Source: Candidatus Moraniibacteriota bacterium
Lineage (GTDB): Bacteria; Patescibacteriota; Minisyncoccia; Moranbacterales; GCA-2747515
Length of the DNA: 64,000 bases
Reading direction: 5' to 3'
Assembly (NCBI GenBank): GCA_046116545.1
Contig: CP175956.1
Coordinates: forward strand, 769,734-833,733
Shown here: one piece after another, positions 1 through 64,000 of the stretch
How the letters are laid out: the number at the start of each line of letters is the position of its first letter
Position numbering within the stretch: position 1 is the stretch's first letter
Program-made: the position numbers and the translations under genes
The notes under the pieces: generated by a model
Told to the model about the DNA's origin: nothing
The model's database searches: none
What the model saw: the letters and a program-made list of their open reading frames with translations, nothing else

Positions 1-1186
1 TATTTTTCTTTACTTTACGTAAAAACTTAATACTTTTTTCATTTGATAACTGAGCCTTTTCAACATTCTGCTCTATTGCCTTAATTAATTCTACAAAAAA
101 ATCATCCATGACACTTTCATCTTCAGTGTAGCTCGCATCATAAATTGTACTAATATTTTTCAAAACACCACTATATATTTTTTGAGTGATTGTGTCATCA
201 CATAATTTTGGACTTAAAAGATAGTCCTCCAAATTATATTCACCTATAAATTCAAGTTTATATAACAATATATCCTCATTAAATTTAACTGTTTCAAAGT
301 ACGGAAACACTGATTCATAATCAGGACCTAATTTATTTTTAAAATTATTATAAATAGCTAACTCCTCCTCAGCCTCTTTTATCGAACCAGACTTATATAT
401 CCAATTACCATATTTAAACACAATAGCCTCAGATGAACCACTTAAAACAGTTGCCTTATACGGCTCTTTAATGTTCAATGTTTCAATTGCATAATTATAA
501 TATCTGTTTTTCATAATATCACTAAATAAAAATGAAAATGCTGCTTCTAAATACTTTGTATCTTTTATACTAATATCAGCAACATCTGACTTATTTTCTT
601 TATTTATGTATATAGTTTTAAATCCTAATTGTTTGGCTGGAATGATATCTGACTCTTCTTGATCTCCCATTGCAACTATTTGCTCTGGTTTTATATTATA
701 TTCATTTGCAATATATGTAAAACGATTTCCAAAAACTTTTCTTTTATCACCCTCTCCTGACAATATTTTTCCCTCAAAAAATGAATCGATGTTCAACTCC
801 TTCAATACATTCTCAATCCATTTTCTTGGTGCATCTGACGTTAATAAAAATTGATATTCCTTACTCATTCTCATTAATATGTTTTCTAAATTATCATATT
901 TTATTATTAAATTTTTTGGATCTATATCCCACACATAATCAAAATATTCATATCTATCCAAATTATATTTTTCTTCTAATGCTATACTAATATTTTCACC
1001 GTATTCTATTTTAATATTTTTTAAAATTTCAGATGCTTCTTCCTTACTTTTATTTAATTTAATTTGAATATATTTAGCAGCATTTTTTAACATTTCTTTG
1101 TTCAATTCAGAATTCGAAAAAGAACCTCCTTTAAGTTTATACAGAGTACCATCTAGATCAAAAATTATTAATTTGTTTGGATTCAT
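1..1186 (-). CDS. HAD-superfamily hydrolase N-domain fused to a C-terminal domain of unknown function; start codon at 1186, C-terminus runs off the window start
   Basis: My translation of the minus strand from the ATG at 1184-1186 gives MNPNKLIIFDLDGTLYKL (HAD motif I DxDGT) and a later ...AMGDQEESD (motif IV-like). The ORF track does not list it because the frame is open to the window edge. Confidence 0.55.
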   Translation of the reverse strand, partial: MNPNKLIIFDLDGTLYKLKGGSFSNSELNKEMLKNAAKYIQIKLNKSKEEASEILKNIKIEYGENISIALEEKYNLDRYEYFDYVWDIDPKNLIIKYDNLENILMRMSKEYQFLLTSDAPRKWIENVLKELNIDSFFEGKILSGEGDKRKVFGNRFTYIANEYNIKPEQIVAMGDQEESDIIPAKQLGFKTIYINKENKSDVADISIKDTKYLEAAFSFLFSDIMKNRYYNYAIETLNIKEPYKATVLSGSSEAIVFKYGNWIYKSGSIKEAEEELAIYNNFKNKLGPDYESVFPYFETVKFNEDILLYKLEFIGEYNLEDYLLSPKLCDDTITQKIYSGVLKNISTIYDASYTEDESVMDDFFVELIKAIEQNVEKAQLSNEKSIKFLRKVKKN

Positions 1187-1371
1187 ACTTTAAAAATATA
1201 TTTACATTAAAAAAATTAAACAAGTTTCTTACGAGAAGCTTGTTTAATTTAATTCTTTCAACTTATACAACATTAAACAAAAACCTCTCAAAAGAAACTA
1301 CTTTTGTGATGATGTTCTGCATAATTATATTCCATATTTAGAAATTGTTGCATAATTTTATACATCGTTAA

Positions 1372-1914
1372 TTACTTTTCACTTTCAATTAATTCGATTA
1401 TTTTAGAAACAGCCTCTTCTGCTGTATCTACTCCAATCGCTTTCATTCGCTTTCTGCTATCAAAATATTGATCAGCCATCTTATCAGCCCAGCCACCCGT
1501 ACCTCTCACTACAACTACTGGTATATTCAATTGATATGCAACAAGCATTTCATTCATTGTTCCAGACCCTCCAGAAACTGCAATAAGTCCATCACAACTG
1601 TTAACTAAGACAAATTCTCTTCCTCCACCACGTTCCAAGCCAGAACATATAATAACATCTGTATTACCTTCTTTATCCCATACATCCTTACCCTTACCAT
1701 AAGTAATACCCACTGTTAGACCATTCTCTTTCTTTGCCCCTCTTGCTGCTGCAGTAGATAATGAATCATAATCTTTTTCTGCACCATAAACTGTTGTATT
1801 TCCAGTTTTTGCAATTCCACCACCAATCTTTTCAGCAATTGACTCAACTTCTGCAGAATATTCTGTGTCTGCAGCAGAACCCATTACCCCAATCTGTAAT
1901 TTTCGTTTATTCAT
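1372..1914 (-). CDS. LOG/TIGR00725-family Rossmann-fold nucleotide-binding protein (lysine-decarboxylase-like)
   Basis: Track ORF of 180 aa with IGVMGSAAD near the N-terminus and SGGSGTMNEM (PGGxGTxxE-like LOG motif). Confidence 0.55.
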   Translation of the reverse strand: MNKRKLQIGVMGSAADTEYSAEVESIAEKIGGGIAKTGNTTVYGAEKDYDSLSTAAARGAKKENGLTVGITYGKGKDVWDKEGNTDVIICSGLERGGGREFVLVNSCDGLIAVSGGSGTMNEMLVAYQLNIPVVVVRGTGGWADKMADQYFDSRKRMKAIGVDTAEEAVSKIIELIESEK

Positions 1915-2103
1915 AAATATTCATAATAAAAATAATCTTAATGATAAGTGTACTACTTATTATTGAAAAAATCAATGCTTCACATCAACTCATCTAAAAT
2001 GACACCAGAAACACTCCTCCAACAACTCATTAAAGTTGCTAATAAAAAAATCCAGATAATGTATAAAACATTATCTGGATTGAATAAACTATCAACAGTA
2101 ATT

Positions 2104-3096
2104 TTAATTTATAAAATCTTTAATCGTCAATATATTCCCTGAATCCGTTGAAATAGTAGCTTTACCTCCTATCGGATAAATAAACATTGGACGAGTATGT
2201 CCAAAATCCATATTTGCTACAATCGGAATATTTCGAATCTGCTCACGTTCATTCACTATCTGCTGTATCACTCCTTTTGTGATATTTGTACTTGATTCAA
2301 AACGGCCAAACATGATTCCTTTAATAGTTGCATTTTTTTGTTGCAATAAGGAATCAAGGTTTCTGATAAATTCTCCTGAAAATTCACATGTGAAAATATC
2401 ATCATCCTCTATAAAAAGAATTACATCTTTTAACTTTGGCATAAACTCTGTACCTTGTAATAATCCGATTGTACATAGATTTCCTCCGAGTGCACTACCA
2501 GTTACTTTACCTGATTGTATGATGTATGGACCATCATTTTTCTTAGCCTTTGTTTTTAAGGCTTTTTCGCTTGCTCCATCAGTCCATCTTTTTGATGACT
2601 TTGGCGTAATTACCTGTCCACTCATAAACACATCTTGAAAACATTTTAATATATATTTTCGATGACGTTGTGCAATAAATGTTGAAAAGTTAGGCCCACA
2701 AAATGTGACAAGACCTGTCTTGGCATAAATAGCATGTGTCAAGGCAGTTACATCTGAATAGCCACATACAATCTTAGGATTTTTTTTAATAATACTAAAA
2801 TCTATAAGTGGTAAAATCTGATTCAAGTGATATCCCCCAGATACTGACCAAACCATCTGCACATCTGGATCTTCAAAAGCTTCGACTAAATCATCCACTC
2901 GTTCTTGTACACTTGCAACTTCAAAGAGACTTTCTTTTCTAAAGTTTTTTGAAAAAGTAATATTCAAACCCATCCGCTCAAAAACTTTAGAAACCTGCAG
3001 TAAATCATTCTTTTTAAACTGTGCTCCTGTTGTTGATGGTGCAATTACTCGTATAGTATCTCCCTTCTTCAGCTTAGTTGGTAATATTTTTTTCAT
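2104..3096 (-). CDS. ldcA: LD-carboxypeptidase (peptidase S66, LdcA-like)
   Basis: 330 aa ORF with GYSDVTALTHAIY (S66 nucleophile-elbow motif) and GGNLCTI near the C-terminus. Confidence 0.65.
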   Translation of the reverse strand: MKKILPTKLKKGDTIRVIAPSTTGAQFKKNDLLQVSKVFERMGLNITFSKNFRKESLFEVASVQERVDDLVEAFEDPDVQMVWSVSGGYHLNQILPLIDFSIIKKNPKIVCGYSDVTALTHAIYAKTGLVTFCGPNFSTFIAQRHRKYILKCFQDVFMSGQVITPKSSKRWTDGASEKALKTKAKKNDGPYIIQSGKVTGSALGGNLCTIGLLQGTEFMPKLKDVILFIEDDDIFTCEFSGEFIRNLDSLLQQKNATIKGIMFGRFESSTNITKGVIQQIVNEREQIRNIPIVANMDFGHTRPMFIYPIGGKATISTDSGNILTIKDFIN

Positions 3097-3105
3097 ATCC
3101 GTTCC

Positions 3106-4209
3106 TTATTCTCCAGCCATCCGCTCTTTAATCTTTGTAATGCAAATATCCATCCCTGCAAACAGAGGGTCTACTATACCCGTATTTTTAGCAAAAATAT
3201 AAGCAGTACTTCGACACCCACCCAAACAAATTGAATGGTACTTACAATTATCTACATGACAATCATCACGCAACTTCTTTGATAGTTCTTCTGAATCTAA
3301 AACACTATTCAAATTTGAAATTGTTTTATCTTCAAAATTAACAGTTCCCAATCGAAAAATCTCTTCATCCATGGCAAAAAAACAACCATAAACATTTCCA
3401 CTTCTCAATGAAACACCCGCATATTGTCCATCTATAGCTGGACATAAATACTTTGGATTATTCCACTTTTCTGCTCGTCTTTGCATCTTTTCCTTTGCCT
3501 CAGCAATGGTTTTGCCATAAAAATCTGGACCAAAACTTAAATTATAGCTGAAATACAGATTTGGATACATCAATTTACACCGCTCAACTGTTTTAACAAT
3601 TTCTTTTGCATCATACAAATCAAGCCAAATATCTTTCATTGACCTAGCATTACCAACAGGCTTTAATCGAATCAGCACTAACCTATCAACTCCAAGCAAA
3701 GAACATTTTTTTGCCAAAGCATCAATAGAATTTTTTGTAACTTTTGATAAAATAGTATTAACAATAACAGTAAGTCCAGCACGCTTACACAGTTTTATAT
3801 TGTGCATAATCATATTGTACTGCTCTCGTGTAATACGATTAAAAAAATTATGCTCTTCATAATTAGCGAAAAGAGTTATTTTGATTCTTTCAACGCCTCC
3901 ATCAAGCAAAGTTTGAATATATTGTTCATTTAACAAAATACCATTTGACAATACAACTTTTTGACGTGCCACTTCAGACATAATCGGAACAGTATTCATA
4001 GAAGTAGTAATTTCCATCGGATACATGAAATATCCAGCATTCTCAAATTCTCGCGATAACCATTGAACATTTTCCTCATCACTCTGCAATGTTCTTTTTG
4101 AAAGTTTACCTTCTTCTTGAAAAAAACATTGACGACAATTTAAATTACAGGAACTTCCAATATTCAAAAAATCCAAGTGAATAACATCTTCTTTTTGAAT
4201 AGCTTTCAT
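3106..4209 (-). CDS. radical SAM protein with C-terminal SPASM domain (maturase-type)
   Basis: CNLNCRQC (CxxxCxxC) at the N-terminus and CKYHSICLGGCRSTAY in a C-terminal Cys-rich SPASM-like segment. A GGAGG Shine-Dalgarno lies just upstream of the ATG at 4209. Confidence 0.7.
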   Translation of the reverse strand: MKAIQKEDVIHLDFLNIGSSCNLNCRQCFFQEEGKLSKRTLQSDEENVQWLSREFENAGYFMYPMEITTSMNTVPIMSEVARQKVVLSNGILLNEQYIQTLLDGGVERIKITLFANYEEHNFFNRITREQYNMIMHNIKLCKRAGLTVIVNTILSKVTKNSIDALAKKCSLLGVDRLVLIRLKPVGNARSMKDIWLDLYDAKEIVKTVERCKLMYPNLYFSYNLSFGPDFYGKTIAEAKEKMQRRAEKWNNPKYLCPAIDGQYAGVSLRSGNVYGCFFAMDEEIFRLGTVNFEDKTISNLNSVLDSEELSKKLRDDCHVDNCKYHSICLGGCRSTAYIFAKNTGIVDPLFAGMDICITKIKERMAGE

Positions 4210-4330
4210 CTGACATCCTCCTTTTTTTGGTTATTGTTAAAAAACTATAGTTTTTTACTCTACCATGTAATTTATTTTATGTAAATTATATATGCACATT
4301 GCTTTACATTTATTTATACTGTCAACTAAT

Positions 4331-4371
4331 AAAAAATTAAAAACACATACCATTTATAATGATATGTGTTT
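4331..4371 (-). terminator. rho-independent terminator downstream of the PRTase-like gene
   Basis: Hairpin AAACACATA/TATGTGTTT with an A-run on the + strand (a U-tract on the minus transcript) at 4331-4342. Confidence 0.45.
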
Positions 4372-4400
4372 TGCTTACGCTCCCTCCGACAACGGATAGA

Positions 4401-5390
4401 TCAGTAAGATTCAACAAGTATTCTGTTGAGGTAATTAGATATCTCAGTATCTCTACTTGGGAATACAGTTGAATCAACCGCAACCGGGACTGAAACTCGT
4501 GGATTAATTCCCTGTAAATCACCAAATGTTATGCGCCTGCCTTTATTTGCTACATCAAGCTTTTCAAAAAACTCAATAGAACTTCTTAAACAAAATGAGG
4601 CAAGGTTGTATGAAACGGCATTTGAAATCGATGCCCAATCATTCATAGGTGCAAATGGTGTTATATATGGAACCGAGAATGAAGTGCCATTTTTATCATA
4701 AAATGGCATAAACGAATCCAATAATTGAACACCAACAACGCGACCACAATTAGGTGCTCCAGGGAAAAAGTCATGATCAGGAACCCAATCAATCAAGTGC
4801 TCTATATCATGAACATAATCCACATCAACATCATCCAAAACTGCATTCAGTCTATCAATGCCCTTTGGAAATGCAAAACATGCTACAACATCCGTAACTT
4901 TCACCCGATGTTTTTTGAGATGTTTAATGATGCACTCAATAGTCTCACCTGAGAAAATACCATCTTCTGCAAGAATAACTGGCTTACCATTCGCTAAGCT
5001 TGCTATACTCGCACATTGAGTGTCCAGAGAATCATGACCTGGTCGTGTACCAATGCCAATGATGTTTCCACCTCCATCAACCAGCCTGTTCACCTCCAAA
5101 GTTCGTCCTCTGTTTGGAACAGCAAAGTCAACACATGTGCTAACAACAAATACATCTCGTCCATTTTGCTTATTACCAACCAGACTCAAAACATCTTTAG
5201 ACATCGACTCTATTGTTACAAGCTTTACATCCGCAGTTGGATAAACATCCTTTTTAATGATCTGCTGCACTGACTTTTGAAAATTATGAAAAAAATCTTC
5301 AGAATCCTCAGGCAATTCCAGGTTATTACAATGTCGAACCTGCGTGAATTGCCTATGCAAATCACAACTAATCAAGTATGTCTTTTTCAT
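4401..5390 (-). CDS. hypothetical protein with a phosphoribosyltransferase-like motif
   Basis: 329 aa ORF with VILAEDGIFSGETIECI, which resembles the PRTase PRPP-binding loop (VLIVDDvlTTGgT). The rest has no recognisable family. Confidence 0.35.
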   Translation of the reverse strand: MKKTYLISCDLHRQFTQVRHCNNLELPEDSEDFFHNFQKSVQQIIKKDVYPTADVKLVTIESMSKDVLSLVGNKQNGRDVFVVSTCVDFAVPNRGRTLEVNRLVDGGGNIIGIGTRPGHDSLDTQCASIASLANGKPVILAEDGIFSGETIECIIKHLKKHRVKVTDVVACFAFPKGIDRLNAVLDDVDVDYVHDIEHLIDWVPDHDFFPGAPNCGRVVGVQLLDSFMPFYDKNGTSFSVPYITPFAPMNDWASISNAVSYNLASFCLRSSIEFFEKLDVANKGRRITFGDLQGINPRVSVPVAVDSTVFPSRDTEISNYLNRILVESY

Positions 5391-5408
5391 TGTACAGCCC
5401 TCCTATAA

Positions 5409-6731
5409 TTAAGGATTTTTAAGTTTTTGTAATAATTCAGATTCAACAAGACTTTCTTGCGTTCCATTTACAAAATCTTTTAACGTATAAACACCTTTTT
5501 CAATCTCATCTTCACCAATGAAAATCACAAATGGTATACCTTTCCTATTAGCATACTTCAACTTCTGTTTCAATTTCCCATTACTAAATGAAATTTCTGT
5601 AGCAATGTTATCATTCCTCAAAGCTGTTGCTATTGCAATACTGCTATCAATATCATCTGTCATCGGAATAATCAACACTCTTGTCTTTGTTGAAGATTTT
5701 ATCTCCAACAAACCCTTCTTGCGAAGTTGGTCAAAGAGTCGCGTCAATCCGATAGAAATACCAACACCTGGTAATTTGCGATCAGTATACGCACTTGCGA
5801 GATCATCATATCGTCCACCAGAACATACAGACCCAAACTCTGGATACTCATCCAGTTGTGTCTCATAGACTGTTCCTGTGTAATAATCCAAACCACGTGC
5901 TATCGTAAGATCAATTACAAAATTTGACTCCGGCACACCAAACTGCTTCATCATCTCTGTAACTTTCTGCAATTCTTCTACACCTTCATCAAACTGAGCA
6001 CTCTCAATATTCAAGTTGCTCAAGCCTTCTAAGACACAAGCTGCATCACCCTTCAAGGAAAGAAATTCAAAAATACGATCAACTGTTGCTTTAGTAACTC
6101 CCAACTCAATCAGCTCATCTACAACAGCATCACGTCCTATTTTCTCCAACTTATCGATAGAACGCATAATATCAGCTGAAAGATTCGTAATTTCCAATCC
6201 TTCAAATAGTCCATTGAAAACCTTACGATTATTCACACGAATTGTGAATGCGTCAAAGCCAAGTTTTTTGAAAATCATATAGATTACACTTGGAATTTCA
6301 GCATCAAACCGCAAATCCAACACTTCATCACCTATGACATCAATATCACACTGGTAGAACTCACGAAAGCGTCCTGCTTGAGATCGTTCACCTCTAAAAA
6401 CTTTTCCTATAGCATATCTTCGAAATGGAAAAGCAATTTCACCATAGTGTTCAACTACATAACGAGAAAGTGGTACTGTAAGATCAAACCGCATCGCAAG
6501 CTCAGAACTGCCCTTAGTAAATCTGTAGATTTGTTTTTCAGTCTCTCCCCCAGCTTTAGCAAGTAATGCCTCTGCACGCTCCAGAATCGGCGTATTAATC
6601 GGCGAAAAACCAAATGTTTCATATGACTGCCGAATCACGTCAAGCATATCATTAAATACAATTTGTTCTTCTGGTAATAATTCCATGAAACCTGAAAGTG
6701 CTCTTGTTGTAACTCCATTTTTTTTACTCAT
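5409..6731 (-). CDS. hisS: histidyl-tRNA synthetase
   Basis: 440 aa class II aaRS with an N-terminus typical of HisRS (…LPEEQ…, RFDLTVPLSRYV, FRGERSQAGRFREFYQCD). Confidence 0.9.
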   Translation of the reverse strand: MSKKNGVTTRALSGFMELLPEEQIVFNDMLDVIRQSYETFGFSPINTPILERAEALLAKAGGETEKQIYRFTKGSSELAMRFDLTVPLSRYVVEHYGEIAFPFRRYAIGKVFRGERSQAGRFREFYQCDIDVIGDEVLDLRFDAEIPSVIYMIFKKLGFDAFTIRVNNRKVFNGLFEGLEITNLSADIMRSIDKLEKIGRDAVVDELIELGVTKATVDRIFEFLSLKGDAACVLEGLSNLNIESAQFDEGVEELQKVTEMMKQFGVPESNFVIDLTIARGLDYYTGTVYETQLDEYPEFGSVCSGGRYDDLASAYTDRKLPGVGISIGLTRLFDQLRKKGLLEIKSSTKTRVLIIPMTDDIDSSIAIATALRNDNIATEISFSNGKLKQKLKYANRKGIPFVIFIGEDEIEKGVYTLKDFVNGTQESLVESELLQKLKNP

Positions 6732-7064
6732 ATTAATCTCCTCCTAATTACAATTTATGTTAATGTACTTTAATAATAACTAACACCCTTATTAGTTTGT
6801 CTCAAAGTAGCATTTGAAACCTGTTTTGTCAATAAATAACTCAATATAATTTAATTTTAATTATAAGTATTTATATAAAACTAGTTTCATTAAAAAAATA
6901 TTTTCTTAATATATTTTCATTATACATCAAATAAAAGAACTGCCCAATTTTTGTACAACAAAAAATTACTTCAACATTTCAATATATTAATAATTATAAT
7001 AAATACACAAAATATATCATTGCAAAAAATTTATTTTGTTGATAAGTTACGAAATAGTAAAAAA

Positions 7065-8735
7065 TCACCTTCGTTTGAACATTTTTTCTAGTTCTTCTTT
7101 TGATATTTCAACTTGACTAGGACGACCATGCGGACATGTATACCCCGTATTTGTTTCTTGTAATTTTTCTAATAGACGACGGCGTTCTTCCACTGTTAAA
7201 TAATCTCCTGCTTTTATAGCACTACGACACGCCAAATAATCCAAAGTTCTCTCAGTACGATAATCTAACTCTAGCGGTTCTTTTTCAGTTGCCATGTCAT
7301 CCAACATTTCTTTGATCAAAGCTGCCAAATCTCTGTCTTTGAAAAACTCCGGCACAGAAGTTAGTTTAAACGTATTTTCTCCAAAATCTTCAATGATAAA
7401 ACCTATGCTTTGAATTTCCTCTTGCTTCTCTATCAAAAAATCTGCTTCTTTCTTTGGCAATTCAATAATCACTGGGTCTTTCAATTCAACAATTTGCTTA
7501 TCTAAATTTTGATAAGCATCTTTTAATTCTTCAAACAAAATTCTCTCATGAGCAGCATGTTGATCGGTTATCATTAAACCTTTTCCTGTTTCATTGATCA
7601 AATACGTATTGTGAAGCTGAGCCACTTCGACCTTAGAATAATCCTTTTCTTTTACTGTCCATAAGTCAGTTGTCTTTTTCACAATATCTGCACTATTTCC
7701 ATCAAAGTCTGTTTCCTCTTGATCCGAGTTAAGCTGATAAGTTAGATCATTTTTAGTCAAAGTATCTTGAATCGCACTAGTTAAAGCATCCAACATTTCT
7801 TTTTGATTCAATATTTTCACTTCTTCCTTTCGTGGATGAACATTAACATCTATACTTTGTGCAGGCATTGTCACAAACAACATGAAAACTGGATAATCTC
7901 TAGGAGACAACAATGACTGATATGTTTCTCTAACACGCAGTGCAATTGCAGGATTTTTAATTGCACGATTATTTATAAAAAGAAATTGTCTTGACCTCGT
8001 TTTTGTAGATATTTGTGGCCTACCTATAAAACCACTTATTTGCGAATAAGCCGAACTAGCCTCAATTGGTAAAAGGTGCGAGAAAATCTCCAAACCCAAA
8101 ACTTTCTGAACCCGAGCCTCCAAAGTATCTCCAGACAAAAAACGAAAAACTTCCTTATCATTATGAGTCAAACTAAAACTAATTTCTGGAAAAGTTAATG
8201 CTACATTACTTACCACTTGAAAAATCTTGCGAGTAACATTGCTTTTTGATTTCACAAAACGCAGACGTGCTGGAGTATTTACAAACAAATCCGAAACTGT
8301 AACAACCGTTCCTCTGTTCATAGCAATTTCTTTTATTTCTATCTCACCCGTAGCTAATGAAGTCAATTGATACGCAATATCCGCCTCACTAGTTTTACTC
8401 TTAATAACAAAATTACTCACAGCACTGATACTAGCAAGTGCTTCACCCCTAAATCCCAGTGAATCAATATTCCAAAGATCATCAATATCCGATATTTTAC
8501 TCGTAGTATGTAAATTTATAGAATTCTCCAAATCTTCTCTACCCATCCCCACTCCATCATCCACAATACTTATCTTTTTGAAACCAGCACCTTCAATATC
8601 AACCTTAATATTTTTTGCTCCCGCATCAATAGCATTCTCAAGCAATTCCTTAACAACCGAAGCAGGACTTTCCACCACTTCTCCAGCCGCAATTTTACTC
8701 ACTAATTCTTTTGATAATTGTTTTATTTTACTCAT
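7065..8735 (-). CDS. mutL: DNA mismatch repair protein MutL
   Basis: N-terminal GHKL ATPase motifs: LSKELVSKIAAGEVVESPASVVKELLENAIDAGA and IVDDGVGMGREDL. Confidence 0.9.
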   Translation of the reverse strand: MSKIKQLSKELVSKIAAGEVVESPASVVKELLENAIDAGAKNIKVDIEGAGFKKISIVDDGVGMGREDLENSINLHTTSKISDIDDLWNIDSLGFRGEALASISAVSNFVIKSKTSEADIAYQLTSLATGEIEIKEIAMNRGTVVTVSDLFVNTPARLRFVKSKSNVTRKIFQVVSNVALTFPEISFSLTHNDKEVFRFLSGDTLEARVQKVLGLEIFSHLLPIEASSAYSQISGFIGRPQISTKTRSRQFLFINNRAIKNPAIALRVRETYQSLLSPRDYPVFMLFVTMPAQSIDVNVHPRKEEVKILNQKEMLDALTSAIQDTLTKNDLTYQLNSDQEETDFDGNSADIVKKTTDLWTVKEKDYSKVEVAQLHNTYLINETGKGLMITDQHAAHERILFEELKDAYQNLDKQIVELKDPVIIELPKKEADFLIEKQEEIQSIGFIIEDFGENTFKLTSVPEFFKDRDLAALIKEMLDDMATEKEPLELDYRTERTLDYLACRSAIKAGDYLTVEERRRLLEKLQETNTGYTCPHGRPSQVEISKEELEKMFKRR

Positions 8736-8746
8736 ACAACTAATAT

Positions 8747-8781
8747 CCCCCTCTCCCTCTGGGAGAGGGTTGGGGTGAGGG
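8747..8781 (+). repeat. GC-rich palindrome CCCTCTCCC-tct-GGGAGAGGG followed by a G-run motif (GGGagaGGGttGGGGtgaGGG)
   Basis: Seen directly at 8749-8757/8761-8769. It has four G-tracts separated by 2-3 nt, inside an otherwise AT-rich intergenic region just upstream of the mutL start. Confidence 0.5.
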
Positions 8782-8992
8782 TCTTAATATACTTCAATTA
8801 TACAACTATACCACAAATACAAATCTAGATTCTATCACGTCATAAAAAATCACAAATCACATGTCATTCCAGAAATGTTTATTTTTTGTAGGGACAGTGC
8901 CTTGTGCCTGTCCGTTCAATACTGATTAGTAAAAAATATCATTGTCCGGAATCTATACTAACAAATTTAAAGAAAGTCTTTGTTACAATAAT

Positions 8993-9016
8993 ATTCCTGC
9001 CTTCGCAGGAATGACA
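8993..9016. repeat. REP-like palindromic element ATTCCTGCCTTCGCAGGAATGACA (copy 1 of 3)
   Basis: Identical 24-mers occur at 25838-25861 and 33249-33272; the stem ATTCCTGC/GCAGGAAT has a CTTC loop. Confidence 0.7.
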
Positions 9017-9117
9017 CGGATAGTTACATTTTTTCATTTGTACAAGGACATTTTTCATGATAATATTTACAAATAAAACACTAAATATTCACATTTTATG
9101 AAATAAAAAATAACTTT

Positions 9118-9402
9118 ATGAATTTTGAAAAACCACAATTTAACAAAACTGAGATTGAAGGAACGTTCTTTAGCTTTGATGAAAATGGCTTTGTAAGATT
9201 TGGTGATGTTGCCAGATCTTTGCTTCAACAACAAGCTCAATATGCAAGCCGTTATACAGATGGAACGTTAGAAGATTATCCAAATCTCGGAAAGGAACTA
9301 AAATTTGAAGGTAATTCAAGTGATTATCACAGTTTAAAAATCCACAAAGACGACATCCAAGAGTTTATTAACAGAGTGAGGAAACATCGCGAACAGTTAT
9401 AA
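9118..9402 (+). CDS. hypothetical protein
   Basis: 94 aa ORF, the first of a 4-gene plus-strand block between mutL and mutS. Confidence 0.4.
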   Translation: MNFEKPQFNKTEIEGTFFSFDENGFVRFGDVARSLLQQQAQYASRYTDGTLEDYPNLGKELKFEGNSSDYHSLKIHKDDIQEFINRVRKHREQL

Positions 9403-9424
9403 ATATTTAATTATTTTTTCAAAT

Positions 9425-9808
9425 ATGAAGGAAAATAAAATTACAGTTATTATTGACAAACCCCTTGCGGAGGTATTTGAGTTTACTACAAATCCCAAAA
9501 ATACTCATTTATGGATTCCTTCCATTTCAGAAGAAATTGCTGACGAATATCCTCCAAAAATAAATACAAAATATAGAAATCGTGGAAATACTGATGATTG
9601 GAATGAATACAAAGTTATGGATTTTCAAAAAAATAAAGTATTTATTTTATTTAATGTGAAAGATGCTTATTTTGTGAAATATACTTATCACCAGTTAGAT
9701 AATAATAAAACTGAACTAGAATACTTTGAATGGATGACTACCGGAGAATTAACTAATCCTTTTACAGAAGATATTTTGGAGAATTTGAAAAAAGTAATGG
9801 AAGGATAA
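9425..9808 (+). CDS. SRPBCC (Bet v1/START-like) domain protein
   Basis: 127 aa. Its size and the pattern of alternating beta-rich segments fit the polyketide-cyclase/AHSA1 fold. The call is weak. Confidence 0.35.
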   Translation: MKENKITVIIDKPLAEVFEFTTNPKNTHLWIPSISEEIADEYPPKINTKYRNRGNTDDWNEYKVMDFQKNKVFILFNVKDAYFVKYTYHQLDNNKTELEYFEWMTTGELTNPFTEDILENLKKVMEG

Positions 9809-9895
9809 TTTTATTGGCTTTATTACGACCCTCTTACAGATTTTTCTACCCAAATACGAAAAGTGTATATTGTATAAATTAGTATATTTTATATT

Positions 9896-10675
9896 ATGAA
9901 CGAATTTGATATGAACTTAAATTTTCAATTTTTACAAAACAAAGAAATCTCAAATGTTTTAAAAGAAGTTTTAAAATTATCTCCTAAAAATTCAGAATTG
10001 TACTTAATTGGAGGAAGTGTTAGAAATGCATTATTTCATACTTTTTTTAATACTTATTTACCTCAAAGAGATTTTGATTTAGTTTTTTTTGGTGACAGAA
10101 AAGAATTTGAGAATAATTTATTAAATAATTCTTATGAAGAAGGATCTTCTTTTTCAAAAGAACAAAAAGTTTTTTTGAAAAAATTAAATGATAATTCTTA
10201 TTTAACTTTTGATGAATTAGTTTTAGATATTCATTTTTTAGAAAAACAAGATTTAATTAAGATGCTTGAAGAAAATGTTAATTTCAGATTTCAGGGAACA
10301 ACAATTAAATTAGATTATATTTTTGAAAAAAATTGGTTTGAAAAAATAATTTCAATTAATTCTGCAATCGAGGATATAAAAAATAAGAAAATTGTATTAA
10401 ATAAAAAAAAGGTAAAGATTCATGATACAACTTTTTATGCAATGCTTAGATTTAATTCTTTTGGATTTTCTTTACCTCCAAAGGAAGATATTGAACTTTT
10501 ATTAATTGAATTAAAAAATGTTTCAAAAGAAAGGGTGAAAATTAGTGAAAATAAAGTCATTGGGTCAATTGGTAATAAAGAAAAATTGAACAAAATATTA
10601 AAAAAGATTGATTTGGAAGGAGATATATTTTCATATGAAGGTATTCAAAATAATAAAATAAAAATAAGGAGATGA
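9896..10675 (+). CDS. Pol-beta-superfamily nucleotidyltransferase (poly(A) polymerase/CCA-enzyme head-domain-like)
   Basis: LIGGSVRNALFHTFFNTYLPQRDFDLVFFGD matches the GG(A/S)VRD...DxD head-domain motif. At 259 aa it is too short for a full CCA-adding enzyme. Confidence 0.5.
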   Translation: MNEFDMNLNFQFLQNKEISNVLKEVLKLSPKNSELYLIGGSVRNALFHTFFNTYLPQRDFDLVFFGDRKEFENNLLNNSYEEGSSFSKEQKVFLKKLNDNSYLTFDELVLDIHFLEKQDLIKMLEENVNFRFQGTTIKLDYIFEKNWFEKIISINSAIEDIKNKKIVLNKKKVKIHDTTFYAMLRFNSFGFSLPPKEDIELLLIELKNVSKERVKISENKVIGSIGNKEKLNKILKKIDLEGDIFSYEGIQNNKIKIRR

Positions 10676-10723
10676 TTTCAAAGTATAAAAAAACTCGCCC
10701 TTTTAATTAGTATATCTTATATT

Positions 10724-11266
10724 ATGAATGAAGTTGAAGTGAAAGCAAAAGTTTCAAATTTTACAGAAATTCAATCCAAACTAGTAAAACTAGGTTGTAC
10801 TTTTTCTGAACCACTAATTCAAAAAGATCGAATTTATCTTCCTAATGGAATAGAGTTTCCTGACAAAACAAAAGGAACCCTGTTTCTTAGAATCCGAAAT
10901 TCCAATGGCAAAAATATTCTTACACTTAAAAAACAATTAGATACTGAATTTGAATGTATTGAACATGAACTTATCATTGATAATCCTGAACAAGCAAACG
11001 AAATGGCAATGTTACTAGGTTTTCATGAAGTTTTATATGTATCAAAAAAAAGAATTACATGTAAATATAATGATATGGAAATTTGCTTTGATGAAATAGA
11101 TGAACTAGGATCATTTATCGAAGTAGAAAAAATGACTTCTGACACAGAAACTAAACAAATTATGAAAGATTTATTTGCATTTCTAGAAACACTGGGAATA
11201 AAAAAGGAAGACCAAATCTTCAAAGGATACGCCACACTGATTTATGAATTACATAACAGCAATTAA
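10724..11266 (+). CDS. CYTH-domain protein (class IV adenylate cyclase / triphosphate tunnel metalloenzyme family)
   Basis: EVEVKAKV at the N-terminus, LRIR, LTLK, EHE, and GSFIEVE, which are typical CYTH acidic/basic beta-strand motifs. Confidence 0.6.
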   Translation: MNEVEVKAKVSNFTEIQSKLVKLGCTFSEPLIQKDRIYLPNGIEFPDKTKGTLFLRIRNSNGKNILTLKKQLDTEFECIEHELIIDNPEQANEMAMLLGFHEVLYVSKKRITCKYNDMEICFDEIDELGSFIEVEKMTSDTETKQIMKDLFAFLETLGIKKEDQIFKGYATLIYELHNSN

Positions 11267-11274
11267 TCACAATA

Positions 11275-13842
11275 TTAACATCTCTTTTTCAATTCAGATA
11301 ATTTATTTAAAGCCTCAATCGGTGTCATCTGATCTATAGATAAATCTTTCAACTCTTTTTCAATTTTACTACTTTGAGTTTTTGGTTTCTTTTCAAACTC
11401 ATCGTTAAATACTTTTTTCTCCAAATTATCCAAAATCTCTACTGCTCTATTGTTTACCAAATCTGGCACACCCGCTAATTTTGCTACTGCTATTGCATAA
11501 CTGTGTGAAGCTTTGCCAGGTCGCACCTTGTGAAGAAAAACTGGTTCACCATCATCTTTTTCCATTACTACCACTTCATAATTTTTGATTCGCTTGGGAA
11601 ACTTCTCTTCTAAAGTTTGTAACTCGTGATAATGTGTCGCAAACAAAGTTTTGGCATTTTTATTTTTGGTTGTAACTAAAAACTCAGCAATCGCCCACGC
11701 AATACTAATACCATCATAAGTACTAGTACCCCGACCAATCTCATCCATGATAATCAAACTTTTGTCAGTTGCATGATGCAAGATATGTGCTGTCTCAGTC
11801 ATCTCAACCATAAAAGTAGAAAGTCCAGAAGCAATGAAATCAGCTGCACCACTACGCACAAAAATTCTGTCTACCATACTAATCGTAGCCTCACTAGCAG
11901 GCACAAAACTTCCGACATGAGCTAGTAGTGTGATAACTGCAACTTGTCTCATGTATACAGACTTACCAGCCATATTTGGTCCAGTCAAAACCAAAAGCTG
12001 ATGATCCCCTGCATTCAACTTTGTATCGTTAGCGATAAACTGATCTGTACTATATTTTTCTACTACTGGATGACGCCCCTCCACTATATGTAATTCATCA
12101 TCACTACTCATAGTAGGACAAATATAGTTTTCCTGTTCAGCAAGCTCAGCAAAAGATCCCAAACAATCAACTGTCGACAAATCATGAGCCAAAGACTGAA
12201 CAAATTTTGTATACTTCAAAATTTCATCAACCAAATTCAAAAATAGATCATATTCTATTTTATTAATTCTCTCCTGGGCAACCAATACTTTTTGTTCGTA
12301 TTCTTTTAAATCAGGTGTGATATAACGCTCAGCACTTACCATTGTTTGCTTGCGAATATAATTAATCGGAACTAAATGCACATTAGCCTTGGTAACTTCG
12401 ATATAATAACCAAAAACTCTATTGTATCTTACTTTCAGAGAAGAAATACCCGTTTTCTCACGTTCTTGCTCTTCCATTTTGACAATCCAGTCCTTATTAC
12501 CAGTAACATTTTCTCGTAAATCGTCCAATTTGCCATGAAAACCAGTTTTTATCATACCACCCGATTTTATATCAAGCGGAGGATCATCTACAATTTGCTC
12601 ATTTATCAAACTAATAATTTTGTCTATTTGTTCACTAGCTGAAAATTGAAGTGCTGTTGCCTCAAACTGTTCAAGGTCACTTAGTACTGCTCGAGCATGT
12701 TCCAATGCCTCAGCTAAATTCTTGAGATCATATGCATTACCATTACCCATTGATAATCTAGCAATCAATCGCGGAATATCACAAATCTGCTTTAACTTCT
12801 CTCGAATTTCATTCCTCTGCGCCCTATTTGTGATCATTTCTCCAACAGCTTCATGACGCTCTTTGATTTTCTCAATATCAATAAGTGGTTTTTTCAAATA
12901 CTCGCGCAAAAGACGTCCACCCATAGCAGTCACGGTCTTATCAATCACCTCAACCAAAGTCCCTTTATCATCCCTAGTACGAAGAGTATCAAAAATCTCC
13001 AAATTTTGAATAGTAGAACGATCCAAAACTAAATATTCCTCAGGCCGATAATAATTCAAACTTTTCAAATGTGCTATTTTATCTTTTTGCGTCTCACGCA
13101 AATACCCAAGCAAACAAGCAATGGCCTCTACACAAGCTTCTTTATTATGCAGAGAAAAAACCTCCAGACTCGCAATCTTAAATTGCTCTTTCACTATTTC
13201 ATTTTTATCAACTGCATATTCATCCCACTCCACAAATGGATAAATATTCATCTCTGTCTCTACACAAATAGTTTTCAATACTTGAGGATTGTTATAATCC
13301 TTTTTATTCAAAATACACTCAGTCGCACCAAAACGAAGTAACTCCGTATTCAAAAGATGTACATTTTCCAAACTAGCATTCAAATCAGTCACAAACATAT
13401 CCCCTGTAGACAAGTCCACCGCTGCAATAGCAATTTTATTCTCTCGAAAAACTAAACTTATAATAAAATTATGTTTCTTTTTATCTAAATTTTTCTCATC
13501 CAAAATTGTTCCCGGAGTAATCACCCGCACAACTTCCCGATCAACAATCCCCTTACCTGTTGGCTCAGACATTTGCTCACAAATTGCCACCTTGTGTCCA
13601 GATTTCACCAACTTAGCAATATAAGCATCAGCTGCATGATGTGGCACTCCAGCCATAGGGATCTCTCCATCTTTACCCCGTGGTCTTTTGGTAAGGGTAA
13701 TCTCCAAAGCAGCCGCCCCAACCTTAGCATCCTCCAAAAACAATTCATAAAAGTCACCCAAACGAAAAAAGAGCAAACAATCCTGATATTGCTCCTTTAT
13801 CTCACTATACTGCTGCATCATCGGCGTATTAAACTTCTGCAT
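11275..13842 (-). CDS. mutS: DNA mismatch repair protein MutS
   Basis: 855 aa with Walker A GPNMAGKSVYMRQ and a MutS domain I N-terminus (MMQQY...RLGDFYELF). Confidence 0.92.
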   Translation of the reverse strand: MQKFNTPMMQQYSEIKEQYQDCLLFFRLGDFYELFLEDAKVGAAALEITLTKRPRGKDGEIPMAGVPHHAADAYIAKLVKSGHKVAICEQMSEPTGKGIVDREVVRVITPGTILDEKNLDKKKHNFIISLVFRENKIAIAAVDLSTGDMFVTDLNASLENVHLLNTELLRFGATECILNKKDYNNPQVLKTICVETEMNIYPFVEWDEYAVDKNEIVKEQFKIASLEVFSLHNKEACVEAIACLLGYLRETQKDKIAHLKSLNYYRPEEYLVLDRSTIQNLEIFDTLRTRDDKGTLVEVIDKTVTAMGGRLLREYLKKPLIDIEKIKERHEAVGEMITNRAQRNEIREKLKQICDIPRLIARLSMGNGNAYDLKNLAEALEHARAVLSDLEQFEATALQFSASEQIDKIISLINEQIVDDPPLDIKSGGMIKTGFHGKLDDLRENVTGNKDWIVKMEEQEREKTGISSLKVRYNRVFGYYIEVTKANVHLVPINYIRKQTMVSAERYITPDLKEYEQKVLVAQERINKIEYDLFLNLVDEILKYTKFVQSLAHDLSTVDCLGSFAELAEQENYICPTMSSDDELHIVEGRHPVVEKYSTDQFIANDTKLNAGDHQLLVLTGPNMAGKSVYMRQVAVITLLAHVGSFVPASEATISMVDRIFVRSGAADFIASGLSTFMVEMTETAHILHHATDKSLIIMDEIGRGTSTYDGISIAWAIAEFLVTTKNKNAKTLFATHYHELQTLEEKFPKRIKNYEVVVMEKDDGEPVFLHKVRPGKASHSYAIAVAKLAGVPDLVNNRAVEILDNLEKKVFNDEFEKKPKTQSSKIEKELKDLSIDQMTPIEALNKLSELKKRC

Positions 13843-13890
13843 TTCAATAATTTTTCAATTTATTTCACCTACCAATAATACCACAATTTT

Positions 13891-13965
13891 GTCATTCCCG
13901 TGAAGATGGGAATCTAGTTCTTTTTTGTTATCTTCTTTTTGAGTTATCCGGAAATTCCGGATAAC
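13891..13965. repeat. two adjacent small palindromes: GTCATTCCC-gtgaagat-GGGAATC and GTTATCCGGAA/TTCCGGATAAC
   Basis: Seen at 13891-13914 and 13943-13965. The first shares the GTCATTCC head with the REP-like family. They lie at the boundary between mutS and the R-M island. Confidence 0.5.
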
Positions 13966-14027
13966 TGAAATTTTTTCAATTCTTTTGAACTTGTAAGAAA
14001 TTCTTACAAATTACCTTTTCGTCCAAT

Positions 14028-16826
14028 TTACCACTCAAAAGTTTCTACAAAATTCTGTAGTGATACTTTTATACGTGTGATGATGCTTTCTGATTCCATG
14101 AGTGTTGGTTGCTCTGGTAATAATGCTACTATGTCATCACTAAGTGGCATTCTTTGTGTATACAAGTATTCATTGATAAGATTCTTCATCTTATCTGTAT
14201 CAATATTCTCTTCTTTTGCTATAGACTCTACATATTTCTTTTCCTCCTCTTGCCAATACTTTTCAAATTCTTTTTCTACATCATCAGCACTATCAATTTC
14301 AGGCAAATTATCTTGCATAAACTTCTCTATCAATTCTTTTTTCTTGTGTAATGCAATATCTGTATCAAATACACGCAAAATATCTGCAATTTTCTTTTCT
14401 CTTACAGCATCAGAAGTTACATCTTTAAGTGCAACGATAAGTCTCACAATATAATCAAAGTTAATTCTATCCCTACGAGTTAGTTCCAACTCAAAATCAA
14501 TTTCATCAATGATAGATACTTTATCTTTTCCTTCTTGCTGAGTTCTTATCTTATACATGTCTATATAAGCACTTTGATAATCATAGAATTCCTGTTCATC
14601 TAAATTTAAATCATCAAAAGTAAAATCTGTAAATGTCTCCAAAGATGATTTAATACGCAACAAGTTACGAAACTGTTTAATAAATGCCACTTGATCTTCT
14701 TCACTTTGCAGATTTCCCACACTCCCAGCATCTACTGCGATACTTCTGAGTAATTCTACATTTTCATTAAATTCTTGTTTTTGTTTTTCGTATGGCTTTT
14801 TAAATACTATTTCCTTAGCATTTTCATCTCCAAACAGTGCTAATGCTTTATCTGTATTTTCTTTGAGATTGCGAAAACAAACAATATTACCATGTGGCTT
14901 ATCTGAACCCAATATTCTATTTGTCCGTGAATAAGCTTGCACCAATCCATGATATTGCAAATTCTTATCTACAAAAAGCGTATTAAGTCGCACACTATCA
15001 AATCCTGTGAGAAACATATTCACCACCAAAAGTAAATCAATCTCTCCATCTTTTAACTTCCTTTGTACATCTTTGTGATAATCATAAAACTTATCTGTTG
15101 AAAAGTTTGTATCATAGAGCGTATTATAATCTCCAATACAATTTTCCAGAAAATCACGAGAGTGTTCATTGACTATATCACCACTGTCAACATATACATC
15201 ATGATCCAACAAATCATTTGTCTCATCCTCATTAGCGCGATATGTAAATATTGTTGCAATTTTTAGATTCTTGCTACTTTCTTTGTTTTTCTCTTGCAAA
15301 ATTGTATAATACTTGCGTGCTACTTCTGTATTTCCTACTGCAAAGATTGCATTGAACTTTCCATTCTTTGTCTTGGTATTATAATTTGCTAGTACGTAGT
15401 CAGAAATCTTACTCAATCTATCCTCATGCTCCAATACTTCCCTTGTATCAATATCCTCTACTTTGATATCAGCATCCACTACATCATCTTCTTTATATTT
15501 ATATCGTCCTACATACTCTACTGAAAACCCCAACACATTATTATCAGAAATTGCATTGGTAATAATGTATTTATGCAAACACTCATCAAATACATCTCTA
15601 GTTGTTACACCTCCTACATTATTTTGGGCAAATATTGGCGTACCTGTAAATCCAAACAACTGTGCTTTACCAAAACATGATTTGATAGCCTTGTGCGTTT
15701 TGCCAAACTGACTACGGTGACACTCATCAAATATGATTACAACTTTCTCATCACGTAATTCTTCTATTTGACTGACATAGCTCTCTCTAGCAATAATACG
15801 ATCTAGTTTTTGAATTGTTGTTACAATCAACTTTCTTTTTGGATCTTTTAATTGTTTTAACAAATTGCGTGTATTGTTCGTGCCGTCTACACTACCATCT
15901 GAAAAAGAATTAAATTCTCGTGTTGTTTGGATATCTAGGTCTTTCCTATCCACCACAAAAAGAACTTTTTTAATTTCTGGCATTTGTCCCAGCAATTGAC
16001 TCACTTTAAAAGATGTTAAGGTCTTACCTGACCCAGTTGTATGCCAAATGTAACCACCTTTTTCAGATTCATCTACACGCTTCATGATGTTGCGTACTGC
16101 ATAATACTGATACGGTCGCAAAATCATCGGGATCTTTGGCACTTCTGCCAGTACAATATACTCTGCAATCATTTGTGACACATTACACTTTTCCAAAAAT
16201 ACTTCTGCAAAATCTTCCAATTTACTGATCTTATGATTATTCTCATCAGTCCAAAAAAATGTTTGTTCAAATGGTTGTTTATGATTATTAGAAAAATACT
16301 TTGTATTTACACCATTGGAAATAACAAAAATCTGCACATATTCAAATAAACTCCCAGCAAAAGAATGTTTGTGATATCTTTGAATTTGATTAAATGCTTC
16401 TTTGAGCTCTACACCACGTTTCTTAAGTTCGATTTGCACAAGTGGCAGACCGTTTATAAGAAGAGTCACATCATAACGATTTTCATATTTCCCCACCTGC
16501 GTAATCTGATTTGTAACTTGATACTCATTTTTGCACCAGTGTGTCATGTTGAAAAACCGTACAGACAGAGAAGTCTCATCGTCTCTACTCAAACTAAACC
16601 GATCACGCAGCTTCTTTGCTTTTTCAAAAGTATTTCCCTTGTTGAGATGATTCATAATCCGCTCAAACTCCCTATCGGTAAAAGTAGTTTCATTAAACTT
16701 TTCCAGTTGCGTTTTGAGGTTTGCCTCAAGTTCATCCGTGCCTTTAATAGTAACAGGAGCAAATCCCAAATCACCAAGCTGTGCAATAAATTGATTTTCT
16801 AATTGTTGTTCTGTTTGATGTGTCAT
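14028..16826 (-). CDS. hsdR: Type I restriction enzyme R subunit
   Basis: 932 aa with an N-terminal nuclease-type region, the helicase motif I TGSGKT, and DEAD-like FDECHRSQ. Confidence 0.85.
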   Translation of the reverse strand: MTHQTEQQLENQFIAQLGDLGFAPVTIKGTDELEANLKTQLEKFNETTFTDREFERIMNHLNKGNTFEKAKKLRDRFSLSRDDETSLSVRFFNMTHWCKNEYQVTNQITQVGKYENRYDVTLLINGLPLVQIELKKRGVELKEAFNQIQRYHKHSFAGSLFEYVQIFVISNGVNTKYFSNNHKQPFEQTFFWTDENNHKISKLEDFAEVFLEKCNVSQMIAEYIVLAEVPKIPMILRPYQYYAVRNIMKRVDESEKGGYIWHTTGSGKTLTSFKVSQLLGQMPEIKKVLFVVDRKDLDIQTTREFNSFSDGSVDGTNNTRNLLKQLKDPKRKLIVTTIQKLDRIIARESYVSQIEELRDEKVVIIFDECHRSQFGKTHKAIKSCFGKAQLFGFTGTPIFAQNNVGGVTTRDVFDECLHKYIITNAISDNNVLGFSVEYVGRYKYKEDDVVDADIKVEDIDTREVLEHEDRLSKISDYVLANYNTKTKNGKFNAIFAVGNTEVARKYYTILQEKNKESSKNLKIATIFTYRANEDETNDLLDHDVYVDSGDIVNEHSRDFLENCIGDYNTLYDTNFSTDKFYDYHKDVQRKLKDGEIDLLLVVNMFLTGFDSVRLNTLFVDKNLQYHGLVQAYSRTNRILGSDKPHGNIVCFRNLKENTDKALALFGDENAKEIVFKKPYEKQKQEFNENVELLRSIAVDAGSVGNLQSEEDQVAFIKQFRNLLRIKSSLETFTDFTFDDLNLDEQEFYDYQSAYIDMYKIRTQQEGKDKVSIIDEIDFELELTRRDRINFDYIVRLIVALKDVTSDAVREKKIADILRVFDTDIALHKKKELIEKFMQDNLPEIDSADDVEKEFEKYWQEEEKKYVESIAKEENIDTDKMKNLINEYLYTQRMPLSDDIVALLPEQPTLMESESIITRIKVSLQNFVETFEW

Positions 16827-16838
16827 ATTGTTTTTTGA

Positions 16839-17789
16839 TTATTTCGTCTTACTAATATTTATTGAGTTACTATCATCAAGACTACCAATAAATGAAAATT
16901 TAATATTTAAAATTTCTGATATTTCATTAAATTCAGATAATATTTGATATATTCCATCTCCAAACTGATATTCTTCACTTTCTTTCACAATAAAATTGTC
17001 TCCAAAAATATCCACAGCCTCTTCTTGATCTATAACAAAACCATGATCTTTATATCCATAAACCAATCTAGTTGCTATATTTACTGGCTGTATTTTTAGT
17101 ATATTACTTTTTTTCATTAGCAACCTACTTGCGTATTGCACAGTAGACTCAGCTATTCTTTCATAATGACCGATTGAAATTGGTTTGACTGTCAAAGCAA
17201 GATATCGCGCAAACATTTCTGCAGAATCTTTATTTAAGGATACTAATTCCGCAATATGCTCAATTGAATTTTTCAATCCTAATGCTGGCACGCCCTTTAC
17301 TTGTGGATCTATCGGTCCTAATTCACTAAGTTTCCCCATATGAACTTTATCAGCAGCACAAGCTAATAATGTCGCTGCAGATTTTGCATATCTAGGGATA
17401 ACAACAATAAAATCATTCTCAGAGGAAAACTGCTGAAATAGCTTCCCTATCAAATATGCTGGACTAGGATAACCACCATTTGATGTTAATACCAAAATTA
17501 TTGGCTTATCCTTATCGATCCTTTCAAGGGTTTTATAAATTTTATCCGAATGCAGTGTGGATAAAGAATCATTATCATACAAAACAACAATATTATACTT
17601 TTTATATATTCTATCTCCTCCCATGCTTTGTTGAATATACGTCGTCAAATTATTAATAAATTTTTGTTTATTTATATTACTATCATCATCATGATAATCC
17701 AAAATTGACTTAAATATATCACCCGCCTCAACGGAAACTGATTTCGCAGATGCTTTCTTTGTGCCTTTCTTCGCTGTTTTTTTTGTCAT
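16839..17789 (-). CDS. SDH-family ClpP/crotonase-fold serine protease
   Basis: ILVLTSNGGYPSPAYLIGKLF and AKSAATLLACAADKVHMGKLSELGPIDPQ resemble the PF01972 (SDH_sah) pattern. It has a Lys-rich N-terminus. It sits inside the Type I R-M locus. Confidence 0.5.
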   Translation of the reverse strand: MTKKTAKKGTKKASAKSVSVEAGDIFKSILDYHDDDSNINKQKFINNLTTYIQQSMGGDRIYKKYNIVVLYDNDSLSTLHSDKIYKTLERIDKDKPIILVLTSNGGYPSPAYLIGKLFQQFSSENDFIVVIPRYAKSAATLLACAADKVHMGKLSELGPIDPQVKGVPALGLKNSIEHIAELVSLNKDSAEMFARYLALTVKPISIGHYERIAESTVQYASRLLMKKSNILKIQPVNIATRLVYGYKDHGFVIDQEEAVDIFGDNFIVKESEEYQFGDGIYQILSEFNEISEILNIKFSFIGSLDDSNSINISKTK

Positions 17790-17841
17790 ACCCTAACCAT
17801 AAATTAAACTGATTATACATTAAATCTCTAGAATTAAAACA

Positions 17842-18798
17842 CTAAAATTCACTATCAACCTCCATTGCCATATTCCTCAATTCTGCAAAAGAATTATCTA
17901 ATGATTCTACATAAATATCAAGATTGAATGAATCAACATTTTCATCCATTGATACCATCTTTTCTATTCTTTTTAATAACTCATCTACCTTTTTAACTTC
18001 TTCAACAATACCTGGAATACTAATTCTATGTTCACCTAGTTGTTCAATATTATATCGCATTCTAATACCATCTTTAAATTCTTCATATATTGAAATCAAC
18101 ATTTTAAAACAAGTTTTTGAATGTATTCTTTCACACTCAAAAGACCATAATTTTTGTATTAAATAACCAGATTGCGCAAGCTTACTTACTAAACTGTCAT
18201 TATTAAACTTTTTTTTATGCTTATTTTCAATTTCATTTATCCTTTTTATAATCCTATCAATTTCTGAACTCAATACATTAGATTGTTTATCAATTATTTC
18301 TATAATATTTACCTTTTTATTAACAAAATCATTATGCGACCATACTTGATATTCTAGAATATTTGTATTCTCAACTGTGCTTAACGATGTATATGTAATA
18401 TCTCCATCTCCATAGGAAATATCTTTACCTCTTTTTTTCTTTGTTTCAGACGGATGTCCAACTGTTTCATTTCTTATATTTCGTATTTCTTTTAATTCTG
18501 AAAAGTCTTCAAATTTTGGCACTTCAATATCAACAGATTCTTCTAGATGCACCATTGAATCCTGTTGTACAATTAGTGCCTGTAATATTCCATATATAGA
18601 TAATTTTGTAGGATGCTTTTGTTCTATATATTCTTCTATTGCTGACTGAGTATCTTGAATATTATCAAAAGCAGACCATAATTTATTCCAGTTGCCTTTA
18701 TCTTTCTTATTCCAAGCTCCCTGCTTACAACAAAAAGATGTATGAATAATCTTTTTTAATTCATCAATTTTTACTCTTAAATTATAATTAGAATCCAT
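17842..18798 (-). CDS. hypothetical protein embedded in the R-M locus
   Basis: 318 aa with no recognisable motif, lying between hsdS and hsdR. Confidence 0.4.
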   Translation of the reverse strand: MDSNYNLRVKIDELKKIIHTSFCCKQGAWNKKDKGNWNKLWSAFDNIQDTQSAIEEYIEQKHPTKLSIYGILQALIVQQDSMVHLEESVDIEVPKFEDFSELKEIRNIRNETVGHPSETKKKRGKDISYGDGDITYTSLSTVENTNILEYQVWSHNDFVNKKVNIIEIIDKQSNVLSSEIDRIIKRINEIENKHKKKFNNDSLVSKLAQSGYLIQKLWSFECERIHSKTCFKMLISIYEEFKDGIRMRYNIEQLGEHRISIPGIVEEVKKVDELLKRIEKMVSMDENVDSFNLDIYVESLDNSFAELRNMAMEVDSEF

Positions 18799-18871
18799 AA
18801 CATTTTTTTAAACAAACAACCTTTGCGTCAATCCTTTTTTCACCTCTTTACTTTGCTGATTTGATTTTGTT

Positions 18872-19057
18872 TTAACCCTTCTTCATCCCTTTTTCTAATT
18901 CTTGTATTAACCTACTATCTGGTGTATCTCCTAATTTAGGCTCATCAACATCAATATTAATGGGTTCCGTCTGTTCAATGTTATTTTCATTATTATCTCC
19001 ATCACTAATACCCTCTATTTGGCCATTATTAGAAACTTCTTTATTATCGGTACTCAT
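18872..19057 (-). CDS. small acidic hypothetical protein
   Basis: 61 aa, Asp/Glu/Asn-rich. Confidence 0.25.
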   Translation of the reverse strand: MSTDNKEVSNNGQIEGISDGDNNENNIEQTEPINIDVDEPKLGDTPDSRLIQELEKGMKKG

Positions 19058-19080
19058 ATAAAATATTGTTTATTAATAAA

Positions 19081-19608
19081 TTAATTTACACAAACTCTAA
19101 AAGTTGGGAAAAGTATAAAAATTATAATGCTCACATAAACAAGTAACATAATGCTAAATGCTATATTCATCCTAATTGCAATCTCTTCAAGCTTACTTCT
19201 ATTAAACTCCTCTGATTCTTTATAAGAATTAACTATTTCAATCTGTATACTTTTTATCATTTTACCTTCATCATACAATGCAATTAATCCGCTAACTGCA
19301 GGAGAGTCATGCTCTTTTCTTTTCCATAACCAAGCCAATATTGTAAATAAAATTATCAAAGCAAATTCCAAAATTAGTAATATCACTTGCTGTTCATTAT
19401 TTTTATTTAAAATATCAACCTGATACAAACCAGCGACTCCAGCAAATGTAAATCCAGTTGCAAGAAATAATAGTTCCGCCTTTTTTGATTGTCCTTGAAT
19501 TTCTTGTCTTCTATTATTATGCTTCTCTCTTGCTATTTCTAGTAAAAGATTTAACTTTTCTTTTTCATCTGTTGTACTTTCTGTAGTCATATTTTCATCA
19601 TTAAACAA
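19081..19608 (-). CDS. hypothetical membrane protein (2-3 predicted TM helices)
   Basis: Hydrophobic stretches LLFLATGFTFAGVAGLY, ILLILEFALIILFTILAWLW and IMLLVYVSIIIFILF. Its stop overlaps the hsdS start. Confidence 0.4.
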   Translation of the reverse strand: MFNDENMTTESTTDEKEKLNLLLEIAREKHNNRRQEIQGQSKKAELLFLATGFTFAGVAGLYQVDILNKNNEQQVILLILEFALIILFTILAWLWKRKEHDSPAVSGLIALYDEGKMIKSIQIEIVNSYKESEEFNRSKLEEIAIRMNIAFSIMLLVYVSIIIFILFPTFRVCVN

Positions 19609-20884
19609 ATAACTTCTGCATCAAGCCTTTTTTCCATTCCTTTACTCCTGTGATTTGATCTTGTTTTAATTGTATCACTTCATCAATAGAACTCAAGAAG
19701 TCTGCAATTTTTTGTTGCTCTAAAAATGATGGAAGATTTATTTTTAAAGTTTTCATATCGGAACCATAGACATGATAAACAGTAACACCAGAAACTAGTC
19801 TCATAATTTTTTTCTTATTAATATTAACCCAATACGCAAAAAAATTATTCAATACATCTTTGCCTCTAATAATAAGAATATCTCCGCCTAAAATAATATC
19901 TTTTTTACTCAAAGCGCTTGCTGTAGCTAAGCCATTTGGAGTTACATCGGATGTCGGCATTAAAATATCATTTTTTTCGCTTAAAAACATTTTTTCTTTC
20001 TCTAAATCAGTTTTTGAAATTATATTTGTTATAACCTCATTATATTTAATGAATAACTCACCATAATGAATACAAGCATTTTCACCATTGCTAATAATAT
20101 CATTTTTTGAAAGTCCCTTACCCTTCATAAAATTTGTAACATCTCCCAACCTCTTTTCCTCCCAATCAGCAAAAGCATTTCTATTCTCATCACGGAAGCG
20201 AATGTTTTGTGAGAAAATTTTTTGCATTATGCCTTTTTTGTATTTTTCCAATTCTTCTTTTTGTTTTTCCAAATTCGTAAGCCACTCATCCGCCTCACCC
20301 AAAAACCCCGCGATTTTTTGCTGCTCTGGAAGTATAGGCATTTTAATGGGCATTTTCATAAAATCAGACTGAATAATATTCATCCTGTCATGTCGCGCTC
20401 CATAATTGGCAATTCTGTACATGTGTCTATGCCATTTTTTAGTTTCAAAATATTTTTCTAAAAAAGACAAATCTCCTTGTTCTGGTTTTAAAACAGTATA
20501 CAACGGAGACATTACACCTTGTTTTAAATTATTTCTCTTTAATGGACCTACTGGAGCATACTTTGAAATTCGTGGATTATACACAAAATCATCAATATCA
20601 ACAATATAATAATTTGTTAAATTATTTTTATTTGCTATGTCTTTATCAAAGTAATCTCTTTGGCTGACAATGCCTTTTATTGCTGAATTAGTAAGAACAA
20701 AATCATATTCATCATTTAAATTTTTATTTGCATTCTTTTCAAAAACATCTTCCAACTCTTCCGCCTCCCAATCACCACTAAAACCACCAAACCGCAAAGT
20801 TGGCACATTTTTTTGTGCTTTTTTCTTTTTATTCCCCGCCAATGCCTGACAAGGTGTTTTTTTAATTTCTTTTGTCTGTGTCAT
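19601..20884 (-). CDS. hsdS: Type I R-M specificity subunit
   Basis: LRFGGFSGDWE and the central conserved ILPEQQKIAGFL repeat motif, with two target-recognition-domain-like halves. The track ORF begins at 20917, but MTQTK at 20884 is the likelier start. Confidence 0.7.
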   Translation of the reverse strand: MTQTKEIKKTPCQALAGNKKKKAQKNVPTLRFGGFSGDWEAEELEDVFEKNANKNLNDEYDFVLTNSAIKGIVSQRDYFDKDIANKNNLTNYYIVDIDDFVYNPRISKYAPVGPLKRNNLKQGVMSPLYTVLKPEQGDLSFLEKYFETKKWHRHMYRIANYGARHDRMNIIQSDFMKMPIKMPILPEQQKIAGFLGEADEWLTNLEKQKEELEKYKKGIMQKIFSQNIRFRDENRNAFADWEEKRLGDVTNFMKGKGLSKNDIISNGENACIHYGELFIKYNEVITNIISKTDLEKEKMFLSEKNDILMPTSDVTPNGLATASALSKKDIILGGDILIIRGKDVLNNFFAYWVNINKKKIMRLVSGVTVYHVYGSDMKTLKINLPSFLEQQKIADFLSSIDEVIQLKQDQITGVKEWKKGLMQKLFV

Positions 20885-20885
20885 A

Positions 20886-21362
20886 TTATTTTTTCTTTTT
20901 TTCACGAATATATTCATTTATAATTACAATTACATATATTGATGTTGCAATCCAAAATCCAAACTTCTCAACAGTATAAATATATATCAAAACTAATACA
21001 CAAATAATTATAAGGAGAACATACAAACCAGTTATAATTCTAATTATCCTTGATGGAGTAGATTTTTGGAAAAAGTATTTGAAAAATCGCTTCCAAAATG
21101 CAATATTTACATTTAAATTATTTTTATAGTCATAAATAAAAAAACCAAGAAAACCCCAAATAGCAATTATCATAGCAACCCAACTATACACTTGTCTGTG
21201 ATCAATCGTCCCCCAACTTTCATTGCCTGTGACAAAAACATCATAATAAGCATTTGCAAATAAAGTTAAAAGCAAACCCAAAAAAGACCCAATCACAATA
21301 CCCCATACAGCATATATTCGATCTTTTTTTTCTTTTTCTTGATTTTGAACTTCTTTTGTCAT
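20886..21362 (-). CDS. hypothetical 4-TM membrane protein between hsdM and hsdS
   Basis: 158 aa with four hydrophobic helices, overlapping gene junctions on both sides. Confidence 0.4.
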   Translation of the reverse strand: MTKEVQNQEKEKKDRIYAVWGIVIGSFLGLLLTLFANAYYDVFVTGNESWGTIDHRQVYSWVAMIIAIWGFLGFFIYDYKNNLNVNIAFWKRFFKYFFQKSTPSRIIRIITGLYVLLIIICVLVLIYIYTVEKFGFWIATSIYVIVIINEYIREKKKK

Positions 21363-21364
21363 AT

Positions 21365-22957
21365 TTAAAATGGTTTATTAATTTCTAATTCATCACAAAA
21401 CTCTGCAATATTTTCTTGCATTTTCTTTTCATCTTTTTGTAATTTTTGTAATTCTCTAGATACTACATCAATATCAATTTGCTCTTCTTCCTCAAATGTA
21501 TCTACATATCTAGGGATATTTAGATTGAAATCGTTTTCTTTTATTTCCTCTAGAGTTGCACAATGCGAATATTTTTCAATTTCTTTTCTGCCTGTATAAG
21601 TTTCAAAAATCTTTTGTAAGTTTTCATCTGTGAGATTATTTTGATTTTTACCTTTTTCAAATTCTTTTGACGCATCTATGAAAAAAATATTATCATCAGT
21701 ATGACGACATTTTTTAAATACCAAAACCGTAGCAGGAATAGAAGTTCCATAAAAAAGATTTGAAGGTAACCCTATAACCGCATCGAGTGAGTTTTGTTTT
21801 TCTATGATGTACTGGCGAATTTTACCCTCAGCTCCACCACGGAAAAGCACACCATGAGGTAATACCACAGCCATTGTGCCATTATCTGCTAAGTGATACA
21901 GCATATGTGTCACAAAACCAAAGTCAGCTTTGTTTTTTGGTGCTAATGCACCATACTGTGTAAATCGTTCATCTTCTGCAAGTACTGGATCATCAGAACC
22001 TTTCCACTTTGCGGAGAAAGGTGGATTAGCCACAAGCGCCTCAGCCTGCAAGTCTTCAAATAAGTCTGTTGTAAGTGTATCACCCTGCTTGATATCAAAA
22101 TTTGCATAATGCACATCATGCAAAAGCATATTCATCCTTGCAAGGTTGTATGTCGTACGATTAAGCTCTTGTCCGTAATAATTATCAACTTTAGTAAAAT
22201 CTTTAACACGAAGAAGTAATGAACCAGATCCACAAGTAGGATCATAGACAGCTTTAATACGCTTTTTATCCTGAGTTACAATCATTGATAAAAGTTGAGA
22301 AACTTGTGCAGGAGTATAAAACTCTCCACCCTTTTTACCAGCACCAGCAGCAAACTTCCCAATTAGATATTCATACGCATCTCCCAACACATCACTCTTT
22401 GCGTCTTTAAGTTGAAAATCAATTTCATCAAGGTGTGAAAGAATATCTGTAATAATTTCATTTTTATCTTTTTCAGTTCGTCCTAGTTTTGCAGAAGTAA
22501 GGTCAACATCTTCAAATAATCCGATAAAGTCATCTTCACTGTCATTTCCCACAGCAGTTTGTTCAATATTATTTAGCACACTCTTGAGATCTTCCAATAT
22601 AAAAGAATCTTCTCCCTCAATCTCTCCACGTCCTTTTTTGACAAGATGTTCAAAGAGTTCAATAGGCTCAAGAAAGAATCCTAAAGAATCCAGTGAACGC
22701 CTGCTAATAACTTGCAACATATCATCATTTTTACCACTAATGAGCGAAGAATACTTAACTTTATCAGTCTTCAAGAGATCATCAGCATACGCCTGCTGTT
22801 TTTCACTAAGATACTTATAAAAAATAAATCCCAAGATATAATTTTTATACTCATCAGCATTCATCTTACCCCGCAATAAATCAGCAATATTCCAAAGTTG
22901 TTTCTCTAATTGTCTCTTATGTTCCGCTGTCATAAATATATTTTTTTTAGCAATCAA
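21365..22957 (-). CDS. hsdM: Type I R-M DNA methyltransferase subunit
   Basis: N6-adenine MTase motif IV LVANPPFS and SAM-binding motif VYDPTCGSGSLL. Confidence 0.85.
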   Translation of the reverse strand: MIAKKNIFMTAEHKRQLEKQLWNIADLLRGKMNADEYKNYILGFIFYKYLSEKQQAYADDLLKTDKVKYSSLISGKNDDMLQVISRRSLDSLGFFLEPIELFEHLVKKGRGEIEGEDSFILEDLKSVLNNIEQTAVGNDSEDDFIGLFEDVDLTSAKLGRTEKDKNEIITDILSHLDEIDFQLKDAKSDVLGDAYEYLIGKFAAGAGKKGGEFYTPAQVSQLLSMIVTQDKKRIKAVYDPTCGSGSLLLRVKDFTKVDNYYGQELNRTTYNLARMNMLLHDVHYANFDIKQGDTLTTDLFEDLQAEALVANPPFSAKWKGSDDPVLAEDERFTQYGALAPKNKADFGFVTHMLYHLADNGTMAVVLPHGVLFRGGAEGKIRQYIIEKQNSLDAVIGLPSNLFYGTSIPATVLVFKKCRHTDDNIFFIDASKEFEKGKNQNNLTDENLQKIFETYTGRKEIEKYSHCATLEEIKENDFNLNIPRYVDTFEEEEQIDIDVVSRELQKLQKDEKKMQENIAEFCDELEINKPF

Positions 22958-23070
22958 TATTACAATTGTACTCTCTCTACAACTTTAATTCAAACGTTTA
23001 TAAATAATTTATTTAAAATACTTACTCTTACGCTCAAATTTAGAACGTAGGAGTAAAAATTAAAAAATAT

Positions 23071-23229
23071 TTATGCATTTTCTTCTTCAATTTTTTCATT
23101 GATTTTTGTTAATTCTTCATGAACTTTTTTTAATACACTATCTAAATGAATTGTACCTCCACCTCTTGCATACTCCTTAGTGATTTCAACAGTCATTTCC
23201 AATATTTTACGCTCACTATGTTTCCTCAT
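23071..23229 (-). CDS. small hypothetical protein (52 aa), translationally coupled to the upstream dinD-like gene
   Basis: By my translation: MRKHSERKILEMTVEITKEYARGGGTIHLDSVLKKVHEELTKINEKIEEENA. Its ATG overlaps the TGA stop of dinD in an ATGA arrangement. It is below the track's size cutoff. Confidence 0.35.
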   Translation of the reverse strand: MRKHSERKILEMTVEITKEYARGGGTIHLDSVLKKVHEELTKINEKIEEENA

Positions 23230-24047
23230 ATCGACTTGTCACCTCCCTCCAGTTTCTTTTTATCACTTCTGTTCTTCAATAATGTCTTTGCTTTTCCTAT
23301 TCCATCGGTTGTAGGAAGCTCTTCTGGCATTGTGCCACCAAGCTCTTCAATTGTTTTACGAACTTTCTGCCCTACATCATAATGTGTAAGATTTGCATTC
23401 ATCTCATTTTTCACATTCTCTCTACGAAGTTTAGCATCTGCTTGTGTTGTGCGAAATAGATTAGCTGCCAATTCCTCACTGCCCATATGATCAAGTATCT
23501 GTTGTGATTTTTTTAACTTTTTATTTGTTTTTATATCTCCAGAATCCAACCCTCCATACAATCCCTTATATCCATAATTCTGAAATTTGCCATAATTTTC
23601 TACACCTGCATCACTTGCCGCCTCTGCGAGTGATGTATTATGTTTTTTAATTTCATCACGTAATTGTACTCTTTTATTATCTTCTATCAGCTCATCAGTT
23701 TTTTCTTGTCGTCGTGTCTGAATTGCAAAATATGTTTGACCAAGTGCCACGACCTCCTTGCTTGGATCTGAATTTTGAATAATAAGATAACAAGCATATC
23801 TAGAAAGATATACGGTATCAACTGAACGCTCAGCACCAGAACCAATCTTGACCATTTCGTCCACATGGGCAAAATGGGTGTGGATAACTTCTCCACTCTT
23901 CTCACATGCTAATTTAGCCTTTTCGATAACATTCAAAAATTTACTATAATTTGAATAATCCAAAGCTTTTGCAAGATCACGAGAAGACCAAAAATCACTC
24001 CCATACTCATTAACTTGCTTAATTTTTTCAAAAATTACTTGTGTCAT
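23226..24047 (-). CDS. dinD: DNA damage-inducible protein D-like (Bro-N/KilA-N + DinD domains)
   Basis: GQTYFAIQTRRQE, ILDHMGSEELAANLFRTTQ and GGTMPEELPT match what I recall of enterobacterial DinD. It is adjacent to lexA. Confidence 0.55.
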   Translation of the reverse strand: MTQVIFEKIKQVNEYGSDFWSSRDLAKALDYSNYSKFLNVIEKAKLACEKSGEVIHTHFAHVDEMVKIGSGAERSVDTVYLSRYACYLIIQNSDPSKEVVALGQTYFAIQTRRQEKTDELIEDNKRVQLRDEIKKHNTSLAEAASDAGVENYGKFQNYGYKGLYGGLDSGDIKTNKKLKKSQQILDHMGSEELAANLFRTTQADAKLRRENVKNEMNANLTHYDVGQKVRKTIEELGGTMPEELPTTDGIGKAKTLLKNRSDKKKLEGGDKSI

Positions 24048-24104
24048 ATTTGATTTGTATTTTAATTATTAAAAATAGAAGAAATGTCCATCTACATCCC
24101 ACAA

Positions 24105-24764
24105 CTATGATTTCAACACATCAATTACCTTACCATTAACAATTAAATCATCCTCTTCGGTTAAATATATTGGTAAAAATTCTTCTTCAGTTGAACAAGG
24201 GAAAAGACCAATTCTATCCTGTTCTACATATCGCAACAGTTTTATTGTAGCAAGCCCATCGATAACAGCTAGTACAGGTATATTATTGTCATTTATAGAA
24301 GGCTTGTAACCACCATCAACTAGAACAAAGCTTCCATCTTCAATATTATTCTCGCGCACTTTATAATTATTCATAGATTCTCCAGATGCCTGAATTGCAA
24401 AAAGGTTTTTAATATTTTTTTGTCCAACAATACTTTTTGAAACTTTCAATGTTCCCTGCCTATATTGCTCAGCTACAATACTTGCAATTCCACAATTTGC
24501 ACTACCATATACAGGAATATCAACAAATAACATCTTCCCCTGGTCAAGTAACTCTAAAGCTTTTGTATGTGAATTTCTCCGCACGACACCAGCATCTTTC
24601 AAATCATTCAAATATTTATGCACAGTTCTTGGGCTATTCATATCATATCCGCTAGACCGCAATTCGTCTCTAAGTTCCCGAATAGATGGCATTACGCCAT
24701 TCTCTCGGAAAAAACTTTTCAGAGAACTGAGAACTATCTCATGTTTTTTGGTAAGATTTTTCAT
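24105..24764 (-). CDS. lexA: LexA repressor (S24 peptidase)
   Basis: N-terminal winged-HTH and a C-terminal S24 domain with the Ser motif (SGESM) and a Lys region (…VNGKV). Confidence 0.8.
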   Translation of the reverse strand: MKNLTKKHEIVLSSLKSFFRENGVMPSIRELRDELRSSGYDMNSPRTVHKYLNDLKDAGVVRRNSHTKALELLDQGKMLFVDIPVYGSANCGIASIVAEQYRQGTLKVSKSIVGQKNIKNLFAIQASGESMNNYKVRENNIEDGSFVLVDGGYKPSINDNNIPVLAVIDGLATIKLLRYVEQDRIGLFPCSTEEEFLPIYLTEEDDLIVNGKVIDVLKS

Positions 24765-24769
24765 TTTAT

Positions 24770-24797
24770 CTGTTTACTACTGTTTACATAACTGTAT
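24770..24797. promoter_or_regulatory. direct-repeat motif CTGTTTAC-ta-CTGTTTAC-ataa-CTGTAT immediately upstream of the lexA start; candidate SOS operator
   Basis: Seen 6 nt upstream of the lexA ATG. A CTGT half-site is shared with the gammaproteobacterial LexA box. The operator assignment is speculative. Confidence 0.25.
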
Positions 24798-24844
24798 CCA
24801 TCATCACATATTTTTAAAATATCGTCAACATAAAAAAATAAAAA

Positions 24845-24873
24845 AGCTGAAGTTCAATTGATGAACTTCAGCT
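24845..24873 (-). terminator. rho-independent terminator after the TrpF-like gene
   Basis: Hairpin AGCTGAAGTTCA-attgatg-TGAACTTCAGCT, preceded on the + strand by an A-run (a U-tract on the minus transcript). Confidence 0.55.
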
Positions 24874-24887
24874 TGTATACACTTTAT

Positions 24888-25679
24888 CTATTGATATTTA
24901 TCAATCATATTAATCATTTTGATAAGATATTGTCCTGCCATATCCCAATTTACAGGATCTAATGCGTTACCACTCTCCCTCAGTTTACCCTGTGCATCAA
25001 CACTGATATTGTTATGGGATTGCATGACTGGTTCAGATAACTGATATGTCTCTGGACCAAGTCCACCCGCAATACTGATGCCGATATCTGGTAAATCATT
25101 TTGAATTGCTTCAATAAATGGAATAAGTGATGGTGCGTCCATACCGATTCCACGCCCCATACTTTTATCCAAGAGGACACGATGCAAAACTTCATCATAT
25201 GCATATTTACCAAGTCTATCCACAAGTGCACGTGGATTGTTATCAATCTCTTCAAATGCTTGCTTACCGATTTGCAAAATGATTTCTGGATGTATTCCTG
25301 AGTCAGTAATAGCTGCAAAAATCTGATGTCTATCAGGCCAAACTAAATCTAGTTGTAAGGCGTGCATATATTTGCCACCATATATAATTGCCAATCTCAA
25401 ACTTTTCCACAACTCTGGACGTTTTTTACTATCTGCATAATGCAAACAATACATAACATCATCTGCATAATCACCATCAAATATAGATGCGATTACTTCA
25501 TTACGTGGGAATGCATCTGTCCACTTTGTTGGCCATCCATGAAGAGTTTTGTAACTCATCATCACACCAACATGCAATTTGTATTGAAAATTGCCTGGCT
25601 CATGAGAATTAAAGACTTTTGCCATAGCAACTACTTCTTTGACGTCCATAAAATCAGTAATGCCAACATATGGTTGCAT
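24888..25679 (-). CDS. TIM-barrel protein resembling phosphoribosylanthranilate isomerase (TrpF-like)
   Basis: PYVGITDF near the N-terminus (compare KICGIT), and GISIAGGLGPE ... ISVDAQGKLRESG at the C-terminus (compare the TrpF GGL phosphate-binding end). Confidence 0.3.
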   Translation of the reverse strand: MQPYVGITDFMDVKEVVAMAKVFNSHEPGNFQYKLHVGVMMSYKTLHGWPTKWTDAFPRNEVIASIFDGDYADDVMYCLHYADSKKRPELWKSLRLAIIYGGKYMHALQLDLVWPDRHQIFAAITDSGIHPEIILQIGKQAFEEIDNNPRALVDRLGKYAYDEVLHRVLLDKSMGRGIGMDAPSLIPFIEAIQNDLPDIGISIAGGLGPETYQLSEPVMQSHNNISVDAQGKLRESGNALDPVNWDMAGQYLIKMINMIDKYQ

Positions 25680-25837
25680 ATCACTCCTCCACTTTCAAAA
25701 AATGTTAAAAGATATAATATATCTGTTGTTAAAAAAACTATCAAGGTATATTATCACATATTTATATCTTTATCAAACAAAAAATATCCATTTAATGGAT
25801 ATTTTCATAATTAGATATAGCAAAGTGATACACTAAG

Positions 25838-25861
25838 ATTCCTGCCTTCGCAGGAATGACA
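25838..25861. repeat. REP-like palindromic element ATTCCTGCCTTCGCAGGAATGACA (copy 2)
   Basis: Exact copy of 8993-9016. Confidence 0.7.
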
Positions 25862-25905
25862 TAAGATGAAAACATCCAGTGATACTGCTAGTTTTTGAGA
25901 ATAAC

Positions 25906-26131
25906 AAAAAACACCCAACCAATGAGTGTTTTATTTCTAGCAAGTTCCTGAATCAAGTTCAGGATGACATTTACATGTCATAATCTTTTGCGGTTAGTCC
26001 TTATCGATACTATTACCTTTGAGCCGTACATTACAATTATGTATATAAAAGATACATAATCGACCAAAATGGGTTTTAAGAACTTGATGTGACCATCAAC
26101 TCTTTCACCTTTACGCCCTAGAAAGGAGGTG
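25906..26131 (-). repeat. orphan duplicate of the 16S rRNA 3' trailer (terminator hairpin, REP variant, processing-stem half), ending in the last 12 nt of 16S (CACCTCCTTTCT) but lacking the 16S body
   Basis: About 90% identical to 33192-33430, for example tgtcataatcttttgcggttagtcct...gagccgtacattacaattatgt...cgaccaaaatgggttttaagaacttgatgtgaccatcaactcttt. The terminator hairpin ACACCCAACCAATGAGTGT is present in both copies. Confidence 0.7.
25945..25969. repeat. REP-like variant TTCCTGAATCAAGTTCAGGATGACA
   Basis: Stem TCCTGAA/TTCAGGA ending in GGATGACA, related to the 53077/53418 copies. Confidence 0.5.
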
Positions 26132-26245
26132 TTTGGGACCTGACATAACACGCAAAATTGTGCAAAAAACTACTATAACAACTGAGATGAGTTTGATAAA
26201 TTAAATTACTGTTTTATATAGTCATTCTACTGCATAGCCAATAAA
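26122..26245 (+). repeat. repeat element 'P2' copy A: AAAGGAGGTG + conserved 23-codon TTG ORF + ~40 nt tail
   Basis: aaaggaggtgtttgggacctgacataacacgcaaaattgtgcaaaaaactactataacaactgagatgagtttgataaattaaattact is ~95% identical to 31635-31725. The ORF TTG 26133..26204 translates as MGPDITRKIVQKTTITTEMSLIN. Confidence 0.65.
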
Positions 26246-26411
26246 ATGCAAATGCTAATAAAAAACCCTTATTTAAAACTATTATTAAAAATTCTATCCA
26301 CATTGCGTTATCTAATATCTGTGTTAAAATTCGAAGTAATTGAATTATTTATCAATGAAAAACTAAAATATAGCATCTTTTTATTTTAAAAATGTTAATA
26401 TACATTATGAT

Positions 26412-27353
26412 ATGAAAATTAGATTAAACAATTTAAATAACATTATTATTTTACCTGATAAAGTTATTGTTGACACAAATGACAACATTATATCAATTGC
26501 CGATGTCTCTTGTATAAACGTTATAAAAAAACTTTTAGATCAAAAACTAAATGGGGGGAATTCCGTTTTGGTTCTTAATAAAAAACAGTTAAACAATGAA
26601 AGCATCAAATTATTACTTAAAGAAAATATTTTTTTGGATACAGAAGAACATTCCATTAAAGAAGTCCTCCAATTATTTAATTTTTTCAGTAACCCTAATA
26701 TAAATAATATTGAAATACCCTATAAGCAATCATTAGAAATAACAAAATCCGTACACAAAAAAAATATTCCTTGGATTTCTGAAAAAAAACCTACTGTGGC
26801 AAGATATTCTCATAGAGATTTTTCTGACAAAAAAATTACTAAATCATCATTAAAAAAAATTGCAAAAACAAGTTATGGACTCTTATGGCAACAAAAAACT
26901 AGTCCATTTATTTCTCATACCCCCATAGCTTCAGCTGGCGCACTAAATCCTTTAAGGTTATTCTTTATTATTAAGGAACAAGAAATATTTAAAGTAGTTT
27001 ATTTTAATAAAGAATCAAATACTTTTGACTCACATTTTCAACTATCCATACAAGACTTCAAAGATTGTTTAGTTGAAGACTTGCATCCAGGATGTCTAAA
27101 TGCACCTTATTTTGCACTGATCGCAAGCGATTTAAGTTTTATTTGTGCTAAGTATGGATACAGAGGATTACAATATTCAATTTTAGAAGGCGGAGCACTC
27201 TCACATCAACTAAGTGCCTCTATGTTAAAAGAACAAATATATTCAGTTCATTTAGGTGGTTTTTATGAAGAAAGAATACAAAATAAATTAAATTTTCAAA
27301 AATTTTCAAACACCGTTCCTTTATTGCTAATAGCTTTTGGATATAAGAAATAA
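26412..27353 (+). CDS. SagB-type (McbC-like) FMN-dependent dehydrogenase, nitroreductase fold
   Basis: ARYSHRDF (nitroreductase RxSxRxF motif) and TPIASAGALNPLRLFF (compare SagB-type PSAGGLYPLE). Confidence 0.55.
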   Translation: MKIRLNNLNNIIILPDKVIVDTNDNIISIADVSCINVIKKLLDQKLNGGNSVLVLNKKQLNNESIKLLLKENIFLDTEEHSIKEVLQLFNFFSNPNINNIEIPYKQSLEITKSVHKKNIPWISEKKPTVARYSHRDFSDKKITKSSLKKIAKTSYGLLWQQKTSPFISHTPIASAGALNPLRLFFIIKEQEIFKVVYFNKESNTFDSHFQLSIQDFKDCLVEDLHPGCLNAPYFALIASDLSFICAKYGYRGLQYSILEGGALSHQLSASMLKEQIYSVHLGGFYEERIQNKLNFQKFSNTVPLLLIAFGYKK

Positions 27354-27355
27354 CT

Positions 27356-29122
27356 ATGATACTCAAATATACTAACAAACTTAATACTTCTGCATTACTA
27401 ATCATAGAAAATGAAGATAATATATTTTTTCTTTTACCTGAAAAAATAATTATATTTGAAAAAATTGATAATTTCATAGACAGCCTTGAAAAAAATAATA
27501 TTGAAACTATACGAATTTTGAAAAAATATGATTTATTCAATACTAAGAAAAATGATTATATTCTTTTAAATAAATCTAAAAAGCAGTTTGGCAATGAAGT
27601 CTCAAAAAGAAAATGTGATTATTCAAATGAAATACTCTTAGCTTATTATGTTTTTACAAAAAATATTAACGACATAACAAGAAAAATCATTTTATCATCA
27701 TTCTCCAAAAAAAACCCAGAATATAATTATATACTAAAAAATATTTTACAAAAAAATAATCTTATATACGCAAAAATTTCTTTATTTCAAAAAATAACCC
27801 CGCACCTTACTGATTCAAAAAAATATACTTCTAAAATTAACATACCACAGCTATTTTCAACTCAAACCATAAATGATAAAACAAAATTATTTTCTTCAAT
27901 TGGTCCAATTATAAACATTCAAAGGGCAGAACCTCAAAAAAATATTTCTACTTTACAGAGTTATTTAGCCACATATAGAGTTCCTTCTCTAGAAAATTCT
28001 CATATACATGAAAATTATAGCTCAAATGGATATGACTCTAATGAAAATATAGCGCTACTCAAATCCGTTGCAGAAGCTCATGAAAGATTCTCATCAGGAT
28101 ATATAGATAAAAACCAGATAGTCAAATTGGATACAAAAAAATTATTGGATATGGATAGAATTTATAAATATTTAGGAATTTCAAAAAAAAAGTTTTTAAA
28201 CAATGAATATATTTGCATCCCACCTAAATCAAAAACATATCCAACAATTAAGGGTAATGTACTGAATGCTGACCTAGAATGGTATGCTCCAATTGATATA
28301 GTCAAATTTCCATATCGACCAGAATATTTTGATAGATTTACATTTGCAAACTCATCAGGAGTTGCTGCTGGCAAGGATTATGCTGATGCATGCATAAGAG
28401 CACTTTTTGAATACTCGGAAAGACATTTTTTAATGAAACATTGGTTATTTGAAATACCTTTTAAAAAAATAAATAAGACTAGTCTTCCGTTAGATATTCA
28501 AGATTATATTAAATCACTGGAAAAAAAAGACACTGGAAAAATAATTGTTGCTACAATGAATTGTAATATAAACCCTCATATTGTAGCAATGTACATAAAT
28601 AAAGAATCTTGGCCAGCATTTCACATATGTGCATCAGCTGACTCAAATAAAGAAAGCGCTCTTAAAAAGGCACTGGACGAATTAGCTAACACTATTATTT
28701 TTTGTCCACTATTCCGAGAAAAAATAAATTTAGCCCCCGAAGATGTTGTAGGAGCTCGTGAACATTATAGTTTTTATCATGATCCTGATAATTTTAAAAC
28801 CATCGACAATAAAAACCTCCTAACAAAAAAATCTATTTGTTGGACTGATGTCCCAACATCTACAAATATAAACTCGAAATTCACTGATGCAAAATTAAAA
28901 AATTTAGTTCAACAAATGACAACTGAATTTGGTGAAATTACAGCTTTTGATGTAACATCTCCTGAAACAAAAAATTTTTATTTAACTGTCGTAAAAATTA
29001 TAACTGAAAAAGGTATTCCTCTCTGGTTTGGAAATTCTGATCTGCCCCTAAATAAAGAAACTATCAAATTAAAAAATAAACAAATTAAAAATTCATTTAT
29101 CAATATACATCCATTAGGTTAG
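27356..29122 (+). CDS. YcaO-domain protein (TOMM-type cyclodehydratase, with N-terminal extension)
   Basis: FANSSGVAAGKDYADACIRALFEYSERHFLMKHW matches the YcaO ATP-binding core (SxGxAAG...E..ER[DH]). At 588 aa it is consistent with a fused C/D-type protein. Confidence 0.6.
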   Translation: MILKYTNKLNTSALLIIENEDNIFFLLPEKIIIFEKIDNFIDSLEKNNIETIRILKKYDLFNTKKNDYILLNKSKKQFGNEVSKRKCDYSNEILLAYYVFTKNINDITRKIILSSFSKKNPEYNYILKNILQKNNLIYAKISLFQKITPHLTDSKKYTSKINIPQLFSTQTINDKTKLFSSIGPIINIQRAEPQKNISTLQSYLATYRVPSLENSHIHENYSSNGYDSNENIALLKSVAEAHERFSSGYIDKNQIVKLDTKKLLDMDRIYKYLGISKKKFLNNEYICIPPKSKTYPTIKGNVLNADLEWYAPIDIVKFPYRPEYFDRFTFANSSGVAAGKDYADACIRALFEYSERHFLMKHWLFEIPFKKINKTSLPLDIQDYIKSLEKKDTGKIIVATMNCNINPHIVAMYINKESWPAFHICASADSNKESALKKALDELANTIIFCPLFREKINLAPEDVVGAREHYSFYHDPDNFKTIDNKNLLTKKSICWTDVPTSTNINSKFTDAKLKNLVQQMTTEFGEITAFDVTSPETKNFYLTVVKIITEKGIPLWFGNSDLPLNKETIKLKNKQIKNSFINIHPLG

Positions 29123-29134
29123 TCAAACTTAAAT

Positions 29135-29845
29135 TTACGCTTTTGTACAATCACTTACACTTATTTTTTTTGCAATTATCAGCTCACCAGCTGAATAATA
29201 ATTACCTTTCCAAGCTAAATTAAAAGCTGATAAACTTATTACCGTTTCTTTATGATAAGGAAGTCCTGGATCACTGATTAATATTTCATCCTTTTTCGTG
29301 TTCAATCCTACTATTAATATATAATGACCCCCTATTTCTTTACTGGCTTCATCATACAATACAAATGGATTTACACCTGCCATAATGAAAGAATTGTTGT
29401 TATTGTTAATGATTTTTTTTATATCTCGATAACCATCATCTTTCATAACAACACCTGCATCATATGCTAATTTAACAGCTTTATGATAATTATCCATATT
29501 GAAATATTTTTCCAAATATTGTATAGCATCAATTCCCATGATATCAATTCCATGTGTATATATCTGCGCCCAGCTTACTGGCATCGGAATATTCATGATA
29601 ACCTGCATCCCCTCTTTAGCTAAAACATATGCTGCTATTGCTTGAATTGTGTTTTCTTTTATATCTCTCTCCCTGAATAAGAAACTATCTAACTGCACAG
29701 GGTCTTTGTATACAGACTTATTTTTGTAAGCATTGATAATTCCAGCTACGCAGGCAGCTACACAACGACTATTATCTGTCGAGTTTTTTAGAGCAAAATA
29801 ATATTTACTGTCATTTAATTTATTGAACATACCAAGTAGTTCCAT
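29135..29845 (-). CDS. C39-like papain-fold cysteine peptidase
   Basis: DNSRCVAACVAGIINAY (Cys-containing N-terminal motif), GHYILIVG (His), ISDPGL (Asp-Pro), in C39-like order and spacing. Confidence 0.45.
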   Translation of the reverse strand: MELLGMFNKLNDSKYYFALKNSTDNSRCVAACVAGIINAYKNKSVYKDPVQLDSFLFRERDIKENTIQAIAAYVLAKEGMQVIMNIPMPVSWAQIYTHGIDIMGIDAIQYLEKYFNMDNYHKAVKLAYDAGVVMKDDGYRDIKKIINNNNNSFIMAGVNPFVLYDEASKEIGGHYILIVGLNTKKDEILISDPGLPYHKETVISLSAFNLAWKGNYYSAGELIIAKKISVSDCTKA

Positions 29846-31232
29846 CTTTATTATCCTTCAATGTTATCCCCATTTGGAATAATTCTTCCTTTACTTTGTC
29901 CGCTTCAGACCAATTCTTTTTCACTCTATATTTATTTCTTTTTTGTATTTTTTGTTCAATTTCTTCTTTTTTTTCATCAGGAATACTTTGTTCATTAAAA
30001 AGTAAAAATCCAAAAATTGAATCCCAATCTTTAAAAAAAGATATAATATCTATAACATTTTTATCGCTTACTTGATTAGTGTCCATAATCTTATTAACTT
30101 CAGTAATAAACTCATGTACATTAGATATTGCTAGAGCTGTATTTAAGTCATCATTCATTGCCTTAATAATTTTTTGTCTTGTATTTTCAATTAAATGATC
30201 AATTGAATGATTATTATCACGTCCTATTTGTTCTTTTGTTCTTATTATAAAATTTTGGATTCTACCTAACGACCTATCAGCAGACCTTAAACCTTCAAAT
30301 GTAAAATTCAAGTTTTCCCTATAATTACTAGTTAAAATTAAGTATCTAAATGCCATGGGATTAGAAACTTCTTTCAACACATCGTTTAAAACATAAAAAT
30401 TTTTTAAACTTTTTGACATTTTTTTTCCATCTATTTTTAAATGCTCTCGGTGAAGCCAATATTTAACAAATTTTTGACCCGTTGAAGCCTCACTTTGTGC
30501 TATTTCATTTTCATGATGGGGGAAAATCAAATCTACAGCGCCAGTATGAATATCAAAAGTATTCCCTAAATTTTTCATACTCATAGCTGAACATTCTATA
30601 TGCCATCCTGGACGCCCCCTACCAAAAGATGATTGCCAAAAGTTATCACCATCTTTTTTTTGCCATGCCTTCCAAAGCACAAAATCAGATGCATTATCTT
30701 TTTCGTATTCATCTAATTCTATACGTCCACTAGCACCTTCTTTCAACATTCTTTTTTTTAAATTTGATAATTTTCCATAATTTTTGAATTTAGAAATTTC
30801 AAAATACACAGATCCATCGTTAGCTCTATATGCATATCCCTTATCTATCAAGTCTTGTATCAATACAATCATTTCATCAATGTAATCTGTTGCTTTACAG
30901 ATTTTTTTTGGTTTTAATATATTAAGCATATTAAAATCAGCAAATAAAGATTCTGTATAAAAATTTGTATATTCTTCAAGTGTTGTATGTTCTTTTTGTG
31001 AACCTTTTATAGTTTTATCATCAACATCTGTAATATTCATTACATCTATTATTTCATATCCACTATATTGTAAATATCTTTTTAATAAATCTGCAAATAA
31101 ATACGTACTTAAATTTCCTATATGTGCATAATCATATACCGTTGGTCCACAGGAATACATTTTAACAATATTCTTGTTTAATGATTCAAAAACCTCTTTT
31201 TTTCGTGATAGTGTATTATATAATTTAATCAT
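29820..31232 (-). CDS. cysS: cysteinyl-tRNA synthetase
   Basis: YSCGPTVYDYAHIGN (HIGH region) and KMSKSLKNF (KMSKS). Confidence 0.9.
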   Translation of the reverse strand: MIKLYNTLSRKKEVFESLNKNIVKMYSCGPTVYDYAHIGNLSTYLFADLLKRYLQYSGYEIIDVMNITDVDDKTIKGSQKEHTTLEEYTNFYTESLFADFNMLNILKPKKICKATDYIDEMIVLIQDLIDKGYAYRANDGSVYFEISKFKNYGKLSNLKKRMLKEGASGRIELDEYEKDNASDFVLWKAWQKKDGDNFWQSSFGRGRPGWHIECSAMSMKNLGNTFDIHTGAVDLIFPHHENEIAQSEASTGQKFVKYWLHREHLKIDGKKMSKSLKNFYVLNDVLKEVSNPMAFRYLILTSNYRENLNFTFEGLRSADRSLGRIQNFIIRTKEQIGRDNNHSIDHLIENTRQKIIKAMNDDLNTALAISNVHEFITEVNKIMDTNQVSDKNVIDIISFFKDWDSIFGFLLFNEQSIPDEKKEEIEQKIQKRNKYRVKKNWSEADKVKEELFQMGITLKDNKDGTTWYVQ

Positions 31233-31306
31233 TGCTTTAAAAATATATCCAAAAAAGAAATATCACCATAAAGTGATATCTCTATCATCCCTTTGAAAAT
31301 AGAAAT

Positions 31307-31498
31307 CTACTTCAAGATCAATCCTGTACCTGAAGAAGAACTTCCACTACAAAGCATTGCTTTTGATTTTTTTGTAACTATTTGTACCTTTGAATCACTC
31401 TTTTCAGATTTATTTACATCAACTGCTCCTGTACCTGAAGAAGAACTTCCACTACAAAGCATTGCTTTTGATTTTTTTGTAACTATTTGTACCTTCAT
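31307..31498 (-). CDS. small ORF inside a tandem 105-bp duplication; Cys/Ser/Gly-rich repeated peptide (MKVQIVTKKSKAMLCSGSSSSGTG x2)
   Basis: Track ORF with an ATG start. The unit cctgtacctgaagaagaacttccactacaaagcattgcttttgatttttttgtaactatttgtacctt occurs twice, about 105 nt apart. A weak hairpin (ATATCAC/GTGATAT) plus U-tract follows at ~31250-31281, before cysS. Confidence 0.35.
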   Translation of the reverse strand: MKVQIVTKKSKAMLCSGSSSSGTGAVDVNKSEKSDSKVQIVTKKSKAMLCSGSSSSGTGLILK

Positions 31499-31634
31499 AA
31501 TAATATAAGTTATTGATTTATTATATACACTATCGACCTTTAATTTAATTATAGGCTAATTTTATATATCAGTCAATTGGCTCACAGATATATAACTATA
31601 AAAAATCATAATTTTTTATAGCTTACTCACCCCA

Positions 31635-31760
31635 AAGGAGGTGTTTGGGACCTGACATAACACGCAAAATTGTGCAAAAAACTACTGTAACAACTGAGAA
31701 AAGTTTGATAAATTAAATTACTACTTTACACATTTATTCTACTGCATATACCGTAAGCTG
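31635..31760 (+). repeat. repeat element 'P2' copy B (AAAGGAGGTG + 23-codon TTG ORF 31646..31717: MGPDITRKIVQKTTVTTEKSLIN)
   Basis: See copy A. It lies between the terminator of the 408-aa gene and the tandem-repeat ORF. Confidence 0.65.
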
Positions 31761-31774
31761 TAAATGAAAAATTA

Positions 31775-31807
31775 AAAGATCTACAAAATATTATTATGTA
31801 GATCTTT
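31775..31807 (-). terminator. rho-independent terminator after the 408-aa gene
   Basis: Perfect 11-bp stem AAAGATCTACA/TGTAGATCTTT, with an A-run on the + strand side (a U-tract on the minus transcript). Confidence 0.55.
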
Positions 31808-31826
31808 TTATGTTAAGAAAAATAAC

Positions 31827-33053
31827 TTAAACCAAATTACTCTTCCCTGCTAATGGCAAAGAACAATTCTCTAACCTATCCTTATTAACAAGACATGGCT
31901 GTATCCAAGTTTTTGGAGCATTTACAGATCCATAACTTCCCCATGCCTTACGCCAATGACCTCTACGCCAATGAACACTTTTTTCACGACTAACACGAGT
32001 TTTATGTATTTCTGATACAATCTCCACACTTTTCTCATACAAATCACTGTCTGCTAAAGTTATATCGAAAATATCATCAGGACATGTCACCATAGCACAC
32101 TCATTAGTCTCAAGGTGACTATTTCTTTTTTTATTGCTGTCATGATCAGAAAAATTACCCATGGACAAAGATTCCATGTACATACACGTACTCAATACAA
32201 TATGTTGAGCTTTGTCACATGCAGAATACATCATGTAAATATCCTCTTCCTCCATTTTTTGTGTAAGATCCTTTACAGTATTAAAACCAGCAACCTCTAA
32301 CCGTTTAGTAAATTTGCTCTGATCAGCCTCAAGAGACTGTGATACAGGATCTGTGAGGATATCTCCTTTATAACCTCTTGTAGTGACATGAAATTCATCA
32401 AGTATTCCTTCAGTTAAAAGGAGCAACTTTTTTTTAATCTTTTCAACACTTATTCTGCCTTTTTTGACAGCTTTAGAAATTTTTTGTTTATCAAGAGATT
32501 TATAATCACAGAGAGTCCTAGGAAAAAGTATAAAATGTTTCATTTCCATACGATCTCTTCTGTCAATAAATCCACCAACCTCACTAACTAAAATGATATC
32601 ATATTCCTTATCACGTGCTCCAATAATCGGATCATCCAGAGTTAATACAAATGACTTGAATGGCCATTTAATATCTTGCCAAGTAAATCCATCTAAAGAA
32701 GTTGCGCTCAACAGCGTTTGCACATTTGATGTTAGTGACAGTGTTTTTCTTGAATGTTTATTCCATGCAAATAAATTCATCGGTAACGGACCGACATTCC
32801 GTAAAACACCTGCCGATAATTCATATGATCCTGTAAATTTATCATAATCATAATCACCATCAACAGCATTTTTTAAGATATGTTGTCGAAATTCCTTATA
32901 ATGCTTAACTGGCCCCTGAAAATCAGGCTTTCTTGAGTTTTTATATTTCTTGTTTCTTAGACCAGCAATTGTGAACTGCTGCACTAAAAAACAAACATCT
33001 TCCCATAAAGCCACTGCTTTATTTAACCTATCTGAAACATGAATCTTATCCAT
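31827..33053 (-). CDS. hypothetical protein (408 aa) between the 16S trailer and the P2 repeat
   Basis: Long ORF with no recognisable motif and a basic, Trp-rich C-terminus (HWRRGHWRKAWG). Confidence 0.45.
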   Translation of the reverse strand: MDKIHVSDRLNKAVALWEDVCFLVQQFTIAGLRNKKYKNSRKPDFQGPVKHYKEFRQHILKNAVDGDYDYDKFTGSYELSAGVLRNVGPLPMNLFAWNKHSRKTLSLTSNVQTLLSATSLDGFTWQDIKWPFKSFVLTLDDPIIGARDKEYDIILVSEVGGFIDRRDRMEMKHFILFPRTLCDYKSLDKQKISKAVKKGRISVEKIKKKLLLLTEGILDEFHVTTRGYKGDILTDPVSQSLEADQSKFTKRLEVAGFNTVKDLTQKMEEEDIYMMYSACDKAQHIVLSTCMYMESLSMGNFSDHDSNKKRNSHLETNECAMVTCPDDIFDITLADSDLYEKSVEIVSEIHKTRVSREKSVHWRRGHWRKAWGSYGSVNAPKTWIQPCLVNKDRLENCSLPLAGKSNLV

Positions 33054-33191
33054 GAAGTCCTCCTCTGTATATGTAATTTTTAAGAAACTAAGTGTAAAAT
33101 AATATTATTATTTCTAATTCAAACTACTAAAAATAACATTGTATAATACACTATTTTTCTTAAATTGTCAAGGTCACTCTCAAAACAAAAA

Positions 33192-33210
33192 ACACCCAAC
33201 CAATGAGTGT
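33192..33210 (-). terminator. 16S rRNA transcription terminator
   Basis: On the minus transcript: ACACUCA-uugg-UUGGGUGU (contains a G-U pair) followed by UUUUUUG. The same hairpin is present in the orphan trailer copy. Confidence 0.55.
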
Positions 33211-33248
33211 CTTTAAATTCTAACAAGTTTACGTAATAACACACTAAG

Positions 33249-33272
33249 ATTCCTGCCTTCGCAGGAATGACA
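33249..33272. repeat. REP-like palindromic element ATTCCTGCCTTCGCAGGAATGACA (copy 3), in the 16S trailer
   Basis: Exact copy. Confidence 0.7.
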
Positions 33273-33421
33273 TTTGTGTCATAATCTTTTGCGGTTAGTC
33301 CTTTCGATACTATTACCTTTGAGCCGTACATTACAATTATGTGTATAAAAGACACATAATCGACCAAAATGGGTTTTAAGAACTTGATGTGACCATCAAC
33401 TCTTTACACCTTTACTCCCTA

Positions 33422-34914
<1,493 letters not shown>

Positions 34915-35440
34915 AAACGATATCTTACCCGAAAAAGGTAAGACCATCTCTGCTCGAATCAACATTTAACGAGATGTATTGCGATGAACCGTAGTTCATC
35001 TAATTTGACTAGACTCAAAGATTAATAGATCGGATTGTTATTACATATAAATATGTAATAACGGTTTGTTGTTCCAACTTAATAAAAAGTTCATACAACT
35101 TTTAAGGACTAACCACAAAAAATTATGAACTTCATATTTCTTTATGATTGGTATATTTGCTAGTTGTCTTCAAATACTGTTACAAAAGTATTTGATTACA
35201 ATATATTATATTTTTAAAGTTCTTGCTCTCACTTTCTCTATCGAGAAAGAAAAACACATCTCTAGAAACTTTATCATACAAATAAAATTTTGTCCAGAGA
35301 TGTATTATTCTTTCATTCAATTCATTACGAATGGAGTTAACAATACTTCCGTTACTCATGTCTCTTCTTTTATTAACACTAAAGCCTATTATACATGTAA
35401 AAAAAATACTGTCAAGCTTTTTGCTTTGTGCATAGAAAAA

Positions 35441-35474
35441 GACCAGTGTTTCATTATAAAACACTGGTCTTTTG
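35441..35474. terminator. bidirectional terminator hairpin GACCAGTGTT/AACACTGGTC
   Basis: 10-bp perfect stem flanked by an A-run and a T-run. It lies downstream of the coiled-coil gene and upstream of the rRNA leader. Confidence 0.5.
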
Positions 35475-35504
35475 TTGCTCTTAAAAAACTTTTTTAATTG
35501 ATAA

Positions 35505-36251
35505 TTATTTAGACGAAAGAGTCTTCATCAATCCTTCGGTTACTTTCACCGCCTCACCAACATTTTCAACCAGAGTTTTAAGCTCTGGCTTACGCAAGTC
35601 TTTTTTAGATTCTTCAACAAAGCCTGCAATAGTATTGAGAGCTGTCTGAAGAACATCTTTTTCTTCTTCCAGCTTTTTTGCTGCGTCAGCACCTTGTTTA
35701 AGTGCATGCACCTTACCATCTATAGACTTTTGCATCTGCGTCTTTTTTTCTTCAGCAACCGTTATAGCATTTTGCATACGCGCCGCTTGAGATTCATTAG
35801 ATTCAACCTTCTTTCGAAAATTAGCCAATGCATCTCTGAACTCTTCCGACTGCCTTTCTATCTCAGCAGCATAAATATCTTCCCGCTCATTAAGCTGCTC
35901 TTTCAGTTTTTCATGCTTTTTTATAAGTTCTGCATTTTCTGCCTGAAATTCTTGCATGCTTTCAAACAGATATTTTACCTTGGCTTCACCATGTGCTTGG
36001 ATACCTTTAACCGATGCATCTGCAAGGATATGTTCCAGAGATTTCTTCTGGACATGCACTGAATTTTTCTTTTCAGATTTTTTCTCACCTCTGCGAGCCG
36101 TACACGTCGGACAAGGACAGTCATCATCACCCAATGCCTCTCCCATCATAAGACGCCCAAGTAAGCTACCTAGTCCTAGACCATCAAAACCTGGACCACC
36201 CATAAACTCATGATCACGAAACTTCTCAAACAAACTTTCATTACCTGCCAT
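35505..36251 (-). CDS. coiled-coil protein with a Cys-rich N-terminal segment (CPCPTC)
   Basis: Start chosen at MAGNES, which follows GGAGAAAG. The track ORF extends further to 36341. The rest is a long Glu/Lys/Gln-rich helical region. Confidence 0.45.
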   Translation of the reverse strand: MAGNESLFEKFRDHEFMGGPGFDGLGLGSLLGRLMMGEALGDDDCPCPTCTARRGEKKSEKKNSVHVQKKSLEHILADASVKGIQAHGEAKVKYLFESMQEFQAENAELIKKHEKLKEQLNEREDIYAAEIERQSEEFRDALANFRKKVESNESQAARMQNAITVAEEKKTQMQKSIDGKVHALKQGADAAKKLEEEKDVLQTALNTIAGFVEESKKDLRKPELKTLVENVGEAVKVTEGLMKTLSSK

Positions 36252-36428
36252 ACTCTTTCTCCTACTTTTAAAAGTTTTATAATGTAAAACAACAAAAAAA
36301 TTATCACTTCCAATATTTTTATTGGAAGATAAATCATACAACTAAACAACACCATAGTCAAGGAATTTTTTTATAAAAAAGCTGACAATCACAAATATGA
36401 TTGTCAGCTTTAGAGTAACCAACAACGA

Positions 36429-37034
36429 CTATATTTTTGCAACGTCAGCTGTTTCAAGCCAGGTTGTTATGGCCGTGTCATATGCAGCAGTAAGCGCAAA
36501 TACTTTCTTAGCAAGCATGAGCCTGGTCTCAAGAGTTGTATTACCGAGTGCTTTAATTTCTTCAATGACTTTCGGATAATCAGCAGGATCAACAATTACT
36601 GTAACATCTCTCCAATTTTTTGCTGCTGCCCGCAACATTGTCGGACCACCGATGTCAATGTTCTCAATTGCATCATCCAGTTTGCAATTTGGATCTGCAA
36701 CAGTACTTTCAAATGCATACAAATTCACTGCAATGAGATCAATATTTTGAATGCCCTGCTTAGCACATTGCATTCGATGACTTTCATTCTCTCGCTGATT
36801 GAGTATACCACCATGTACTTTTGGATGTAGTGTCTTTACACGACCATCCAACATTTCTGGAAACCCAGTAAAGTCTGAGACATCTGTAACCCACAATTTT
36901 GCATCCCGCAACTTCTTAGCAGTTCCACCGGTAGAAAGTAACTCAATGCCCAGTTCTACAAGTTCCAAAGCAAATCCCTCTATGCCTGATTTATCTGTCA
37001 GGCTGATAAGAGCTCTTTCAATCACATTGTCCAT
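36429..37034 (-). CDS. IMP cyclohydrolase domain protein (PurH N-terminal/MGS-like half only)
   Basis: [51 protein letters not shown] and [17 protein letters not shown] are the canonical IMPCH motifs. There is no AICAR transformylase half. Confidence 0.7.
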
Positions 37035-37185
37035 TGTATCTTTCTCCTTTTTGCTCTATTCCTGATAATAAAGTCATAATTTCATTTACACAATCAGGTG
37101 TGTTTTTATATTATCAAAACTATATAAATTATTAAAGAAACGATTTCTAAATATACAACTCTCTAATCTGTTTGTCAAATAAAAC

Positions 37186-37217
37186 AATGCTCATGCTATT
37201 TATATAGCATGAGCATT
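37186..37217 (-). terminator. terminator hairpin overlapping the stop of the URO-D/MetE-like gene
   Basis: 14-bp perfect stem AATGCTCATGCTAT/ATAGCATGAGCATT, followed by a U-rich run on the minus transcript. Confidence 0.45.
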
Positions 37218-37931
37218 ATATCTCACAAAATTACTTTCATATAATAATCTCTGTGACAAAAAATTGAGCTTATTAAAAGCAATTTCACAGTCAATAGGTT
37301 TATATGCCAATGGAGACATTCCACACGGATAAGTCAATAAATCGCCTTTTTGAAAATCTCTAATATCACGCATGTGTTGCACACCCCATGCGACTACCGC
37401 TCCATACTTTCTATACTCTGGAAATAAAACTGGAAGATTTACTCTTGTTGCATCAAGGCTAATTATATTTACACCAGATCTGAATAATCTTTCCCAGTTT
37501 GCATCACCACATGTATGTATTCCTGAAGTGACATCAAATTCATCAAATATTGAACTCCAAGCCAACTCATAATCCAATTCAACTGGAAGCTTATCTAAAC
37601 CAGGTTCATCCAAAAATAAAATAATTTGATCTGCACACAATCCATCAAGCAATACCTTGATATATTCACATGCCGCAACCACAGCATCGTCTAGACTGTA
37701 TTTACCAGTTCGAAACAATGTCACAGGACCAGCACACTGAATCTTTGCTCGTGAAAATTCATTCTCCTTAAATTTTTGTAAACCTGCTGGCTTACGAGAT
37801 TGTCCAATATCATCTACCATTGAGTCGCCAAGTAGTGGTAATTCAGGTAATGCTGGAATTGGATAACGCAATCTATCTTTTATAGCGAGTCTCACGCTCG
37901 TTTGTGGCGAAGAACCTATTTGTGTAAACAT
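37200..37931 (-). CDS. URO-D/MetE-like (cobalamin-independent methionine synthase C-terminal-like) family protein
   Basis: GIHTCGD and PCGMSP resemble the Zn-binding His/Cys motifs of the UROD/MetE fold. The call is weak. Confidence 0.3.
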   Translation of the reverse strand: MFTQIGSSPQTSVRLAIKDRLRYPIPALPELPLLGDSMVDDIGQSRKPAGLQKFKENEFSRAKIQCAGPVTLFRTGKYSLDDAVVAACEYIKVLLDGLCADQIILFLDEPGLDKLPVELDYELAWSSIFDEFDVTSGIHTCGDANWERLFRSGVNIISLDATRVNLPVLFPEYRKYGAVVAWGVQHMRDIRDFQKGDLLTYPCGMSPLAYKPIDCEIAFNKLNFLSQRLLYESNFVRYNAHAI

Positions 37932-38099
37932 TTTATACTCCTTATTTTTATATATAAAATTTGTTTGATGTATTTGTTAAATAACTATTATGATAACCTT
38001 ACAATAATTTATATTAATGTCAAAGAAACATCAAAAAGAACATCGGACAATATAATCCAATGTTCTTAATATTTATCTGATTTTTACATTCAAATAAAC

Positions 38100-38624
38100 T
38101 TAATTTAATTCACTTTTTCTTAATTCAATAAGATCTTCAACTTGTACTCTTAAGTTTTTCTCACTACCATAAATAACTGACCTTGGGATAGTTCTAATAC
38201 CTTGTTTCCCCATAATCACATCAACAATTTTTCCTTCTATTTCATCAACATCAAGATCCTCATCAAGAGTCGATGAATACACACCACCCATTTTATCAAT
38301 AGCTACAAATAATTTATTTTTTTGTGTCTCAAAATCATCAATTTCACCCTCATTTTTTTCTAATTCTTTCGTCAATGTATCAATTTCATCTTCTAAAGCT
38401 TTTAAAATTGGAGAATCTACTCCTACCGGACCAGAAGAATCCCTAAACGCCATGCTTTGTTTTGTCAGGTCTTCATGTCTATTTTGTAAAGCCTTAATTT
38501 TATCTTTAATGATTTGTATATAATCCTCACTAGAATTATCTAATTTATTTTCAAAATTACTTATTGATCCAGTATTGATAACCTCTTTTGATTCTTGTCC
38601 ATTTTGTATTGATTCAAAGTCCAT
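38100..38624 (-). CDS. hypothetical protein
   Basis: 174 aa ORF, acidic, no recognisable motif. Confidence 0.4.
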   Translation of the reverse strand: MDFESIQNGQESKEVINTGSISNFENKLDNSSEDYIQIIKDKIKALQNRHEDLTKQSMAFRDSSGPVGVDSPILKALEDEIDTLTKELEKNEGEIDDFETQKNKLFVAIDKMGGVYSSTLDEDLDVDEIEGKIVDVIMGKQGIRTIPRSVIYGSEKNLRVQVEDLIELRKSELN

Positions 38625-38642
38625 ATTATTTCTATTAATAAT

Positions 38643-39968
38643 TTATTTTTTCTCAATAATACTTTTGCCTCCTGGCATATATGGTCGTAATACTTTTGGT
38701 ATCACAACACTACCATCAGCTTGCTGAAAGTTTTCTAGTATTGCTATGAAAGGTCGTGGTGATGGAAGTACTGTGTTGTTTAACATGAACACATGTTTTT
38801 TGTTTCCGTCCTTATCTTTGTATTTCACATTAAGTCGTCTTGATTGCCAATCTAGGAAGTTTGATGCACTTCCAGTCTCTCCCCATTTATCCAATCCTGG
38901 CATCCATGCTTCGAGATCAAACATTCTGTACTTACCTGTCCCCATATCTCCCGTACAAATAGCAAGCTTACGATATGGCAAACCTAATTCAGCATGAATT
39001 TCTTCTGATATTGCAACCATTTCTTCTTGTAATTTTTCTGATTCATCTGTATCAGCTTTTGCAATTACAACTTGCTCAATCTTCATAAACTCATGTACAC
39101 GGTACATACCTTTTGTATCTTTACCATAGCTCCCTATTTCGCTCCTATAGCATTGTGAGTACCCACACAGCTTCATAGGTAACTGACTCTCATCCAACAC
39201 CTCTCCAGCGTAATACGCGAGCAATGACGGCTCTGCAGTCCCTACTAAAAATTTCTTTTCTTTGGAATCTTTACCATCAGCTTCTTTTGTCTTTGTTGCT
39301 ACTTGATATATTTCATCTTCTGTTTGATCATACTGCGTACCTTTGAAATATCCACTACCAAAAAGCGCAAATTCTTTCACAAGAGTCGGCGGTATCATAG
39401 GAGAAAATCCTTTTGCTATCATTTTGTGAAGCGCATACATCATTAGCGCCATAGTAAGTGCCGCTCCATCACCTTTCAAATAATAACCTCTATACCCAGC
39501 AACTTTTGCACCACGATCAAAATCTATAATATCCAAATCCGTTCCAATTGCGATATGATCTTTTGGCTCAAAATCAAACTCTGGTTTATCACCTTTTTCA
39601 TATACAATTACATTTTCATTTTCATCCTTACCCACAGGAACATCTTCCGCTGCCACAGTTGGCACTCGGACCATAAGTTCCATGAATTTTTGTTGAATTT
39701 CTTTTAATTTCGGTTCTAAGCTCTCTGTCTTTTCTTTTATCTCTTTCCCACTAGCAATAATCTCTTGTCGCTCCTCATCACTACCTGCATTTTTTATCTT
39801 ATTATTCACTTCATTCTTCTGAGATTTCAATGCCTCAATTTCCTGCATAAGAGCAACTCGCTCACCATCAACTGAAAGTAATTCAGCAACATCAAATTTA
39901 AGAACTTTATCATCTGCAGCTTTTTGTACCTTATCCGCATTTTCACGAATATATTTTATATCTAACAT
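38643..39968 (-). CDS. serS: seryl-tRNA synthetase
   Basis: MLDIKYIRENADKV at the N-terminus (coiled-coil arm) and class II motifs (…GYSQCYRSEIGSYGKDTKGMYRVHEF…). Confidence 0.9.
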   Translation of the reverse strand: MLDIKYIRENADKVQKAADDKVLKFDVAELLSVDGERVALMQEIEALKSQKNEVNNKIKNAGSDEERQEIIASGKEIKEKTESLEPKLKEIQQKFMELMVRVPTVAAEDVPVGKDENENVIVYEKGDKPEFDFEPKDHIAIGTDLDIIDFDRGAKVAGYRGYYLKGDGAALTMALMMYALHKMIAKGFSPMIPPTLVKEFALFGSGYFKGTQYDQTEDEIYQVATKTKEADGKDSKEKKFLVGTAEPSLLAYYAGEVLDESQLPMKLCGYSQCYRSEIGSYGKDTKGMYRVHEFMKIEQVVIAKADTDESEKLQEEMVAISEEIHAELGLPYRKLAICTGDMGTGKYRMFDLEAWMPGLDKWGETGSASNFLDWQSRRLNVKYKDKDGNKKHVFMLNNTVLPSPRPFIAILENFQQADGSVVIPKVLRPYMPGGKSIIEKK

Positions 39969-39980
39969 ATTTTTTCATTT

Positions 39981-40010
39981 TGTAGAGACGCGATTAATCG
40001 CGTCTCTACA
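39981..40010. promoter_or_regulatory. 30-bp perfect palindrome TGTAGAGACGCGATTAATCGCGTCTCTACA, 12 nt upstream of the serS start
   Basis: Seen directly. A near-identical copy lies at 50054-50083, upstream of lysS. Confidence 0.5.
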
Positions 40011-40021
40011 GTTTTATATAA

Positions 40022-40363
40022 TTAATCTACAATTTTGTGTTGTTCTGGATCAAAAGCTGGTGCACACGTTATCACAAGAGATAATTCATCAGCATCCAAC
40101 CAGAATTTTTCTTTTTTTTCAAAGAAATATACATCTCCTTTTTCAATATTAAAATCACCTTTTTCACTGTGAATCACTGCCGAACCAGATCTTACATAAT
40201 ATATCTCCTCAAGCTCAAGATTAACCACCCGCTTTTCATCTGGAAATCGTCCATCAATGTATGCTGTCGCAACATTGAAATTTTCAGTTTGAGTATCATA
40301 TTCCCACACTGTACATTTATCTGAATTAGATACTTGTTTTGCATCTGTTTTTTTTACTAACAT
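40022..40363 (-). CDS. cupin-domain protein
   Basis: 113 aa with beta-rich segments and the typical cupin size (…YYVRSGSAVIHSEKGDFNIEKGDVYFF…). Confidence 0.45.
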   Translation of the reverse strand: MLVKKTDAKQVSNSDKCTVWEYDTQTENFNVATAYIDGRFPDEKRVVNLELEEIYYVRSGSAVIHSEKGDFNIEKGDVYFFEKKEKFWLDADELSLVITCAPAFDPEQHKIVD

Positions 40364-40381
40364 ATTTTTTGATTATTTTTT

Positions 40382-41179
40382 CTACTTAGATGTAATATCA
40401 AACTTTACCATATTCCAATCTAAATCATAATTACTACTACTTGGTTCATCTAAATGCAGCACTATTGACGATAAATGGTTTAATTTAGGAAAGACCAAAA
40501 CACCGTCCTCCTCAACCCCTGGCAGAATCTCACTCTGCAATTTGTCTACATCATCAGACACATATTCTTCTTCAAACTGTTTATCATCTTGTACAACCTT
40601 TGAATCATACGTATAAAATCTAACAGACTCAGAACTATCATTTTTCAATTTAATATAAAACCTGGTCTCATTATCAGCAAATTCAATTTTATCTAAAGTA
40701 ACCTGAAAATTATTTTGAGACATTGTTTCGTTAACATTTAACTCTTGCACTGTTGGTGCCACCGCATCATTTCTCGTAACTTTTTCAATATTATTTACTA
40801 CAATTACAGGTAGAGAAAGTTCAGCTCCAAATGCATTTTCACCCTCAGAAATTTCCTTAAAGATACCTTCTATGCGAATGTAATCATCATCATTCAATTC
40901 AATGTCTGTATTTTTATAACCTGCCACAAAATTATCATCTTGCTCGCCAGCATTTGCATATGCTTGAAAATAAATACCGTCATCATCTACATCAGGTGAT
41001 AAGAAAATTTGAGCCAACCACTCAATATTACAATTTTTATACTCTTTAGGATTTCCAACCACCATATCATATGAAATACTTTCTCCACAATCTTTATTTT
41101 CATCTATTGACATCTCTGCTACACCACAACCCATTAAAAATAATGCACATCCTATTATTGATATTATTTTGATTTTCAT
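40382..41179 (-). CDS. lipoprotein (signal peptide with lipobox-like IGCALFLMGCG)
   Basis: MKIKIISIIGCALFLMGCGV at the N-terminus and an acidic mature part. Confidence 0.5.
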   Translation of the reverse strand: MKIKIISIIGCALFLMGCGVAEMSIDENKDCGESISYDMVVGNPKEYKNCNIEWLAQIFLSPDVDDDGIYFQAYANAGEQDDNFVAGYKNTDIELNDDDYIRIEGIFKEISEGENAFGAELSLPVIVVNNIEKVTRNDAVAPTVQELNVNETMSQNNFQVTLDKIEFADNETRFYIKLKNDSSESVRFYTYDSKVVQDDKQFEEEYVSDDVDKLQSEILPGVEEDGVLVFPKLNHLSSIVLHLDEPSSSNYDLDWNMVKFDITSK

Positions 41180-41216
41180 AAATTCATTAACTAATGTTAG
41201 AAATTAATTTCTATTG

Positions 41217-41275
41217 CACACTCTTTAAAAGTGGCAATCCATCTCCGCCTGTTGGCACATAAATCGTACATTTAC
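41217..41275. repeat. duplicated fragment of the SPFH gene 3' end (~57 bp, ~90% identity to 41681-41738)
   Basis: ctattgcacactctttaaaagtggcaatccatctccgcctgttggcacataaatcgtac versus tactgcacgctcttaaaaagtggcaatccatctcctcctgttggcacataaatcgtac. Confidence 0.65.
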
Positions 41276-41290
41276 CCTACTTTAATATTC

Positions 41291-41641
41291 TTATTTATAA
41301 TAAACACTAGCTGTTATAGAGCTACTCTCTGACACACTCATTCCCATCTCCTGCAAATTCTTCAAGGAAAACATTTTTTGACCTTCTAAATCTCCTCCCA
41401 TTTCAACATCTCCAAACTTTTCTCCTGTCATTGGATCAAAAAATATCACCACAACCTCACCAGCCTCATATGAATTAATCTGCCAATTGACAGTTATATT
41501 AAATTCACCACCTTCGAATGAAGTGCTAACACCTTGATTAAGATATTCAAACTTTTCTCTTCTCTCATTTCCCTCTCGCTCATTTTTCATTTCTTCTTGA
41601 GGTACTACTGCATCTACAGACTCCATTGTAAATTTTTCCAT
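41291..41641 (-). CDS. hypothetical protein
   Basis: 116 aa ORF. Confidence 0.35.
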   Translation of the reverse strand: MEKFTMESVDAVVPQEEMKNEREGNERREKFEYLNQGVSTSFEGGEFNITVNWQINSYEAGEVVVIFFDPMTGEKFGDVEMGGDLEGQKMFSLKNLQEMGMSVSESSSITASVYYK

Positions 41642-41679
41642 TTTTTTTATGTTACTGCCATCAATTACACACTTTTTTG

Positions 41680-42720
41680 TTACTGCACGCTCTTAAAAAG
41701 TGGCAATCCATCTCCTCCTGTTGGCACATAAATCGTACCTACACGGTCTTTAAGTTCTTTGATATACATGTATTGAAGATATTTTGGTGTAAGTGACTCT
41801 GAGATTGTTATTTGTGCATCACGTTGACCTTCTGCTTCAATTCGTTTTCTGTCTGCTTCTTTCTTCTCTTTTTCTAAAATGAAATCATATTTTTGTGCAT
41901 CTTGCTCTGCTTGAAGTTTTTCTTGGATACTTGCAGATAATTTTGCTGGCAATGTTACATTCCTAAGTAATACCTGTTCAACAGCAATTCCTCTTGGTTC
42001 AATTGACTCTACCATTCTTTCTTGAATTTTTTGTGATACTTCCGCACGTTTTTCACTGTATACATCCTTTGCATTGTACTGCGCTATGATTTCACGAATT
42101 ATACTACGAATCTCAGGACGAATAATTTTTTCTTGATAATTCAATCCTAACTCTCTATATACATCTGACGCTTTATTTTCATTCAAATGATAAAAAACTG
42201 TAATATCCAAATCGATTGGCAATCCTTCATTTGTCAAAGCTGAAATTTGATCAGCACCAGCCTTTAGTCCCTCACCTTGCATACCACTCATTGTGTATTC
42301 TTCTGTCCGTATAGTCATACGTTCAATGTGCTCAAGTGGATTAATAACATGTAATCCCGATGAAATTTCTTTATCTTTAACCTTACCAAAAAGTGTACGC
42401 ACACCCGTTGAACCTGCTGGTATTACTATAAAAATATTAAATAGAATAATTATTACAATAAATGCTCCAATTCCCAAAAAAATTTTACCTTTCATATTAT
42501 TTATACTTACTGATTTATTAGCTGTTGTGTATGATGCTGTCTTTGGTTTTACATTCCTTGTCGAGTATTCTCGAAATTTATCAAATGCTTCTTTTGCTGG
42601 ATTTTGCGACATCCTGATAATATTTGGATTGCCTGTTTGCTGACCTATTTCCGATAAAACTTTTTTTATCAGCATATAGATAACAAATCCCCAAAACAAT
42701 ATACTAAAAATTGTTCCCAT
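41680..42720 (-). CDS. SPFH/band-7 domain membrane protein (HflK/C-prohibitin-like)
   Basis: N-terminal TM segment, an SPFH core, and a C-terminal coiled region EKEKKEADRKRIEAEGQRDAQ. Confidence 0.65.
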   Translation of the reverse strand: MGTIFSILFWGFVIYMLIKKVLSEIGQQTGNPNIIRMSQNPAKEAFDKFREYSTRNVKPKTASYTTANKSVSINNMKGKIFLGIGAFIVIIILFNIFIVIPAGSTGVRTLFGKVKDKEISSGLHVINPLEHIERMTIRTEEYTMSGMQGEGLKAGADQISALTNEGLPIDLDITVFYHLNENKASDVYRELGLNYQEKIIRPEIRSIIREIIAQYNAKDVYSEKRAEVSQKIQERMVESIEPRGIAVEQVLLRNVTLPAKLSASIQEKLQAEQDAQKYDFILEKEKKEADRKRIEAEGQRDAQITISESLTPKYLQYMYIKELKDRVGTIYVPTGGDGLPLFKSVQ

Positions 42721-42963
42721 ATATTTTTAATTTGTAATTATATGTTTAATACTACATTGAATGTGTGCACTGGTCAAAGTTGATTCTCGTAACTATTCAC
42801 CTTTATTTGAAAAGCTATCGTCTTTGCGAGTAGAAGTCATATTTATTGTGTTTTGCGAAGCAATCCCCGTAATATAATCAATGACCTCAAAGAGATTGCT
42901 TCGATTGACTACATATAATATCCCAACCACTCGCAATGACAATCGTGTTGAAGAGATTGAAGT

Positions 42964-44139
42964 TTACTTTTTTCTGAAAATATATAAATACAAGCCACTT
43001 AATAAAACAAAGAATCCTATTCCAAAAAACATATAACCTTGTTGTGCACCAAATCGCCCAATTGCATATCCCAAAATTAGTGGCACCCATATAGCATTAA
43101 ATGCCTCAAAAAATGAATACATTGATAAGTATGTTGCTTTTAAATTTTGTGTTGGACAATTTTTTAATAAATGTGCATGAACTAATATTCTACGAATTCT
43201 TCCATATCCACCATATAAAATAAATATTCCTACAGCAAAAAACACATTTGATATCAGTCCAACCAAAATACTGATAGTACATACAAATAAAAAATCAGCT
43301 AAATAAAATGTTTTTGCCTCGTATTTTTCAAGTTTATGAACATGGTATGTCAAAATAATACCCGCGATACCCATAAGTGAATATACAAAACCAAAAAACC
43401 ACATTGGAACACCAATGTCTTGGAAATACAATTCTTTAAATTCTGGAAATTTATTATATAAAGCAGTTACTAAACCAAGAAAGAAAAATAACAAGATTTC
43501 ACCTCTATGATTCACAGATTTTAATAATGCAAAAAAACCATCGTGAATTTTTTCATTTATTTTTTTGTGTTCTTTACGTGGAGTTGTAAAAAACAAACTA
43601 ACAATAAATCCCATGGATTGCAATATAAAGCCTACTACAAACGGTAATCGTGGATCAATACTGTATGTCAACGGAACCAGAGCAACAAGAAAAATATTTC
43701 CAAACAATCCCCACCTCTGTGCACGTGCTGCTACTTTACCAAACTCATCATCACGACCAAGTTCAATTAATGTCTCATGTAAAAATGCTTGCATTGTTCC
43801 AGAATGAAATGACCCTCCAGCATAAAACACAACAGTTGCAAACAGTACACCATAAAAATTCGGATACAATATAAATCCAAGAGGTGCAATCATTATGAGA
43901 AATGATCCAAAAATAATAGCTTTTTTGTGGCCAAGCTTATCAGATATATAACCACTTGGAATCTCCAAAACCATGGACGCAAGTGCAGCTATTGCAGCAA
44001 TAACACCGAACTGTTCAACAGACAATCCTGCATATACAGTGACATAAATAATAATCACTGCAAGATATGTTCTTTTGTGAAAAACACGTAACAATGCGTA
44101 TAACCACAAATTTCTTTCTAATCCTTTTTTATAATTCAT
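42964..44139 (-). CDS. MFS-type transporter
   Basis: 391 aa with ~12 hydrophobic helices and an MFS motif-like GRLSDKLGHKK (compare ISDKLGHKKAI). Confidence 0.6.
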   Translation of the reverse strand: MNYKKGLERNLWLYALLRVFHKRTYLAVIIIYVTVYAGLSVEQFGVIAAIAALASMVLEIPSGYISDKLGHKKAIIFGSFLIMIAPLGFILYPNFYGVLFATVVFYAGGSFHSGTMQAFLHETLIELGRDDEFGKVAARAQRWGLFGNIFLVALVPLTYSIDPRLPFVVGFILQSMGFIVSLFFTTPRKEHKKINEKIHDGFFALLKSVNHRGEILLFFFLGLVTALYNKFPEFKELYFQDIGVPMWFFGFVYSLMGIAGIILTYHVHKLEKYEAKTFYLADFLFVCTISILVGLISNVFFAVGIFILYGGYGRIRRILVHAHLLKNCPTQNLKATYLSMYSFFEAFNAIWVPLILGYAIGRFGAQQGYMFFGIGFFVLLSGLYLYIFRKK

Positions 44140-44141
44140 AT

Positions 44142-45218
44142 TTATTTTTCACCACTTTCAAAATCTACTCTTTTAATTTCAATTGAATCAATAGGCGTAT
44201 AAAACATTGTTAAGTTTGGTTGTCCATCTGTCACAGTGAGTTCATAATATGATTGTGGATATAATTCACTTTTCTTTGTACCTGTTAATGAATAAATGTC
44301 AGTTCTGTTTACTTTCTCATGTCTACGTGCTTCCATATGTCCATTAAACAATCCATCAACACGATATTCTTCAAAAATATCCTGTAATTCATCAGCATTT
44401 TTAATTGACTGTTTCATCTTGAACTCATCACTATCATCCTTTAAATCTCCAGGGGTATTAGATTGAAATACACCATGATGCATAAACACGAATACACGTT
44501 TATTTGTTTCTAATTGCTTTTTGAACCATTCAATTTCTTGTGGTGGCATATTGCCCCGAATATAAGAATTGCCCTCTGGTGAACGTGGAAGATTATCAGC
44601 ATTATAATTCGCATCAAGAATGATGAATCTATAATCACCAACATCAAAAGATTGATTGATAGAATCTAAATTCAAAGTTTCTTTAAATTGTTCTCTTGTG
44701 ACACTACGCAGATCATGATTTCCTATCACCCAATACAACGGCACATCTGTTTTTTTTATTTCTTTTTCAACCAATTCAAGTCCTTGTATACCCACAAAAT
44801 CTTCATCATTAGTTCCTTCAATTACATCGCCCAAATGTACAATAAATTCTGGTTGAAACTCAGTCATCTGACTTACAAACTTATCAAGCACCTTTATGTA
44901 TTTTTCATTTAGGTAACGAGGTGCATCATCTACTTTATTTGTTTTATCAATACGATTTGGATGTACATGTGTATCTGTTATAACTCCAATTTTTATATCT
45001 TGCTGTGTTTGGAGTTTTTTATGCCAAATCGGTATTGCGTCATAAATCCTTTTTGCTTCAGCAAAATTATTTTGTGTACGTCTATTATCATTAGTTTCAT
45101 TTGTTTTGTAAAAAATAAGCCCCACTACAAAAATAGCTACAAAAACACTAACGATTATTATATACTTTTTCATATTATTTTTTACTAATTTTACGCATTT
45201 ATTCAATAACTTCTGCAC
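44142..45218 (-). CDS. calcineurin-like metallophosphoesterase with N-terminal TM anchor
   Basis: IGVITDTHVHP (motif I DxH), HLGDVIEGT (GD), VIGNHD (GNH[DE]), FMHHGV. Confidence 0.65.
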   Translation of the reverse strand: MQKLLNKCVKLVKNNMKKYIIIVSVFVAIFVVGLIFYKTNETNDNRRTQNNFAEAKRIYDAIPIWHKKLQTQQDIKIGVITDTHVHPNRIDKTNKVDDAPRYLNEKYIKVLDKFVSQMTEFQPEFIVHLGDVIEGTNDEDFVGIQGLELVEKEIKKTDVPLYWVIGNHDLRSVTREQFKETLNLDSINQSFDVGDYRFIILDANYNADNLPRSPEGNSYIRGNMPPQEIEWFKKQLETNKRVFVFMHHGVFQSNTPGDLKDDSDEFKMKQSIKNADELQDIFEEYRVDGLFNGHMEARRHEKVNRTDIYSLTGTKKSELYPQSYYELTVTDGQPNLTMFYTPIDSIEIKRVDFESGEK

Positions 45219-46185
45219 CTGTTAATTTTTTATTTTGTATTTCATTTAATACTTTTTTTACATCCTTCATCATTTCATCATCAAGTATAGACATAGTTAC
45301 AACCTTAGGATTTTCTTTTTTCAGATTTTCAACTATTTCAGCCAATTCTTCTTCTGTCTTTTCATCTGCCTTACTTATTATTATCCATTCTTGTTTTTTC
45401 ATCATTTCTGGATTAAAAACTTCCAATTCTTCACGAATTGCTTTGTAATCAGCTACAGGATCTTCACTATCAGCTGCCACAAAATGAAATAGAACTCGTG
45501 TTCTTTCTACATGTCTGAGAAACTTATGTCCTAATCCCTTACCTTCAGCAGCGCCGCTTATAAGTCCTGGTATATCTGCTAGAATCAAATCATAATACAC
45601 ACCTAGATGCGCTTCTAACGTTGTAAAATGATAATTTGCAACTTTACTTGATGCATTTGTAAGCTCATTTAAAAGACTAGACTTTCCAACATTTGGATAC
45701 CCTATAAATCCGATATCTGCCATCATTTTGAGTTCCAATCGCAAATCAATTTTACCACCTGGCTTTCCTAGATTTGCATGCTCTGGAGTTGTGTTTCTAC
45801 TAGATCGAAAATGATGATTTCCAAATCCTCCATTACCACCTCGAACAACTAATACTTCTTGTCCAAGATTTGTAATATCATAAACTTTATCACTAGTAAG
45901 GTCATGTGCCACTGTTCCAACTGGTACAGGGATTATTGTATTTTCTCCACCTCTGCCACTCCTCATATTTTGCTCTCCATCTTTACCTACTCCAGCTTTT
46001 ACATTTTTCTTATGTCGAAAAGGACGCAATGCTCCCAAATCAGAAACTCCTCGCAATATAATATCACCACCTTTTCCACCATTTCCTCCAGCAGGGCCTT
46101 GTTCAAATTTAATCTTAGAAAAACGTACAACACCACTTCCGCCATGTCCCGCTTTTGCTTCAATTGTTACGTCATCTACAATCAT
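45199..46185 (-). CDS. obg: GTPase Obg
   Basis: Gly-rich Obg fold at the N-terminus (KAGHGGSGVV, GGNGGKGGDII), then a G-domain with GYPNVGKSSLLN and DIPGLI. Confidence 0.85.
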   Translation of the reverse strand: MIVDDVTIEAKAGHGGSGVVRFSKIKFEQGPAGGNGGKGGDIILRGVSDLGALRPFRHKKNVKAGVGKDGEQNMRSGRGGENTIIPVPVGTVAHDLTSDKVYDITNLGQEVLVVRGGNGGFGNHHFRSSRNTTPEHANLGKPGGKIDLRLELKMMADIGFIGYPNVGKSSLLNELTNASSKVANYHFTTLEAHLGVYYDLILADIPGLISGAAEGKGLGHKFLRHVERTRVLFHFVAADSEDPVADYKAIREELEVFNPEMMKKQEWIIISKADEKTEEELAEIVENLKKENPKVVTMSILDDEMMKDVKKVLNEIQNKKLTGAEVIE

Positions 46186-46212
46186 ATCTAATATATTATT
46201 TAAAAAAATTTA

Positions 46213-46620
46213 CTACTCCCCATTTAATAATGAAGACTTATACACACCTGGATTATATGACTTTGCTCTAACTATCACAAAGTCTTGTTCATCTTCATTT
46301 GCCAGTTCGTATAATTCATCTATGAAATGCTCTTGATCATATCCCAACAAAATAACGTCTGGTTTATGCTCACGCACAACACAACATTTATCATCACATG
46401 TTGAACCGAGTATAATATCATCAAGTACACTTATTTGCAATAGTTCAGCCAGTCTATCACATTCATCACACTCAGGCTTCCTACCCTTAACTTTCTCAAC
46501 AGTCTCATCACGAGCTACAACAGCCATCACCCAATCACCATGTTCAGCAGCCTGCTCAAACAAAGAACGATGCCCATCATGCACTTTATCAAATGTACCA
46601 AATATCATTACTTTTTTCAT
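46213..46620 (-). CDS. cytidylyltransferase-family nucleotidyltransferase (HxGH class; RibL/TagD-like)
   Basis: MIFGTFDKVHDGHRSLF matches (G)TFDxxHxGH. Confidence 0.5.
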   Translation of the reverse strand: MKKVMIFGTFDKVHDGHRSLFEQAAEHGDWVMAVVARDETVEKVKGRKPECDECDRLAELLQISVLDDIILGSTCDDKCCVVREHKPDVILLGYDQEHFIDELYELANEDEQDFVIVRAKSYNPGVYKSSLLNGE

Positions 46621-46683
46621 ATAGTTTAATTTATAGTAACCAAGTCACTATGTCTAGCGACCTGGTTACTATTTAAATTATTT

Positions 46684-47289
46684 TCAATCTTTTTTATCTT
46701 TAGTTCTATCTACCCACCATTGCCCATCCCTATCAAACCACCAATCATCTGGATGTCTTTCGATAAGCTGCTTAGCTAATTTTTTACCATTTTGAGTTTT
46801 AAGTCTTTTTGCCGTAAGCTTTATCCAATGACTTGCACGTTCATTTCCTTTTTCCTGCTCATCTCTAAGCATTGCTAACAACTCTAAATTATCGGCCTCT
46901 TTTACAATCTGCGCTTCAATTGTTTCTCGTTTTTTTAATTCTAACAGTGTTTGTTCTACATCATCTCCAAATGATACCTGAGAAAATGCATCTTTGATAG
47001 CAGCTTTTTCATCTACTTTTGTATATTTTTGATGTACATAATTAGCGTCAGCCGTCCTTGCTTCTGCAAAATCATGAAATAATGCCATAACAAGAACTTT
47101 GTTACTATCAACAGACTCATCCATTTGAGCTAACATATATGCAATTATCGCCGTACGAAATGAATGCTCTGCCACATTCTGTTTTCCCGTTCCTAAATAC
47201 CAAAAACCACTCCTAGGTGTTTTTGCTAAAATACCAGCTTCATAAATAAAATCTGCACTACTGTCAAAATTGAGATTCTTTATTGTCAT
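46684..47289 (-). CDS. HD-domain phosphohydrolase (YfbR-like 5'-deoxynucleotidase family)
   Basis: HSFRTAIIAYMLAQM ... LFHDFAEARTAD (H...HD...D). Confidence 0.55.
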   Translation of the reverse strand: MTIKNLNFDSSADFIYEAGILAKTPRSGFWYLGTGKQNVAEHSFRTAIIAYMLAQMDESVDSNKVLVMALFHDFAEARTADANYVHQKYTKVDEKAAIKDAFSQVSFGDDVEQTLLELKKRETIEAQIVKEADNLELLAMLRDEQEKGNERASHWIKLTAKRLKTQNGKKLAKQLIERHPDDWWFDRDGQWWVDRTKDKKD

Positions 47290-47320
47290 AAAATTTTACT
47301 TCTGATCTATATCTTATTAT

Positions 47321-47857
47321 TTAACGTGCTTTATGAAACTCTGCTTGCAATGGGAATTGCTTTCCGGCATTCCCTAATTTATCCAATACTTGTAATACAG
47401 TATTTCTTATTTCTTGTGGTCCATTATCACCTAAAATTTCAAAACTGTATTGCGGTTGTCCATTAACTTTAATAACACATGTACCACCTTTATCCATATC
47501 AGGTAACTGCTGCAAAATTTTCATACTTTCATCATCAAACCTACATGAATACAATTTTTTGACATAATCCTTTACCACTGATACTAATTCTGTTTCCAAC
47601 TCTTTTACACCAGCAATAATTTCTCCAAGTTTATTCAATGGCATCCCATTATCAAGTAATTCTTTCATTTTTTCTGCTAATTTCATGACATTTTTATTTT
47701 CAACATTCTCATCACCATTAGCAATAAGAAAAGCTTGCTCAACATCATTTGCACTATAATTTTGCTCACCAATGAACCTCATCAAATCTTGTTCTGACTG
47801 CTCACTTTTTGAACTTGCCGATTCTTGGGTATTAAATTGTGACGATTCACCAATCAT
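47321..47857 (-). CDS. hypothetical protein
   Basis: 178 aa ORF. Confidence 0.35.
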   Translation of the reverse strand: MIGESSQFNTQESASSKSEQSEQDLMRFIGEQNYSANDVEQAFLIANGDENVENKNVMKLAEKMKELLDNGMPLNKLGEIIAGVKELETELVSVVKDYVKKLYSCRFDDESMKILQQLPDMDKGGTCVIKVNGQPQYSFEILGDNGPQEIRNTVLQVLDKLGNAGKQFPLQAEFHKAR

Positions 47858-47915
47858 ACTAATTTATTTTTATTAATTATTTTATTTCCTGTTTTACATA
47901 AATACTCTTTTAAAA

Positions 47916-49982
47916 CTAATCTTTAATATTTTGCAAGGAAGTTAATCCCATTTCCAAAAACTCATCCAAAGACAATCCAATTTTTTCACACTCTAGAATT
48001 TTTTCTCTACTATAACGTTCTGCAAATGTTTTACTTTTGAATTTTTTCTTTAGTGACTTTAACTTCAACTTATTTATATCTTTACTATCTGATACCATCA
48101 CAGTCGCAGAAATCAAACCTGATAACATATCGGCAGCCATCAGAGCATGTTGCAACCTTATTGTTCGTTCTTTATCATTTAACTCTTCAACTTTACCATT
48201 TCCATAACAGTGCGATTTTATAGTCTCAATCAAAAAGTCACTCGCACCCGCCTTTTCCAAGTACTCTGATGCAATTATAGTATGCTTCTCTAGTGCACTT
48301 CTAGTTTCATCTCTATCCAAATCATGCAACAATCCCACAATGCCCCATTTTTCTTCATCTTCCCCAAAGTGTTTTGCTAGCTCTCGCATTATAGATTCAG
48401 TATCTTCTGAGTGCACTTTTGTTGGTAGGGTTGTAACATATTCATCAATTAGCTTATTTGCCTGTTCTAGATTAATACCTAAATCAATATTATTAATGCT
48501 TTCTTCTACATTTTCATTGTTTTTTGGTTTCATAAGTGGAAATAAAGTAACCTCCCTAAGAGTCTTATCTTCCAAAAATGCAAATAGTCTTTCACCAACA
48601 CCAAAACCACAAGTTGGAGGCATTCCATATTCAAGCATCTCTACAAATTCCCAGTCTGGCATCATTGCCTCATCGTCTCCAGCTTTCAACATTTTTTCTT
48701 GCGCTTCAAACCTAACTCTTTGATCAATGGGATCATTTAATTCACTATAACCTGCACCAACTTCAGCACCACCTAATAAAACCTGGAATTTTTCTGATTG
48801 TTCTGGTTTGTCCGCTTTTCTCTTTGCCAAAGGCGCCATAAACACAGGATGATTTACCAAAAATGCTGGACCTGCAATATTTTTACGACAATATTTCCAA
48901 AGTGCATCCGTACGACGTTCTCGGTTGTCTCCCGCATACTTAACCTCTAATTCATTTAATTTATCTCCTAATTCTTCATTTGTCGCGGTTATTACATTTA
49001 TTCCTGTTTGCTTTTCTACTTCTGTAACATAATCAATTTCAATCCATTCATCTGCTAAATCAAATTCTAATCCTCGAGCAATAAACTTAGTAGTTCCATA
49101 AACTTCCTGAGCAATATATCGATACAATTCAGTAACCATTTTCATTCCTTTTTTATAATCAGCATATGCCCAATAGAATTCCATATTTGTAAATTCTTGA
49201 ACATGATTTGGACTTGAACCTTCATTCCTATAAGCTCGTCCAATTTCAAAAGTTTTTTCAAATCCACTAGCCATCAGTCTCTTTTGCCATAATTCACCAA
49301 TTGAAATACGCATAAAAACTGGCATGTCAAAATCATTGTGATGTGTTGCAAATGGTCGTGCCTCTGCCCCACCAGTCGTCACTTCTATTGATGGTGTTTC
49401 TACTTCAAAAAAATCTCTTTCTTCCATGAAGTTACGCATCACACGCCAAAACTTCGCACGTCTCTTGAACATGTCACGAAGTTCAGGATTAAGTACCATA
49501 TCAACATATCGCTTACGAAACTTTTCATCCTCATCCTTAAGTCCAAAATGCTCCACTGGCATTCCTCGGAGTGCTTTTGTAAGCAATTTCCATTCTGTTG
49601 CCATTATAGTTTGTTGACCAGCTTTTGTTGTAAAAACTTTACCAGTAATTTGTACAAAATCACTAGCATCTATAAGTTTTGCAAATGGTTTATAATTATC
49701 TCCAACTTCTTTCTTTGATACAGCAACCTGCATACGCCCACTTTCATCTTCTATATCTGCAAACGACAAGTTACCATGAACTCTTTTTGACCTAAGTCGT
49801 CCACACACAGTTACAATAGTTTCATCTTTTTCAAGTTTTCCAAAATCATTCAAAATATCACCAACTACATAAGTTCTGTCCGAACTAGCTGGATAAGCAA
49901 CTATCTCATGTTCCTTTAATCTATCGAGCTTACTCTTTCGCTCTTCAAATTCACTGATTTTAGTATTTCCTTGTTCGCTCAT
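47916..49982 (-). CDS. lysS: lysyl-tRNA synthetase (class II) with ~190-aa C-terminal HD-domain-like extension
   Basis: Class II core (…FEVETPSIE…, RAYRNEGSSPNHVQEFTNMEFYWAY, GGAEVGAGYSELNDP), then after ~aa 490 HSED...WGIVGLLHDLDRD (H..HD..D). Confidence 0.8.
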   Translation of the reverse strand: MSEQGNTKISEFEERKSKLDRLKEHEIVAYPASSDRTYVVGDILNDFGKLEKDETIVTVCGRLRSKRVHGNLSFADIEDESGRMQVAVSKKEVGDNYKPFAKLIDASDFVQITGKVFTTKAGQQTIMATEWKLLTKALRGMPVEHFGLKDEDEKFRKRYVDMVLNPELRDMFKRRAKFWRVMRNFMEERDFFEVETPSIEVTTGGAEARPFATHHNDFDMPVFMRISIGELWQKRLMASGFEKTFEIGRAYRNEGSSPNHVQEFTNMEFYWAYADYKKGMKMVTELYRYIAQEVYGTTKFIARGLEFDLADEWIEIDYVTEVEKQTGINVITATNEELGDKLNELEVKYAGDNRERRTDALWKYCRKNIAGPAFLVNHPVFMAPLAKRKADKPEQSEKFQVLLGGAEVGAGYSELNDPIDQRVRFEAQEKMLKAGDDEAMMPDWEFVEMLEYGMPPTCGFGVGERLFAFLEDKTLREVTLFPLMKPKNNENVEESINNIDLGINLEQANKLIDEYVTTLPTKVHSEDTESIMRELAKHFGEDEEKWGIVGLLHDLDRDETRSALEKHTIIASEYLEKAGASDFLIETIKSHCYGNGKVEELNDKERTIRLQHALMAADMLSGLISATVMVSDSKDINKLKLKSLKKKFKSKTFAERYSREKILECEKIGLSLDEFLEMGLTSLQNIKD

Positions 49983-50053
49983 AAGATTAATTAACGGTTA
50001 ATAGTTACTATAATACTCCCTACATACTACCTCAAATAATCAAAAAAATCAAA

Positions 50054-50083
50054 AGTAGAGACGCGATTAATCGCATCTCTATA
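50054..50083. promoter_or_regulatory. second copy of the palindrome (AGTAGAGACGCGATTAATCGCATCTCTATA), ~72 nt upstream of lysS and just downstream of greA
   Basis: One mismatch relative to the 39981-40010 copy. Confidence 0.5.
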
Positions 50084-50101
50084 ATTCACTAAAATTAAAT
50101 T

Positions 50102-50557
50102 TTATGAAATAGAAATGATTTCATATTTAACAGTCCCTCCTGGAGTCTCTACATCAACACTATCATCTTCTTTTGCTCCTATAAGAGCTTGTCCAATAGG
50201 TGATTCATTTGAAATTTTTCTTTCTTGTGGATTTGCTTCATTTGACCCAACTATTTCAAATACATACTCCTGACCATTAGCTTTCACAGTAACTTTTGAA
50301 CCAATTTGAGCTGATTCATCACTGTCATCATGCTCTACAACACGAGAATCTTTTATGATAACATCAAGCTCTGCAATACGAGTCTCATTTTCAGCCTGTC
50401 TTTCCTTTGCAGCTGAGTACTCTGCATTTTCAGATAAATCACCCTGATCCTTTGCTTCTTTTATAGCACCCGCAATTTCCTGACGTATAGCAACTGTACG
50501 TTCTTCATATTCATTTTGTAATTTTTCTAATCCTTCTTTTGTAACTAATCTTGACAT
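50102..50557 (-). CDS. greA: transcription elongation factor GreA
   Basis: N-terminal coiled-coil with the acidic tip DLSENAEY, plus a C-terminal FKBP-like domain. Confidence 0.8.
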   Translation of the reverse strand: MSRLVTKEGLEKLQNEYEERTVAIRQEIAGAIKEAKDQGDLSENAEYSAAKERQAENETRIAELDVIIKDSRVVEHDDSDESAQIGSKVTVKANGQEYVFEIVGSNEANPQERKISNESPIGQALIGAKEDDSVDVETPGGTVKYEIISIS

Positions 50558-50762
50558 AATATTTCTTTTTTACTATTTTAACTAATTAAAAACACACGAA
50601 CAATGCGCATGTTTTTTAATATGCTTCCACTATATATCAAACATATATTTGCGTCAAATGTTTTTTAGTATCATTATCTTGACATTTTCCAACATTACTT
50701 TTACTATTCAAAAATTAACCATTTGCTATTTAATAACAATAAATAAACTTTGGAGATTTCTA

Positions 50763-50993
50763 ATGAACACTAATAATTACGTTTACTGCGAAACTTGTGA
50801 TATTTGGTACAACAAAGCACTCAAGGAACGCGGAAACAGGGAAAGAACAGAGACACAAAAATCCAAATATCCTACAATACCTTTTATTATTATTGACTGT
50901 CCATTATGCAAATCCAAAAAAGTTCTTTCAGTGTCAAGACAAATGAACATTGACTCAAGTCACTTGGTAAATTTATACAGACAATCTAAATAA
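50763..50993 (+). CDS. small zinc-ribbon protein (CxxC...CxxC)
   Basis: Start taken at MNTNNYVYCETCDIWYN, which follows GGAG, then ...IIDCPLCKSKK. The track ORF begins upstream at 50649. Confidence 0.4.
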   Translation: MNTNNYVYCETCDIWYNKALKERGNRERTETQKSKYPTIPFIIIDCPLCKSKKVLSVSRQMNIDSSHLVNLYRQSK

Positions 50994-51007
50994 TTACAGA
51001 TTTTCAA

Positions 51008-51050
51008 AAAGATCCCTCAATTAACAAATTGAGGGATCTTTATTATTTTA
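51008..51050. terminator. bidirectional rho-independent terminator
   Basis: Stem GATCCCTCAATT-aaca-AATTGAGGGATC, flanked by an A-run and TTTATTATTTT. It lies between the convergent zinc-ribbon and hpf genes. Confidence 0.65.
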
Positions 51051-51057
51051 AAAAATA

Positions 51058-51423
51058 TTAAAATCTAGCATTTTCATCTACTGTCATTTTTTTCTTAATT
51101 GACCTTCCACCTCGCCTTTTCAAATCTCTTGCCTTCTCAGTATCTCTTCTAATTTGAACTTTTAATTCTTGTTCAATAATATCTATACAAGCATTTATAT
51201 TTTGACATTTTTCCTCTGCACGATATTCAAATCCACTCTCCGATCGAACTGATACATTTAAATAAAATTCCCCATCTTTGCGTTGACTTATCTCAACACG
51301 AGCATCTCTTATATCTGTTAATTTTTCAAGTGAATTTAATTTTTCTTCAATATATTCTCTAGTAGCATCTCCCAACGGATCAATATTTTTGTGGTAATAT
51401 TCTACATTCATATCTTTAGTCAT
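51058..51423 (-). CDS. hpf: ribosome hibernation promoting factor / RaiA (YfiA) family
   Basis: 121 aa, with a beta-alpha-beta-beta-beta-alpha layout and YIEEKLNSLEKL ... VEISQ ... FYLNVSV typical of the sigma-54 modulation protein family. Confidence 0.5.
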   Translation of the reverse strand: MTKDMNVEYYHKNIDPLGDATREYIEEKLNSLEKLTDIRDARVEISQRKDGEFYLNVSVRSESGFEYRAEEKCQNINACIDIIEQELKVQIRRDTEKARDLKRRGGRSIKKKMTVDENARF

Positions 51424-51479
51424 TAATAAATTAATGCGTGATATTTAGCTCTGGTATATTTAATATTATTTAATAATTA

Positions 51480-52406
51480 TTAGAAACCAGCTAACACCAC
51501 TTCCTCCTTTAATTGTACATCAAACTCATCTCTTACGCGAGTCTTTGCCATTGCAGATAACTGTATGACTTGTTCTGCAGTGCCTTCGCCCATATTGATG
51601 AAATAATTCGCATGCTGAACACCAGCTTGCACATCACCTATTCTTTTTTGAAATAAACCACATGAATCAAGTAACCACCCAGCAGGGACTCTTCCTCCAT
51701 GAGATTTGCTTCCAGTATCACTCTCAAACATTTTTTGAACCTTTTCATCTACACTTGGATTCACAAAGAAAGAACCTGCACTTTTTATATTTTGAACTTG
51801 TCTTGAGTTCCTCCGCGCAATTATATTATACATATCTCTTTCAATTTTCTTTTTATCACCTAAATTTAAAATAAATGTAACACTAATGATGATATATTCT
51901 GGATTCTTTTTAAAGAAACTATTTCTATAACCAAAGTCACATTTTTCATTATCAAATATTGCAGTTTCACCAGTATTAGCATTCAATACGTGTACTTCTT
52001 TTATAATTTCCTTCATCTCTGTACCAAATGCACCCGCATTACCTCTCACAGAACCACCTACGGACCCAGGTATCCCTGTTAAATTCTCACCACCCGTCAA
52101 ACTATTCTCAGTTGCAAACATGAGTAAATCCATCAAATCAGTCCCAGCACCACACATAAGTTCACCACCATGCAACACCATGCTATTTATATGAATCTTT
52201 ATAACAAGTCCATCAAAACCATCATCAGAAAAAAGAACGTTGCTACCACCTGCCAATATAAAATGTTTAATTTCCTTTTCACGAGCAAATTTAATAGCTT
52301 CTTGTATATCATCAATGCTTTCCGCAAACACAAAATATCTAGCATTACCACCAATCTCAAATGTTGTATATTTCCTCAATGAAATATTTTCTTGTATATT
52401 TAACAT
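51480..52406 (-). CDS. murB: UDP-N-acetylenolpyruvoylglucosamine reductase
   Basis: LRKYTTFEIGGNARYF and ILAGGSNVLFSDDGFDGLVIKI (FAD-binding PCMH), plus a C-terminal MurB domain. Confidence 0.85.
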   Translation of the reverse strand: MLNIQENISLRKYTTFEIGGNARYFVFAESIDDIQEAIKFAREKEIKHFILAGGSNVLFSDDGFDGLVIKIHINSMVLHGGELMCGAGTDLMDLLMFATENSLTGGENLTGIPGSVGGSVRGNAGAFGTEMKEIIKEVHVLNANTGETAIFDNEKCDFGYRNSFFKKNPEYIIISVTFILNLGDKKKIERDMYNIIARRNSRQVQNIKSAGSFFVNPSVDEKVQKMFESDTGSKSHGGRVPAGWLLDSCGLFQKRIGDVQAGVQHANYFINMGEGTAEQVIQLSAMAKTRVRDEFDVQLKEEVVLAGF

Positions 52407-52411
52407 ATTTC

Positions 52412-53047
52412 TTAATCATTATCAGTTAATTTCTTTATGTTTTTGCCTTGTTTTTGATTTTCTGATTGCATATTTTGTAGAACAGTCAATCCATGATCAC
52501 TTGAATCATGTATTTTTATAAAAACTTCTTTATCCACAAAATATACTTGCACACCATTTTCAATCATTGTATCCAATGCAGATTCAACCAGCTCTTCACT
52601 TGATGGCTTCACAGAGTCCCTACTAACCCATTCACAATCACCCATTCCTTTTTTTTCATCACAATAAAAATCATCAAAATTGTCAATTTCATAAATGCTA
52701 CCACCGTTATCAAATTTCCTAAAATGTTCTTCACTTCCAATAACTATATAATATACATCACCAAATTTACCTTTATTAGTCCAGCCATCATTCATTTCAG
52801 GCACTAGAAACATAGATGCAAAAGCCTTGTCTGGTGTAGCAAAAATTACAGAGCCCTCATTTCCATCTCTATATTTTTTATTTAAAGAAGGATCAAATTC
52901 TTGAATATTTTTTTTACTCATACCACGATATAATTTTTGAGGTTTTTCAAATTGCTTCTCAATTATTTTTTCATGCTCAAAATTATCTGCCAATTCTTCA
53001 TCGGCTAATCTATCGATTTTATTTTGTTTTAGATTTTCAAAATTCAT
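52412..53047 (-). CDS. hypothetical protein
   Basis: 211 aa ORF. Confidence 0.35.
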   Translation of the reverse strand: MNFENLKQNKIDRLADEELADNFEHEKIIEKQFEKPQKLYRGMSKKNIQEFDPSLNKKYRDGNEGSVIFATPDKAFASMFLVPEMNDGWTNKGKFGDVYYIVIGSEEHFRKFDNGGSIYEIDNFDDFYCDEKKGMGDCEWVSRDSVKPSSEELVESALDTMIENGVQVYFVDKEVFIKIHDSSDHGLTVLQNMQSENQKQGKNIKKLTDND

Positions 53048-53076
53048 ACATTAATAATATCAATTTACTCAAAGAT

Positions 53077-53443
53077 TGTCATCCTGAACTTGTTTCAGGA
53101 TCTAAGTCATAAAGAAGCTGACAGATCTTTCCATTCACTATTAGATTCTGTAATTAAGTTATGTTTCCATTCTTTATGCCAATTTTTCAATTGTTTTTCT
53201 CTATTTAATGCACTCATCACATTTTCTGTTTGTTCAAAATAAACTAATTTATTTACATTGTACTTTTTAGTAAATCCATCCACAAGTTTATTTTTATGTT
53301 CATGCACTCTTTTTTGTAAATTTCCTGTTACTCCAATATATAAAACATTATTATATTGATTAGTTAATATATACACACAATATTGTTTCATAAAATTATA
53401 GTTTTATGATGCCATGAGATCCTGAAACAAGTTCAGGATGACA
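53077..53443 (-). mobile_element. GIY-YIG nuclease ORF (53107..53391, 94 aa) bounded by perfect 26-bp terminal inverted repeats TGTCATCCTGAACTTGTTTCAGGATC
   Basis: Left arm at 53077-53102 and right arm at 53418-53443 are exact reverse complements. Protein CVYILTNQYNNVLYIGVTGNLQKRVHEH matches the GIY-YIG (COG2827/YhbQ-like) motif. Mobility is inferred. Confidence 0.4.
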
Positions 53444-53449
53444 ATTTTT

Positions 53450-54790
53450 TTATTCTTTAATTATATCATAAACCTTCCAAATATCTCCGGCTCCCAGTGT
53501 TATAAATACATCATTTTCTGTTAAATTATTTTTCATCCAATCAGCCAACTCATCTACTGTGTGAATGTTTTGTTTTTTATCACAATTCACTTTGTCCACT
53601 AAATCTTGTGATGTAATATTTCCAACTATTTCACGTGCACTTGCAAAAATATCTAATACTATAACCTCGTCTGCAATACTGAGTGACTGTGCAAACTCTT
53701 CCAATAATGCTTCTGTTCTAGAAAATGTATGAGGATGAAATGCTGCTATTATATTTTTATCTTTAAATATCTCTATTGCAGTCTTTAAGGTTGCGCTGAC
53801 TTCTTCTGGATGATGTGCATAATCATCTATCAAAACTGCTCCATTTAAATTTCCTTTTTTTTCAAATCTACGAGATGTACCTACACACTTATTAATCCCC
53901 TCGCTTCCAGCGACTTCTTCATTTGTCACAAGTAAATTCATAAGCCACGCTGCTACTGCATTTTTTGCATTATGTAATCCGAATAATTGTGTTCTAATCT
54001 CATGATTCTCTCCACGAAACTTCACTGTTACCACTTGTCCATTTTCAACAACCTTTCTATCAGTAATACGACAATTATTCAATTCTCTTTCGCCATAAAA
54101 AAATACCTGACACTTAGCCGATAATGCCACATCACGCACATCATCGTCATCACCGTGAGCCACCAAAAATCCATCTTCTGGAATTTTAGTAACAAAATCA
54201 CTAAATGTTTTTTTATAAACTTCAAAATTCTCAAAAAAATCAGGATGATCAAAATCAACACTTGTCAAAATTACAGAAAAAGGATTGTAAAAAGCTAGTT
54301 TATTTTGATATTCATCCGCCTCTAAAATAAAATATTCTCCATCTCCACTATAAGCACCACCACCCCACGATTGTATTTTTGAACCCACAAGAGCTGTTGG
54401 ACTAAAACCTGCTTCAATAAATGCATGTGCTGTTAATGCTGTTACCGTAGTTTTACCATGAGTTCCACATACTGCTATGGTTTTTAATCCCTCAGTCAAT
54501 TTGCCAATAGCCTCAGGATAACTTAAAACCTCCAACGATAATTCATTGGCCTTTTGTAACTCTATATTATCAGTCTTAACTGCAGTAGTATGTACCACAA
54601 AATCAATATCATTTGTAATATGTCTTGCATCAAACTTATCAAAAACTTCAATGTTATTTGCTACTAGATTAGATACATAAAACCCATCACCTTCATCTGA
54701 CCCACTTACCACATTTCCTTTCTCTTTATAGATTTTAGCTAAAGCAGCTGTACCTGCACCACCGATTCCCACTATGTAGATTTTTTTCAT
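53450..54790 (-). CDS. murC: UDP-N-acetylmuramate--L-alanine ligase
   Basis: MKKIYIVGIGGAGTAALAK (GIGGxGMS-like), a Mur ligase central domain with GTHGKTT, and a C-terminal domain. The track ORF starts 7 codons upstream at 54811. Confidence 0.85.
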   Translation of the reverse strand: MKKIYIVGIGGAGTAALAKIYKEKGNVVSGSDEGDGFYVSNLVANNIEVFDKFDARHITNDIDFVVHTTAVKTDNIELQKANELSLEVLSYPEAIGKLTEGLKTIAVCGTHGKTTVTALTAHAFIEAGFSPTALVGSKIQSWGGGAYSGDGEYFILEADEYQNKLAFYNPFSVILTSVDFDHPDFFENFEVYKKTFSDFVTKIPEDGFLVAHGDDDDVRDVALSAKCQVFFYGERELNNCRITDRKVVENGQVVTVKFRGENHEIRTQLFGLHNAKNAVAAWLMNLLVTNEEVAGSEGINKCVGTSRRFEKKGNLNGAVLIDDYAHHPEEVSATLKTAIEIFKDKNIIAAFHPHTFSRTEALLEEFAQSLSIADEVIVLDIFASAREIVGNITSQDLVDKVNCDKKQNIHTVDELADWMKNNLTENDVFITLGAGDIWKVYDIIKE

Positions 54791-54820
54791 ATAAATATTT
54801 CTATAATTCAAAGCAACTTT

Positions 54821-55954
54821 TTAGTTTTCTTCAATCATTTTTTCAATTCCTGCTGCAATATTCATTGTTGCATCTGGATGATAAAAAGATTGTATATTTT
54901 CTATTAACTGCACTCGTAACTTCTCGTCACTTAACAATTCATTTATGTTTTCAACTAACATATTATTTCCAAGATTTGATTCTTCCAATACCATTGCACC
55001 TCCCACTTTTGAAATCTCATATGCATTCATATACTGATGGTTATTTGCACTTCTTGCAATAGGTATGAAAATTGCAACTTTCTTATTTGCTGCTATTTCT
55101 GTAATAGAATTTGCTCCAGATCTAGATACTACAATATCTGCTACTGCATAAGCGTCAGCCATTTCCTCACGATTCAAAAAAGGAACAGCTACATATTTAT
55201 GACGCCCTGATTTAAATCCAAATTCTGCTGCCATGCTTTTAGAATCTTCAAAATTATTTTCACCAGTTATATGCAATACCTGCGAAGTTCTAGTTAAATC
55301 TGCAAGGACTTTCACTACCGCTTCATTTATGACTTGTGCACCCTGACTGCCACCCATCACCAAAATCACTTTTTTTGACTCTGTAAATCCCCATTTTTCA
55401 CGACCTCTATGAATATCACCATTCATCATATCAAGTCTAATAGGATTTCCAGTTACAACTGTTTTATTATCAATGAAATATTCTTTACTTGTTTGATATG
55501 AAACAGCAACAAAACGTGATAACTTACCACAAATACGATTTGCCCATCCAGGAACAGCATCTGAATCATGTGTCAAAACTGGTATACGATAAATCCAAGC
55601 CGCTACAACAACTGGCACAGACGCATAACCACCTTTTGAAAATACTCCATCTGGCATAAAAATCAACAAATACCACAATGATTGCACTACACCAAAAGGA
55701 ATTCTAAATAAATCCAAAAAATACTGCATAGAAAAATACCTACGCATTTTCCCCGTCGTAACATTTTTTGTAATTATATCCATTTCTTTCATTGACTCTT
55801 CTGCTACATCACCCATCTGTGCTTTTGTACCTATATACAAAAATTCAACTTCATTATTATATTGTTTTTTTAATTCTTCAGCTACAGCGATAAGAGGAAA
55901 CACATGTCCGCCCGTTCCACCACCAGCAAGAACTATTCGTTTTTTATCACTCAT
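54821..55954 (-). CDS. murG: undecaprenyldiphospho-muramoylpentapeptide beta-N-acetylglucosaminyltransferase
   Basis: IVLAGGGTGGHVFPLIAVAEEL (G-loop), GT28 N- and C-domains, GGSQGA. Confidence 0.85.
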   Translation of the reverse strand: MSDKKRIVLAGGGTGGHVFPLIAVAEELKKQYNNEVEFLYIGTKAQMGDVAEESMKEMDIITKNVTTGKMRRYFSMQYFLDLFRIPFGVVQSLWYLLIFMPDGVFSKGGYASVPVVVAAWIYRIPVLTHDSDAVPGWANRICGKLSRFVAVSYQTSKEYFIDNKTVVTGNPIRLDMMNGDIHRGREKWGFTESKKVILVMGGSQGAQVINEAVVKVLADLTRTSQVLHITGENNFEDSKSMAAEFGFKSGRHKYVAVPFLNREEMADAYAVADIVVSRSGANSITEIAANKKVAIFIPIARSANNHQYMNAYEISKVGGAMVLEESNLGNNMLVENINELLSDEKLRVQLIENIQSFYHPDATMNIAAGIEKMIEEN

Positions 55955-56035
55955 TTATTTTTTTTACCCGATTAAATTAGTAACTCATTTACTATATGTT
56001 TTCATTATACATCATTTCAATCACTTTATTCAACT

Positions 56036-57217
56036 TTATTCTAACTTTGATTGTTTTGAAATATTCAACAATATACCGACTGAAATCAGAGTGAACATTA
56101 TTGATGTACCACCGTAACTTATAAAAGGAAGTGGTATCCCTGTTAGCGGCATTAATGCAGTTATAGCAGCTATATTCATAATAGCTTGTCCAACAATCCA
56201 AATTGTAATTCCTCCCGCTATCAGCTTTCCAAAAACATCTGGAGCAGTTGCTGCAATCTTCAATCCTCTCCATGCAAATAAAATAAATAAAATTATTATT
56301 CCAACAGCACCAAACATACCCAATTCTTCTGAAATGATTGCAAAAATCGAATCCCCCACAGGCTCTGGTAAATATAATCCTTTTTGTTTACTGTGTCCAA
56401 GTCCTAATCCGATAACACCACCACTACCTATTGCTATCAGAGCTTGTTGTATTTGATATCCAGTACCTTGCAAATCCGACTCTGGATTTATAAATGTAGT
56501 AAATCTCGCCATCCTATACGGCGCCATGGCAATAAGCATTATCAAACCAACAAATCCAGCTCCAACAATCATCATAATATGAGATATTCTAGCTCCTGCA
56601 AGGAAAAACATCCCTAATGCAATGAATACCAACATTGCTGTAGTTCCCACATCAGGCTGTAACAAAACCAAAAAACAAGCAAGTCCTATTATAAAAGAAA
56701 ATGACAATAAGCCATCATTAAAATCTGTAATAATTTTTTTACCCTTACCTGCGCACCAAGCTGCTACATACAATATGAGAGCTAATTTCATAAACTCAGC
56801 TGGCTGAAATGACATCGGACCAATTCCTATCCATCTGTTTGCTCCATAAGCCTCAGCACCTATGCCTGGCAAAAGAACTAGGAATAATAAAAATAAAGCA
56901 GCTGAAAAAATAAGTAATGCCCATTTGCGATAAATATGATAATCTATCTGACTAACTATGAACATACCAATAAATCCAAGTACAACACCTATCAATTGCC
57001 TCTTAAAGAAAAAGTAAGGATCATCAAAACGAACATCTGCATACACAATACCAGCAGATGAAATCATAAGAACTCCAAATAAAGTCAAAATACCCACAAC
57101 TCCAAAAAGCATTTTATCAGGAGCTCCGGCAACATAAAAAATATTTCTAGAAATTTTTGTTTTTGCTTTTTTCTTTGGTTTGATTATTCTATTTTTCTTC
57201 CTCTTGAACATAATCAT
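56036..57217 (-). CDS. ftsW: SEDS-family peptidoglycan glycosyltransferase (FtsW/RodA)
   Basis: 393 aa, 10 TM, with the conserved ...GIPLPFISYGGTS... near the C-terminus. Placed in the murG-murC neighbourhood. Confidence 0.8.
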   Translation of the reverse strand: MIMFKRKKNRIIKPKKKAKTKISRNIFYVAGAPDKMLFGVVGILTLFGVLMISSAGIVYADVRFDDPYFFFKRQLIGVVLGFIGMFIVSQIDYHIYRKWALLIFSAALFLLFLVLLPGIGAEAYGANRWIGIGPMSFQPAEFMKLALILYVAAWCAGKGKKIITDFNDGLLSFSFIIGLACFLVLLQPDVGTTAMLVFIALGMFFLAGARISHIMMIVGAGFVGLIMLIAMAPYRMARFTTFINPESDLQGTGYQIQQALIAIGSGGVIGLGLGHSKQKGLYLPEPVGDSIFAIISEELGMFGAVGIIILFILFAWRGLKIAATAPDVFGKLIAGGITIWIVGQAIMNIAAITALMPLTGIPLPFISYGGTSIMFTLISVGILLNISKQSKLE

Positions 57218-57230
57218 CTTTATATCATTT

Positions 57231-57374
57231 CTAACTAACCAGTTCTCATAAGTCGCAGTAAAATTTAGATTGTGGCGAAGATAAGAATATTAGGTGTGTT
57301 CGTAGACCCATCTCATATTTTTGTCAAAGCCACAATCTGAATTTTCAAGACTTGGTGGGGAGTGGTTAGTTAGA
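57231..57374 (-). ncRNA. nested inverted-repeat structure (~144 nt) between the trmD stop and the ftsW start; candidate structured RNA/attenuator
   Basis: Outer arms CTAACTAACCA (57231-57241) / TGGTTAGTTAG (57364-57374). Inner arms AGATTGTGGC (57267-57276) / GCCACAATCT (57329-57338). Confidence 0.3.
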
Positions 57375-58034
57375 AATGGTATTATTACTATTTTCCTTTC
57401 TCCACTGCTCAATTTTTTCATGATTTCCACTAAGTAATATTTCAGGCACTTTCCAATCATTAAATTCTTCTGGTTTTGTATAATGTGGATGTTCTTTGTA
57501 TCCATCTTCACTATGTGATTCATAAACAGCACTATCTTCATTGCCCAATACTTCAGGCAATAATCTCACTACACTATCAGCAATAACCATAGCACCTAAC
57601 TCTCCACCTGTAAGTACAAAATCTCCTATAGAAATCTCTTCATCTGCAATATGCTCCGCAACTCGATTATCTACTCCTTCATATCTACCACAAATAAATA
57701 TAAGATTATCATATTCTTTTAATCTCTCGGCGTCTCTCTGTGTATACCTACGACCCTTTGCACTAAGTAAAATAACCCTACTTTTATTATCATCTTTAAC
57801 TTTAGATTTTACATTCTCAACTGCATTATAAATTGGCTCAACTTGCATAACCATACCAGCACCACCACCATAGGGAGTATCATCTACATTTCCATGTTTA
57901 TTATTAGAAAATTCTCTAATATCATGAACACCAAAACTAACTGCACCCGATTGAACAGCTCTTTTCATAATTGAACCATTCAAATACGGCTCAACAATCT
58001 CTGGAAAAATTGTTAGGATATCTATTTTTTTCAT
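57366..58034 (-). CDS. trmD: tRNA (guanine37-N1)-methyltransferase
   Basis: MKKIDILTIFPE ... YGGGAGMVM (SPOUT knot region). The track ORF extends to 58079, but the internal Met is the typical TrmD start. Confidence 0.85.
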   Translation of the reverse strand: MKKIDILTIFPEIVEPYLNGSIMKRAVQSGAVSFGVHDIREFSNNKHGNVDDTPYGGGAGMVMQVEPIYNAVENVKSKVKDDNKSRVILLSAKGRRYTQRDAERLKEYDNLIFICGRYEGVDNRVAEHIADEEISIGDFVLTGGELGAMVIADSVVRLLPEVLGNEDSAVYESHSEDGYKEHPHYTKPEEFNDWKVPEILLSGNHEKIEQWRKENSNNTISN

Positions 58035-58140
58035 ATACACCATTGTAACACAAAAACCCTTCTTTGAAACAATGTTCAAAGAAGGGTTTAACTTCTATAT
58101 ATGTCTTACACTTTTTATTGCGTGTAAGTTATGACTAAAA

Positions 58141-59370
58141 TCAAGTATTGAAGAATTTCTCAATCATAGCTAACGCCATAATTTTCATTTCTTCCCTCAT
58201 AGTACTCTGTTTTTTCAAGAATATTTGCTCATTATCATGAGCAAGCCATACCTCTCTACCATTGGGTAGAATGAATACCTTTGCCAAAGCTCCTACAAGT
58301 TTATTATTTATAGAATCTTTTGAGCTAGTATCACCTACTAACTCTGTATCCTCTGTTATATGTCGAAAAACTCCACCATTACTGGTAATGAGATCTACCA
58401 AAGAGCATACCTCACCCCATTTCAATCCTAATTTATCAATGGCTTGTTTGTACTTATCCAAAAAACCATCGACATCTTCTTGTGTCTCTACATACATATC
58501 TTTCACAGGAGATTCATGAATCCAAGATACCTCTCCCGATGTAACTGTTTTATTTCCAATGATTTGAATATCAGAAATGTCAATTTCAATCCTTTTTTTA
58601 ATGACAGCATCCGCCATCAACAATTCATCTGCAGTTTCTTCTTCAAATATCTTCATAGAAGATTTGAAAAAGATTAAGTCAAAATTGTGGGCAATCCACA
58701 CTTCGTCTTTGTTGGGCAAAATAAATACCTTTGCCATGACCCCGTTAAATCGACTTCTTATATCACCACTCTGAAATAATTTCATTTCAGATGGCAAATC
58801 ACCAACTATGATACATTGCTTCAATCCAGATCCGTCCTCTACATATTTGAATAAACCCTCGTTTGCTAAAACCGATTCCTTAAGGAATCTAAGATTTGCA
58901 ATATCAATTTCTAACATCTCCAAAGCGTGTTCATACTTGCCAAAAAATTGAATTCCATCAAGGTATTGCTCCCGATAAGAGCTTGCTCCAACTGATTGTA
59001 ACCAAGAAACCATTCCGATGGGTGCAGGATTAACATGTTCAATTGTAATTCCATCAATTTCCATTGATCGATCCTTTACCTCAACTGTCTCAACTAGTTC
59101 ATCTTCCCTGCAAATATTTGGAATTCTCAATCTTGCGTCTTTATATATAACATATGGATCTTGAAGATTGTTAAGTTTTGCAATATCTATATGCTTCATA
59201 TACGAACCACATTCATTTTTGGCAATTTTGCCAAGAGTGTCTCCACCACTGATATCATACCAGTAGAACTCTTCGGCAAATGCATCACCAACAAAAAATA
59301 ACATTGAAGCCATAATCCAAATCAAAGTTGATTTCATTTTTTTCTCCTGTTTTTTGTTAAGGTGCTTCAT
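58141..59370 (-). CDS. secreted LysM-domain protein with internal repeat
   Basis: Signal peptide, then YWYDISGGDTLGKIA...LRIP (LysM). The KVFILPN.EVW.AHN segment is repeated twice. Confidence 0.5.
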   Translation of the reverse strand: MKHLNKKQEKKMKSTLIWIMASMLFFVGDAFAEEFYWYDISGGDTLGKIAKNECGSYMKHIDIAKLNNLQDPYVIYKDARLRIPNICREDELVETVEVKDRSMEIDGITIEHVNPAPIGMVSWLQSVGASSYREQYLDGIQFFGKYEHALEMLEIDIANLRFLKESVLANEGLFKYVEDGSGLKQCIIVGDLPSEMKLFQSGDIRSRFNGVMAKVFILPNKDEVWIAHNFDLIFFKSSMKIFEEETADELLMADAVIKKRIEIDISDIQIIGNKTVTSGEVSWIHESPVKDMYVETQEDVDGFLDKYKQAIDKLGLKWGEVCSLVDLITSNGGVFRHITEDTELVGDTSSKDSINNKLVGALAKVFILPNGREVWLAHDNEQIFLKKQSTMREEMKIMALAMIEKFFNT

Positions 59371-59642
59371 TTATAATCAAATACAAAAAAATTTGTATAA
59401 AAAAACTCGCTTCTACGAGTACACTTAAATATACTACAAAATCAATAAAAAGTCAACCTAATTCTCTTACACCATGTCAAGCTGTGACATAGCAACTTCT
59501 TCTGGTATCTTCATGTTTAATGCTAGATGTAATTTTTCATTATACTAATAATCTAAATATTTATTTACTTTTTCATATATACAATCATAACAAAAAAACC
59601 CGTCCTTGAGACAATGCTCAATGGACAGGTCACCTCTATGCT

Positions 59643-60086
59643 CTAAATTTTATTACGTGGTTCATACATTTCATCATCCTTCATGGACAACAAGACATCT
59701 TTCAACATCTCCATTTTAGAGGCCTTCATAATACATTTAGAACATTGATTCAAGTCATCGTATCGCACAGAAGAGGCTACTTTTTTCAGCAATGATGAAC
59801 TTACTTGTTCAAAGAGATCTCCTTTCAGAATTTCCTCTTCTACTCCAACTGGAGTGTTTGTTGTATCAGTTGTATCAATAATCCTCACAACTTCTATAAC
59901 TGGATACTCAACTGCCTCCATAGAAACTCCACAATCCGTACATATTAGATGCATTGGATTTAAAACTTCTTCTCCTGTGTAAATATGGTGGAAAAAAATT
60001 GTAAATTCTTTTTCTTTACCATCAATTTCCATATCAATGGACCATTTACTTAACCCTAACTCATCTAGCATTGTATTTTGACTCAT
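59643..60086 (-). CDS. hypothetical protein
   Basis: 147 aa ORF. Confidence 0.35.
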   Translation of the reverse strand: MSQNTMLDELGLSKWSIDMEIDGKEKEFTIFFHHIYTGEEVLNPMHLICTDCGVSMEAVEYPVIEVVRIIDTTDTTNTPVGVEEEILKGDLFEQVSSSLLKKVASSVRYDDLNQCSKCIMKASKMEMLKDVLLSMKDDEMYEPRNKI

Positions 60087-60189
60087 TTTTTTCTCCCTAG
60101 TAAAATTGAGCTGATTATTATATTACAAAAAACACAACCATACATAATAGCATATTTTTACTAAAAAGTCAATGATGCTAAATCAAACA

Positions 60190-60217
60190 AAAACCACCCT
60201 CTTTTGGGTGGTTTTTT
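60190..60217. terminator. rho-independent terminator downstream of rplL
   Basis: AAACCACCC-tcttttg-GGTGGTTT flanked by T/A runs. Confidence 0.6.
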
Positions 60218-60244
60218 GTGCATGCGAAATTTTCTTTTGTAAGA

Positions 60245-60673
60245 TTATTTCAATGTTACTGTAGCTCCAGCTTCTTCAAGTTGTCCCTTGATTTCTTCTG
60301 CTTCTTCTTTAGCTACACCTGCTTTTACTACTACAGGAGCTCCGTCTACCATTCCTTTAGCTTCTTTTAGACCTTCACCTGTAATTGCTCGAACAGCTTT
60401 GATTACATTGATTTTTGATTCACCAATAGCTGTCAATTCGATATCGAATTCTGACTTTTCTTCTGCAGCTTCTTCTCCACCAGCACCAGGCATAGCCATT
60501 GCTACAGGAGCAGCAGCTGATACACCAAATTTGTCTTCCAAGATTGTTATCAATTCTGACAAATCAAGAACACTCATTTCTTCAATTTCTTTTACGATTT
60601 TTTCAAACTTTTTAGGAACTTCTACTGCTTTTGTTTCTTCAGTAGTTTCCTCTGTCTTTTTTGCTTCTGCCAT
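60245..60673 (-). CDS. rplL: 50S ribosomal protein L7/L12
   Basis: C-terminal domain ...[56 protein letters not shown]. Confidence 0.85.
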
Positions 60674-60728
60674 ATGATTATATTAAACTTATTAAATTAA
60701 TTTATAAAAATAAATATTAAATGGAACT

Positions 60729-61247
60729 TTACACTTCTTTATTATCTCTCACAGCACCAAGTACCTGTACAAATGATCGAGGCACACCTGCTAGAGTATT
60801 TACAAATCCACTGATAGGAGCTTGTAATTGTCCAAGAAGTTTTGCTCTCAATTCGTCCTTTGTAGGTAGCTTTGCAAGTGCATTCATTTCCTCAGCAGTC
60901 ATGATTTTACTTTCAAGCAATCCTCCAACAATCTTTATATTCTCATTTTCTTTTGCTGTTTCGAAAATAATTTTCGCACTCGTTACCTCATCTTTTGATA
61001 CACTGATTGCGATTTGACCTTCGTAATCTTTTGGATCAATCTCAATTCCATTATTTTTTAAAGCAATTGCAAGAAGTTTTTTCTTGATTACTTGGAAAGT
61101 TGATCCCTCACTCCGTAGTTTCTTCTTCAATTCAACCATATCGTTTGCTCCCAATCCTTTGAAATCAGCTAGCACACATGATGGTGCTCCTTTGATTTCA
61201 TCAGTCAGCTTTGCAACGATTTCTTCTTTTTGTTGTCGTGTAAGCAT
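60729..61247 (-). CDS. rplJ: 50S ribosomal protein L10
   Basis: 172 aa, immediately upstream of rplL, with an L10 N-terminal pattern (…KEEIVAKLTDEIKGAPSCVLADFKGL…). Confidence 0.8.
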   Translation of the reverse strand: MLTRQQKEEIVAKLTDEIKGAPSCVLADFKGLGANDMVELKKKLRSEGSTFQVIKKKLLAIALKNNGIEIDPKDYEGQIAISVSKDEVTSAKIIFETAKENENIKIVGGLLESKIMTAEEMNALAKLPTKDELRAKLLGQLQAPISGFVNTLAGVPRSFVQVLGAVRDNKEV

Positions 61248-61431
61248 AGTTTTATTTATTAAACGAAAAAATCCTGCGTCAAAACACAGAATTAAATCAC
61301 TATAAACACAAAATAAACTTGTGTTTCTAGCACTTCCTCACAAGGACTTAAATTTAGCCTTGTTTCTGCGGATACTCGTATAGTTTTTTAAAATCTTTCA
61401 ATATATTAACGCACTATTGCGAAACTGTCAA

Positions 61432-61836
61432 CTATTTCTTTTCTTCAGTCTTTTCATCTTTAGATTCCTCTTTTTTCTCTTCTACCTTTTCTTCTTTAGC
61501 ATCATCTTTTACTTCTTCTTTTTTCTCTTCTGCAACATCCTCAGAACCTTCTTCTTTCTCCTCCACCTTCTTCTCTGGCAATTTCACAGTTCGCTTTTCA
61601 CCTTTGATGATATCATTTCTAACCAATAGATTATATACACTGTCAGACGGCTGTGCTCCATTTGCCAAAAATTTCTTAATCATATCCTCTTTCAAAACTG
61701 TTTGTTTTGAATGTGGATCATAACTTCCAACAATTGCAATATGCTTTCCTGATGGTGCTTTCGTTTTTTCTTGTACAACAAGCCTGTACTGTGCATGATT
61801 GTGTCTTCCGACACGATTAAATCGTATAACTAACAT
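61432..61836 (-). CDS. rpsP: 30S ribosomal protein S16 with Lys/Glu-rich C-terminal extension
   Basis: MLVIRFNRVGRHNHAQYRLVV... is the S16 fold signature. The tail is EEKKEE-rich. Confidence 0.8.
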   Translation of the reverse strand: MLVIRFNRVGRHNHAQYRLVVQEKTKAPSGKHIAIVGSYDPHSKQTVLKEDMIKKFLANGAQPSDSVYNLLVRNDIIKGEKRTVKLPEKKVEEKEEGSEDVAEEKKEEVKDDAKEEKVEEKKEESKDEKTEEKK

Positions 61837-62008
61837 AGTGTAGTTTTTAAAATATATAAAATTAGATATTCACAAGATATGTACTCCTATGAAGTTTTAT
61901 ATTTAACTCTTGACGTAATTGCCAATTGAGCAAATATGCATGTAATAAAAAGAATACCTAAAAAAATCTTATTTGTCAATCCCACATTTGTTCAAATATT
62001 TCTCATGG

Positions 62009-62050
62009 ATAAAAAAATAACTTCGAATTACATTTATGTAATTCGAAGTT
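62009..62050 (-). terminator. rho-independent terminator after the small secreted-protein gene
   Basis: 12-bp stem AACTTCGAATTA/TAATTCGAAGTT with an adjacent A-run on the + strand. Confidence 0.55.
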
Positions 62051-62075
62051 TCTTCCTTTGAGTTTGAGTTAATAT

Positions 62076-62372
62076 TTAAGGCTTTCCCAAATATCGAATA
62101 TTCACCCATCCATCTGATGTACAAATCAGTGCCTCTTGTCCAATCAAAACTGTTGAGCCTACCTTTTTGATTGTCACACTGCTATTTCCTGGTAGCTTTA
62201 TCTGACACTTTCCCCAATTTGCTTTAACGCTATCTAGTGCAGCATTATGCACTCTGCCAACACCAGACTTCATACTATCTTCTACATCAGTACTATTAGC
62301 ATTACCCACAACTGCACCAACACCAACCATTACAAGAATTAACATTATAGTTTTCTTCATTCTTTCCTCCAA
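62076..62372 (-). CDS. small secreted hypothetical protein
   Basis: N-terminal signal peptide MKKTIMLILVMVGVGAVVG. Confidence 0.4.
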   Translation of the reverse strand: MEERMKKTIMLILVMVGVGAVVGNANSTDVEDSMKSGVGRVHNAALDSVKANWGKCQIKLPGNSSVTIKKVGSTVLIGQEALICTSDGWVNIRYLGKP

Positions 62373-62435
62373 TCAATAATATTTGCAAAAATTGCATTCC
62401 ACTTCGTAACCTAATAATATATTTGGTCACACCAC

Positions 62436-62777
62436 TTAAAAATTACTAATTTTTTTCTGCCGCGCATACATGAGAGACCTATTTTTATCCACTACAAGAA
62501 ATTCTCTCTCCCAGTACTCCTGTATTAGATTCCATGTAGACGTAACAATATCTGAATCACGAATATCCATAGATCCAATATTTCTTATACCTTCACTGTA
62601 ATGCACCAATTCTGCATCAATAGTTACCCAAAAAATATTCACACGATCTAGATCAATAACTGCCACATACTCCATTTCAGAAATAGTTTTTGGCATAACT
62701 GCAGGCTCAAGATCTTCTACGATGTGATTGATGACTCTCTGCCATCCATCAGAATTAACATGAATTGCAACACGCAT
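62436..62777 (-). CDS. hypothetical protein
   Basis: Start chosen at MRVAIHV. The track ORF extends to 62840. Confidence 0.35.
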   Translation of the reverse strand: MRVAIHVNSDGWQRVINHIVEDLEPAVMPKTISEMEYVAVIDLDRVNIFWVTIDAELVHYSEGIRNIGSMDIRDSDIVTSTWNLIQEYWEREFLVVDKNRSLMYARQKKISNF

Positions 62778-62858
62778 AATTTGGCCTCTCAAATAAAAGT
62801 TTTGAAAAAAATTATATTTAAAAATATTAAATAACTTCACAAAATAATACTACATTTT

Positions 62859-64000
62859 TTATTTTTTGTCAATATTTGATTCAGTTTCTATTTTTCCATC
62901 ATTCTTTATTTGATCAAGTTTCACACTCAAAAGTTGTGTAGCACCATCATTCCCCATTGTTACACCATAAAGTATATCCGCATGACGCATTGTCTCTCTA
63001 TTATGTGTAATAATAATAAATTGTGTTCTATGAGAAAGTTCCGCAAAAATTTTAGCAAGACGTCGTGAATTTGCCTCATCGAGTGCAGCCTCTACCTCAT
63101 CCAAAATTATAAATGGAGGTGGGTTATATGAAATGATAGCAAGTAACACCGCAACAGATGTAAGTGATCGTTCTCCACCTGATAGCAATGATAAGTGTTT
63201 CACTTTTTTCCCTGGAGGTGACGCCACTATTTCAATTCCAACCTCTGTTTTAGTTGAAACTTTTTTTACTTCTTCTTCCTCGTCATCTTCTTCATCTTGC
63301 AATACTTCTATATCAACATCACCTTGTATCTCATCTTCTTTTTTCTTGCGAGGTGTCACATCAATGTTAACTTTTTTCAATTTTGCATTTCCACCATTAA
63401 AAAGTATTCTGAAATATTTTGTAAATTCTTCATTAATCTCTTTAAATGCAGACACAAAAGCTTTATGAATTTTTTCATCCATCTCTTTAATAACTTCTTT
63501 CAGTTGCTTTATCGCTTCCGTTAAATCTTCCGACTCATTTGCCATAAGATCAAATCGCTCTTGCATTTCTTCATATTCATCTATAACCATTGGATCAATT
63601 CCGCCAATTTGCTCATATTTAGAACGAAGCTTATAAACCGCTTGTTCCATTTCTTCAAAAGTCATCTCCAATTCTTCAGCTCCATCAGCAACTTTCAAAT
63701 CCTGAACTTCAATACCAAGTTCCTGACGAACTTCCGACACAACATCCTCTTCACGTACTTCAGTCCTAGCAATATTAACTTTTATCTCATTAAACTGCTC
63801 ACGTATGGCATCCAGCAATCGTTGTTTCTCTCTTAGATCTTTTTCCAGTGCAAAGAATTGTGTACGAGCTTGTTTATCAGCTGCCACAGCACTAGTTATT
63901 TTTTCCTCTAAAATCTTTATTTTTTCTTTCACCTTAACAACTTTTTGTGCATGTTCAGAAATTTGCTCATCTAACTCCGCAATTTTATCATCATACTTTT
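62859..64000 (-). CDS. smc: chromosome segregation protein SMC, C-terminal part (N-terminus beyond window end)
   Basis: ABC signature LSGGERSLTSVAVLLAI, Walker B FIILDEVEAALD, D-loop and H-loop ITHNRETM. The frame stays open to position 64000. Confidence 0.75.
   Translation of the reverse strand, partial: KYDDKIAELDEQISEHAQKVVKVKEKIKILEEKITSAVAADKQARTQFFALEKDLREKQRLLDAIREQFNEIKVNIARTEVREEDVVSEVRQELGIEVQDLKVADGAEELEMTFEEMEQAVYKLRSKYEQIGGIDPMVIDEYEEMQERFDLMANESEDLTEAIKQLKEVIKEMDEKIHKAFVSAFKEINEEFTKYFRILFNGGNAKLKKVNIDVTPRKKKEDEIQGDVDIEVLQDEEDDEEEEVKKVSTKTEVGIEIVASPPGKKVKHLSLLSGGERSLTSVAVLLAIISYNPPPFIILDEVEAALDEANSRRLAKIFAELSHRTQFIIITHNRETMRHADILYGVTMGNDGATQLLSVKLDQIKNDGKIETESNIDKK

Follow-up and report, generated by a model that had tools for sequence, protein, structure and literature searches.

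The window, i.e. the whole 64,000-nucleotide stretch of DNA that was analysed, comes from an uncultured Moraniibacteriota genome and carries an operon of eight minus-strand genes. Read in the direction of transcription they are hsdM, a gene for a 158-aa membrane protein, hsdS, genes for a 175-aa membrane protein, a 61-aa acidic protein, a 318-aa protein and an SDH/ClpP-fold protease, and finally hsdR. Pfam and PADLOC matches bear out an earlier note on this DNA in describing a type I R-M operon with embedded non-R-M genes, and the family matches and coordinates of both flanks likewise place it between mutS and a lexA-dinD pair. In window coordinates the features are as follows:

11275-13842, mutS, flank beyond the end of hsdR
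13894-13913, 13942-13966 and 13988-14012, three short hairpins in the hsdR-mutS spacer
14028..16826, minus strand, hsdR, restriction/translocase subunit (HSDR_N, SWI2_SNF2, T1R_D3-like, EcoR124_C; PADLOC REase_I 6e-300)
16839..17789, minus strand, SDH-type ClpP-fold serine protease, 316 aa (PF01972 8.8e-14; NF047768; phrog_11747; R-M-adjacent homologues)
17842..18798, minus strand, 318-aa protein of a large unnamed family (family size, conserved columns, AF2 model, weak PF18734 matches, type I R-M neighbourhoods)
18872..19057, minus strand, 61-aa acidic protein (no family match; 15 D+E against 6 K+R; singleton cluster)
19081..19608, minus strand, 175-aa predicted membrane protein (no family match at threshold; 2-3 hydrophobic segments in a hydropathy scan)
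19601..20917, minus strand, hsdS, specificity subunit (PF01420, Methylase_S, 2.5e-28 in two stretches; PADLOC Specificity_I 1e-105)
20886..21362, minus strand, 158-aa predicted membrane protein (no family match at threshold; hydropathy scan; singleton 90% cluster)
21365..22957, minus strand, hsdM, type I methyltransferase subunit (PF02384, N6_Mtase, 1e-111; HsdM_N 2e-21; PADLOC MTase_I 4e-161)
23226..24047, minus strand, dinD-like Bro-N protein (NF008573 6e-108; PADLOC PDC-S13 9e-109)
24105-24764, lexA-like gene, flank, paired with dinD

Judged from the domains of its hsdR product, which include EcoR124_C, the system is type IC-like. The gene order, co-directionality and tight packing with overlapping junctions that had been claimed are all seen in the coordinates, strands and gaps. 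The true start of hsdM is probably an internal ATG at residue 9. The 158-aa gene follows hsdM after 2 nt and either overlaps hsdS by 32 nt or abuts it (+1 nt) if an alternative hsdS start is used; HsdS has two target-recognition domains and its profile matches begin near residue 33. The 175-aa gene starts at a TTG and shares 8 nt with the end of hsdS, and the remaining junctions are gaps of 23 nt (175-aa/61-aa), 73 nt (61-aa/318-aa), 52 nt (318-aa/protease) and 12 nt (protease/hsdR). Short palindromes had been said to bound the block; hairpins are indeed present, but they mark only one of its ends because all three lie inside the single hsdR-mutS spacer, where they score as terminator-like on the plus strand only and a terminator role is putative. 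The same locus is found on public Candidatus Moraniibacteriota contigs, on which all five cargo genes are called.

The 318-aa protein has 35 close homologues, and its family numbers 1,633 cluster representatives with a cut-off of E<=1e-3, almost all of about 300-330 aa; it has no at-threshold match in Pfam, NCBIfam, PADLOC or PHROG. The commonest neighbours of the family are type I R-M genes: among the 126 genes located at most two positions away in 62 non-redundant loci, Pfam assigns N6_Mtase to nine, Methylase_S to eight, Eco57I and HsdM_N to six each, HSDR_N to four and RhuM to three, and PADLOC MTase_I matches 13. In the close subfamily 11 of 19 clusters lie inside type I operons. Five related type IC operons (L005, L011/L032, L028, L029 and L030), whose hsdM and hsdR are 57-68% and 54-72% identical to those of the window, keep the bare order hsdS-318-hsdR, and another type I clade, which is unrelated to the first (its hsdM is about 25% identical), has the gene after hsdM. 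The gene also follows hsdM in L015, L017, L021, L022 and L026. The nearest relative (79% identity), from another Moraniibacteriota MAG, adjoins DpnI/DpnD and a DUF4238 gene, and about half of the family loci with readable flanks contain no R-M gene (non-R-M contexts include L003, L006 and L094). The operon core common to distant relatives would be hsdM-hsdS-318-hsdR, and the 318-aa gene itself is probably a stand-alone, horizontally mobile accessory gene.

The 318-aa protein is predicted to consist of an N-terminal HEPN-like domain followed by a C-terminal helical domain, which makes it a candidate R-M-embedded RNase. Thirteen positions are near-invariant across 148 representatives (D45, D49, G70, Q73, Q78, Q79, D80, R106, R109, G114, H115, P116 and Q172), including a motif of the form R-N-x3-G-H-P at a helix end (here R106..R109-N-E-T-V-G114-H115-P116), and R-[N/H/D]-x3-G-H is retained in relatives that are only 21-30% identical. 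In the AF2 model (pLDDT 85) R109 closes helix 100-113 and H115 opens the next loop, while Q78-Q79-D80 lie on helix 2 of the predicted domain. The published HEPN signature has an Rx4-6H motif at the same helix-end position, a polar residue after the arginine and an acidic residue on helix 2 (PMC3710099). Across three member-wise scans the Pfam family that recurs most is PF18734 (HEPN_AbiU2; 4/28, 3/36 and 6/148; best E 0.003), and one member matches HEPN-like_int at 7e-4. Every HEPN Pfam match of the family is below the gathering score; the protein of the window reaches 13.9 bits against PF18734, which has a threshold of 26.8, in a match centred on the motif.

These sub-threshold scores are one reason to consider that the 318-aa protein is instead a helical accessory of new fold, such as a type I assembly or regulatory factor, an anti-restriction sensor or another enzyme. 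Foldseek against the PDB, run with the full model and with a model of residues 30-200, returned neither a HEPN structure nor any other significant match, a BFVD structure search with the 318-aa model gave no significant neighbour, sequence searches of the PDB gave nothing meaningful, and hhalign against one Abi_2 protein aligned the motif alone at a probability of 0.16%. Moreover, the HEPN template does not account for the conserved D45, D49, G70, Q73 and Q172. This reading is nevertheless somewhat unlikely, as the HEPN signature is matched by the Rx5H motif with its polar residue behind the R, by the helix-end position and by the acidic residue on helix 2, the only Pfam signal that recurs comes from a HEPN family, and one would not expect a purely structural adaptor in the non-R-M contexts noted above.

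The preferred reading of the 318-aa protein is here set beside known HEPN proteins of R-M loci. R-M operons are reported to contain AbiU2 and many further HEPN families (PMC3710099), and with HEPN_AbiU2 and the Abi-type families (AbiD/F Abi_2, AbiJ) the protein shares this context, the motif placed where a helix ends and the polar residue that follows R; it differs from HEPN_AbiU2 in its sub-threshold score, in a beta-sheet insert (residues 135-164) after the motif and in finding no HEPN structure by Foldseek. In its placement it is reminiscent of PrrC of the EcoprrI type IC operon (prrA-prrB-prrC-prrD), likewise a single accessory gene flanked by hsdS and hsdR in a type IC-like system, and this placement is kept across the divergent operons L005, L011 and L028-L030. 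Both would also have a HEPN-type Rx4-6H catalytic motif, which in the 318-aa protein is a candidate. Unlike PrrC, the 318-aa protein has no ABC-ATPase domain and no PADLOC or Pfam match to PrrC or RloC models, its candidate HEPN-like domain is N-terminal and precedes a helical domain, and its family also occurs outside R-M operons. The logic expected to be common to both is that of a latent RNase which backs up restriction (PMC3710099, PMC12707154). The N-terminal domain may be a divergent HEPN-type, metal-independent RNase using R109 and H115. The protein would serve as a second line of defence, its activity blocked by the R-M complex or else by the helical domain at its own C-terminus. The trigger we infer is a phage that disables restriction, whereupon the protein would cut tRNA, rRNA or mRNA.

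The protease scores above the gathering cut-off of PF01972 (51.6 against 31.3 bits) and matches phrog_11747 at 2e-29. It shares with SDH-type ClpP-fold proteinases (PF01972/NF047768) the Clp-fold core, the conserved Ser, the Gly-Gly loop and the Asp and His columns. Its score is far below the NF047768 equivalog cut-off (61 against 250 bits), which places it in a divergent subfamily whose members are about 320 aa long and have a C-terminal extension of their own; this extension is conserved and the N-terminal tail is Lys-rich. With invariant S103-x-G-G, K136-S137, H150, D161 and K247-D248-H249, the predicted active-site Ser, Asp and His residues are intact. Type I or type II R-M genes adjoin homologues in five of ten non-viral contexts, which is a small sample. 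L089 holds the protease alone between hsdS and hsdR, and the type II contexts are an MTase with a PD-(D/E)XK-like protein of 174 aa (L090-92), a C protein, MTase and RE_CfrBI followed by the protease after a 4-nt gap (L096-98), and L118, where an MTase lies between the protease and RE_TaqI. Other homologues occur in prophage accessory regions, one is the largest gene of a 4.15-kb ColE1-type Klebsiella plasmid, and in 16 IMG/VR loci the neighbours include integrases, RelA_SpoT, Mrr_cat, and P2 GpU/GpD with an HSDR_N-S1 protein.

The protease is probably a second, independent cassette and a later arrival in the operon, acting either as a proteolytic abortive-infection effector or on the restriction subunit. 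The latter would make it a dedicated restriction controller and not a defence effector, degrading HsdR or a type II REase so that the cell is spared self-restriction when its DNA is damaged or when the system enters a new host, as host ClpXP does for EcoKI. Its gene directly adjoins a nuclease gene in four of the five R-M contexts (here it ends 12 nt before hsdR, and in L096 it starts 4 nt after RE_CfrBI), the association covers type I and type II systems as would fit a nuclease-wide role, and a proteolytic tie to type I restriction is known, since ClpXP-dependent degradation of HsdR is established for types IA and IB (PMC12707154). Against this, one homologue in two lacks an R-M neighbour and some sit in prophage slots or alone on a small plasmid, where a nuclease to be controlled is missing; restriction alleviation in type IC systems is reported to proceed without proteolysis (PMC12707154); and no partner ATPase or unfoldase gene is seen nearby. 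An exclusive role as controller is thus unlikely. In contrast to the host housekeeping protease, the protease here is encoded inside R-M operons.

The three small ORFs have no at-threshold match in Pfam, PADLOC, NCBIfam or PHROG and no tblastn relatives among 115 other loci. They are best read as lineage-specific orphans, a status that refers to these local comparisons, and would be lineage-specific additions to the operon. The 158-aa product had been described as a four-TM protein; a membrane protein is indeed predicted, with three to four segments in the hydropathy scan.

Taken together, the locus is best explained, with a probability of about 0.6, as a type IC-like R-M operon with two independent embedded cassettes, a putative RNase and a protease, and three lineage-specific orphans. 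The earlier note had proposed a single protease, membrane protein and unknown module for which the R-M operon is a landing site. Co-directionality, tight packing, overlapping junctions and the lack of a terminator-like minus-strand site from hsdM to hsdR are in its favour, as is the lower G+C of four of the five cargo genes (0.27-0.31; the 61-aa gene is at 0.32) relative to hsdM and hsdR (0.33-0.34). Synteny, on which the cargo set was to be compared, argues otherwise: the 62 non-redundant loci of the 318-aa family all lack both the protease and the small ORFs, the 318-aa gene is absent from each of about 25 protease loci, related type IC operons hold the 318-aa gene alone (the other four cargo genes are missing from L011, L028, L029, L030, L015, L017, L021, L022 and L026), and its nearest homologue lies in the DpnI context. 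One co-functional five-gene anti-phage module is thereby largely refuted and very improbable. What stands is the candidacy of individual cargo genes, as the 318-aa gene and the protease recur separately beside R-M in many unrelated microbes; each is probably a back-up defence gene or a control gene in its own right. That the cargo are ordinary housekeeping or envelope genes which chanced into the operon is hardly credible: the membrane proteins and the acidic peptide lack informative matches and nothing positively links them to defence, but all five look unlike metabolic or housekeeping genes, the small ORFs form singletons instead of being conserved, and neither larger family is kept in a fixed housekeeping context, with neighbours that vary between loci and among which R-M, Abi_2, Mrr, RhuM, integrases and transposases prevail.

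For defence or control roles, including any anti-phage effect and the substrate of the protease, we infer from guilt by embedding. Non-R-M genes nested in a type I operon are what the locus has in common with the guilt-by-embedding set (Payne et al. 2024, bioRxiv 10.1101/2024.01.29.577857; TgvAB of Vibrio VPI-2, PMC11411939). The 318-aa family and the protease subfamily differ from that set in that a PADLOC run (v2.0.0), as the earlier note had suggested, matched neither to any model, the PDC (phage-defence-candidate) models of that library included, and the part of the supplementary data of Payne et al. (2024) that was covered has no SDH_protease or PF01972 entry. The locus also resembles the set in its dinD-like gene, which lies directly upstream of the operon, matches the PDC family PDC-S13 and may be part of the same island.

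Eight co-directional genes occupy the region 14028-22957 on the minus strand of the window. Three of these, hsdM (N6_Mtase at 1e-111 and HsdM_N in Pfam), hsdS (Methylase_S with two domains) and hsdR (HSDR_N, SWI2_SNF2, T1R_D3-like and EcoR124_C in Pfam, REase_I at 6e-300 in PADLOC), are all present, intact and co-oriented, and each is matched by both Pfam and PADLOC. The presence of EcoR124_C and the other domains on HsdR, along with the Pfam and PADLOC assignments, leads to the classification of the R-M system as type IC-like. The other five genes, which lie between these three and are all included in the public gene calls of the source Candidatus Moraniibacteriota genome, are as follows.

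20886-21362, minus strand: 158-aa membrane protein
19081-19608, minus strand: 175-aa membrane protein
18872-19057, minus strand: 61-aa acidic protein
17842-18798, minus strand: 318-aa protein
16839-17789, minus strand: 316-aa SDH-type ClpP-fold serine protease (PF01972 at 51.6 bits, above the gathering score of 31.3)

Read from hsdM to hsdR, the junctions measure +2, -32 (or +1 with an alternative hsdS start), -8, +23, +73, +52 and +12 nt, and the block is flanked by mutS (NF003810, 2e-300) and by a dinD-like gene with a LexA-like S24 protein. The Pfam and PADLOC matches and the ORF coordinates thus bear out the gene order, packing and flanks that the earlier note had described for a type I R-M locus with five embedded genes. 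The G+C content is 0.27-0.31 in four of the five cargo genes and 0.32 in the 61-aa gene, and is higher (0.33-0.34) in hsdM and hsdR. The short palindromes said to bound the block are real hairpins (13894-13913 and 13942-13966), with a third at 13988-14012, but all three are confined to the single 185-nt spacer between hsdR and mutS. These near-perfect hairpins (13894-14012) are terminator-like on the plus strand only, where no gene converges. Between hsdM and hsdR the minus strand showed no terminator-like site, and since promoter-like sites are not in excess (76 versus 71.7 in shuffled sequence) no internal promoters are proposed.

When the five cargo proteins were compared with the PADLOC v2.0.0 models at E<=0.01 none was matched, and the only match was to the flanking dinD-like gene. 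This Bro-N gene lies directly upstream of hsdM and matches the phage-defence candidate PDC-S13 (9e-109). Because it also has a LexA-like neighbour, the defence island may begin at the dinD/LexA-like pair (23226-24764) rather than at hsdM. A further match of the dinD-like protein is to the N-terminal portion of a type I specificity model, and the LexA-like HTH-S24 protein which precedes it scores below the lexA equivalog cut-off (74 versus 111 bits). A 52-aa ORF (23071-23229), a publicly called gene that forms a singleton cluster, has a 4-nt overlap with the dinD stop and is separated from hsdM, downstream of it, by 113 nt.

The earlier note had proposed that the protease, membrane protein and unknown among the cargo look like an anti-phage module, and had asked whether the cargo set travels with hsdS-hsdR in relatives. 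This was addressed in 80 metagenomic and two genomic loci of the 318-aa family, plus several contexts obtained by exact look-up, in which ORFs were called and then searched with the proteins of the window; the loci fall into 63 clusters, 62 and that of the window itself. Neither the protease nor any of the three small ORFs occurs in any of the 62 non-redundant loci, and the 318-aa gene is likewise missing from the roughly 25 protease-family loci. For the small ORFs, tblastn gave no match in 115 other loci (880 kb in total), and each is a singleton in 90%-identity clusters. The closest homologue of the 318-aa protein, which is 79% identical and encoded in another Moraniibacteriota MAG, is located between DpnI/DpnD and a DUF4238 gene and not in a type I operon. 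The lack of co-occurrence, the singleton status of the small ORFs and the DpnI context of this closest relative show that the five genes are a stack of separate acquisitions. The reading as one five-gene module is therefore rejected on synteny, while the embedding in R-M loci that the same proposal invoked stands for two of the families.

Of the three small proteins, the two longer ones (158 and 175 aa) are hydrophobic and the shortest (61 aa) is acidic. All three are publicly called and translationally packed, show no family link in Pfam, PADLOC, NCBIfam or PHROG, and are treated here, on sequence grounds, as lineage-specific orphans with no arguable defence role. A 174-aa gene that precedes the protease in comparison locus L090 is PD-(D/E)XK-like and no relative of the 175-aa membrane protein. 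Likewise, a 112-aa membrane protein in the hsdM-hsdS slot of L089 (4457-4795) has no significant similarity to the 158-aa protein (E 2.5). The type I operons of L089 and of the window, both from CPR bacteria, each have a small multi-pass membrane protein in the hsdM-hsdS slot, which may be a coincidence or may reflect a recurring slot for a membrane anchor.

The 318-aa protein belongs to a large family: a profile run against 1.84 billion cluster representatives matched 1,633 of them at E<=1e-3 and, of these, 983 at E<=1e-10. Nearly all are 300-330 aa long with full-length alignments. No model in Pfam, NCBIfam, PADLOC or PHROG matches the 318-aa protein at threshold, the source names are all 'hypothetical protein' or absent, and the longer members P0202, P0209 and P0266 carry no informative extra domains. 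A scan of 126 genes no more than two positions away from the family gene, taken from the 62 non-redundant loci, is led in Pfam by N6_Mtase (9), Methylase_S (8), Eco57I (6), HsdM_N (6), HSDR_N (4) and RhuM (3), and in PADLOC by the models for the type I methyltransferase (13) and for specificity subunits (8). Of the 19 clusters that make up the close subfamily (identity of 38% or more), 11 are found within type I operons. The order hsdS-318-hsdR is found in the operons related to that of the window (L005, L011/L032, L028, L029 and L030, with hsdM 57-68% and hsdR 54-72% identical), and in L011, L028, L029 and L030 the 318-aa gene is the sole occupant of the slot. In an unrelated type I lineage (L015, L017, L021, L022 and L026, with hsdM about 25% identical) the gene follows hsdM. 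An Mrr_cat gene overlaps the family gene in L006, a Marinobacter plasmid region encoding a member has SIR2 and transposases nearby, and IMG/VR viral contigs yielded no member of the family. In L005 (9104-11944) hsdR is separated from the 318-aa homologue by a gene for a 946-aa protein that weakly matches SMC_N/AAA_21 (ABC-type ATPase) and might represent either a partner ATPase or a second embedded system.

Defence functions are known to be nested in type I R-M operons, as in the case of PrrC and the Campylobacter rlo genes. The 318-aa gene of the window and its counterparts in L005, L011/L032 and L028-L030 share the prrC-like position between hsdS and hsdR, the slot which prrC itself occupies in the type IC EcoprrI operon (PMC3710099, PMC12707154). 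TgvAB is also nested in a type I R-M operon and has a defence function (PMC11411939), and 'guilt by embedding' has yielded 145 phage-defence candidates (bioRxiv 10.1101/2024.01.29.577857). PrrC and RloC join an N-terminal ABC-type ATPase to a C-terminal HEPN nuclease. For the 318-aa protein, Pfam, NCBIfam and PADLOC give neither an ATPase nor a PrrC/RloC match, and the model shows helices and a single small sheet but no P-loop domain. Membership of the PrrC/RloC group is thus rejected because the ATPase domain is absent.

The most likely function of the 318-aa protein, at slightly better than even odds, is that of a HEPN-type RNase. In 148 representatives that are 21-47% identical to it, the residues D45, D49, G70, Q73, Q78, Q79, D80, R106, R109, G114, H115, P116 and Q172 are near-invariant, and the family motif reads I-R-x-I-R-N-x-x-[IV]-G-H-P. 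This includes an Rx4-6H motif, R109-N-E-T-V-G-H115 in the window protein. A set of 36 diverse members shows no variation at R109, G114, H115 and P116, all of which reach at least 90% conservation in the 148, and almost every relative checked has N, H or D directly after R109. The AlphaFold (AF2) model (pLDDT 85, pTM 0.76) comprises helices 37-59, 65-88 and 100-113, a three-stranded sheet (135-164), a long helix (165-196) and a C-terminal helical domain; helix 100-113 ends at the motif with H115 in a loop, and D80 of Q78-Q79-D80 lies within helix 65-88. In HEPN proteins the motif occupies this same position, the R is as a rule followed by N, D or H, and helix 2 contributes an acidic residue to complete the site (PMC3710099). 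The modelled placement of the motif, the residue after R and the acidic residue in helix 2 all fit this published signature. HEPN_AbiU2 (PF18734) is the top recurrent family in member-wise Pfam scans (4/28, 3/36 and 6/148, giving 13 matches from overlapping member sets; best E 0.003), all below threshold, as is its match to residues 90-129 of the window protein, which span the motif. One member matches HEPN-like_int (PF18867) at 7e-4, also below threshold. A new fold or another role is a live rival to the HEPN reading. Foldseek searches of PDB and BFVD with full and domain models gave no significant neighbour, no four-helix up-down fold similar to solved HEPN structures was recognised for the 318-aa protein, and hhalign against a single Abi_2 protein aligned the motif only, with a probability of 0.16%.

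Homologues of the SDH protease, which carry a PF01972 annotation, number more than 1,430, are about 320 aa long and in many cases come from CPR phyla and Bacteroidota. The score of the protease against the NCBIfam equivalog NF047768 (61.4 bits) is far under the cut-off of 250, so it is a divergent subfamily, in which a distinctive C-terminal part is conserved. Profiles of the protease and 318-aa families retrieved nothing useful from PDB sequences, PADLOC v2.0.0 matches neither family, and no literature was found on either or, of relevance, on PF01972/SDH proteases in defence. Invariant in 26 protease sequences are S103-x-G105-G106, K136-S137, H150, D161 and D248-H249, in the contexts S103-x-G-G, P132-x-x-A-K-S137-A-A-T-L-L, H150-M-G, S-E-L-G-P-I-D161 and Y-K-D248-H249. 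The conserved catalytic and oxyanion residues are consistent with an active Clp-fold serine protease, in which the assignment of the catalytic His and Asp is presumptive. R-M systems account for five of the ten independent non-viral contexts.

R-M contexts of the SDH protease
The window: type I
L089: hsdM, 112-aa gene, hsdS, SDH, hsdR
L090-92: MTase, PD-(D/E)XK-like 174-aa gene, SDH; serine recombinase adjoining
L096-98: C protein, MTase, RE_CfrBI, SDH
L118: RE_TaqI, LexA-S24-MTase fusion, SDH

The protease gene abuts a nuclease gene in four of these five, the exception being L118, where the methyltransferase gene lies between SDH and RE_TaqI. In a small sample, this adjacency favours a role as built-in limiter of the nuclease, which the protease may be by analogy with ClpXP, which degrades HsdR of type IA and IB systems (PMC12707154). 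Alternatively the protease may be a proteolytic abortive-infection effector, a reading favoured, again in a small sample, by its solo and prophage copies. The other five contexts are L093, L099 (with an Abi_2 gene near), L101, L122 and the ColE1-type Klebsiella quasipneumoniae plasmid L095 (NZ_CP089444.1, 4150 bp), the largest gene of which encodes a 351-aa SDH homologue (about 41% identity in the tblastn-aligned region). In 16 IMG/VR loci, relatives of the protease neighbour integrases, a RelA_SpoT gene, an Mrr_cat gene or an S24 repressor, or follow P2 GpU/GpD beside an HSDR_N-S1 protein.

The locus is thus not a categorically new system, and holds two families without a name in current defence catalogues and domain libraries, each independently embedded in R-M. 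The evidence for embedding is good; the mechanism, as read from sequence, is plausible but unproven. It is tentatively proposed, with a probability of roughly 0.35, that the 318-aa family is a widespread, undescribed stand-alone RNase (HEPN-like or of a new fold) that co-evolved with type IC operons as an ATPase-less analogue of PrrC, that the SDH subfamily is an R-M-coupled protease (abortive-infection effector or built-in restriction alleviation), and that both are stacked in one operon of a reduced CPR genome. Nested R-M accessory genes are a proven source of immune mechanisms (PrrC, TgvAB and the guilt-by-embedding candidates). The 318-aa family, with over 1,600 sequence clusters and a prrC-like arrangement conserved in one type IC lineage, would, if an RNase, provide a simple ATPase-free model for coupling restriction failure to cell shutdown. 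Should the ClpP-fold protease, found repeatedly beside restriction nuclease genes, prove to degrade nucleases or host targets, it would be the first case of R-M systems encoding a protease of their own. Both families are present in CPR bacteria, in which phage defence has to our knowledge been little studied, and recognising the apparent five-gene system as separate acquisitions spares effort on the wrong construct design.

In L118 (1972-3495) the type II methyltransferase next to the protease homologue, paired with RE_TaqI, forms a fusion with a LexA DNA-binding and an S24 peptidase domain, which together with the LexA-like gene of the window hints at control of these R-M loci by self-cleaving repressors. 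On the viral contig L102 (4596-5687) a RelA_SpoT-domain protein (toxSAS/CapRel-like) is encoded directly upstream of a 50%-identical protease homologue.

Follow-up and report, generated by a model that had tools for sequence, protein, structure and literature searches.

Linear azol(in)e-peptide (LAP) clusters that combine a YcaO protein, a nitroreductase and a peptidase have been described in 93 or more CPR genomes, including 51 from Parcubacteria (Sharrar 2020, mBio; PMC7298704). YcaO proteins that form azolines canonically end in PxPxP, the last Pro of which reaches into the active site (PMC12338566, PMC6395948). Roles of the catalytic residues in McbD and McbC are taken from PMC6395948. Tiarins, which are trifolitoxin-like aaRS inhibitors, are made with SagB-type dehydrogenases and an optional YcaO, and the aaRS encoded in the BGC has been proposed as a resistant version of the enzyme; the main text of the paper describing them does not mention CysRS or CPR members (10.64898/2025.12.02.691738).

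The locus considered here lies in a 64,000-nucleotide stretch of DNA, the whole of which was analyzed and is called “the window”, on a 1.29-Mb contig from Candidatus Moraniibacteriota (CPR). We assign a probability of about 0.8 to the reading that it is a five-gene LAP/TOMM cluster arranged around cysS, and we infer the function of the cluster as a whole from its sequence. The initial annotation had suggested an “undescribed minimal TOMM system” for three of the genes. That wording was too strong, as the enzyme trio was already known in CPR (PMC7298704), and the cluster is a rare variant of the known CPR LAP systems rather than a new kind of system. The cluster family itself appears to be undescribed, though some of the 110 published clusters might belong to it. 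This family is very small, with 15 proteins below 1e-30 among 1.84 billion representatives.

Gene layout and the three enzymes

The plus strand carries sagB (26412..27353), predicted to encode a SagB-type FMN-dependent azoline dehydrogenase of 313 aa, and, 2 nt further on, ycaO (27356..29122), predicted to encode a 588-aa YcaO cyclodehydratase with an N-terminal domain of ∼210 aa, a YcaO domain at aa 224-549 and a C-terminal HPxG. Convergent with these, on the minus strand, are a precursor peptide gene (31307..31498, 63 aa), cysS for cysteinyl-tRNA synthetase (29820..31232, 470 aa) and a gene for a putative stand-alone C39-fold cysteine peptidase (29135..29845, 236 aa), the first 26 nt of which lie within the 3′ end of cysS. 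The stop codons of ycaO and the peptidase gene are 12 nt apart. Coordinates and lengths previously given for the three ORFs between 26412 and 29845 (313, 588 and 236 aa) were exact, and the motifs quoted for them are present (RYSHRDF at aa 131, ASAGALNPL at 173 and NSSGVAAG...FEYSERH at 332-357). The broader claim of a TOMM/LAP-type enzyme set in a CPR-like genome draws support from HMM matches, the alignment of catalytic residues, comparison of folds and the conserved co-location seen in six independent loci. As also annotated, there is no ABC exporter at the locus in a scan of the larger ORFs, and the closest transporter is an MFS protein ∼13 kb away; no obvious immunity gene or exporter adjoins the cluster.

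The reported repeat-bounded setting beside the 16S gene is real. Repeat D1, 175 nt in length, occurs at 26111..26285 (∼127 nt upstream of sagB) and, with 80% identity, at 31623..31797 (∼125 nt upstream of the precursor gene). On the minus strand, copy 1 ends in the 16S-3′-end-like CACCTCCTTT. The D1 23-mer has only two copies in the window, one in copy 1 and the other at 31634-31656. The 3′ end of the 16S rRNA and the post-16S spacer (original at 33184-33432) are duplicated at 25776..26131 (repeats D2, D4-D6 and D8), in pieces mostly 93-100% identical to the original. These two 16S-end copies bracket a 7.3-kb block holding the cluster and ORF408.

The YcaO protein matched PF02624 with 75.4 bits (cutoff 25.7) over aa 224-549, covering nearly the whole model. 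TIGR03604 (SagD family) scored 91.5 bits, which is below its curated cutoff of 219.25, yet no other NCBIfam model came close, with TIGR03266 (McrA thioamidation) at 30.6 bits and TIGR00702 at 25.1 bits. A profile search against the PDB returned TruD, MusD and LynD (E about 1e-22) as well as McbD, with the M. jannaschii YcaO fourth-best. Alignment with TruD, LynD and McbD located the catalytic residues, including the expected ATP/Mg-binding Glu residues. E240, E243 and R244 align with the CEAxERYS motif of TruD, LynD and MusD, and S333, E352, E355 and R356 align with McbD T148, E167, E170 and R171. All 11 clade members have E243, R244, E352 and R356, and at least 90% of them have E240, S333 and E355. 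The protein ends in ...IHPLG rather than the canonical PxPxP, and the HPxG C-terminus is invariant in all 11 members; in this alignment it is a conserved variant. No gene for an E1-like C protein or an Ocin-ThiF-like F protein was found in any locus examined. No RRE was recognizable, Pfam being blank for the N-terminal ∼210 aa of the YcaO protein and the N-terminal ∼125 aa of the dehydrogenase, and the poor AF2 model of YcaO (pLDDT 42) gave a hint of a beta-beta-beta-alpha-alpha element at residues 15-57. One or other of these N-terminal regions would presumably stand in for a separate E1-like C protein in substrate binding. Using ATP, YcaO would then cyclodehydrate the invariant Cys of the core, and probably some of the following Ser/Thr residues, into azolines.

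For the dehydrogenase the HMM result was divided: PF00881 gave 25.2 bits, just over its cutoff of 23.5, while TIGR03605 gave 31.6 bits, under its curated cutoff of 78.4. The weak family-HMM scores of both YcaO and the dehydrogenase are backed by independent profile matches to the PDB. A clade profile of the dehydrogenase matched SagB-type 3eo7 (6e-20), BmdC (2e-17) and McbC (5e-8). Its K247-Y248 pair aligns with the catalytic K201-Y202 of McbC and the KY of BmdC, and R131, R135, S174-A175-G176, K247, Y248 and G249 are invariant across six clade members. The tight spacing of sagB and ycaO in the window becomes an overlap in L001, L002/L003, L008, L010, L011 and L012. This flavoprotein would oxidize azolines to azoles via the Lys-Tyr pair.

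The peptidase matched PF03412 with 24.1 bits (just over the cutoff of 22) in its C-terminal half only, and it has the papain-like C39 fold. C28 (in NSRCxAxC), H174 (GHY) and D192 (SDPG) are invariant in seven orthologs; the His/Asp segment aligns with ComA PEP, and the Cys was assigned from its motif position. The 236-aa protein is stand-alone, with neither an ABC-exporter fusion nor a GG-type site in its presumed substrate, which has GTG instead. It may trim the product, possibly after the GTG closing each precursor unit. The putative YcaO, dehydrogenase and peptidase each keep the catalytic residues of characterized homologs.

The precursor peptide

No textbook precursor had been annotated adjacent to the enzymes. 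A Cys/Ser/Gly-rich tandem-repeat ORF (31307-31498, minus strand) does exist, ∼1.5 kb beyond the three enzyme genes on the far side of cysS, and supplies a co-located precursor with a Cys/Ser/Thr-rich core. Its sequence is MKVQIVTKKSKAMLCSGSSSSGTG AVDVNKSEKSDS KVQIVTKKSKAMLCSGSSSSGTG LILK, and it contains two identical 23-aa units, KVQIVTKKSKAMLCSGSSSSGTG, that constitute a perfect 69-nt tandem duplication (repeat D3), with the core motifs encoded at 31436-31456 and 31331-31351. The leader, at only ∼14 aa, is unusually short. Each unit ends in GTG, and there is no classical double-Gly site (GG/GA/GS). Within each unit, a recognition stretch, [IV]xV[ILV][TS][KR], would lie ∼8 residues before the Cys and be followed by the core LCSGSSSSGTG.

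Orthologous small ORFs occupy the same position in four other CPR loci (L001, L002/L003, L004 and L006). When these were compared, 54% of codon differences were synonymous in the frame of the ORF, versus 0-31% in the other five frames, and the Ser codons alternate between AGY and TCN. The core motif was matched 17 times in 187 kb read in six frames, where 0.037 matches were expected, and never outside these ORFs and those of L009 and L010 described below. Codon-level comparison in this way shows the 63-aa precursor to be a real protein-coding gene under amino-acid-level selection over 23 residues.

The association of precursor and enzymes extends to two outgroup loci, L009 and L010, which are high-GC (59-62%), have a conjugative-element-like context and lack cysS. 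Their YcaO proteins form the second-closest clade (279 and 266 bits), and each has a SagB partner, making these the nearest outgroup pairs. Just upstream of sagB/ycaO, and co-directional with them, is an ORF in which ...LCSGGSSS(S/A)P is repeated 2-3 times, such that the repeated core LCSG[GS]SSS is common to these ORFs and the CPR precursors. Because the same core is found next to YcaO and SagB in loci without cysS, the precursor-enzyme link holds without that gene. Note that the L009 and L010 precursors lack GTG and that both loci also lack the peptidase. Third-tier YcaO proteins, from Parcubacteria, are encoded in operons with the order Cys-rich precursor, methyltransferase, nitroreductase and YcaO; on sequence grounds, the wider YcaO clade is ordinary LAP machinery.

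The embedded cysS gene and alternative readings

In six CPR loci the precursor gene, cysS and the peptidase gene follow one another in that order and converge on sagB and ycaO, which bears out the co-location of sagB, ycaO and peptidase genes expected in relatives. Identity among the six CysRS proteins is only 57-69%, and the flanks of the unit differ (16S rRNA in the window, rpoD in L002, kinases in L004, tyrS in L008). In L004 and L009, sagB and/or ycaO are split by frameshifts, and some copies may therefore be decaying.

A promoter-like site, TTGACT-17-TATAAT (11/12), lies at 31548..31576 on the minus strand, ∼50 nt upstream of the precursor gene. It ties for the top score among matches in the region and should be considered a consensus match only, as shuffled versions of the region contain at least as many promoter-like sites in total. 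The pattern TTGACT...TATAAT/TATACT is common to the window, L001 and L006. On the same strand, the stretch from the start of the precursor gene to that of cysS contains no promoter-like site. Between these genes is an intrinsic-terminator-like hairpin (31256..31283, minus strand) with a 12-bp stem, a T-run and a fold z of −4.0. A hairpin with a U-tract is present in all five loci that include the precursor-cysS spacer (z = −3.7 to −5.4), and because the sequences differ between loci, structure is conserved rather than sequence. The terminator is probably leaky. The precursor would be transcribed from its own promoter, and a fraction of the transcripts would continue into cysS and the overlapping peptidase gene.

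The cysS gene is most likely the ordinary CysRS gene of the organism, now locked inside the operon. By analogy to tiarins and to other clusters for aaRS inhibitors, the product could instead inhibit cysteinyl-tRNA synthetase, with the embedded cysS serving as a resistant, self-protecting copy of the target that is passed on and expressed together with the toxin precursor. This proposal, which we consider unlikely, extends the LAP-cluster explanation and does not exclude it. It is favored by the position of cysS between the precursor and peptidase genes in 6/6 CPR loci despite their differing flanks, by the apparent dependence of cysS on read-through from the precursor promoter, by the peptidase gene overlapping or abutting cysS across these loci, and by the duplicated sequence that brackets the block including cysS, as if all had moved in one piece. 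Cys is also the sole invariant core residue other than Gly, Ser and Thr, and in the tiarin precedent the specificity of the aaRS matches the key core residue (10.64898/2025.12.02.691738). However, any LAP core would be expected to conserve a Cys, which makes the match to CysRS weak evidence. Sister clusters L009 and L010, which have the same core, lack an aaRS gene; the L008 unit adjoins tyrS in a housekeeping-like neighborhood; and the features that define tiarins (the TfxB+TfxC pair and the conserved Gln) are absent. CysRS itself looks fully canonical, matching solved CysRS structures over its full length (E = 2e-109) and carrying HIGN (aa 37), KMSKS (271) and the zinc-site motifs CGPT/HIECS/HHENE. 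For a CPR genome of 1.29 Mb, having two copies of cysS would be out of the ordinary.

The small ORF might alternatively be a leader peptide or attenuator of cysS, unrelated to YcaO, SagB and peptidase genes that act on some other substrate. It has Cys codons, and the terminator hairpin that comes next is followed directly by cysS, a gene lacking a separate promoter-like site. In most loci a unit has just a single Cys codon, the exceptions being L006 and one L001 unit with two. Strong amino-acid-level selection spans 23 residues, well beyond codon content, and the same core recurs beside YcaO and SagB in L009 and L010, where cysS is absent. The stop codon of the ORF is 24 nt ahead of the hairpin, which would thus stay clear of a terminating ribosome. 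Across the window, the Rfam search yielded no T-box or riboswitch above the gathering threshold. Attenuation of cysS is strongly disfavored. The initial annotation raised the option of a protein substrate for YcaO. In this reading the enzyme would, for instance, thioamidate or otherwise activate CysRS, a ribosomal protein or some other enzyme, which is very improbable: the JGI automatic name of YcaO (“ribosomal protein S1...”), the weak matches to TIGR03266 and TIGR00702, the M. jannaschii structural match and the absence of a classical C or F partner are outweighed by a best family of SagD/TOMM type with cyanobactin heterocyclases as the closest structures, the lack of a detected TfuA gene, a translationally coupled azoline dehydrogenase with an intact Lys-Tyr pair, and a cognate Cys/Ser-rich peptide that accompanies the YcaO clade across phyla and shares its core with the outgroup pairs.

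Comparison with known systems

As a probable LAP cluster, the locus can be compared with described systems gene by gene. The peptidase differs from the double-glycine C39 domains of PCAT1, ComA PEP and LahT150 in being stand-alone and cytoplasmic-looking, with no ABC transporter fusion and ∼90 extra residues; its presumed substrate has GTG, where theirs is of the GG/GA/GS type after a long amphipathic leader. Tiarin RiPP clusters and the locus both combine a central SagB-type FMN dehydrogenase with an aaRS gene, the specificity of which (Cys here) matches a conserved core residue. Tiarins, unlike this locus, use a TfxB+TfxC pair of RRE-bearing FMN dehydrogenases, compared with a single dehydrogenase here, and the precursor alignment here has no conserved Gln.

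The cyanobactin enzymes TruD, LynD and MusD contain the closest solved YcaO domains and are likewise single-polypeptide cyclodehydratases in which non-catalytic domains come first. This N-terminal stretch measures ∼210 aa here versus ∼315 aa in the cyanobactin enzymes, and it has no detectable sequence similarity to the E1-like/RRE domains of the latter. As in multi-core precursors such as PatE, core cassettes are repeated, and each would have a separate recognition sequence beside it. In place of PatA/PatG subtilisin-type proteases or a macrocyclase, there is a C39-fold peptidase.

The microcin B17 system (McbBCD/McbA) resembles the locus in its ATP-dependent YcaO, its FMN dehydrogenase with a Lys-Tyr pair and its Gly/Ser/Cys-rich core (PMC6395948), and the Cys-Ser pair in the core here might be converted to a fused bis-heterocycle like that of MccB17. 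The locus has no McbB-type E1-like scaffold protein and no McbEFG export/immunity genes. Its YcaO protein has an extra N-terminal ∼210 aa and an HPLG end, whereas McbD ends in PxP (Pro394, Pro396), and its precursor, unlike McbA, is multi-core. The CPR LAP clusters (PMC7298704) share the YcaO, the adjacent nitroreductase-type dehydrogenase, the peptidase and a small Cys/Ser-rich precursor; what distinguishes the present locus from them is a tandem two-unit precursor parted from the enzymes by cysS, which is itself a conserved internal member of the cluster.

The unit and its precursor

The three genes that the initial annotation had proposed as an azol(in)e-peptide enzyme set were all recovered, to the nucleotide: a sagB-like dehydrogenase gene at 26412-27353 (+ strand, 313 aa), ycaO at 27356-29122 (+ strand, 588 aa) and the gene for a C39-fold peptidase at 29135-29845 (- strand, 236 aa). 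The motifs quoted for them lie where they were placed, and the "CPR-like" genome is indeed one, the source being a Candidatus Moraniibacteriota MAG with a contig of 1.29 Mb. As for the reported lack of an ABC exporter, a scan of the window's larger ORFs likewise turned up none. The claim that no precursor is adjacent was not borne out: a small ORF at 31307-31498 (- strand), on the far side of cysS (29820-31232, - strand), encodes MKVQIVTKKSKAMLCSGSSSSGTG-AVDVNKSEKSDS-KVQIVTKKSKAMLCSGSSSSGTG-LILK. In a search of related genomes for the trio and a co-occurring small ORF, which the initial annotation had advised, every YcaO or peptidase relative whose context could be established showed the same layout, small ORF > cysS > peptidase convergent with sagB-like > ycaO, in six independent CPR loci (the window, L001, L002/L003, L004, L006/L007 and L008; L008 ends inside cysS, making the small-ORF position unavailable there). 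The cluster is a real feature.

The substitution pattern of the precursor ORF shows it to be protein-coding. Codon changes between loci are synonymous in 54% of cases in the precursor frame versus 0-31% in the other five frames, and Ser codons alternate between the AGY and TCN families across loci. In a word-indexed search of 5.8 billion proteins, the peptide was confined to these loci. The orthologs of L001, L002 and L006 contain two units; that of L004 has a single one. The window's units (31322-31390 and 31427-31495) are nucleotide-identical over their 69 nt, as are the alignable parts of the two units at L002 4500-4691; those of L001 have diverged. The explanation is either a unit number that shifts through recent duplication or gene conversion that keeps the units identical.

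Some 50 nt upstream of the precursor gene is a promoter-like TTGACT-17-TATAAT, and a hairpin of 12 bp followed by a T-run separates the precursor from cysS. An equivalent hairpin and U-tract occurs in all five loci with a precursor-cysS spacer (z = -3.7 to -5.4), and the sequences differ. No further promoter-like site was found ahead of cysS on the same strand. Precursor mRNA would thus be abundant, with read-through past the hairpin feeding cysS and the peptidase gene. RiPP operons commonly pair a strong precursor gene with a leaky terminator downstream of it.

Modification enzymes and proposed processing

The YcaO protein matched PF02624 at 75.4 bits, well over the cutoff. Its best NCBIfam match was the TOMM SagD family TIGR03604 (91.5 bits), under the curated cutoff and far over the thioamidation and generic YcaO models. 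A clade profile built from 11 members and run against the PDB retrieved the cyanobactin heterocyclases TruD, MusD and LynD (E ~1e-22), followed by M. jannaschii YcaO and McbD. The ATP-binding site, which the initial annotation had singled out for checking, is preserved in the alignments, where E240/E243/R244 and S333/E352/E355/R356 coincide with the CEAxERYS and ExxER motifs. The latter four residues align with T148/E167/E170/R171 of McbD, whose roles were established by mutagenesis (PMC6395948). Unlike the canonical PxPxP C-terminus (PMC12338566), that of this clade is an invariant HPxG. An AF2 model from a 4-sequence alignment reached a pLDDT of only 42; Foldseek with this poor model gave nothing significant, TruD and McbD ranking topmost at E = 0.03-0.1. 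The isolated N-terminal regions of YcaO and the SagB-like protein gave no PqqD/RRE or other Pfam match (E <= 10), and no C or F partner protein was found.

The dehydrogenase scored narrowly over the Pfam nitroreductase cutoff and under that of TIGR03605. Its clade profile matched the SagB-type structure 3eo7 (6e-20), the thiazoline oxidase BmdC (2e-17) and McbC (5e-8), and its invariant K247-Y248 aligned exactly with the catalytic Lys201-Tyr202 of McbC. The peptidase is a stand-alone protein in which C28, H174 and D192 are invariant across seven orthologs; in all loci its gene either overlaps cysS or lies immediately beside it (-29 to +9 nt). The peptidase gene carries the locus tag ACKUBY_04010 and the precursor gene ACKUBY_04020.

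In the pathway that we propose, YcaO would cyclodehydrate the invariant Cys and possibly neighbouring Ser/Thr, the SagB-type enzyme would oxidise the azolines to azoles and the peptidase would trim the product. GTG ends the unit only in peptidase-bearing loci, and the units of the high-GC outgroup loci L009 and L010, which have no peptidase, end in (A/S)P. Because GTG tracks the presence of the peptidase, there is a weak hint of cleavage after GTG. An [IV]xV[ILV][TS][KR] element about 8 residues ahead of the Cys is common to CPR and high-GC precursors and is likely the recognition sequence.

Rarity, outgroups and possible insertion

Only 15 proteins fell below 1e-30 when 1.84 billion representative proteins were searched exhaustively with HMMER, and it was this search, not the word-indexed ones, that reached the outgroups. 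That the family is genuinely rare follows from the word-indexed searches, which yielded just 4 sequences for YcaO, 7 for the peptidase and 4 for the precursor. A scan of genome contigs found the L004 genome alone; metagenomes scanned twice, first for a YcaO pattern and then for a peptidase pattern, gave no match. The next-closest YcaOs, P0017 and P0018 (about 550 aa), likewise have an HPLG C-terminus and are encoded in high-GC loci (59-62% GC) amid genes for relaxase, TrwB-type coupling protein, ParAB and toxin-antitoxin systems. cysS and the C39 peptidase are absent from both.

In L009 and L010, an ORF with the same core (...IQVLTKQYRALLCSGGSSSSPAVKPLVCSGGSSSAPSLKA and ...IEVITRASMDMRANLCSGGSSSAPSIRLLCSGGSSSAPAVRGLCSGGSSSAPQMRDLAEAA, respectively) immediately precedes the sagB-like/ycaO pair and is transcribed in the same direction. 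In six-frame translations of 187 kb, the motif C[SN][GS][GSD][SAG]S[SC] occurs 17 times, always in precursor ORFs, with 0.037 occurrences expected. On these genomic associations, we place the precursor with the enzymes and not with cysS. The encoding of an LCSG[GS]SSS core beside related enzymes on mobile elements of distant high-GC bacteria suggests both horizontal spread and a conserved bioactive scaffold. A wider tier of Parcubacteria YcaOs (630-650 aa) has the N-terminal domain in common and belongs to classical operons (Cys-rich precursor > methyltransferase > nitroreductase > YcaO), so the clade as a whole is ordinary LAP machinery; the inner family is defined by the LCSGxSSS tandem precursor.

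Convergent with ycaO, both outgroup loci also have a conserved ORF that encodes about 120 aa and matches DUF6176 weakly (L009 9687-10064 and L010 9655-10008, both - strand). Since it occupies the CPR position of the C39 peptidase, it could be a candidate immunity or accessory protein. Frameshifts or stop codons split both sagB-like and ycaO in L004 (7996-10741), the ycaO break falling exactly at the boundary between the N-terminal and YcaO domains, and the sagB-like gene of L009 (7013-8017) is frameshifted. These split genes could be cluster decay in some lineages or assembly error.

In the window genome, a duplicated segment comprising the 16S 3' end and spacer flanks a 7.3-kb block on both sides, and a 175-nt repeat (D1) lies upstream of both operons. 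The block looks like a duplicative insertion or a Campbell-type integration at the 16S 3' end. Three copies of sequence ending in the 16S rRNA 3' terminus (CACCTCCTTT, - strand) are found at 25776-26131, 31615-31797 and 33184-33432. Just upstream of sagB lies a second copy of the true 16S end together with some 230 nt of spacer, at 93-100% identity in most pieces; in that copy D1 substitutes for the 16S body, and the second D1, 80% identical, is the one upstream of the precursor. The complete 16S rRNA gene lies at 33423-34915 (- strand). No 23S, 5S or tRNA gene was found in the 64-kb window, so the rRNA genes are unlinked here. Region GC is 26-30%. The minus strand carries nearly all other genes of the window, and the + strand GC skew is strongly and uniformly negative over 1-64000; the position of sagB-like and ycaO among the very few + strand genes, against the prevailing orientation, fits their insertion.

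A complete type I restriction-modification system occupies 14028-22957 (- strand; HsdR 14028-16826, HsdS 19601-20917, HsdM 21365-22957), and among the hsd genes lie ORFs that carry no annotation and one for an SDH-type ClpP-like protease (16839-17789). Between it and the cluster, a Bro-N/anti-repressor-like protein (phrog_8036, E = 1e-93) and an adjoining LexA/S24-type repressor are encoded at 23226-24764 (- strand); such phage-like regulatory genes suggest a mobile or island region on that side. Two further ORFs, ORF408 (31827-33053) and ORF263 (24888-25679), were rejected as cluster members: neither has a significant Pfam, NCBIfam or PHROGs match or is conserved beside the unit elsewhere. 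A 47-aa ORF at 26246-26389 is not Cys/Ser-rich.

The embedded cysS and known systems

The encoded CysRS is full-length and canonical. Most economically, cysS can be read as a housekeeping gene that has become caught between components of an acquired cluster. CysRS orthologs are just 57-69% identical, and the divergence rank order is the same for all four proteins, consistent with the unit having been inherited together across deep lineages; its flanks are different in every locus. No T-box or riboswitch was found upstream of cysS, Rfam at the gathering threshold giving 16S rRNA alone. Other aaRS genes occur nearby: in the window, serS (38643-39968, - strand) is found some 7 kb past the cluster, and in L008 tyrS (4616-5854, + strand) flanks the unit on its other side, placing it between two aaRS genes.

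More interesting would be a self-resistance copy. The direct precedent is the tiarin clusters, in which the aaRS encoded by the BGC corresponds to a key residue of the core (10.64898/2025.12.02.691738), but tiarin-defining features are absent at the window locus and sister clusters with the same core carry no aaRS. Extended further, this reading would make cysS a dedicated self-resistance or target gene and the product an azole-containing Trojan-horse CysRS inhibitor. Such a product would be the LAP-type equivalent of the tiarins, its warhead would include the invariant core Cys, and the ultra-small CPR bacterium would deploy it against host or competitors. We consider that unlikely, at roughly one chance in eight. 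Goadsporin offers a possible lead: its core includes ...ILCSGG..., and immunity to it comes from a gene paralogous to the target.

Any secondary-metabolite cluster kept in the minimal genome of a CPR bacterium is a clue to host or competitor interactions, since these organisms are thought to live attached to other microbes. LAP clusters with YcaO, nitroreductase and peptidase are already reported from 93+ CPR genomes (PMC7298704; Sharrar et al., who catalogued 110 CPR LAP clusters), so the general finding is known and the term "undescribed", as first applied to the system, appears to hold only for the rare family itself. What appears new is this family with its tandem multi-core precursor, a core common to different phyla, an HPxG YcaO clade without a recognisable partner protein and the conserved embedding of cysS. 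Enzymes without a substrate have become a five-gene unit with a defined precursor, for which heterologous reconstitution is straightforward. An essential aaRS gene kept inside a unit across deep divergence is unusual and, given recent evidence that RiPP clusters can carry resistant aaRS copies, supplies a specific and cheap target hypothesis. Should cysS be no more than a passenger, the locus would be a rare but otherwise ordinary representative of the class already catalogued in CPR.

What the first reader, a model, noticed from the sequence alone, without database searches (positions are those of the whole stretch)
31293..31508. Tandem 105-bp duplication encoding a Cys/Ser/Gly-rich repeated peptide upstream of cysS - candidate RiPP precursor or small RNA
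A ~68-bp core within a 105-bp unit (cctgtacctgaagaagaacttccactacaaagcattgcttttgatttttttgtaactatttgtacctt) is present twice in tandem. The minus-strand ORF starts with ATG, is co-oriented with cysS and the C39 peptidase, and encodes MKVQIVTKKSKAMLCSGSSSSGTG twice. Its CSGSSSSGTG composition resembles TOMM/LAP core peptides. A weak hairpin plus U-tract (~31250-31281) separates it from cysS. It lies ~2 kb from the YcaO gene and directly downstream, in minus sense, of P2 repeat copy B. The plus-strand alternative starts with TTG and encodes a hydrophobic repeat (PVPEEELPLQSIAFDFFVTICTF x2). A period of 105 nt, which is 35 codons, preserves both frames, so the coding strand is not settled.
Basis: partly seen in the sequence, partly recalled or inferred. 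Interest (0 to 1): 0.55.

Follow-up and report, generated by a model that had tools for sequence, protein, structure and literature searches.

The report
Two-cassette azole-peptide precursor gene before cysS
The repeat is a real, conserved small gene on the minus strand that encodes two copies of a short leader plus a Cys/Ser/Thr/Gly-rich core. It is most likely the substrate of the neighbouring YcaO/dehydrogenase/C39-peptidase genes, in a rare five-gene module that always includes the cysteinyl-tRNA synthetase gene.

Summary
An exact 69-nt direct repeat (31322-31390 and 31427-31495, 105 nt apart) lies inside a 63-codon minus-strand ORF, 31307..31498.

The coding strand is now settled. Four other lineages carry the same small ORF in the same place: upstream of cysS and a C39-like peptidase gene, convergent with SagB-like dehydrogenase and YcaO genes. 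Their YcaO is 46-55% identical and their CysS 56-69% identical to the window's.

- The peptide motif KK[ST]K[AGS][LM]LC[SN][GS][SD]xS[SC]GT[GD] is kept while third codon positions vary in 18 of 19 columns. Ser and Leu switch codon families without changing the amino acid.
- pN/pS is 0.27 in this frame, the lowest of the six frames.
- Three relatives have two units and one has a single unit.
- All five have a near-consensus sigma-70-type promoter about 47 nt upstream, and a stem-loop plus U-tract between the peptide stop and cysS.

The best reading is a two-cassette (leader-core, leader-core) precursor of a linear azol(in)e-peptide (TOMM/LAP-like) pathway. cysS and the peptidase gene would be reached by read-through.

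The peptide family has no relatives outside this clade and no curated family. The chemistry and the role of cysS are inferred, not shown.

The parts
31548..31576 (-). sigma-70-type promoter-like site TTGACT-17-TATAAT (11/12) for the peptide gene; -10 box ends about 47 nt before the ATG
   Evidence: An equivalent site is found at the same distance in all five lineages.
31307..31498 (-). 63-codon precursor-peptide gene (ATG start, TAG stop); annotated at NCBI only as a hypothetical protein, XLQ19733.1
   Evidence: Orthologues in L086, L087/L088, L089 and L090/L091/L092. Codon-level selection.
31427..31495 (-). cassette 1 (codons 2-24): KVQIVTKKSKAML leader-like segment plus CSGSSSSGTG core
31391..31426 (-). 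variable hydrophilic linker AVDVNKSEKSDS (8-14 residues in relatives)
31322..31390 (-). cassette 2 (codons 37-59), 100% identical in DNA to cassette 1
31246..31283 (-). intrinsic-terminator-like stem-loop (12 pairs, loop 4) plus U-tract between the peptide stop and the cysS start
   Evidence: A stem-loop plus U-run with a different sequence sits at the same place in all five lineages (z -2.8 to -4.7).
29820..31232 (-). cysS, canonical cysteine-tRNA ligase; no consistent promoter of its own
   Evidence: TIGR00435 at 496 bits, above the 340 cut-off. HIGN, KMSKS and the Cys28/Cys214/His239/Glu243 positions are invariant. Promoter scan.
29135..29845 (-). stand-alone C39-family cysteine peptidase-like protein (236 aa); its start overlaps the cysS end by 26 nt
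   Evidence: Pfam PF03412 at 24.1 bits (cut-off 22); all 5 orthologues match. Invariant C28, H174 and D192. Weak match to the ComA peptidase domain.
27356..29122 (+). YcaO cyclodehydratase-like protein (588 aa) with an unassigned ~220-residue N-terminal domain
   Evidence: PF02624 E 6.6e-21. TIGR03604 SagD family at 91.5 bits, below cut-off. Nearest solved relative is MusD, 7u58.
26412..27353 (+). SagB-like nitroreductase-fold dehydrogenase (313 aa)
   Evidence: PF00881 at 25.2 bits (cut-off 23.5). TIGR03605 at 31.6 bits, below cut-off. KYGYRG motif.

Best explanation
The repeat lies in a translated minus-strand gene for a 63-residue peptide made of two cassettes. Each cassette has a short basic beta-strand-like recognition segment (KVxxxTKKSKALL) followed by a ten-residue core (CSGSSSSGTG). 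A near-consensus promoter drives the gene, and a stem-loop plus U-tract follows it. Read-through of that stem-loop supplies cysS and the overlapping C39-like peptidase gene. The convergent operon encodes a SagB-like FMN dehydrogenase and a YcaO cyclodehydratase. The inferred mechanism is that YcaO cyclodehydrates the invariant Cys, and probably the invariant Ser/Thr, of each core to azolines. The dehydrogenase then oxidises them to azoles, and the C39-like protease cuts the cassettes apart, giving two copies of one small linear azole peptide per translation. Shown here: the gene is real, conserved, duplicated internally and strictly linked to these enzymes. Inferred: substrate status, the chemistry, the cleavage sites and transcription by read-through. 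In this lineage the two cassettes are kept identical by gene conversion or very recent re-duplication.
For: Exact repeat and ORF.
Conserved five-gene module (SagB, YcaO, then convergent C39-like, cysS, small ORF) in L086, L087/L088, L089 and L091, at YcaO 46-55%, C39 47-61% and CysS 56-69% identity.
Peptides conserved at the protein level. Invariant in the first cassette of the four full-length sequences aligned: K8, K9, K11, L14, C15, S16, G17, S20, S21, G22, T23, G24.
Coding frame: variable columns by codon position are 11/7/18 of 19. Ser TCN<->AGY and Leu TTR<->CTN switches keep the residue. In L090 the two cassettes differ at 9 of 57 nt with one amino-acid change.
pN/pS 0.27 and 75% amino-acid identity in this frame, the best of six.
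Promoter at a fixed distance in all lineages.
Stem-loop plus U-tract after the stop in all lineages.
Lack of a Shine-Dalgarno site is normal here (34 of 47 long ORFs).
Enzyme identities.
The module and peptide are absent from 80 more distant cysS loci.
Against: There is no expression, mass-spectrometry or enzymatic data.
YcaO and SagB score below the curated TOMM-specific cut-offs (TIGR03604 91.5 vs 219; TIGR03605 31.6 vs 78.4).
The leader-binding (RRE/E1-like) domain could not be recognised, and the AlphaFold models were too poor to use (pLDDT 42 and 33).
The leader-like segment is only ~13 residues.
The peptide has no GG/GA/GS site of the kind C39 peptidases normally cut.
No exporter or immunity gene belongs to the conserved module.
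An essential housekeeping gene sits in the middle of the operon, which is odd for a toxin cluster.
In L089 SagB and YcaO are each split between two frames while the peptide gene (one unit, GTG start), cysS and C39 are intact. If that is real decay, the peptide can persist without the enzymes.
Confidence: 0.68

Rival explanations
1. The small ORF is mainly a cis-regulatory leader peptide. Its translation, which needs Cys-, Ser-, Gly- and Thr-tRNAs, would set how much transcription passes the hairpin into cysS, as pheM does for pheST. Its position next to the YcaO genes would be incidental.
For: It lies directly upstream of cysS in all five lineages, with a stem-loop plus U-tract between them and no consistent separate cysS promoter. 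It contains one or two Cys codons per unit.
Against: There is no run of Cys codons. The whole 19-residue motif is under amino-acid-level selection, not just particular codons. The ORF is long and internally duplicated. The stop codon lies about 22-29 nt before the stem by my own count on the, 46 sequences, and the folds show no conserved alternative (antiterminator) pairing. No T-box or other Rfam element is present.
Confidence: 0.1
2. It is a real small basic protein with its own function, for example binding nucleic acid, metal or CysRS. It is not a substrate of YcaO, and the YcaO/SagB pair acts on some other protein.
For: The gene is clearly coding and conserved. It is Lys-rich. It appears to be constitutively promoted together with an essential gene. 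In L089 it is intact while SagB and YcaO are frame-split. Some YcaO proteins are known to act on full-size proteins, e.g. McrA thioamidation (own knowledge).
Against: The invariant residues (Cys, Ser, Ser, Gly, Thr, Gly) are what azole-forming YcaO enzymes use. The peptide occurs only where this YcaO subfamily occurs. The repeated cassette design resembles multi-core RiPP precursors. No protein family matches.
Confidence: 0.15
3. The region is non-coding (a small RNA or plain duplicated spacer), or the plus-strand TTG ORF (PVPEEELPLQSIAFDFFVTICTF x2) is the gene.
For: The plus frame is open in all five lineages. A promoter and terminator flank a ~250-nt unit.
Against: The plus frame is open because the sense peptide lacks Tyr and His, and the window's two Gln codons each follow a codon ending in A. 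It is less conserved than the sense frame (58% vs 75% identity, pN/pS 0.46 vs 0.27). It has no conserved start, and it runs against the conserved promoter and terminator. DNA identity between lineages is only 34-44 of 57 nt while the peptide is kept, which does not fit an RNA conserved in sequence. No Rfam match.
Confidence: 0.02

Closest known systems
Linear azol(in)e-containing peptides / TOMM clusters (microcin B17 McbA-BCD, streptolysin S SagA-BCD, plantazolicin)
   Same: A SagB-type nitroreductase-fold dehydrogenase and a YcaO cyclodehydratase sit next to a small gene whose C-terminal part is rich in Cys, Ser, Thr and Gly. The core CSGSSSSGTG resembles the Gly/Ser/Cys tracts of McbA (own knowledge).
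   Different: There are two leader-core cassettes in one ORF. The leader is only ~13 residues. The enzymes score below the curated SagB/SagD cut-offs. There is no CaaX- or TldD/E-type protease, exporter or immunity gene in the conserved module. Housekeeping cysS lies inside the operon. The host is a candidate-phyla-radiation MAG.
Cyanobactin pathways (PatE precursor with several core cassettes; PatD/TruD/MusD heterocyclases)
   Same: The precursor has repeated cassettes, and the nearest solved relative of the YcaO by sequence is MusD (7u58, E 1.8e-5).
   Different: No PatA/PatG subtilisin-type proteases are present. The whole recognition segment is repeated with each core, rather than one leader serving several cores. 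The YcaO protein is 588 residues rather than ~780.
Double-glycine leader peptides cut by C39 peptidase domains (ComA, LahT)
   Same: The 236-aa neighbour matches Pfam Peptidase_C39 in all five lineages and keeps the Cys/His/Asp positions.
   Different: It is a stand-alone soluble protein with no ABC transporter. The peptide has G-T-G where a GG/GA/GS site would be expected, and it lacks the usual amphipathic leader.
Leader-peptide transcription attenuators of amino-acid and aaRS operons (trpL, pheM-pheST)
   Same: A short ORF followed by a hairpin plus U-tract lies directly upstream of an aminoacyl-tRNA synthetase gene that lacks its own promoter.
   Different: There is no run of the cognate codon. 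The peptide sequence itself is conserved. No alternative antiterminator pairing was found.
RiPP structural genes followed by a partial terminator (e.g. nisA before nisB; own knowledge)
   Same: A strong promoter, a small precursor gene and a stem-loop are followed by downstream genes reached by read-through.
   Different: The first downstream gene here is an essential tRNA synthetase, not a modification enzyme.

Membership tests
TOMM / LAP biosynthetic cluster | YcaO-domain cyclodehydratase with the ATP/Mg-binding acidic motifs | tested here: met
   PF02624 E 6.6e-21, residues 224-549. E240, E243, R244, the SSGxAxG tract (S333-G339) and E352, E355, R356 are invariant in four homologues. Assigning these as the ATP-binding motifs rests on my own knowledge.
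TOMM / LAP biosynthetic cluster | Score above the curated SagD-family model cut-off (TIGR03604) | tested here: not met
   91.5 bits against a cut-off of 219.25. This is a divergent subfamily.
TOMM / LAP biosynthetic cluster | SagB-type FMN dehydrogenase | tested here: inconclusive
   Pfam Nitroreductase at 25.2 bits (cut-off 23.5). TIGR03605 at 31.6 bits against a cut-off of 78.4. A KYGYRG motif is present.
TOMM / LAP biosynthetic cluster | E1-like / RRE leader-binding domain (C protein, or fused to YcaO) | tested here: inconclusive
   The N-terminal ~220 residues have no Pfam match even at E 10. The AlphaFold model has mean pLDDT 42. Its three strands followed by helices at residues 15-57 would fit an RRE but are low confidence.
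TOMM / LAP biosynthetic cluster | Adjacent precursor with a leader and a Cys/Ser/Thr-rich core | tested here: met
   The precursor is conserved with the enzymes in five lineages.
TOMM / LAP biosynthetic cluster | Azol(in)e heterocycles in the mature product | not testable with these tools
   Needs mass spectrometry.
Curated RiPP precursor families (Pfam, NCBIfam) | Match above cut-off to any precursor model | tested here: not met
   The best matches are TIGR03892 thiazolylpeptide-type at 13.6 bits (cut-off 25) and an rSAM SSH peptide at 10.6 bits.
Cyanobactin pathway | PatA/PatG subtilisin-type proteases beside the heterocyclase | tested here: not met
   None among the ORFs that Pfam-scanned within roughly 24.1-39.0 kb of the window, and none in the related modules.
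C39 peptidase with double-glycine substrate | Catalytic Cys, His and Asp | tested here: met
   C28, H174 and D192 are invariant. The His and Asp-Pro region aligns to the ComA peptidase domain.
C39 peptidase with double-glycine substrate | GG/GA/GS cleavage motif in the peptide | tested here: not met
   No such dipeptide is conserved. The conserved element is S-G-T-G followed by A, S or L.
Leader-peptide attenuator | Cluster of codons for the regulated amino acid, and alternative terminator/antiterminator pairings overlapping the ORF end | tested here: not met
   There are one or two separated Cys codons per unit. Folds show only the terminator-like stem, about 22-29 nt after the stop.
Known cis-regulatory or small RNAs (T-box etc.) | Rfam covariance-model match | tested here: not met
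   Nothing reaches the gathering score except 16S rRNA. Only chance-level hits appear at E up to 10.

The most novel reading that the evidence does not exclude
The peptide and cysteinyl-tRNA synthetase are functionally coupled, not merely neighbours. In this clade the only evident route to cysS transcription runs through a strongly promoted, Cys/Ser-rich azole-peptide precursor gene and its hairpin, and the protease gene is translationally coupled to cysS. The modified peptide could then act on, or depend on, CysRS or tRNA-Cys. For example, it could be an intracellular regulator or inhibitor with cysS co-expression as protection, or the ORF could double as a charging sensor. That would make it a housekeeping-linked RiPP in a reduced candidate-phyla-radiation genome, not a secreted toxin.
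Probability: 0.12. Interest if true: 0.75.

Novelty: new variant of a known kind. Interest (0 to 1): 0.5.

Why it matters
The gene is annotated only as a hypothetical protein. This work assigns it, with comparative evidence, as the probable substrate of an unannotated azole-peptide pathway in a candidate-phyla-radiation bacterium with a 1.29-Mb genome, a group with few credible natural-product pathways. The precursor family is new. Only four sequence-distinct products matched in a search of 5.8 billion protein clusters, one further peptide (L089) was read only from contig DNA, and an exhaustive search of 1.84 billion cluster representatives found nothing further apart from one weak hit of unknown relation. 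Its leader-core, leader-core design could yield two products per translation. The strict embedding of essential cysS between the precursor and the protease is unexplained and can be tested. The five genes are small enough for direct heterologous reconstitution.

Tried and rejected
- Tandem Repeats Finder does not report the repeat, because only 69 of the 105 nt recur.
- Rfam at gathering and at E<=10 gives no RNA family in the region.
- The genome-contig scan with CysS returned only distant loci (<=49% full-length identity). None has the peptide, YcaO, SagB or C39-like genes nearby.
- Two metagenome-contig scans, one with the YcaO alignment and one with the peptide alignment, found nothing.
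- A single-peptide word search found only the query itself. The profile search added three relatives. The exhaustive profile search added only one weak hit (P0009, 643 aa, five matched stretches, E 6.4e-4), which I did not inspect.
- The AlphaFold model of YcaO with four sequences (pLDDT 42) and of the C39-like protein alone (pLDDT 33) were too poor for fold searches.
- Pfam on the N-terminal domains of YcaO and SagB gave nothing.
- Pfam and PHROGs on the upstream 408-aa ORF gave nothing usable.
- Paper searches for YcaO with Patescibacteria, cysteinyl-tRNA synthetase or candidate-phyla-radiation RiPPs found no description of this module.
- Lipoprotein signal (lipobox) reading: rejected by inspection. 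There is no hydrophobic h-region, and Leu occupies position -1.
- The D1 repeat as a structured small RNA is not supported by folding.

Full report
**The observation**

The window carries two 100%-identical 69-nt copies at 31322-31390 and 31427-31495, with start-to-start spacing of 105 nt. The 36 nt between them is not repeated on either flank. The structure is therefore 1.66 units of a 105-nt period, and Tandem Repeats Finder does not list it.

On the minus strand the repeat lies in an ATG-started 63-codon ORF, 31307..31498. It translates to MKVQIVTKKSKAMLCSGSSSSGTG-AVDVNKSEKSDS-KVQIVTKKSKAMLCSGSSSSGTG-LILK*. The repeat boundaries coincide with codons 2-24 and 37-59.

The same 63-aa product is encoded on four contigs read in the protein look-up, from JGI samples 3300083231 and 3300085957 and NCBI assembly GCA_008633345.1. 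A further assembly of the same organism, GCA_008633325.1, has a 100-N gap inside the repeat. The piece after the gap begins with 47 nt that also lie inside the repeat. The likeliest cause is an assembly break at a repeat, not evidence for a third copy, but copy number there is unresolved.

**Surroundings**

- cysS lies at 29820-31232 (-). TIGR00435 scores 496 bits against a cut-off of 340.
- A 236-aa C39-family peptidase-like gene lies at 29135-29845 (-). Its start overlaps the cysS end by 26 nt.
- Convergent with these are a 588-aa YcaO gene (27356-29122, +; PF02624 E 6.6e-21) and a 313-aa nitroreductase/SagB-like gene (26412-27353, +).
- Upstream in the minus sense lie an unassigned 408-aa ORF and a stand-alone 16S rRNA gene (33423-34915, -).
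- NCBI names the source a Candidatus Moraniibacteriota MAG, with a longest contig of 1,286,331 bp. The peptide is annotated there as a hypothetical protein, XLQ19733.1.

**Relatives**

A search with the YcaO protein found three relatives at 46-55% identity. On their contigs the arrangement is the same: SagB-like and YcaO genes on one strand, and C39-like, cysS and a small ORF convergent on the other.

The small ORFs are:

| Locus | Peptide | Units |
|---|---|---|
| L086 | MKVKTLTKKSKALLCSGSSSSGTGAISKNKKTILKVLTKKTKALLCNSDSSCGTDLIK | 2 |
| L087/L088 | MKVVLLSKKSKALLCSGDASSGTGSVSRKKEAKKSVGVKVLSKKSKALLCSGDASSGTGSVSK | 2 |
| L089 | (GTG start) MKIKVITKKTKGLLCSGDGSSGTGAIKVSNKKKK | 1 |

A profile search with the peptides added a fifth lineage (L090/L091/L092): MKVKTLTKKSKALLCSSDSSCGTGAIKQEKDTKVKVLTKKSKSLLCSSDSSCGTGLIK. 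It again lies upstream of cysS, a C39-like gene and the end of a YcaO gene.

CysS is 56-69% identical among the lineages, and the C39-like protein 47-61%. Nothing else clearly related was found:

- The exhaustive profile search of 1.84 billion representatives returned only the family itself and one weak 643-aa hit (E 6.4e-4) that I did not inspect.
- Two metagenome scans found nothing.
- None of 80 more distant cysS loci has the peptide or the enzymes within 10 kb.

**Coding strand**

Across seven distinct cassettes, the number of variable columns over 19 aligned codons is 11, 7 and 18 for codon positions 1, 2 and 3. Conserved Ser and Leu positions switch between TCN and AGY, and between TTR and CTN. 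This keeps the minus-frame amino acid and changes the plus-frame one.

In L090 the two cassettes differ at 9 of 57 nt, with a single amino-acid change. A Nei-Gojobori count gives pS 0.70, pN 0.19, pN/pS 0.27 and 75% mean amino-acid identity in the minus frame. The plus frame proposed as the alternative gives pN/pS 0.46 and 58% identity. The other four frames exceed 1.

The plus frame is open in every lineage, but this is uninformative. It shares wobble positions with the sense frame. It can only acquire a stop where a sense Tyr codon follows a codon ending in T or C, or a His/Gln codon follows one ending in T. The peptides have no Tyr or His, and the window's two Gln codons each follow a codon ending in A.

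The gene has no Shine-Dalgarno site, but neither do 34 of 47 long ORFs in the window.

**Signals**

All five lineages have a TTGAC[TA]-like hexamer, 16-17 nt, then a TATAAT-like hexamer (10-11 of 12 matches), ending about 47 nt before the start codon. In the window this is at 31576..31548.

All five also have a stable stem-loop followed by a U-run between the peptide stop and the cysS start. The sequence differs in each lineage (z -2.8 to -4.7; window stem 31283..31256).

In the window, L086 and L087 no other promoter-like site lies between the peptide promoter and cysS. I infer that cysS and the overlapping peptidase gene are transcribed by read-through.

**Enzymes**

- The YcaO alignment keeps the acidic ExxER-type motifs. 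Its best curated model is the TOMM SagD family, below cut-off (91.5 against 219 bits). Its nearest solved relative is the cyanobactin heterocyclase MusD.
- The SagB-like protein passes Pfam Nitroreductase (25.2 against 23.5 bits). It is below the SagB model cut-off (31.6 against 78.4 bits), and it has a KYGYRG motif.
- The peptidase matches Pfam C39 in all five lineages. C28, H174 and D192 are invariant. The His/Asp region aligns weakly to the ComA peptidase domain.
- The N-terminal ~220 residues of the YcaO protein could not be assigned.

**Interpretation**

The gene is real, under purifying selection in both cassettes, and strictly linked to a YcaO/dehydrogenase/peptidase set. The invariant residues (Cys15, Ser, Gly, Thr23, Gly) are those such enzymes modify.

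I therefore read it as a two-cassette precursor of a linear azol(in)e peptide. A strong promoter and a partial terminator are a layout known for other RiPP structural genes (own knowledge).

The 35-codon period is shared by the window and L087, while L086 and L090 have 31. The identical DNA tracts have different boundaries in the window (codons 2-24) and in L087 (about codons 7-27). In L090 the cassettes have accumulated synonymous differences. Together this points to an old duplication that is homogenised from time to time, not to a fresh duplication.

**Weak points**

- The enzymes are sub-threshold members of the curated TOMM families.
- The leader is very short, and no double-glycine site exists for a C39 enzyme.
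- No exporter or immunity gene belongs to the module.
- An essential gene sits between the precursor and the protease.
- In L089 the SagB and YcaO genes are each split between two frames near homopolymer runs, while the peptide, cysS and C39 genes are intact. This could be decay or assembly error.

**Rivals**

- A cysS leader-peptide attenuator is disfavoured. There are only isolated Cys codons, selection acts on the whole motif, and no alternative pairing was found.
- An unrelated small protein is not excluded.
- A non-coding or plus-strand reading is rejected.

**Comparison with known systems**

The module works like a TOMM/LAP cluster and borrows the multi-cassette idea known from cyanobactins. 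It is not a member of any curated precursor family, and it lacks cyanobactin proteases.

I file it as a new variant of a known kind. The distinguishing features are the repeated leader-core cassettes, a stand-alone C39-like protease, the invariable inclusion of cysS, and the candidate-phyla-radiation host.

I found no paper describing it.

Noticed in passing
window 33188-34915 (-): The 16S rRNA gene stands alone. No 23S rRNA gene or tRNA gene is found anywhere in the 64-kb window. A terminator-like hairpin (33214..33188) follows the 16S trailer, so the rRNA genes appear unlinked.
   Followed up: partly
window 25908-26285 and 31623-31797: Locus A (upstream of the SagB-like gene) consists of repeat D1a, then CACCTCCTTT (the last 10 nt of 16S), then a 98%-identical copy of the 16S 3' trailer, then the same terminator hairpin. 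D1b lies just upstream of the peptide promoter. It is 80% identical overall, with few mismatches in its last ~100 nt by my reading. It also ends in CACCTCCTTT and then diverges. Both copies keep a promoter-like TTT[AG]CA-17-TAGAAT on the minus strand. They are either decayed 16S 3'-end remnants or small transcripts carrying the anti-Shine-Dalgarno sequence. There is no Rfam match and no significant fold.
   Followed up: partly
window-wide; e.g. 31827-33053, 24888-25679, 36251-37931, 3096-8735 (all -): About three quarters of long ORFs have no Shine-Dalgarno site. A minority have strong GGAGG-type sites, including the unassigned 408-aa and 263-aa ORFs beside the 16S-trailer copies, and they tend to sit in higher-GC stretches. 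They may be foreign genes.
   Followed up: no
window 36429-37034 (-): A purH-like ORF has only 201 residues: the MGS domain plus the first 59 positions of the AICARFT/IMPCHase domain. It looks truncated.
   Followed up: no
L085 493-592 and 983-1082: Assembly GCA_008633325.1 has 100-N gaps inside D1b and inside the peptide repeat. After the D1b gap the sequence carries the D1a variant, so repeats were mixed or collapsed in that assembly.
   Followed up: partly
L089 7996-10741: In the single-cassette relative, the SagB-like and YcaO genes are each split between two reading frames close to A/T homopolymer runs, while cysS, the C39-like gene and the peptide gene are intact. This is either decay of the pathway or sequencing error.
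   Followed up: partly
window 31512-31540 (-) and the same position in L086, L089, L090: A short motif, AAAGGTCGA (ATGTCGA in L090, absent in L087), lies 6-9 nt after the -10 box of the peptide promoter, near the expected transcript start. Its role is unknown.
   Followed up: no

Follow-up and report, generated by a model that had tools for sequence, protein, structure and literature searches.

Why a gene for a 94-aa nuclease should stand between two perfect inverted repeats within the mur cluster of a Candidatus Moraniibacteriota bacterium is the question raised by this locus. The stretch of DNA analysed, hereafter the window, has 64,000 nucleotides (64 kb). The features at the locus are listed below, ssn being the name under which we discuss the nuclease gene and R1 a covariance model described further on.

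51480-52406, minus strand: murB (Pfam MurB_C and FAD_binding_4)
52412-53047: hypothetical gene of 211 aa, on the other side of the cassette from murC, with murB next to it
53077-53443, minus strand: whole cassette, hairpin-ssn-hairpin, 367 bp, TGTC tags outward, perfect 26-nt inverted repeat
53077-53102, plus strand: gene-downstream hairpin with a 5-nt loop (R1 46.4 bits, E 5e-8; R1 contains this arm)
53107-53391, minus strand: ssn, single-domain GIY-YIG nuclease of 94 aa (Pfam PF01541, E 4e-16)
53418-53443, minus strand: gene-upstream hairpin with a 5-nt loop (R1 46.8 bits, E 4e-8; R1 contains this arm)
53450-54811, minus strand: murC (Pfam Mur ligase domains), upstream of the insertion

The inverted repeat is perfect over 26 nt: TGTCATCCTGAACTTGTTTCAGGATC occupies 53077-53102 on the plus strand, 53418-53443 is its exact reverse complement, and at 97% identity the repeat lengthens to 33 nt (53071-53103 and 53417-53449). 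Such a match arose in none of 100 dinucleotide-preserving shuffles. An earlier description made from the letters of the window (the sequence-only reading) had proposed perfect 26-bp terminal inverted repeats enclosing a 94-aa GIY-YIG gene and nothing else, the unit being inserted in the mur cluster between murC and a hypothetical gene. The arms are indeed exact reverse complements, the placement is as described, and no other ORF between the arms matches a known family. A 50-aa ORF is also present on the strand opposite ssn (53090-53242). Read on the minus strand, the upstream hairpin consists of the TGTC tag, the stem ATCCTGAA/TTCAGGAT closing the loop CTTGT, and then a C; it begins 6 nt past the stop codon of murC, and 52 nt separate its tag from the ATG of ssn. 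The downstream hairpin is its exact inverted copy, with 30 nt between its tag and the gene end. As DNA, each arm folds into a hairpin with an 8-bp stem and a 5-nt loop (-6.1 kcal/mol, z ~ -2.7). Likeness to the cassettes of other organisms is confined to 53071-53463, and the neighbouring genes there differ.

We have then looked for the family to which the nuclease belongs. The Pfam GIY-YIG domain spans residues 3-78 of the 94 aa, and the Pfam scan revealed neither a second domain nor a Y1_Tnp match. The NCBIfam search returned sub-threshold matches only, for example one to group I intron endonucleases that, at E 3e-4, falls far short of the cut-off, and no match was obtained in a PDB sequence search with the window protein. 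In N. gonorrhoeae chromosomes, which for this comparison were taken from a plasmid collection, tblastn gave one match per record (49% identity, E 2e-22), and pairwise comparison of the window protein with the matched 94-aa ORF yielded E 1e-32 at 49% identity. This ORF is apparently the SsnA orthologue, since it has 94 aa, carries the residues that were mutated in SsnA (Y6, Y17 and E64), and has canonical NTS repeats around it. In the window protein, Y7, Y18 and E65 align with SsnA Y6, Y17 and E64 and are invariant across a seven-sequence alignment covering four phyla. A homologue of 43% identity was found in Azospirillum lipoferum between sufB and sufC, flanked on either side by repeats that fit the published SRM pattern.

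In single-stranded DNA (ssDNA), the Ssn enzymes bind NTS/SRM hairpins and cut immediately on their 5' side (Chenal et al., Nat Commun 2025, PMC11893778). That work treats Ssn (cd10448) as a family of its own, apart from Slx1, defined operationally by cd10448 (GIY-YIG_unchar_3) as the top CDD match; its homology criterion is E < 1e-10, and the window protein lies within it. The name YhbQ/COG2827-like, which the sequence-only reading had given to the protein, should be regarded as tentative. The likeness to the Neisseria meningitidis SsnA/NTS system extends from the conserved Y6, Y17 and E64 in a single-domain 94-aa GIY-YIG protein to the DNA around the gene: oriented hairpins on both sides that carry a (C/T)GTC tag, open their 8-bp stem with AT and have a 4- to 5-nt loop and a C after the stem, and extra copies dispersed in intergenic DNA, of which the loop-4 copies in the window are near-canonical NTS. 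The window differs in its host, which belongs to the CPR/Patescibacteria, a group unmentioned in Chenal et al. (PMC11893778), and in having stems richer in A/T. In addition, the gene-proximal repeats of N. gonorrhoeae point inward and form large clusters, whereas those of the window are single hairpins with their tags outward. We consider that the window protein is a member of the Ssn family, and the cassette an Ssn-SRM cassette, with a probability of roughly 80%. By analogy with the characterised enzymes, the nuclease is predicted to cut ssDNA site-specifically; ssDNA cutting, cut position and cross-recognition of loop-4 hairpins are properties extrapolated from proteins that are 43-49% identical. 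To our knowledge, Ssn is the sole nuclease family that cuts ssDNA in a site-specific manner.

The hairpins themselves were investigated with two covariance models. R1, for the 5-nt loop, was built from 50 hairpins that flank homologous genes, two being the window's own arms; R2, for the 4-nt loop, was built from gene-flanking hairpins of other organisms and has no window sequence inside. The scan of the 64-kb window detected exactly seven hairpins and nothing else significant, with E values from 4e-8 to 7e-5 for loop-5 and from 5e-9 to 8e-7 for loop-4. The copies away from the cassette are:

8862-9016, no strand assigned: gene-less hairpin pair, tags outward; the whole stretch folds at z -5.1
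8989-9016, minus strand: right member of this pair, loop-4 (R2 34.3 bits, E 8e-7), with A replacing C after the stem
13890-13917, plus strand: solo loop-4 variant TGTCATTCCCGTGAAGATGGGAATCTAG (R2 40.1 bits, E 2e-8)
25834-25861, minus strand: solo loop-4 hairpin near the Neisseria NTS, TGTCATTCCTGCGAAGGCAGGAATCTTAG (R2 42.5 bits, E 5e-9)
25942-25969, minus strand: solo loop-5 hairpin with 2 mismatches to the flanking repeats (R1 32.1 bits, E 7e-5)
33245-33272, minus strand: solo loop-4 hairpin (R2 42.5 bits, E 5e-9), ~150 nt past the 3' end of the 16S gene (33423-34915)

All the related hairpins that the sequence-only reading had placed at 8993, 13891, 25838, 25945 and 33249 were thus located by the models, the four loop-4 copies scoring 34-42 bits with R2. 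Its three identical 24-mers were recovered too: TGTCATTCCTGCGAAGGCAGGAAT occurs at 8993-9016, 25838-25861 and 33249-33272, always on the minus strand, the last in the 16S trailer. The variant was seen at 13890-13914 on the plus strand, and the copy of the flanking repeat with 2 mismatches at 25944-25969 on the minus strand. The left member of the 8862-9016 pair is tentatively a long-loop variant, starting with TGTCATTCCAGA and closing with CCGGAATC; we recognised it because it has the tag and the closing stem, as do the long-loop copies of loci L062, L069 and L079. The density of 7-8 hairpins per 64 kb looks like a modest copy number. GTCAT-tagged hairpins with perfect stems were observed five times versus a shuffle mean of 0.58, and an Rfam gathering scan of the window returned 16S rRNA alone, with no family for the hairpins.

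The two stems, ATTCCTGC and ATCCTGAA, are 8 bp each and carry the loops GAAG (4 nt) and CTTGT (5 nt), respectively. All seven window copies have the TGTC tag, in which G2, T3 and C4 are also invariant among 76 arms of other loci. After the stem, six of the seven have C, followed by TA, TC or TT; CCAG or CTNN is seen in the homologue loci. Apart from one compensated stem pair and a C-to-T change in the tag, the loop-4 copies essentially follow the NTS consensus. Two segments of the window, 25903-26133 and 33183-33427, are ~95% identical and differ only in the type of hairpin that they carry, the loop-5 copy at 25942-25969 being placed within a duplicate of the 16S trailer. The hairpins form a single oriented family and the enclosed gene is a nuclease associated with it, in line with the REP-like family previously proposed for this DNA.

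None of the seven hairpins matches exactly the published degenerate SRM pattern, HGTCWYN(0-2)YYVSBRHN(0-5)WNVSBRGN(0-2)RNCYNB, because they have T/A at stem positions where the pattern needs G/C; the lone exact match in the window, at 62172, is unrelated. The flanks of N. gonorrhoeae and A. lipoferum were found by this same pattern. With up to two substitutions it matches the copies at 13890 and 8991, and at that tolerance it is unspecific (31 matches, mostly noise). The pattern is a manual search tool and not a definition of the family. The hairpins also resemble the CGTC-tagged REPs, which include Neisseria dRS3 and Rickettsia RPE-4/RPE-6 (Di Nocera et al., BMC Genomics 2013, PMC3733652). 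These are recognised by a CGTC, TGTC or CCTC tag, an 8- to 9-bp stem and a 4- to 5-nt loop, all of which the window copies have. The TGTC tag (present in many repeats according to PMC3733652), the 8-bp stem with A-T/T-A as first two pairs, the loops of 4 nt (family 1) or 5 nt (family 2), the inverted dimers and the intergenic location are shared. A short unpaired tail is perhaps shared: its consensus there is CCA, while the window mostly has C plus variable bases. CPR is absent from the five phyla listed; and no dedicated enzyme was found in that study (PMC3733652), whereas here a GIY-YIG gene lies between the repeats.

The same arrangement recurs in metagenomes. Among 76 homologue loci with enough flank to be scored, perfect tagged hairpins were present on both sides in 40, and 36 of those 40 (36/76) had the tags-outward layout of the window. 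In the hairpin alignment, 96.7% of the cells are paired and five of the eight stem pairs show changes on both sides, a covariation score equalled by none of 500 shuffles. The arms of the window are 100% identical over 26-28 nt to those of loci L089, L091 and L108, with genes that share 72-79% nucleotide identity. Synonymous divergence in five pairs reached pS 0.64-0.85 (dS at least 1.4, and incomputable in two pairs), and ssn is under strong purifying selection (dN/dS 0.08-0.11, that is ~0.1, in the three computable pairs). The arms have been kept at 100% while synonymous sites are near saturation, which speaks for selection on the hairpin.

We have also investigated if the cassette is an insertion. 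Neither the nuclease gene nor the 211-aa gene was found within ~4 kb of murC in any of 80 relatives, and in 19 of the 80 the murB match begins at most 140 bp from the end of the murC match. The murC-murB interval of relatives had been proposed as a check, and the check, as run, gave 80 relatives without the cassette beside murC. An empty site in a truly close relative was not found, the best MurC match being 71% identical: in that closest relative (L010) the murC-murB spacer is masked with N, and in another (L009, MurC 70%) the interval holds a different ORF of 543 aa. Homologues with 54-80% identity occupy many different contexts, including an 80%-identical one that shares the repeat ends and is situated between serS and a hypothetical gene. 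The 135 ORFs neighbouring homologues fell into 111 clusters, with examples such as a translational GTPase, DapB, a PIN-domain protein, a Mur ligase, a class II aminoacyl-tRNA synthetase, an ABC ATPase and a Mg-chelatase-like ATPase, and sequence similarity between loci ends at the repeats. Judging from these comparisons, the cassette is an insertion that travelled as a unit, from repeat to repeat. Gene-less doublets with tags outward lie directly after murC in sequences L064 (48 bp) and L043; such doublets, together with the swap of hairpin type between the paralogous segments, point to turnover.

No target-site duplication was detected at 53077 and 53443, where the palindromic AT on each side is at chance expectation. 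Over 43 cassettes, direct repeats of 0-3 nt were seen without a mode and without a target motif. Near-identical cassettes in different contexts were not found: the four pairs with at least 98.5% identity and readable flanks are from the same locus, and two more lack comparable flanks. The cassette is at the same place in four of four conspecific contigs.

By analogy with the tested enzymes of Neisseria, N. elongata, N. wadsworthii and Wolbachia, we infer the following mechanism for the window enzyme. The recognition elements of the Ssn protein (SRM, alias NTS/dRS3, CGTC/TGTC-tagged REPs) would be the repeat on either side of the gene and the solo hairpins dispersed elsewhere. When the DNA is single-stranded, during replication, repair or DNA uptake, each repeat would fold into its 8-bp hairpin and be bound by the protein in a manner specific for sequence and orientation. 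The C after the stem would weigh most in binding and the GTC before it in cutting, with the strand being hydrolysed a few nucleotides (~3) 5' of the TGTC tag; duplex DNA, RNA and the complementary strand would not be cut. With the tags outward, the predicted nicks would fall on opposite strands just beyond both ends of the cassette, at ~53073/53074 in the top one and ~53446/53447 in the bottom one.

We hypothesise that the nuclease itself moves the cassette. Spread through its nicks or breaks, with host replication or repair copying from another copy, is a reasonable but tentative proposal, to which we give slightly less than even odds. Such spread would be homing-like, with an enzyme that performs no strand transfer, which would account for the missing target-site duplication. 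GIY-YIG enzymes hydrolyse DNA, and we know of no strand-joining activity in them. We are more doubtful that the tags-outward Ssn-SRM cassettes behave as autonomous selfish elements, with gene-less doublets as non-autonomous derivatives, and spread by a nick-and-host-copy mechanism so far described for no transposon. The GIY-YIG enzyme would then nick ssDNA outside each hairpin and the host would copy the unit to hairpin-bearing or nearby sites. If true, the whole CGTC-REP superfamily (dRS3, RPE-4/6 and others) would gain its "missing" mobilising enzyme, in a system active in reduced CPR genomes. The sequence-only reading had the nuclease possibly mobilising the hairpin family; its association with the family stands, while mobilisation, with no target-site duplication, goes no further than our hypothesis.

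The Ssn-SRM pair may instead be domesticated and presently immobile, the host keeping nuclease and hairpins to trim or restrict ssDNA; we regard this as possible, though not the likelier case. The hairpins around the gene would then be recognition or self-regulation sites and not transposon ends. CPR bacteria are thought to rely on DNA uptake, which fits such a role, as do the strong purifying selection on the gene, the single ssn copy in the 64 kb (no paralogue was found there), the constant position in the conspecific contigs and the lack of a target-site duplication. Trimming or restricting ssDNA is moreover the sole role of an Ssn enzyme shown experimentally, that of SsnA on transforming DNA in Neisseria meningitidis (PMC11893778). 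What speaks against domestication is the evidence of movement, namely the homologues in many unrelated contexts with similarity stopping at the repeats, the 80 relatives without the cassette in the murC-murB interval, and the turnover of doublets and hairpin types. The biochemistry would be the same as in the Ssn-SRM mechanism above, with only biological role and mobility differing, and past mobility and domestication are not mutually exclusive.

Three further explanations were considered. A free-standing homing endonuclease gene of the Seg or I-TevI type, whose product cuts a duplex target in alleles lacking the cassette so that repair copies the gene in, with incidental repeats, would agree with the GIY-YIG fold, the weak match in NCBIfam to endonucleases of group I introns and an insertion into a conserved operon without target-site duplication. 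However, 94 aa make up the catalytic domain alone, the DNA-binding domain of known homing enzymes being missing, the nearest characterised relative cuts ssDNA at hairpins only, the flanking targets share no motif, and the repeats are conserved, covary and also occur solo in many copies; this explanation is very improbable. Still less credible is a classical MITE or IS whose terminal repeats depend on a DDE (or HUH) transposase acting in trans from elsewhere, the GIY-YIG gene being a passenger. Small units (341-643 bp) built on inverted repeats, and doublets without a gene, would suit it, but none of the 43 cassettes has a target-site duplication, the same "passenger" recurs in at least 36 independent cassettes, and Di Nocera et al. 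found no transposase linked to CGTC repeats (PMC3733652). The label MITE-like given to the unit before is a misfit in its classical sense, which implies terminal inverted repeats with target-site duplication and a DDE transposase. We hold it just as implausible that the hairpins are ordinary terminators or RNA-stabilising stem-loops beside an unrelated housekeeping nuclease gene, a possibility that the sequence-only reading had itself raised. They are intergenic and one arm was called terminator-like on the plus strand, but that is the strand opposite murC and ssn, one hairpin lies also upstream of the gene, the oriented unpaired tag is invariant, the sequence is conserved beyond pairing (100% across organisms despite synonymous near-saturation), and SsnA does not bind the RNA form (PMC11893778). 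The terminator reading was rejected on the lack of a T-run after the stems on the strand that transcribes murC and ssn.

Other hairpin-based elements are instructive by comparison. In REP/REPIN-RAYT systems a small nuclease gene likewise lies between inverted tagged hairpins read as ssDNA, and gene-less doublets are dispersed, but the enzyme there is a Y1 HUH transposase and the tag GTAG, whereas a hydrolytic GIY-YIG enzyme, without covalent tyrosine intermediate or strand transfer, is combined here with TGTC; the window system is not a member. The analogy with REP/RAYT drawn by the sequence-only reading holds as such, but not as a novelty, because Chenal et al. had already noted the NTS-ssnA-NTS layout and its resemblance to IS and REP/RAYT (PMC11893778). 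The IS200/IS605 elements are also alike in having subterminal hairpins read on ssDNA, nearby cuts and no target-site duplication. There, both hairpins are on one strand and the HUH TnpA rejoins the ends, whereas the window hairpins are inverted and no joining activity is known.

The cassette is a new example of a known system and not a new kind, since Ssn nucleases and their target hairpins were described in 2025. It extends this pair of enzyme and repeat to the Candidate Phyla Radiation, with Moraniibacteriota as host. A literature search on Ssn mobility retrieved no follow-up to the 2025 paper. The varied contexts, the repeat-bounded similarity, the conserved arms, the covariation, the doublets and the swap of hairpin type bear on NTS-ssnA-NTS mobility, past or present. 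The enzyme and its 26-nt site could add a specificity to the proposed toolbox for ssDNA manipulation, in a 367-bp cassette that is very compact and easily testable. Two hairpin dialects are found in the one genome; that the sole ssn gene of the window has loop-5 flanks, whereas loop-4 accounts for four of the five compact solo copies, counts somewhat against the Ssn-SRM explanation.

The cassette is bounded as the sequence-only reading had claimed, with perfect 26-bp inverted repeats enclosing a GIY-YIG ORF. This 94-aa ORF is the only one between the arms with a known-family match (Pfam GIY-YIG, E 4e-16). In its longer form the repeat spans 33 nt at 97% identity, and shuffles of the window (33% G+C) gave no inverted-repeat match. 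The related hairpins reported elsewhere in the window, including three identical 24-mers, were borne out as well. The features are as follows.

Ending at 9016, minus strand: loop-4 hairpin TGTCATTCCTGCGAAGGCAGGAAT
13890, plus strand: loop-4 variant hairpin
Ending at 25861, minus strand: loop-4 hairpin, identical to that ending at 9016
25944-25969: copy of the flanking repeat with 2 mismatches
Ending at 33272, minus strand: loop-4 hairpin, again identical, ~150 nt past the 3' end of the 16S gene
53077-53102: cassette arm, TGTCATCCTGAACTTGTTTCAGGATC
53107-53391, minus strand: 94-aa GIY-YIG ORF
53418-53443: cassette arm, exact reverse complement of the first

Each cassette arm is a hairpin (loop-5 type) with an unpaired TGTC, an 8-bp stem (ATCCTGAA/TTCAGGAT), a 5-nt loop and then a C, and its fold as DNA has an energy of -6.1 kcal/mol (z about -2.7). 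An identical protein is annotated in a Candidatus Moraniibacteriota genome (Patescibacteria/CPR). The feature is real and well delimited, and its reading is essentially the published interpretation.

Di Nocera et al. (2013) have defined the "CGTC-tagged REPs", which have an 8-9 bp stem with A-T and T-A as first pairs, a 4- or 5-nt loop and a short tail, and which "apparently lack a dedicated transposase" (PMC3733652). The window hairpins fit this description in tag, stem and loop, with loop 4 corresponding to family 1 and loop 5 to family 2. In Neisseria this class is represented by the NTS, CGTCATTCCCGCGMAVGCGGGAATCYRG, which includes dRS3. SsnA, a GIY-YIG protein of 94 aa with a single domain (CDD cd10448), binds the NTS solely in its single-stranded DNA form and makes its cut a few nucleotides upstream of it; duplex DNA, RNA and the complementary strand are not cut (Chenal et al. 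2025, PMC11893778). The same authors found the family's hairpin repeat (SRM) near 71% of ssnA homologues across bacteria, and on both sides in 42%. They likened the NTS-ssnA-NTS layout to an insertion sequence, compared it with IS200/IS605 and REP-associated transposases, and suggested its domestication (PMC11893778). These two studies settle the identity of the gene and its repeats.

Using two N. gonorrhoeae chromosomes from a plasmid collection as gonococcal reference, the window protein matched a single locus per record (49% identity, E 2e-22). The gonococcal ORF (598-882 of the fetched locus L006) encodes 94 aa, is surrounded by canonical NTS copies and carries Y6, Y17 and E64, which were the mutation targets in PMC11893778. 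Their counterparts in the window protein, Y7, Y18 and E65, are invariant in a four-phyla alignment. A homologue on the Azospirillum lipoferum plasmid AZO_p3 (L007, 485-993; 43% identity) is flanked on either side by repeats that match the published SRM pattern, and its unit interrupts a conserved operon between sufB and sufC, echoing the insertion of the window cassette in the mur cluster.

The published SRM pattern, hand-made and degenerate, did not match the window hairpins: where it demands G/C in the stem, this low-G+C genome has T/A. We have therefore built covariance models from hairpins flanking homologous genes, the loop-4 model without window sequence and the loop-5 model from 50 sequences including the window's two arms. 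With each copy scored by the model of its own loop type, the two models together recovered exactly the seven window copies given above (E 5e-9 to 7e-5) and nothing else significant. We consider the window gene and hairpins to be an Ssn-SRM pair, with a probability of about 0.9.

We have also fetched 80 metagenome homologue loci (54-77% identity), 76 of them scorable for flanks. Perfect-stem tagged hairpins were present on both sides in 40/76, and the window-like layout, with one hairpin per side and tags outward, in 36/76; a near-canonical NTS, TGTCATTCCCGCGAAGGCGGGAATCCAG, flanks many of the loci. A set of 50 loop-5 arms was picked for the likeness of one arm to the other, without regard to pairing; 96.7% of their cells were paired and 5 of the 8 stem pairs had both-sided changes. 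None of 500 shuffles reached these values, nor did any slid register. The arms of one cassette often differ by exactly compensated changes, for instance ATCCTGAA...TTCAGGAT versus ATGCTGAA...TTCAGCAT. Between the window and three loci (L089, L091 and L108) the arms are 100% identical and the genes only 72-79% identical in nucleotides. pS was 0.64-0.85 over five comparisons, dS was at least 1.4 (two pairs gave no computable value) and dN/dS was about 0.1 in the three computable pairs. Taken with the identical arms, these sequence comparisons argue that the protein and its hairpins are both under strong selection.

Many loop-5 cassettes (L095-L104, L131 and others) had an upstream stem starting with ATCC and a downstream stem starting with ATGC, occasionally reversed. 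Arms that differ in this way make a cassette a heterodimer, a form that Di Nocera described for CGTC families 2 and 3, whereas the window cassette is a homodimer.

The surroundings of the gene pointed to portability. In 80 species-representative relatives, whose MurC is 43-71% identical, the region within about 4 kb of murC held neither the nuclease gene nor its 211-aa neighbour, which in the window lies between the cassette and murB. The murB match began at most 140 bp past the end of the murC match in 19 of the 80, compared with a gap of 1,043 bp in the window. The 80%-identical homologue of locus L005 lies between a hypothetical gene and serS, within 50-nt inverted repeats that share the outer ends of the window cassette and have an extra inner hairpin. 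Over the metagenome loci and L005, 135 neighbouring ORFs fell into 111 clusters, including a translational GTPase, DapB, a PIN-domain protein, a Mur ligase, a class II aminoacyl-tRNA synthetase, an ABC ATPase and a Mg-chelatase-like ATPase. Similarity of the window to the homologue loci is confined to 53071-53463. Gene-less doublets with outward tags also occur, of 48 bp in L064 (5386-5433, starting 8 nt past the murC stop codon), of 82 bp in L043 (5423-5504, after murC) and probably in the window at 8862-9016. The cassette has the same position in all four conspecific contigs; no empty site was found in a truly close relative (the best candidate's spacer was masked), nor any recent transposition pair among the homologue loci. 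Overall, the whole cassette has probably changed place as one unit at some time in this lineage's past.

The doublets of L064 and L043, both distant Moraniibacteriota, lie at the position of the window cassette, directly after the murC stop; with two relatives, a favoured site cannot be told from a chance hit in intergenic DNA. The murC-murB spacer seems to be a recurrent landing place, since the 211-aa gene is absent from it in all 80 relatives and the relative L009 has a different, 543-aa ORF there. The 211-aa gene (52412-53047, minus strand) had only a sub-threshold DUF6886 match. Just upstream of its ATG (53082-53054, minus strand), the tag end of the downstream hairpin reads outward as ATGACA, with TATTAT, preceded by TG, 17 nt on; this promoter-like site matches the consensus at 10/12 positions, and the cassette repeat might supply a -35 element to this gene.

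A ~230-bp duplication in the window (25903-26133 and 33183-33427, about 95% identical) comprises the final ~13 nt of the 16S rRNA gene and its trailer, the copy at 25903-26133 being attached to no rRNA gene. The sole difference is the hairpin body, loop-5 versus loop-4 with a 'cactaag' tail, in the same register, which suggests turnover of hairpins by replacement in place.

By analogy with the homologues, the hairpin would form in single-stranded DNA, and the protein would recognise the stem by its sequence, together with the GTC in front and the C behind, cutting ~3 nt 5' of the tag. With the tags outward, the two predicted nicks would bracket the cassette on opposite strands. GIY-YIG enzymes act on DNA by hydrolysis and are not known to join strands, so the most economical route of spread would be a nick or break made by the nuclease and followed by host replication or repair copying from another copy. 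Such copying would leave no target-site duplication and would permit hairpin swaps. The sequence-only reading had proposed a nuclease that could mobilise its repeats, an analogue of REP/RAYT systems; the analogy is already in print, and the mobilisation is a hypothesis. It is possible, and we hold it tentatively, that the cassette's own nuclease drives its movement.

A system domesticated to trim single-stranded DNA that enters the cell or becomes exposed, as in Neisseria, would be compatible with past mobility and is an alternative that we think less likely than not. A classical MITE, which the perfect terminal repeats had brought to mind, is unlikely; the flanking duplications looked for on that reading were not found in 43 cassettes, nor was a target motif. 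Ordinary transcription terminators are likewise unlikely, as the stems lack a T-run behind them on the murC strand and their very sequence is conserved between organisms. A homing endonuclease cutting duplex DNA, a substrate that SsnA does not accept, is also improbable.

The repeat class was described in 2013 and the kind of system in 2025. New in this case are a host group that goes unmentioned in PMC11893778, a cassette with a simple heads-out layout, A/T-rich hairpin dialects missed by the published search pattern, and the comparative evidence for portability.

On a Planktothrix agardhii plasmid (L008), a 56%-identical homologue has an MmeI-type restriction enzyme gene on one side and drmA of DISARM on the other. 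Downstream of the homologue (880-1010), the unit 'ctgtcattctgagttctcctgtg' occurs three times in tandem, resembling a series of truncated hairpin heads.

The 64-kb window holds a 16S gene (33423-34915, minus strand) and no 23S, 5S or tRNA gene was found across it; the rRNA genes therefore appear unlinked. Further palindromes with the look of widespread families lie at 8749-8785, 8890-8916 and 39981-40010, one of them being CCCTCTCCCTCTGGGAGAGGG followed by TTGGGGTGAGGG. Two are headed by GTAG, TGTAGGGACAG...CTGTCC and TGTAGAGACGCGATTAATCGCGTCTCTACA, and may be REPs of the GTAG type.
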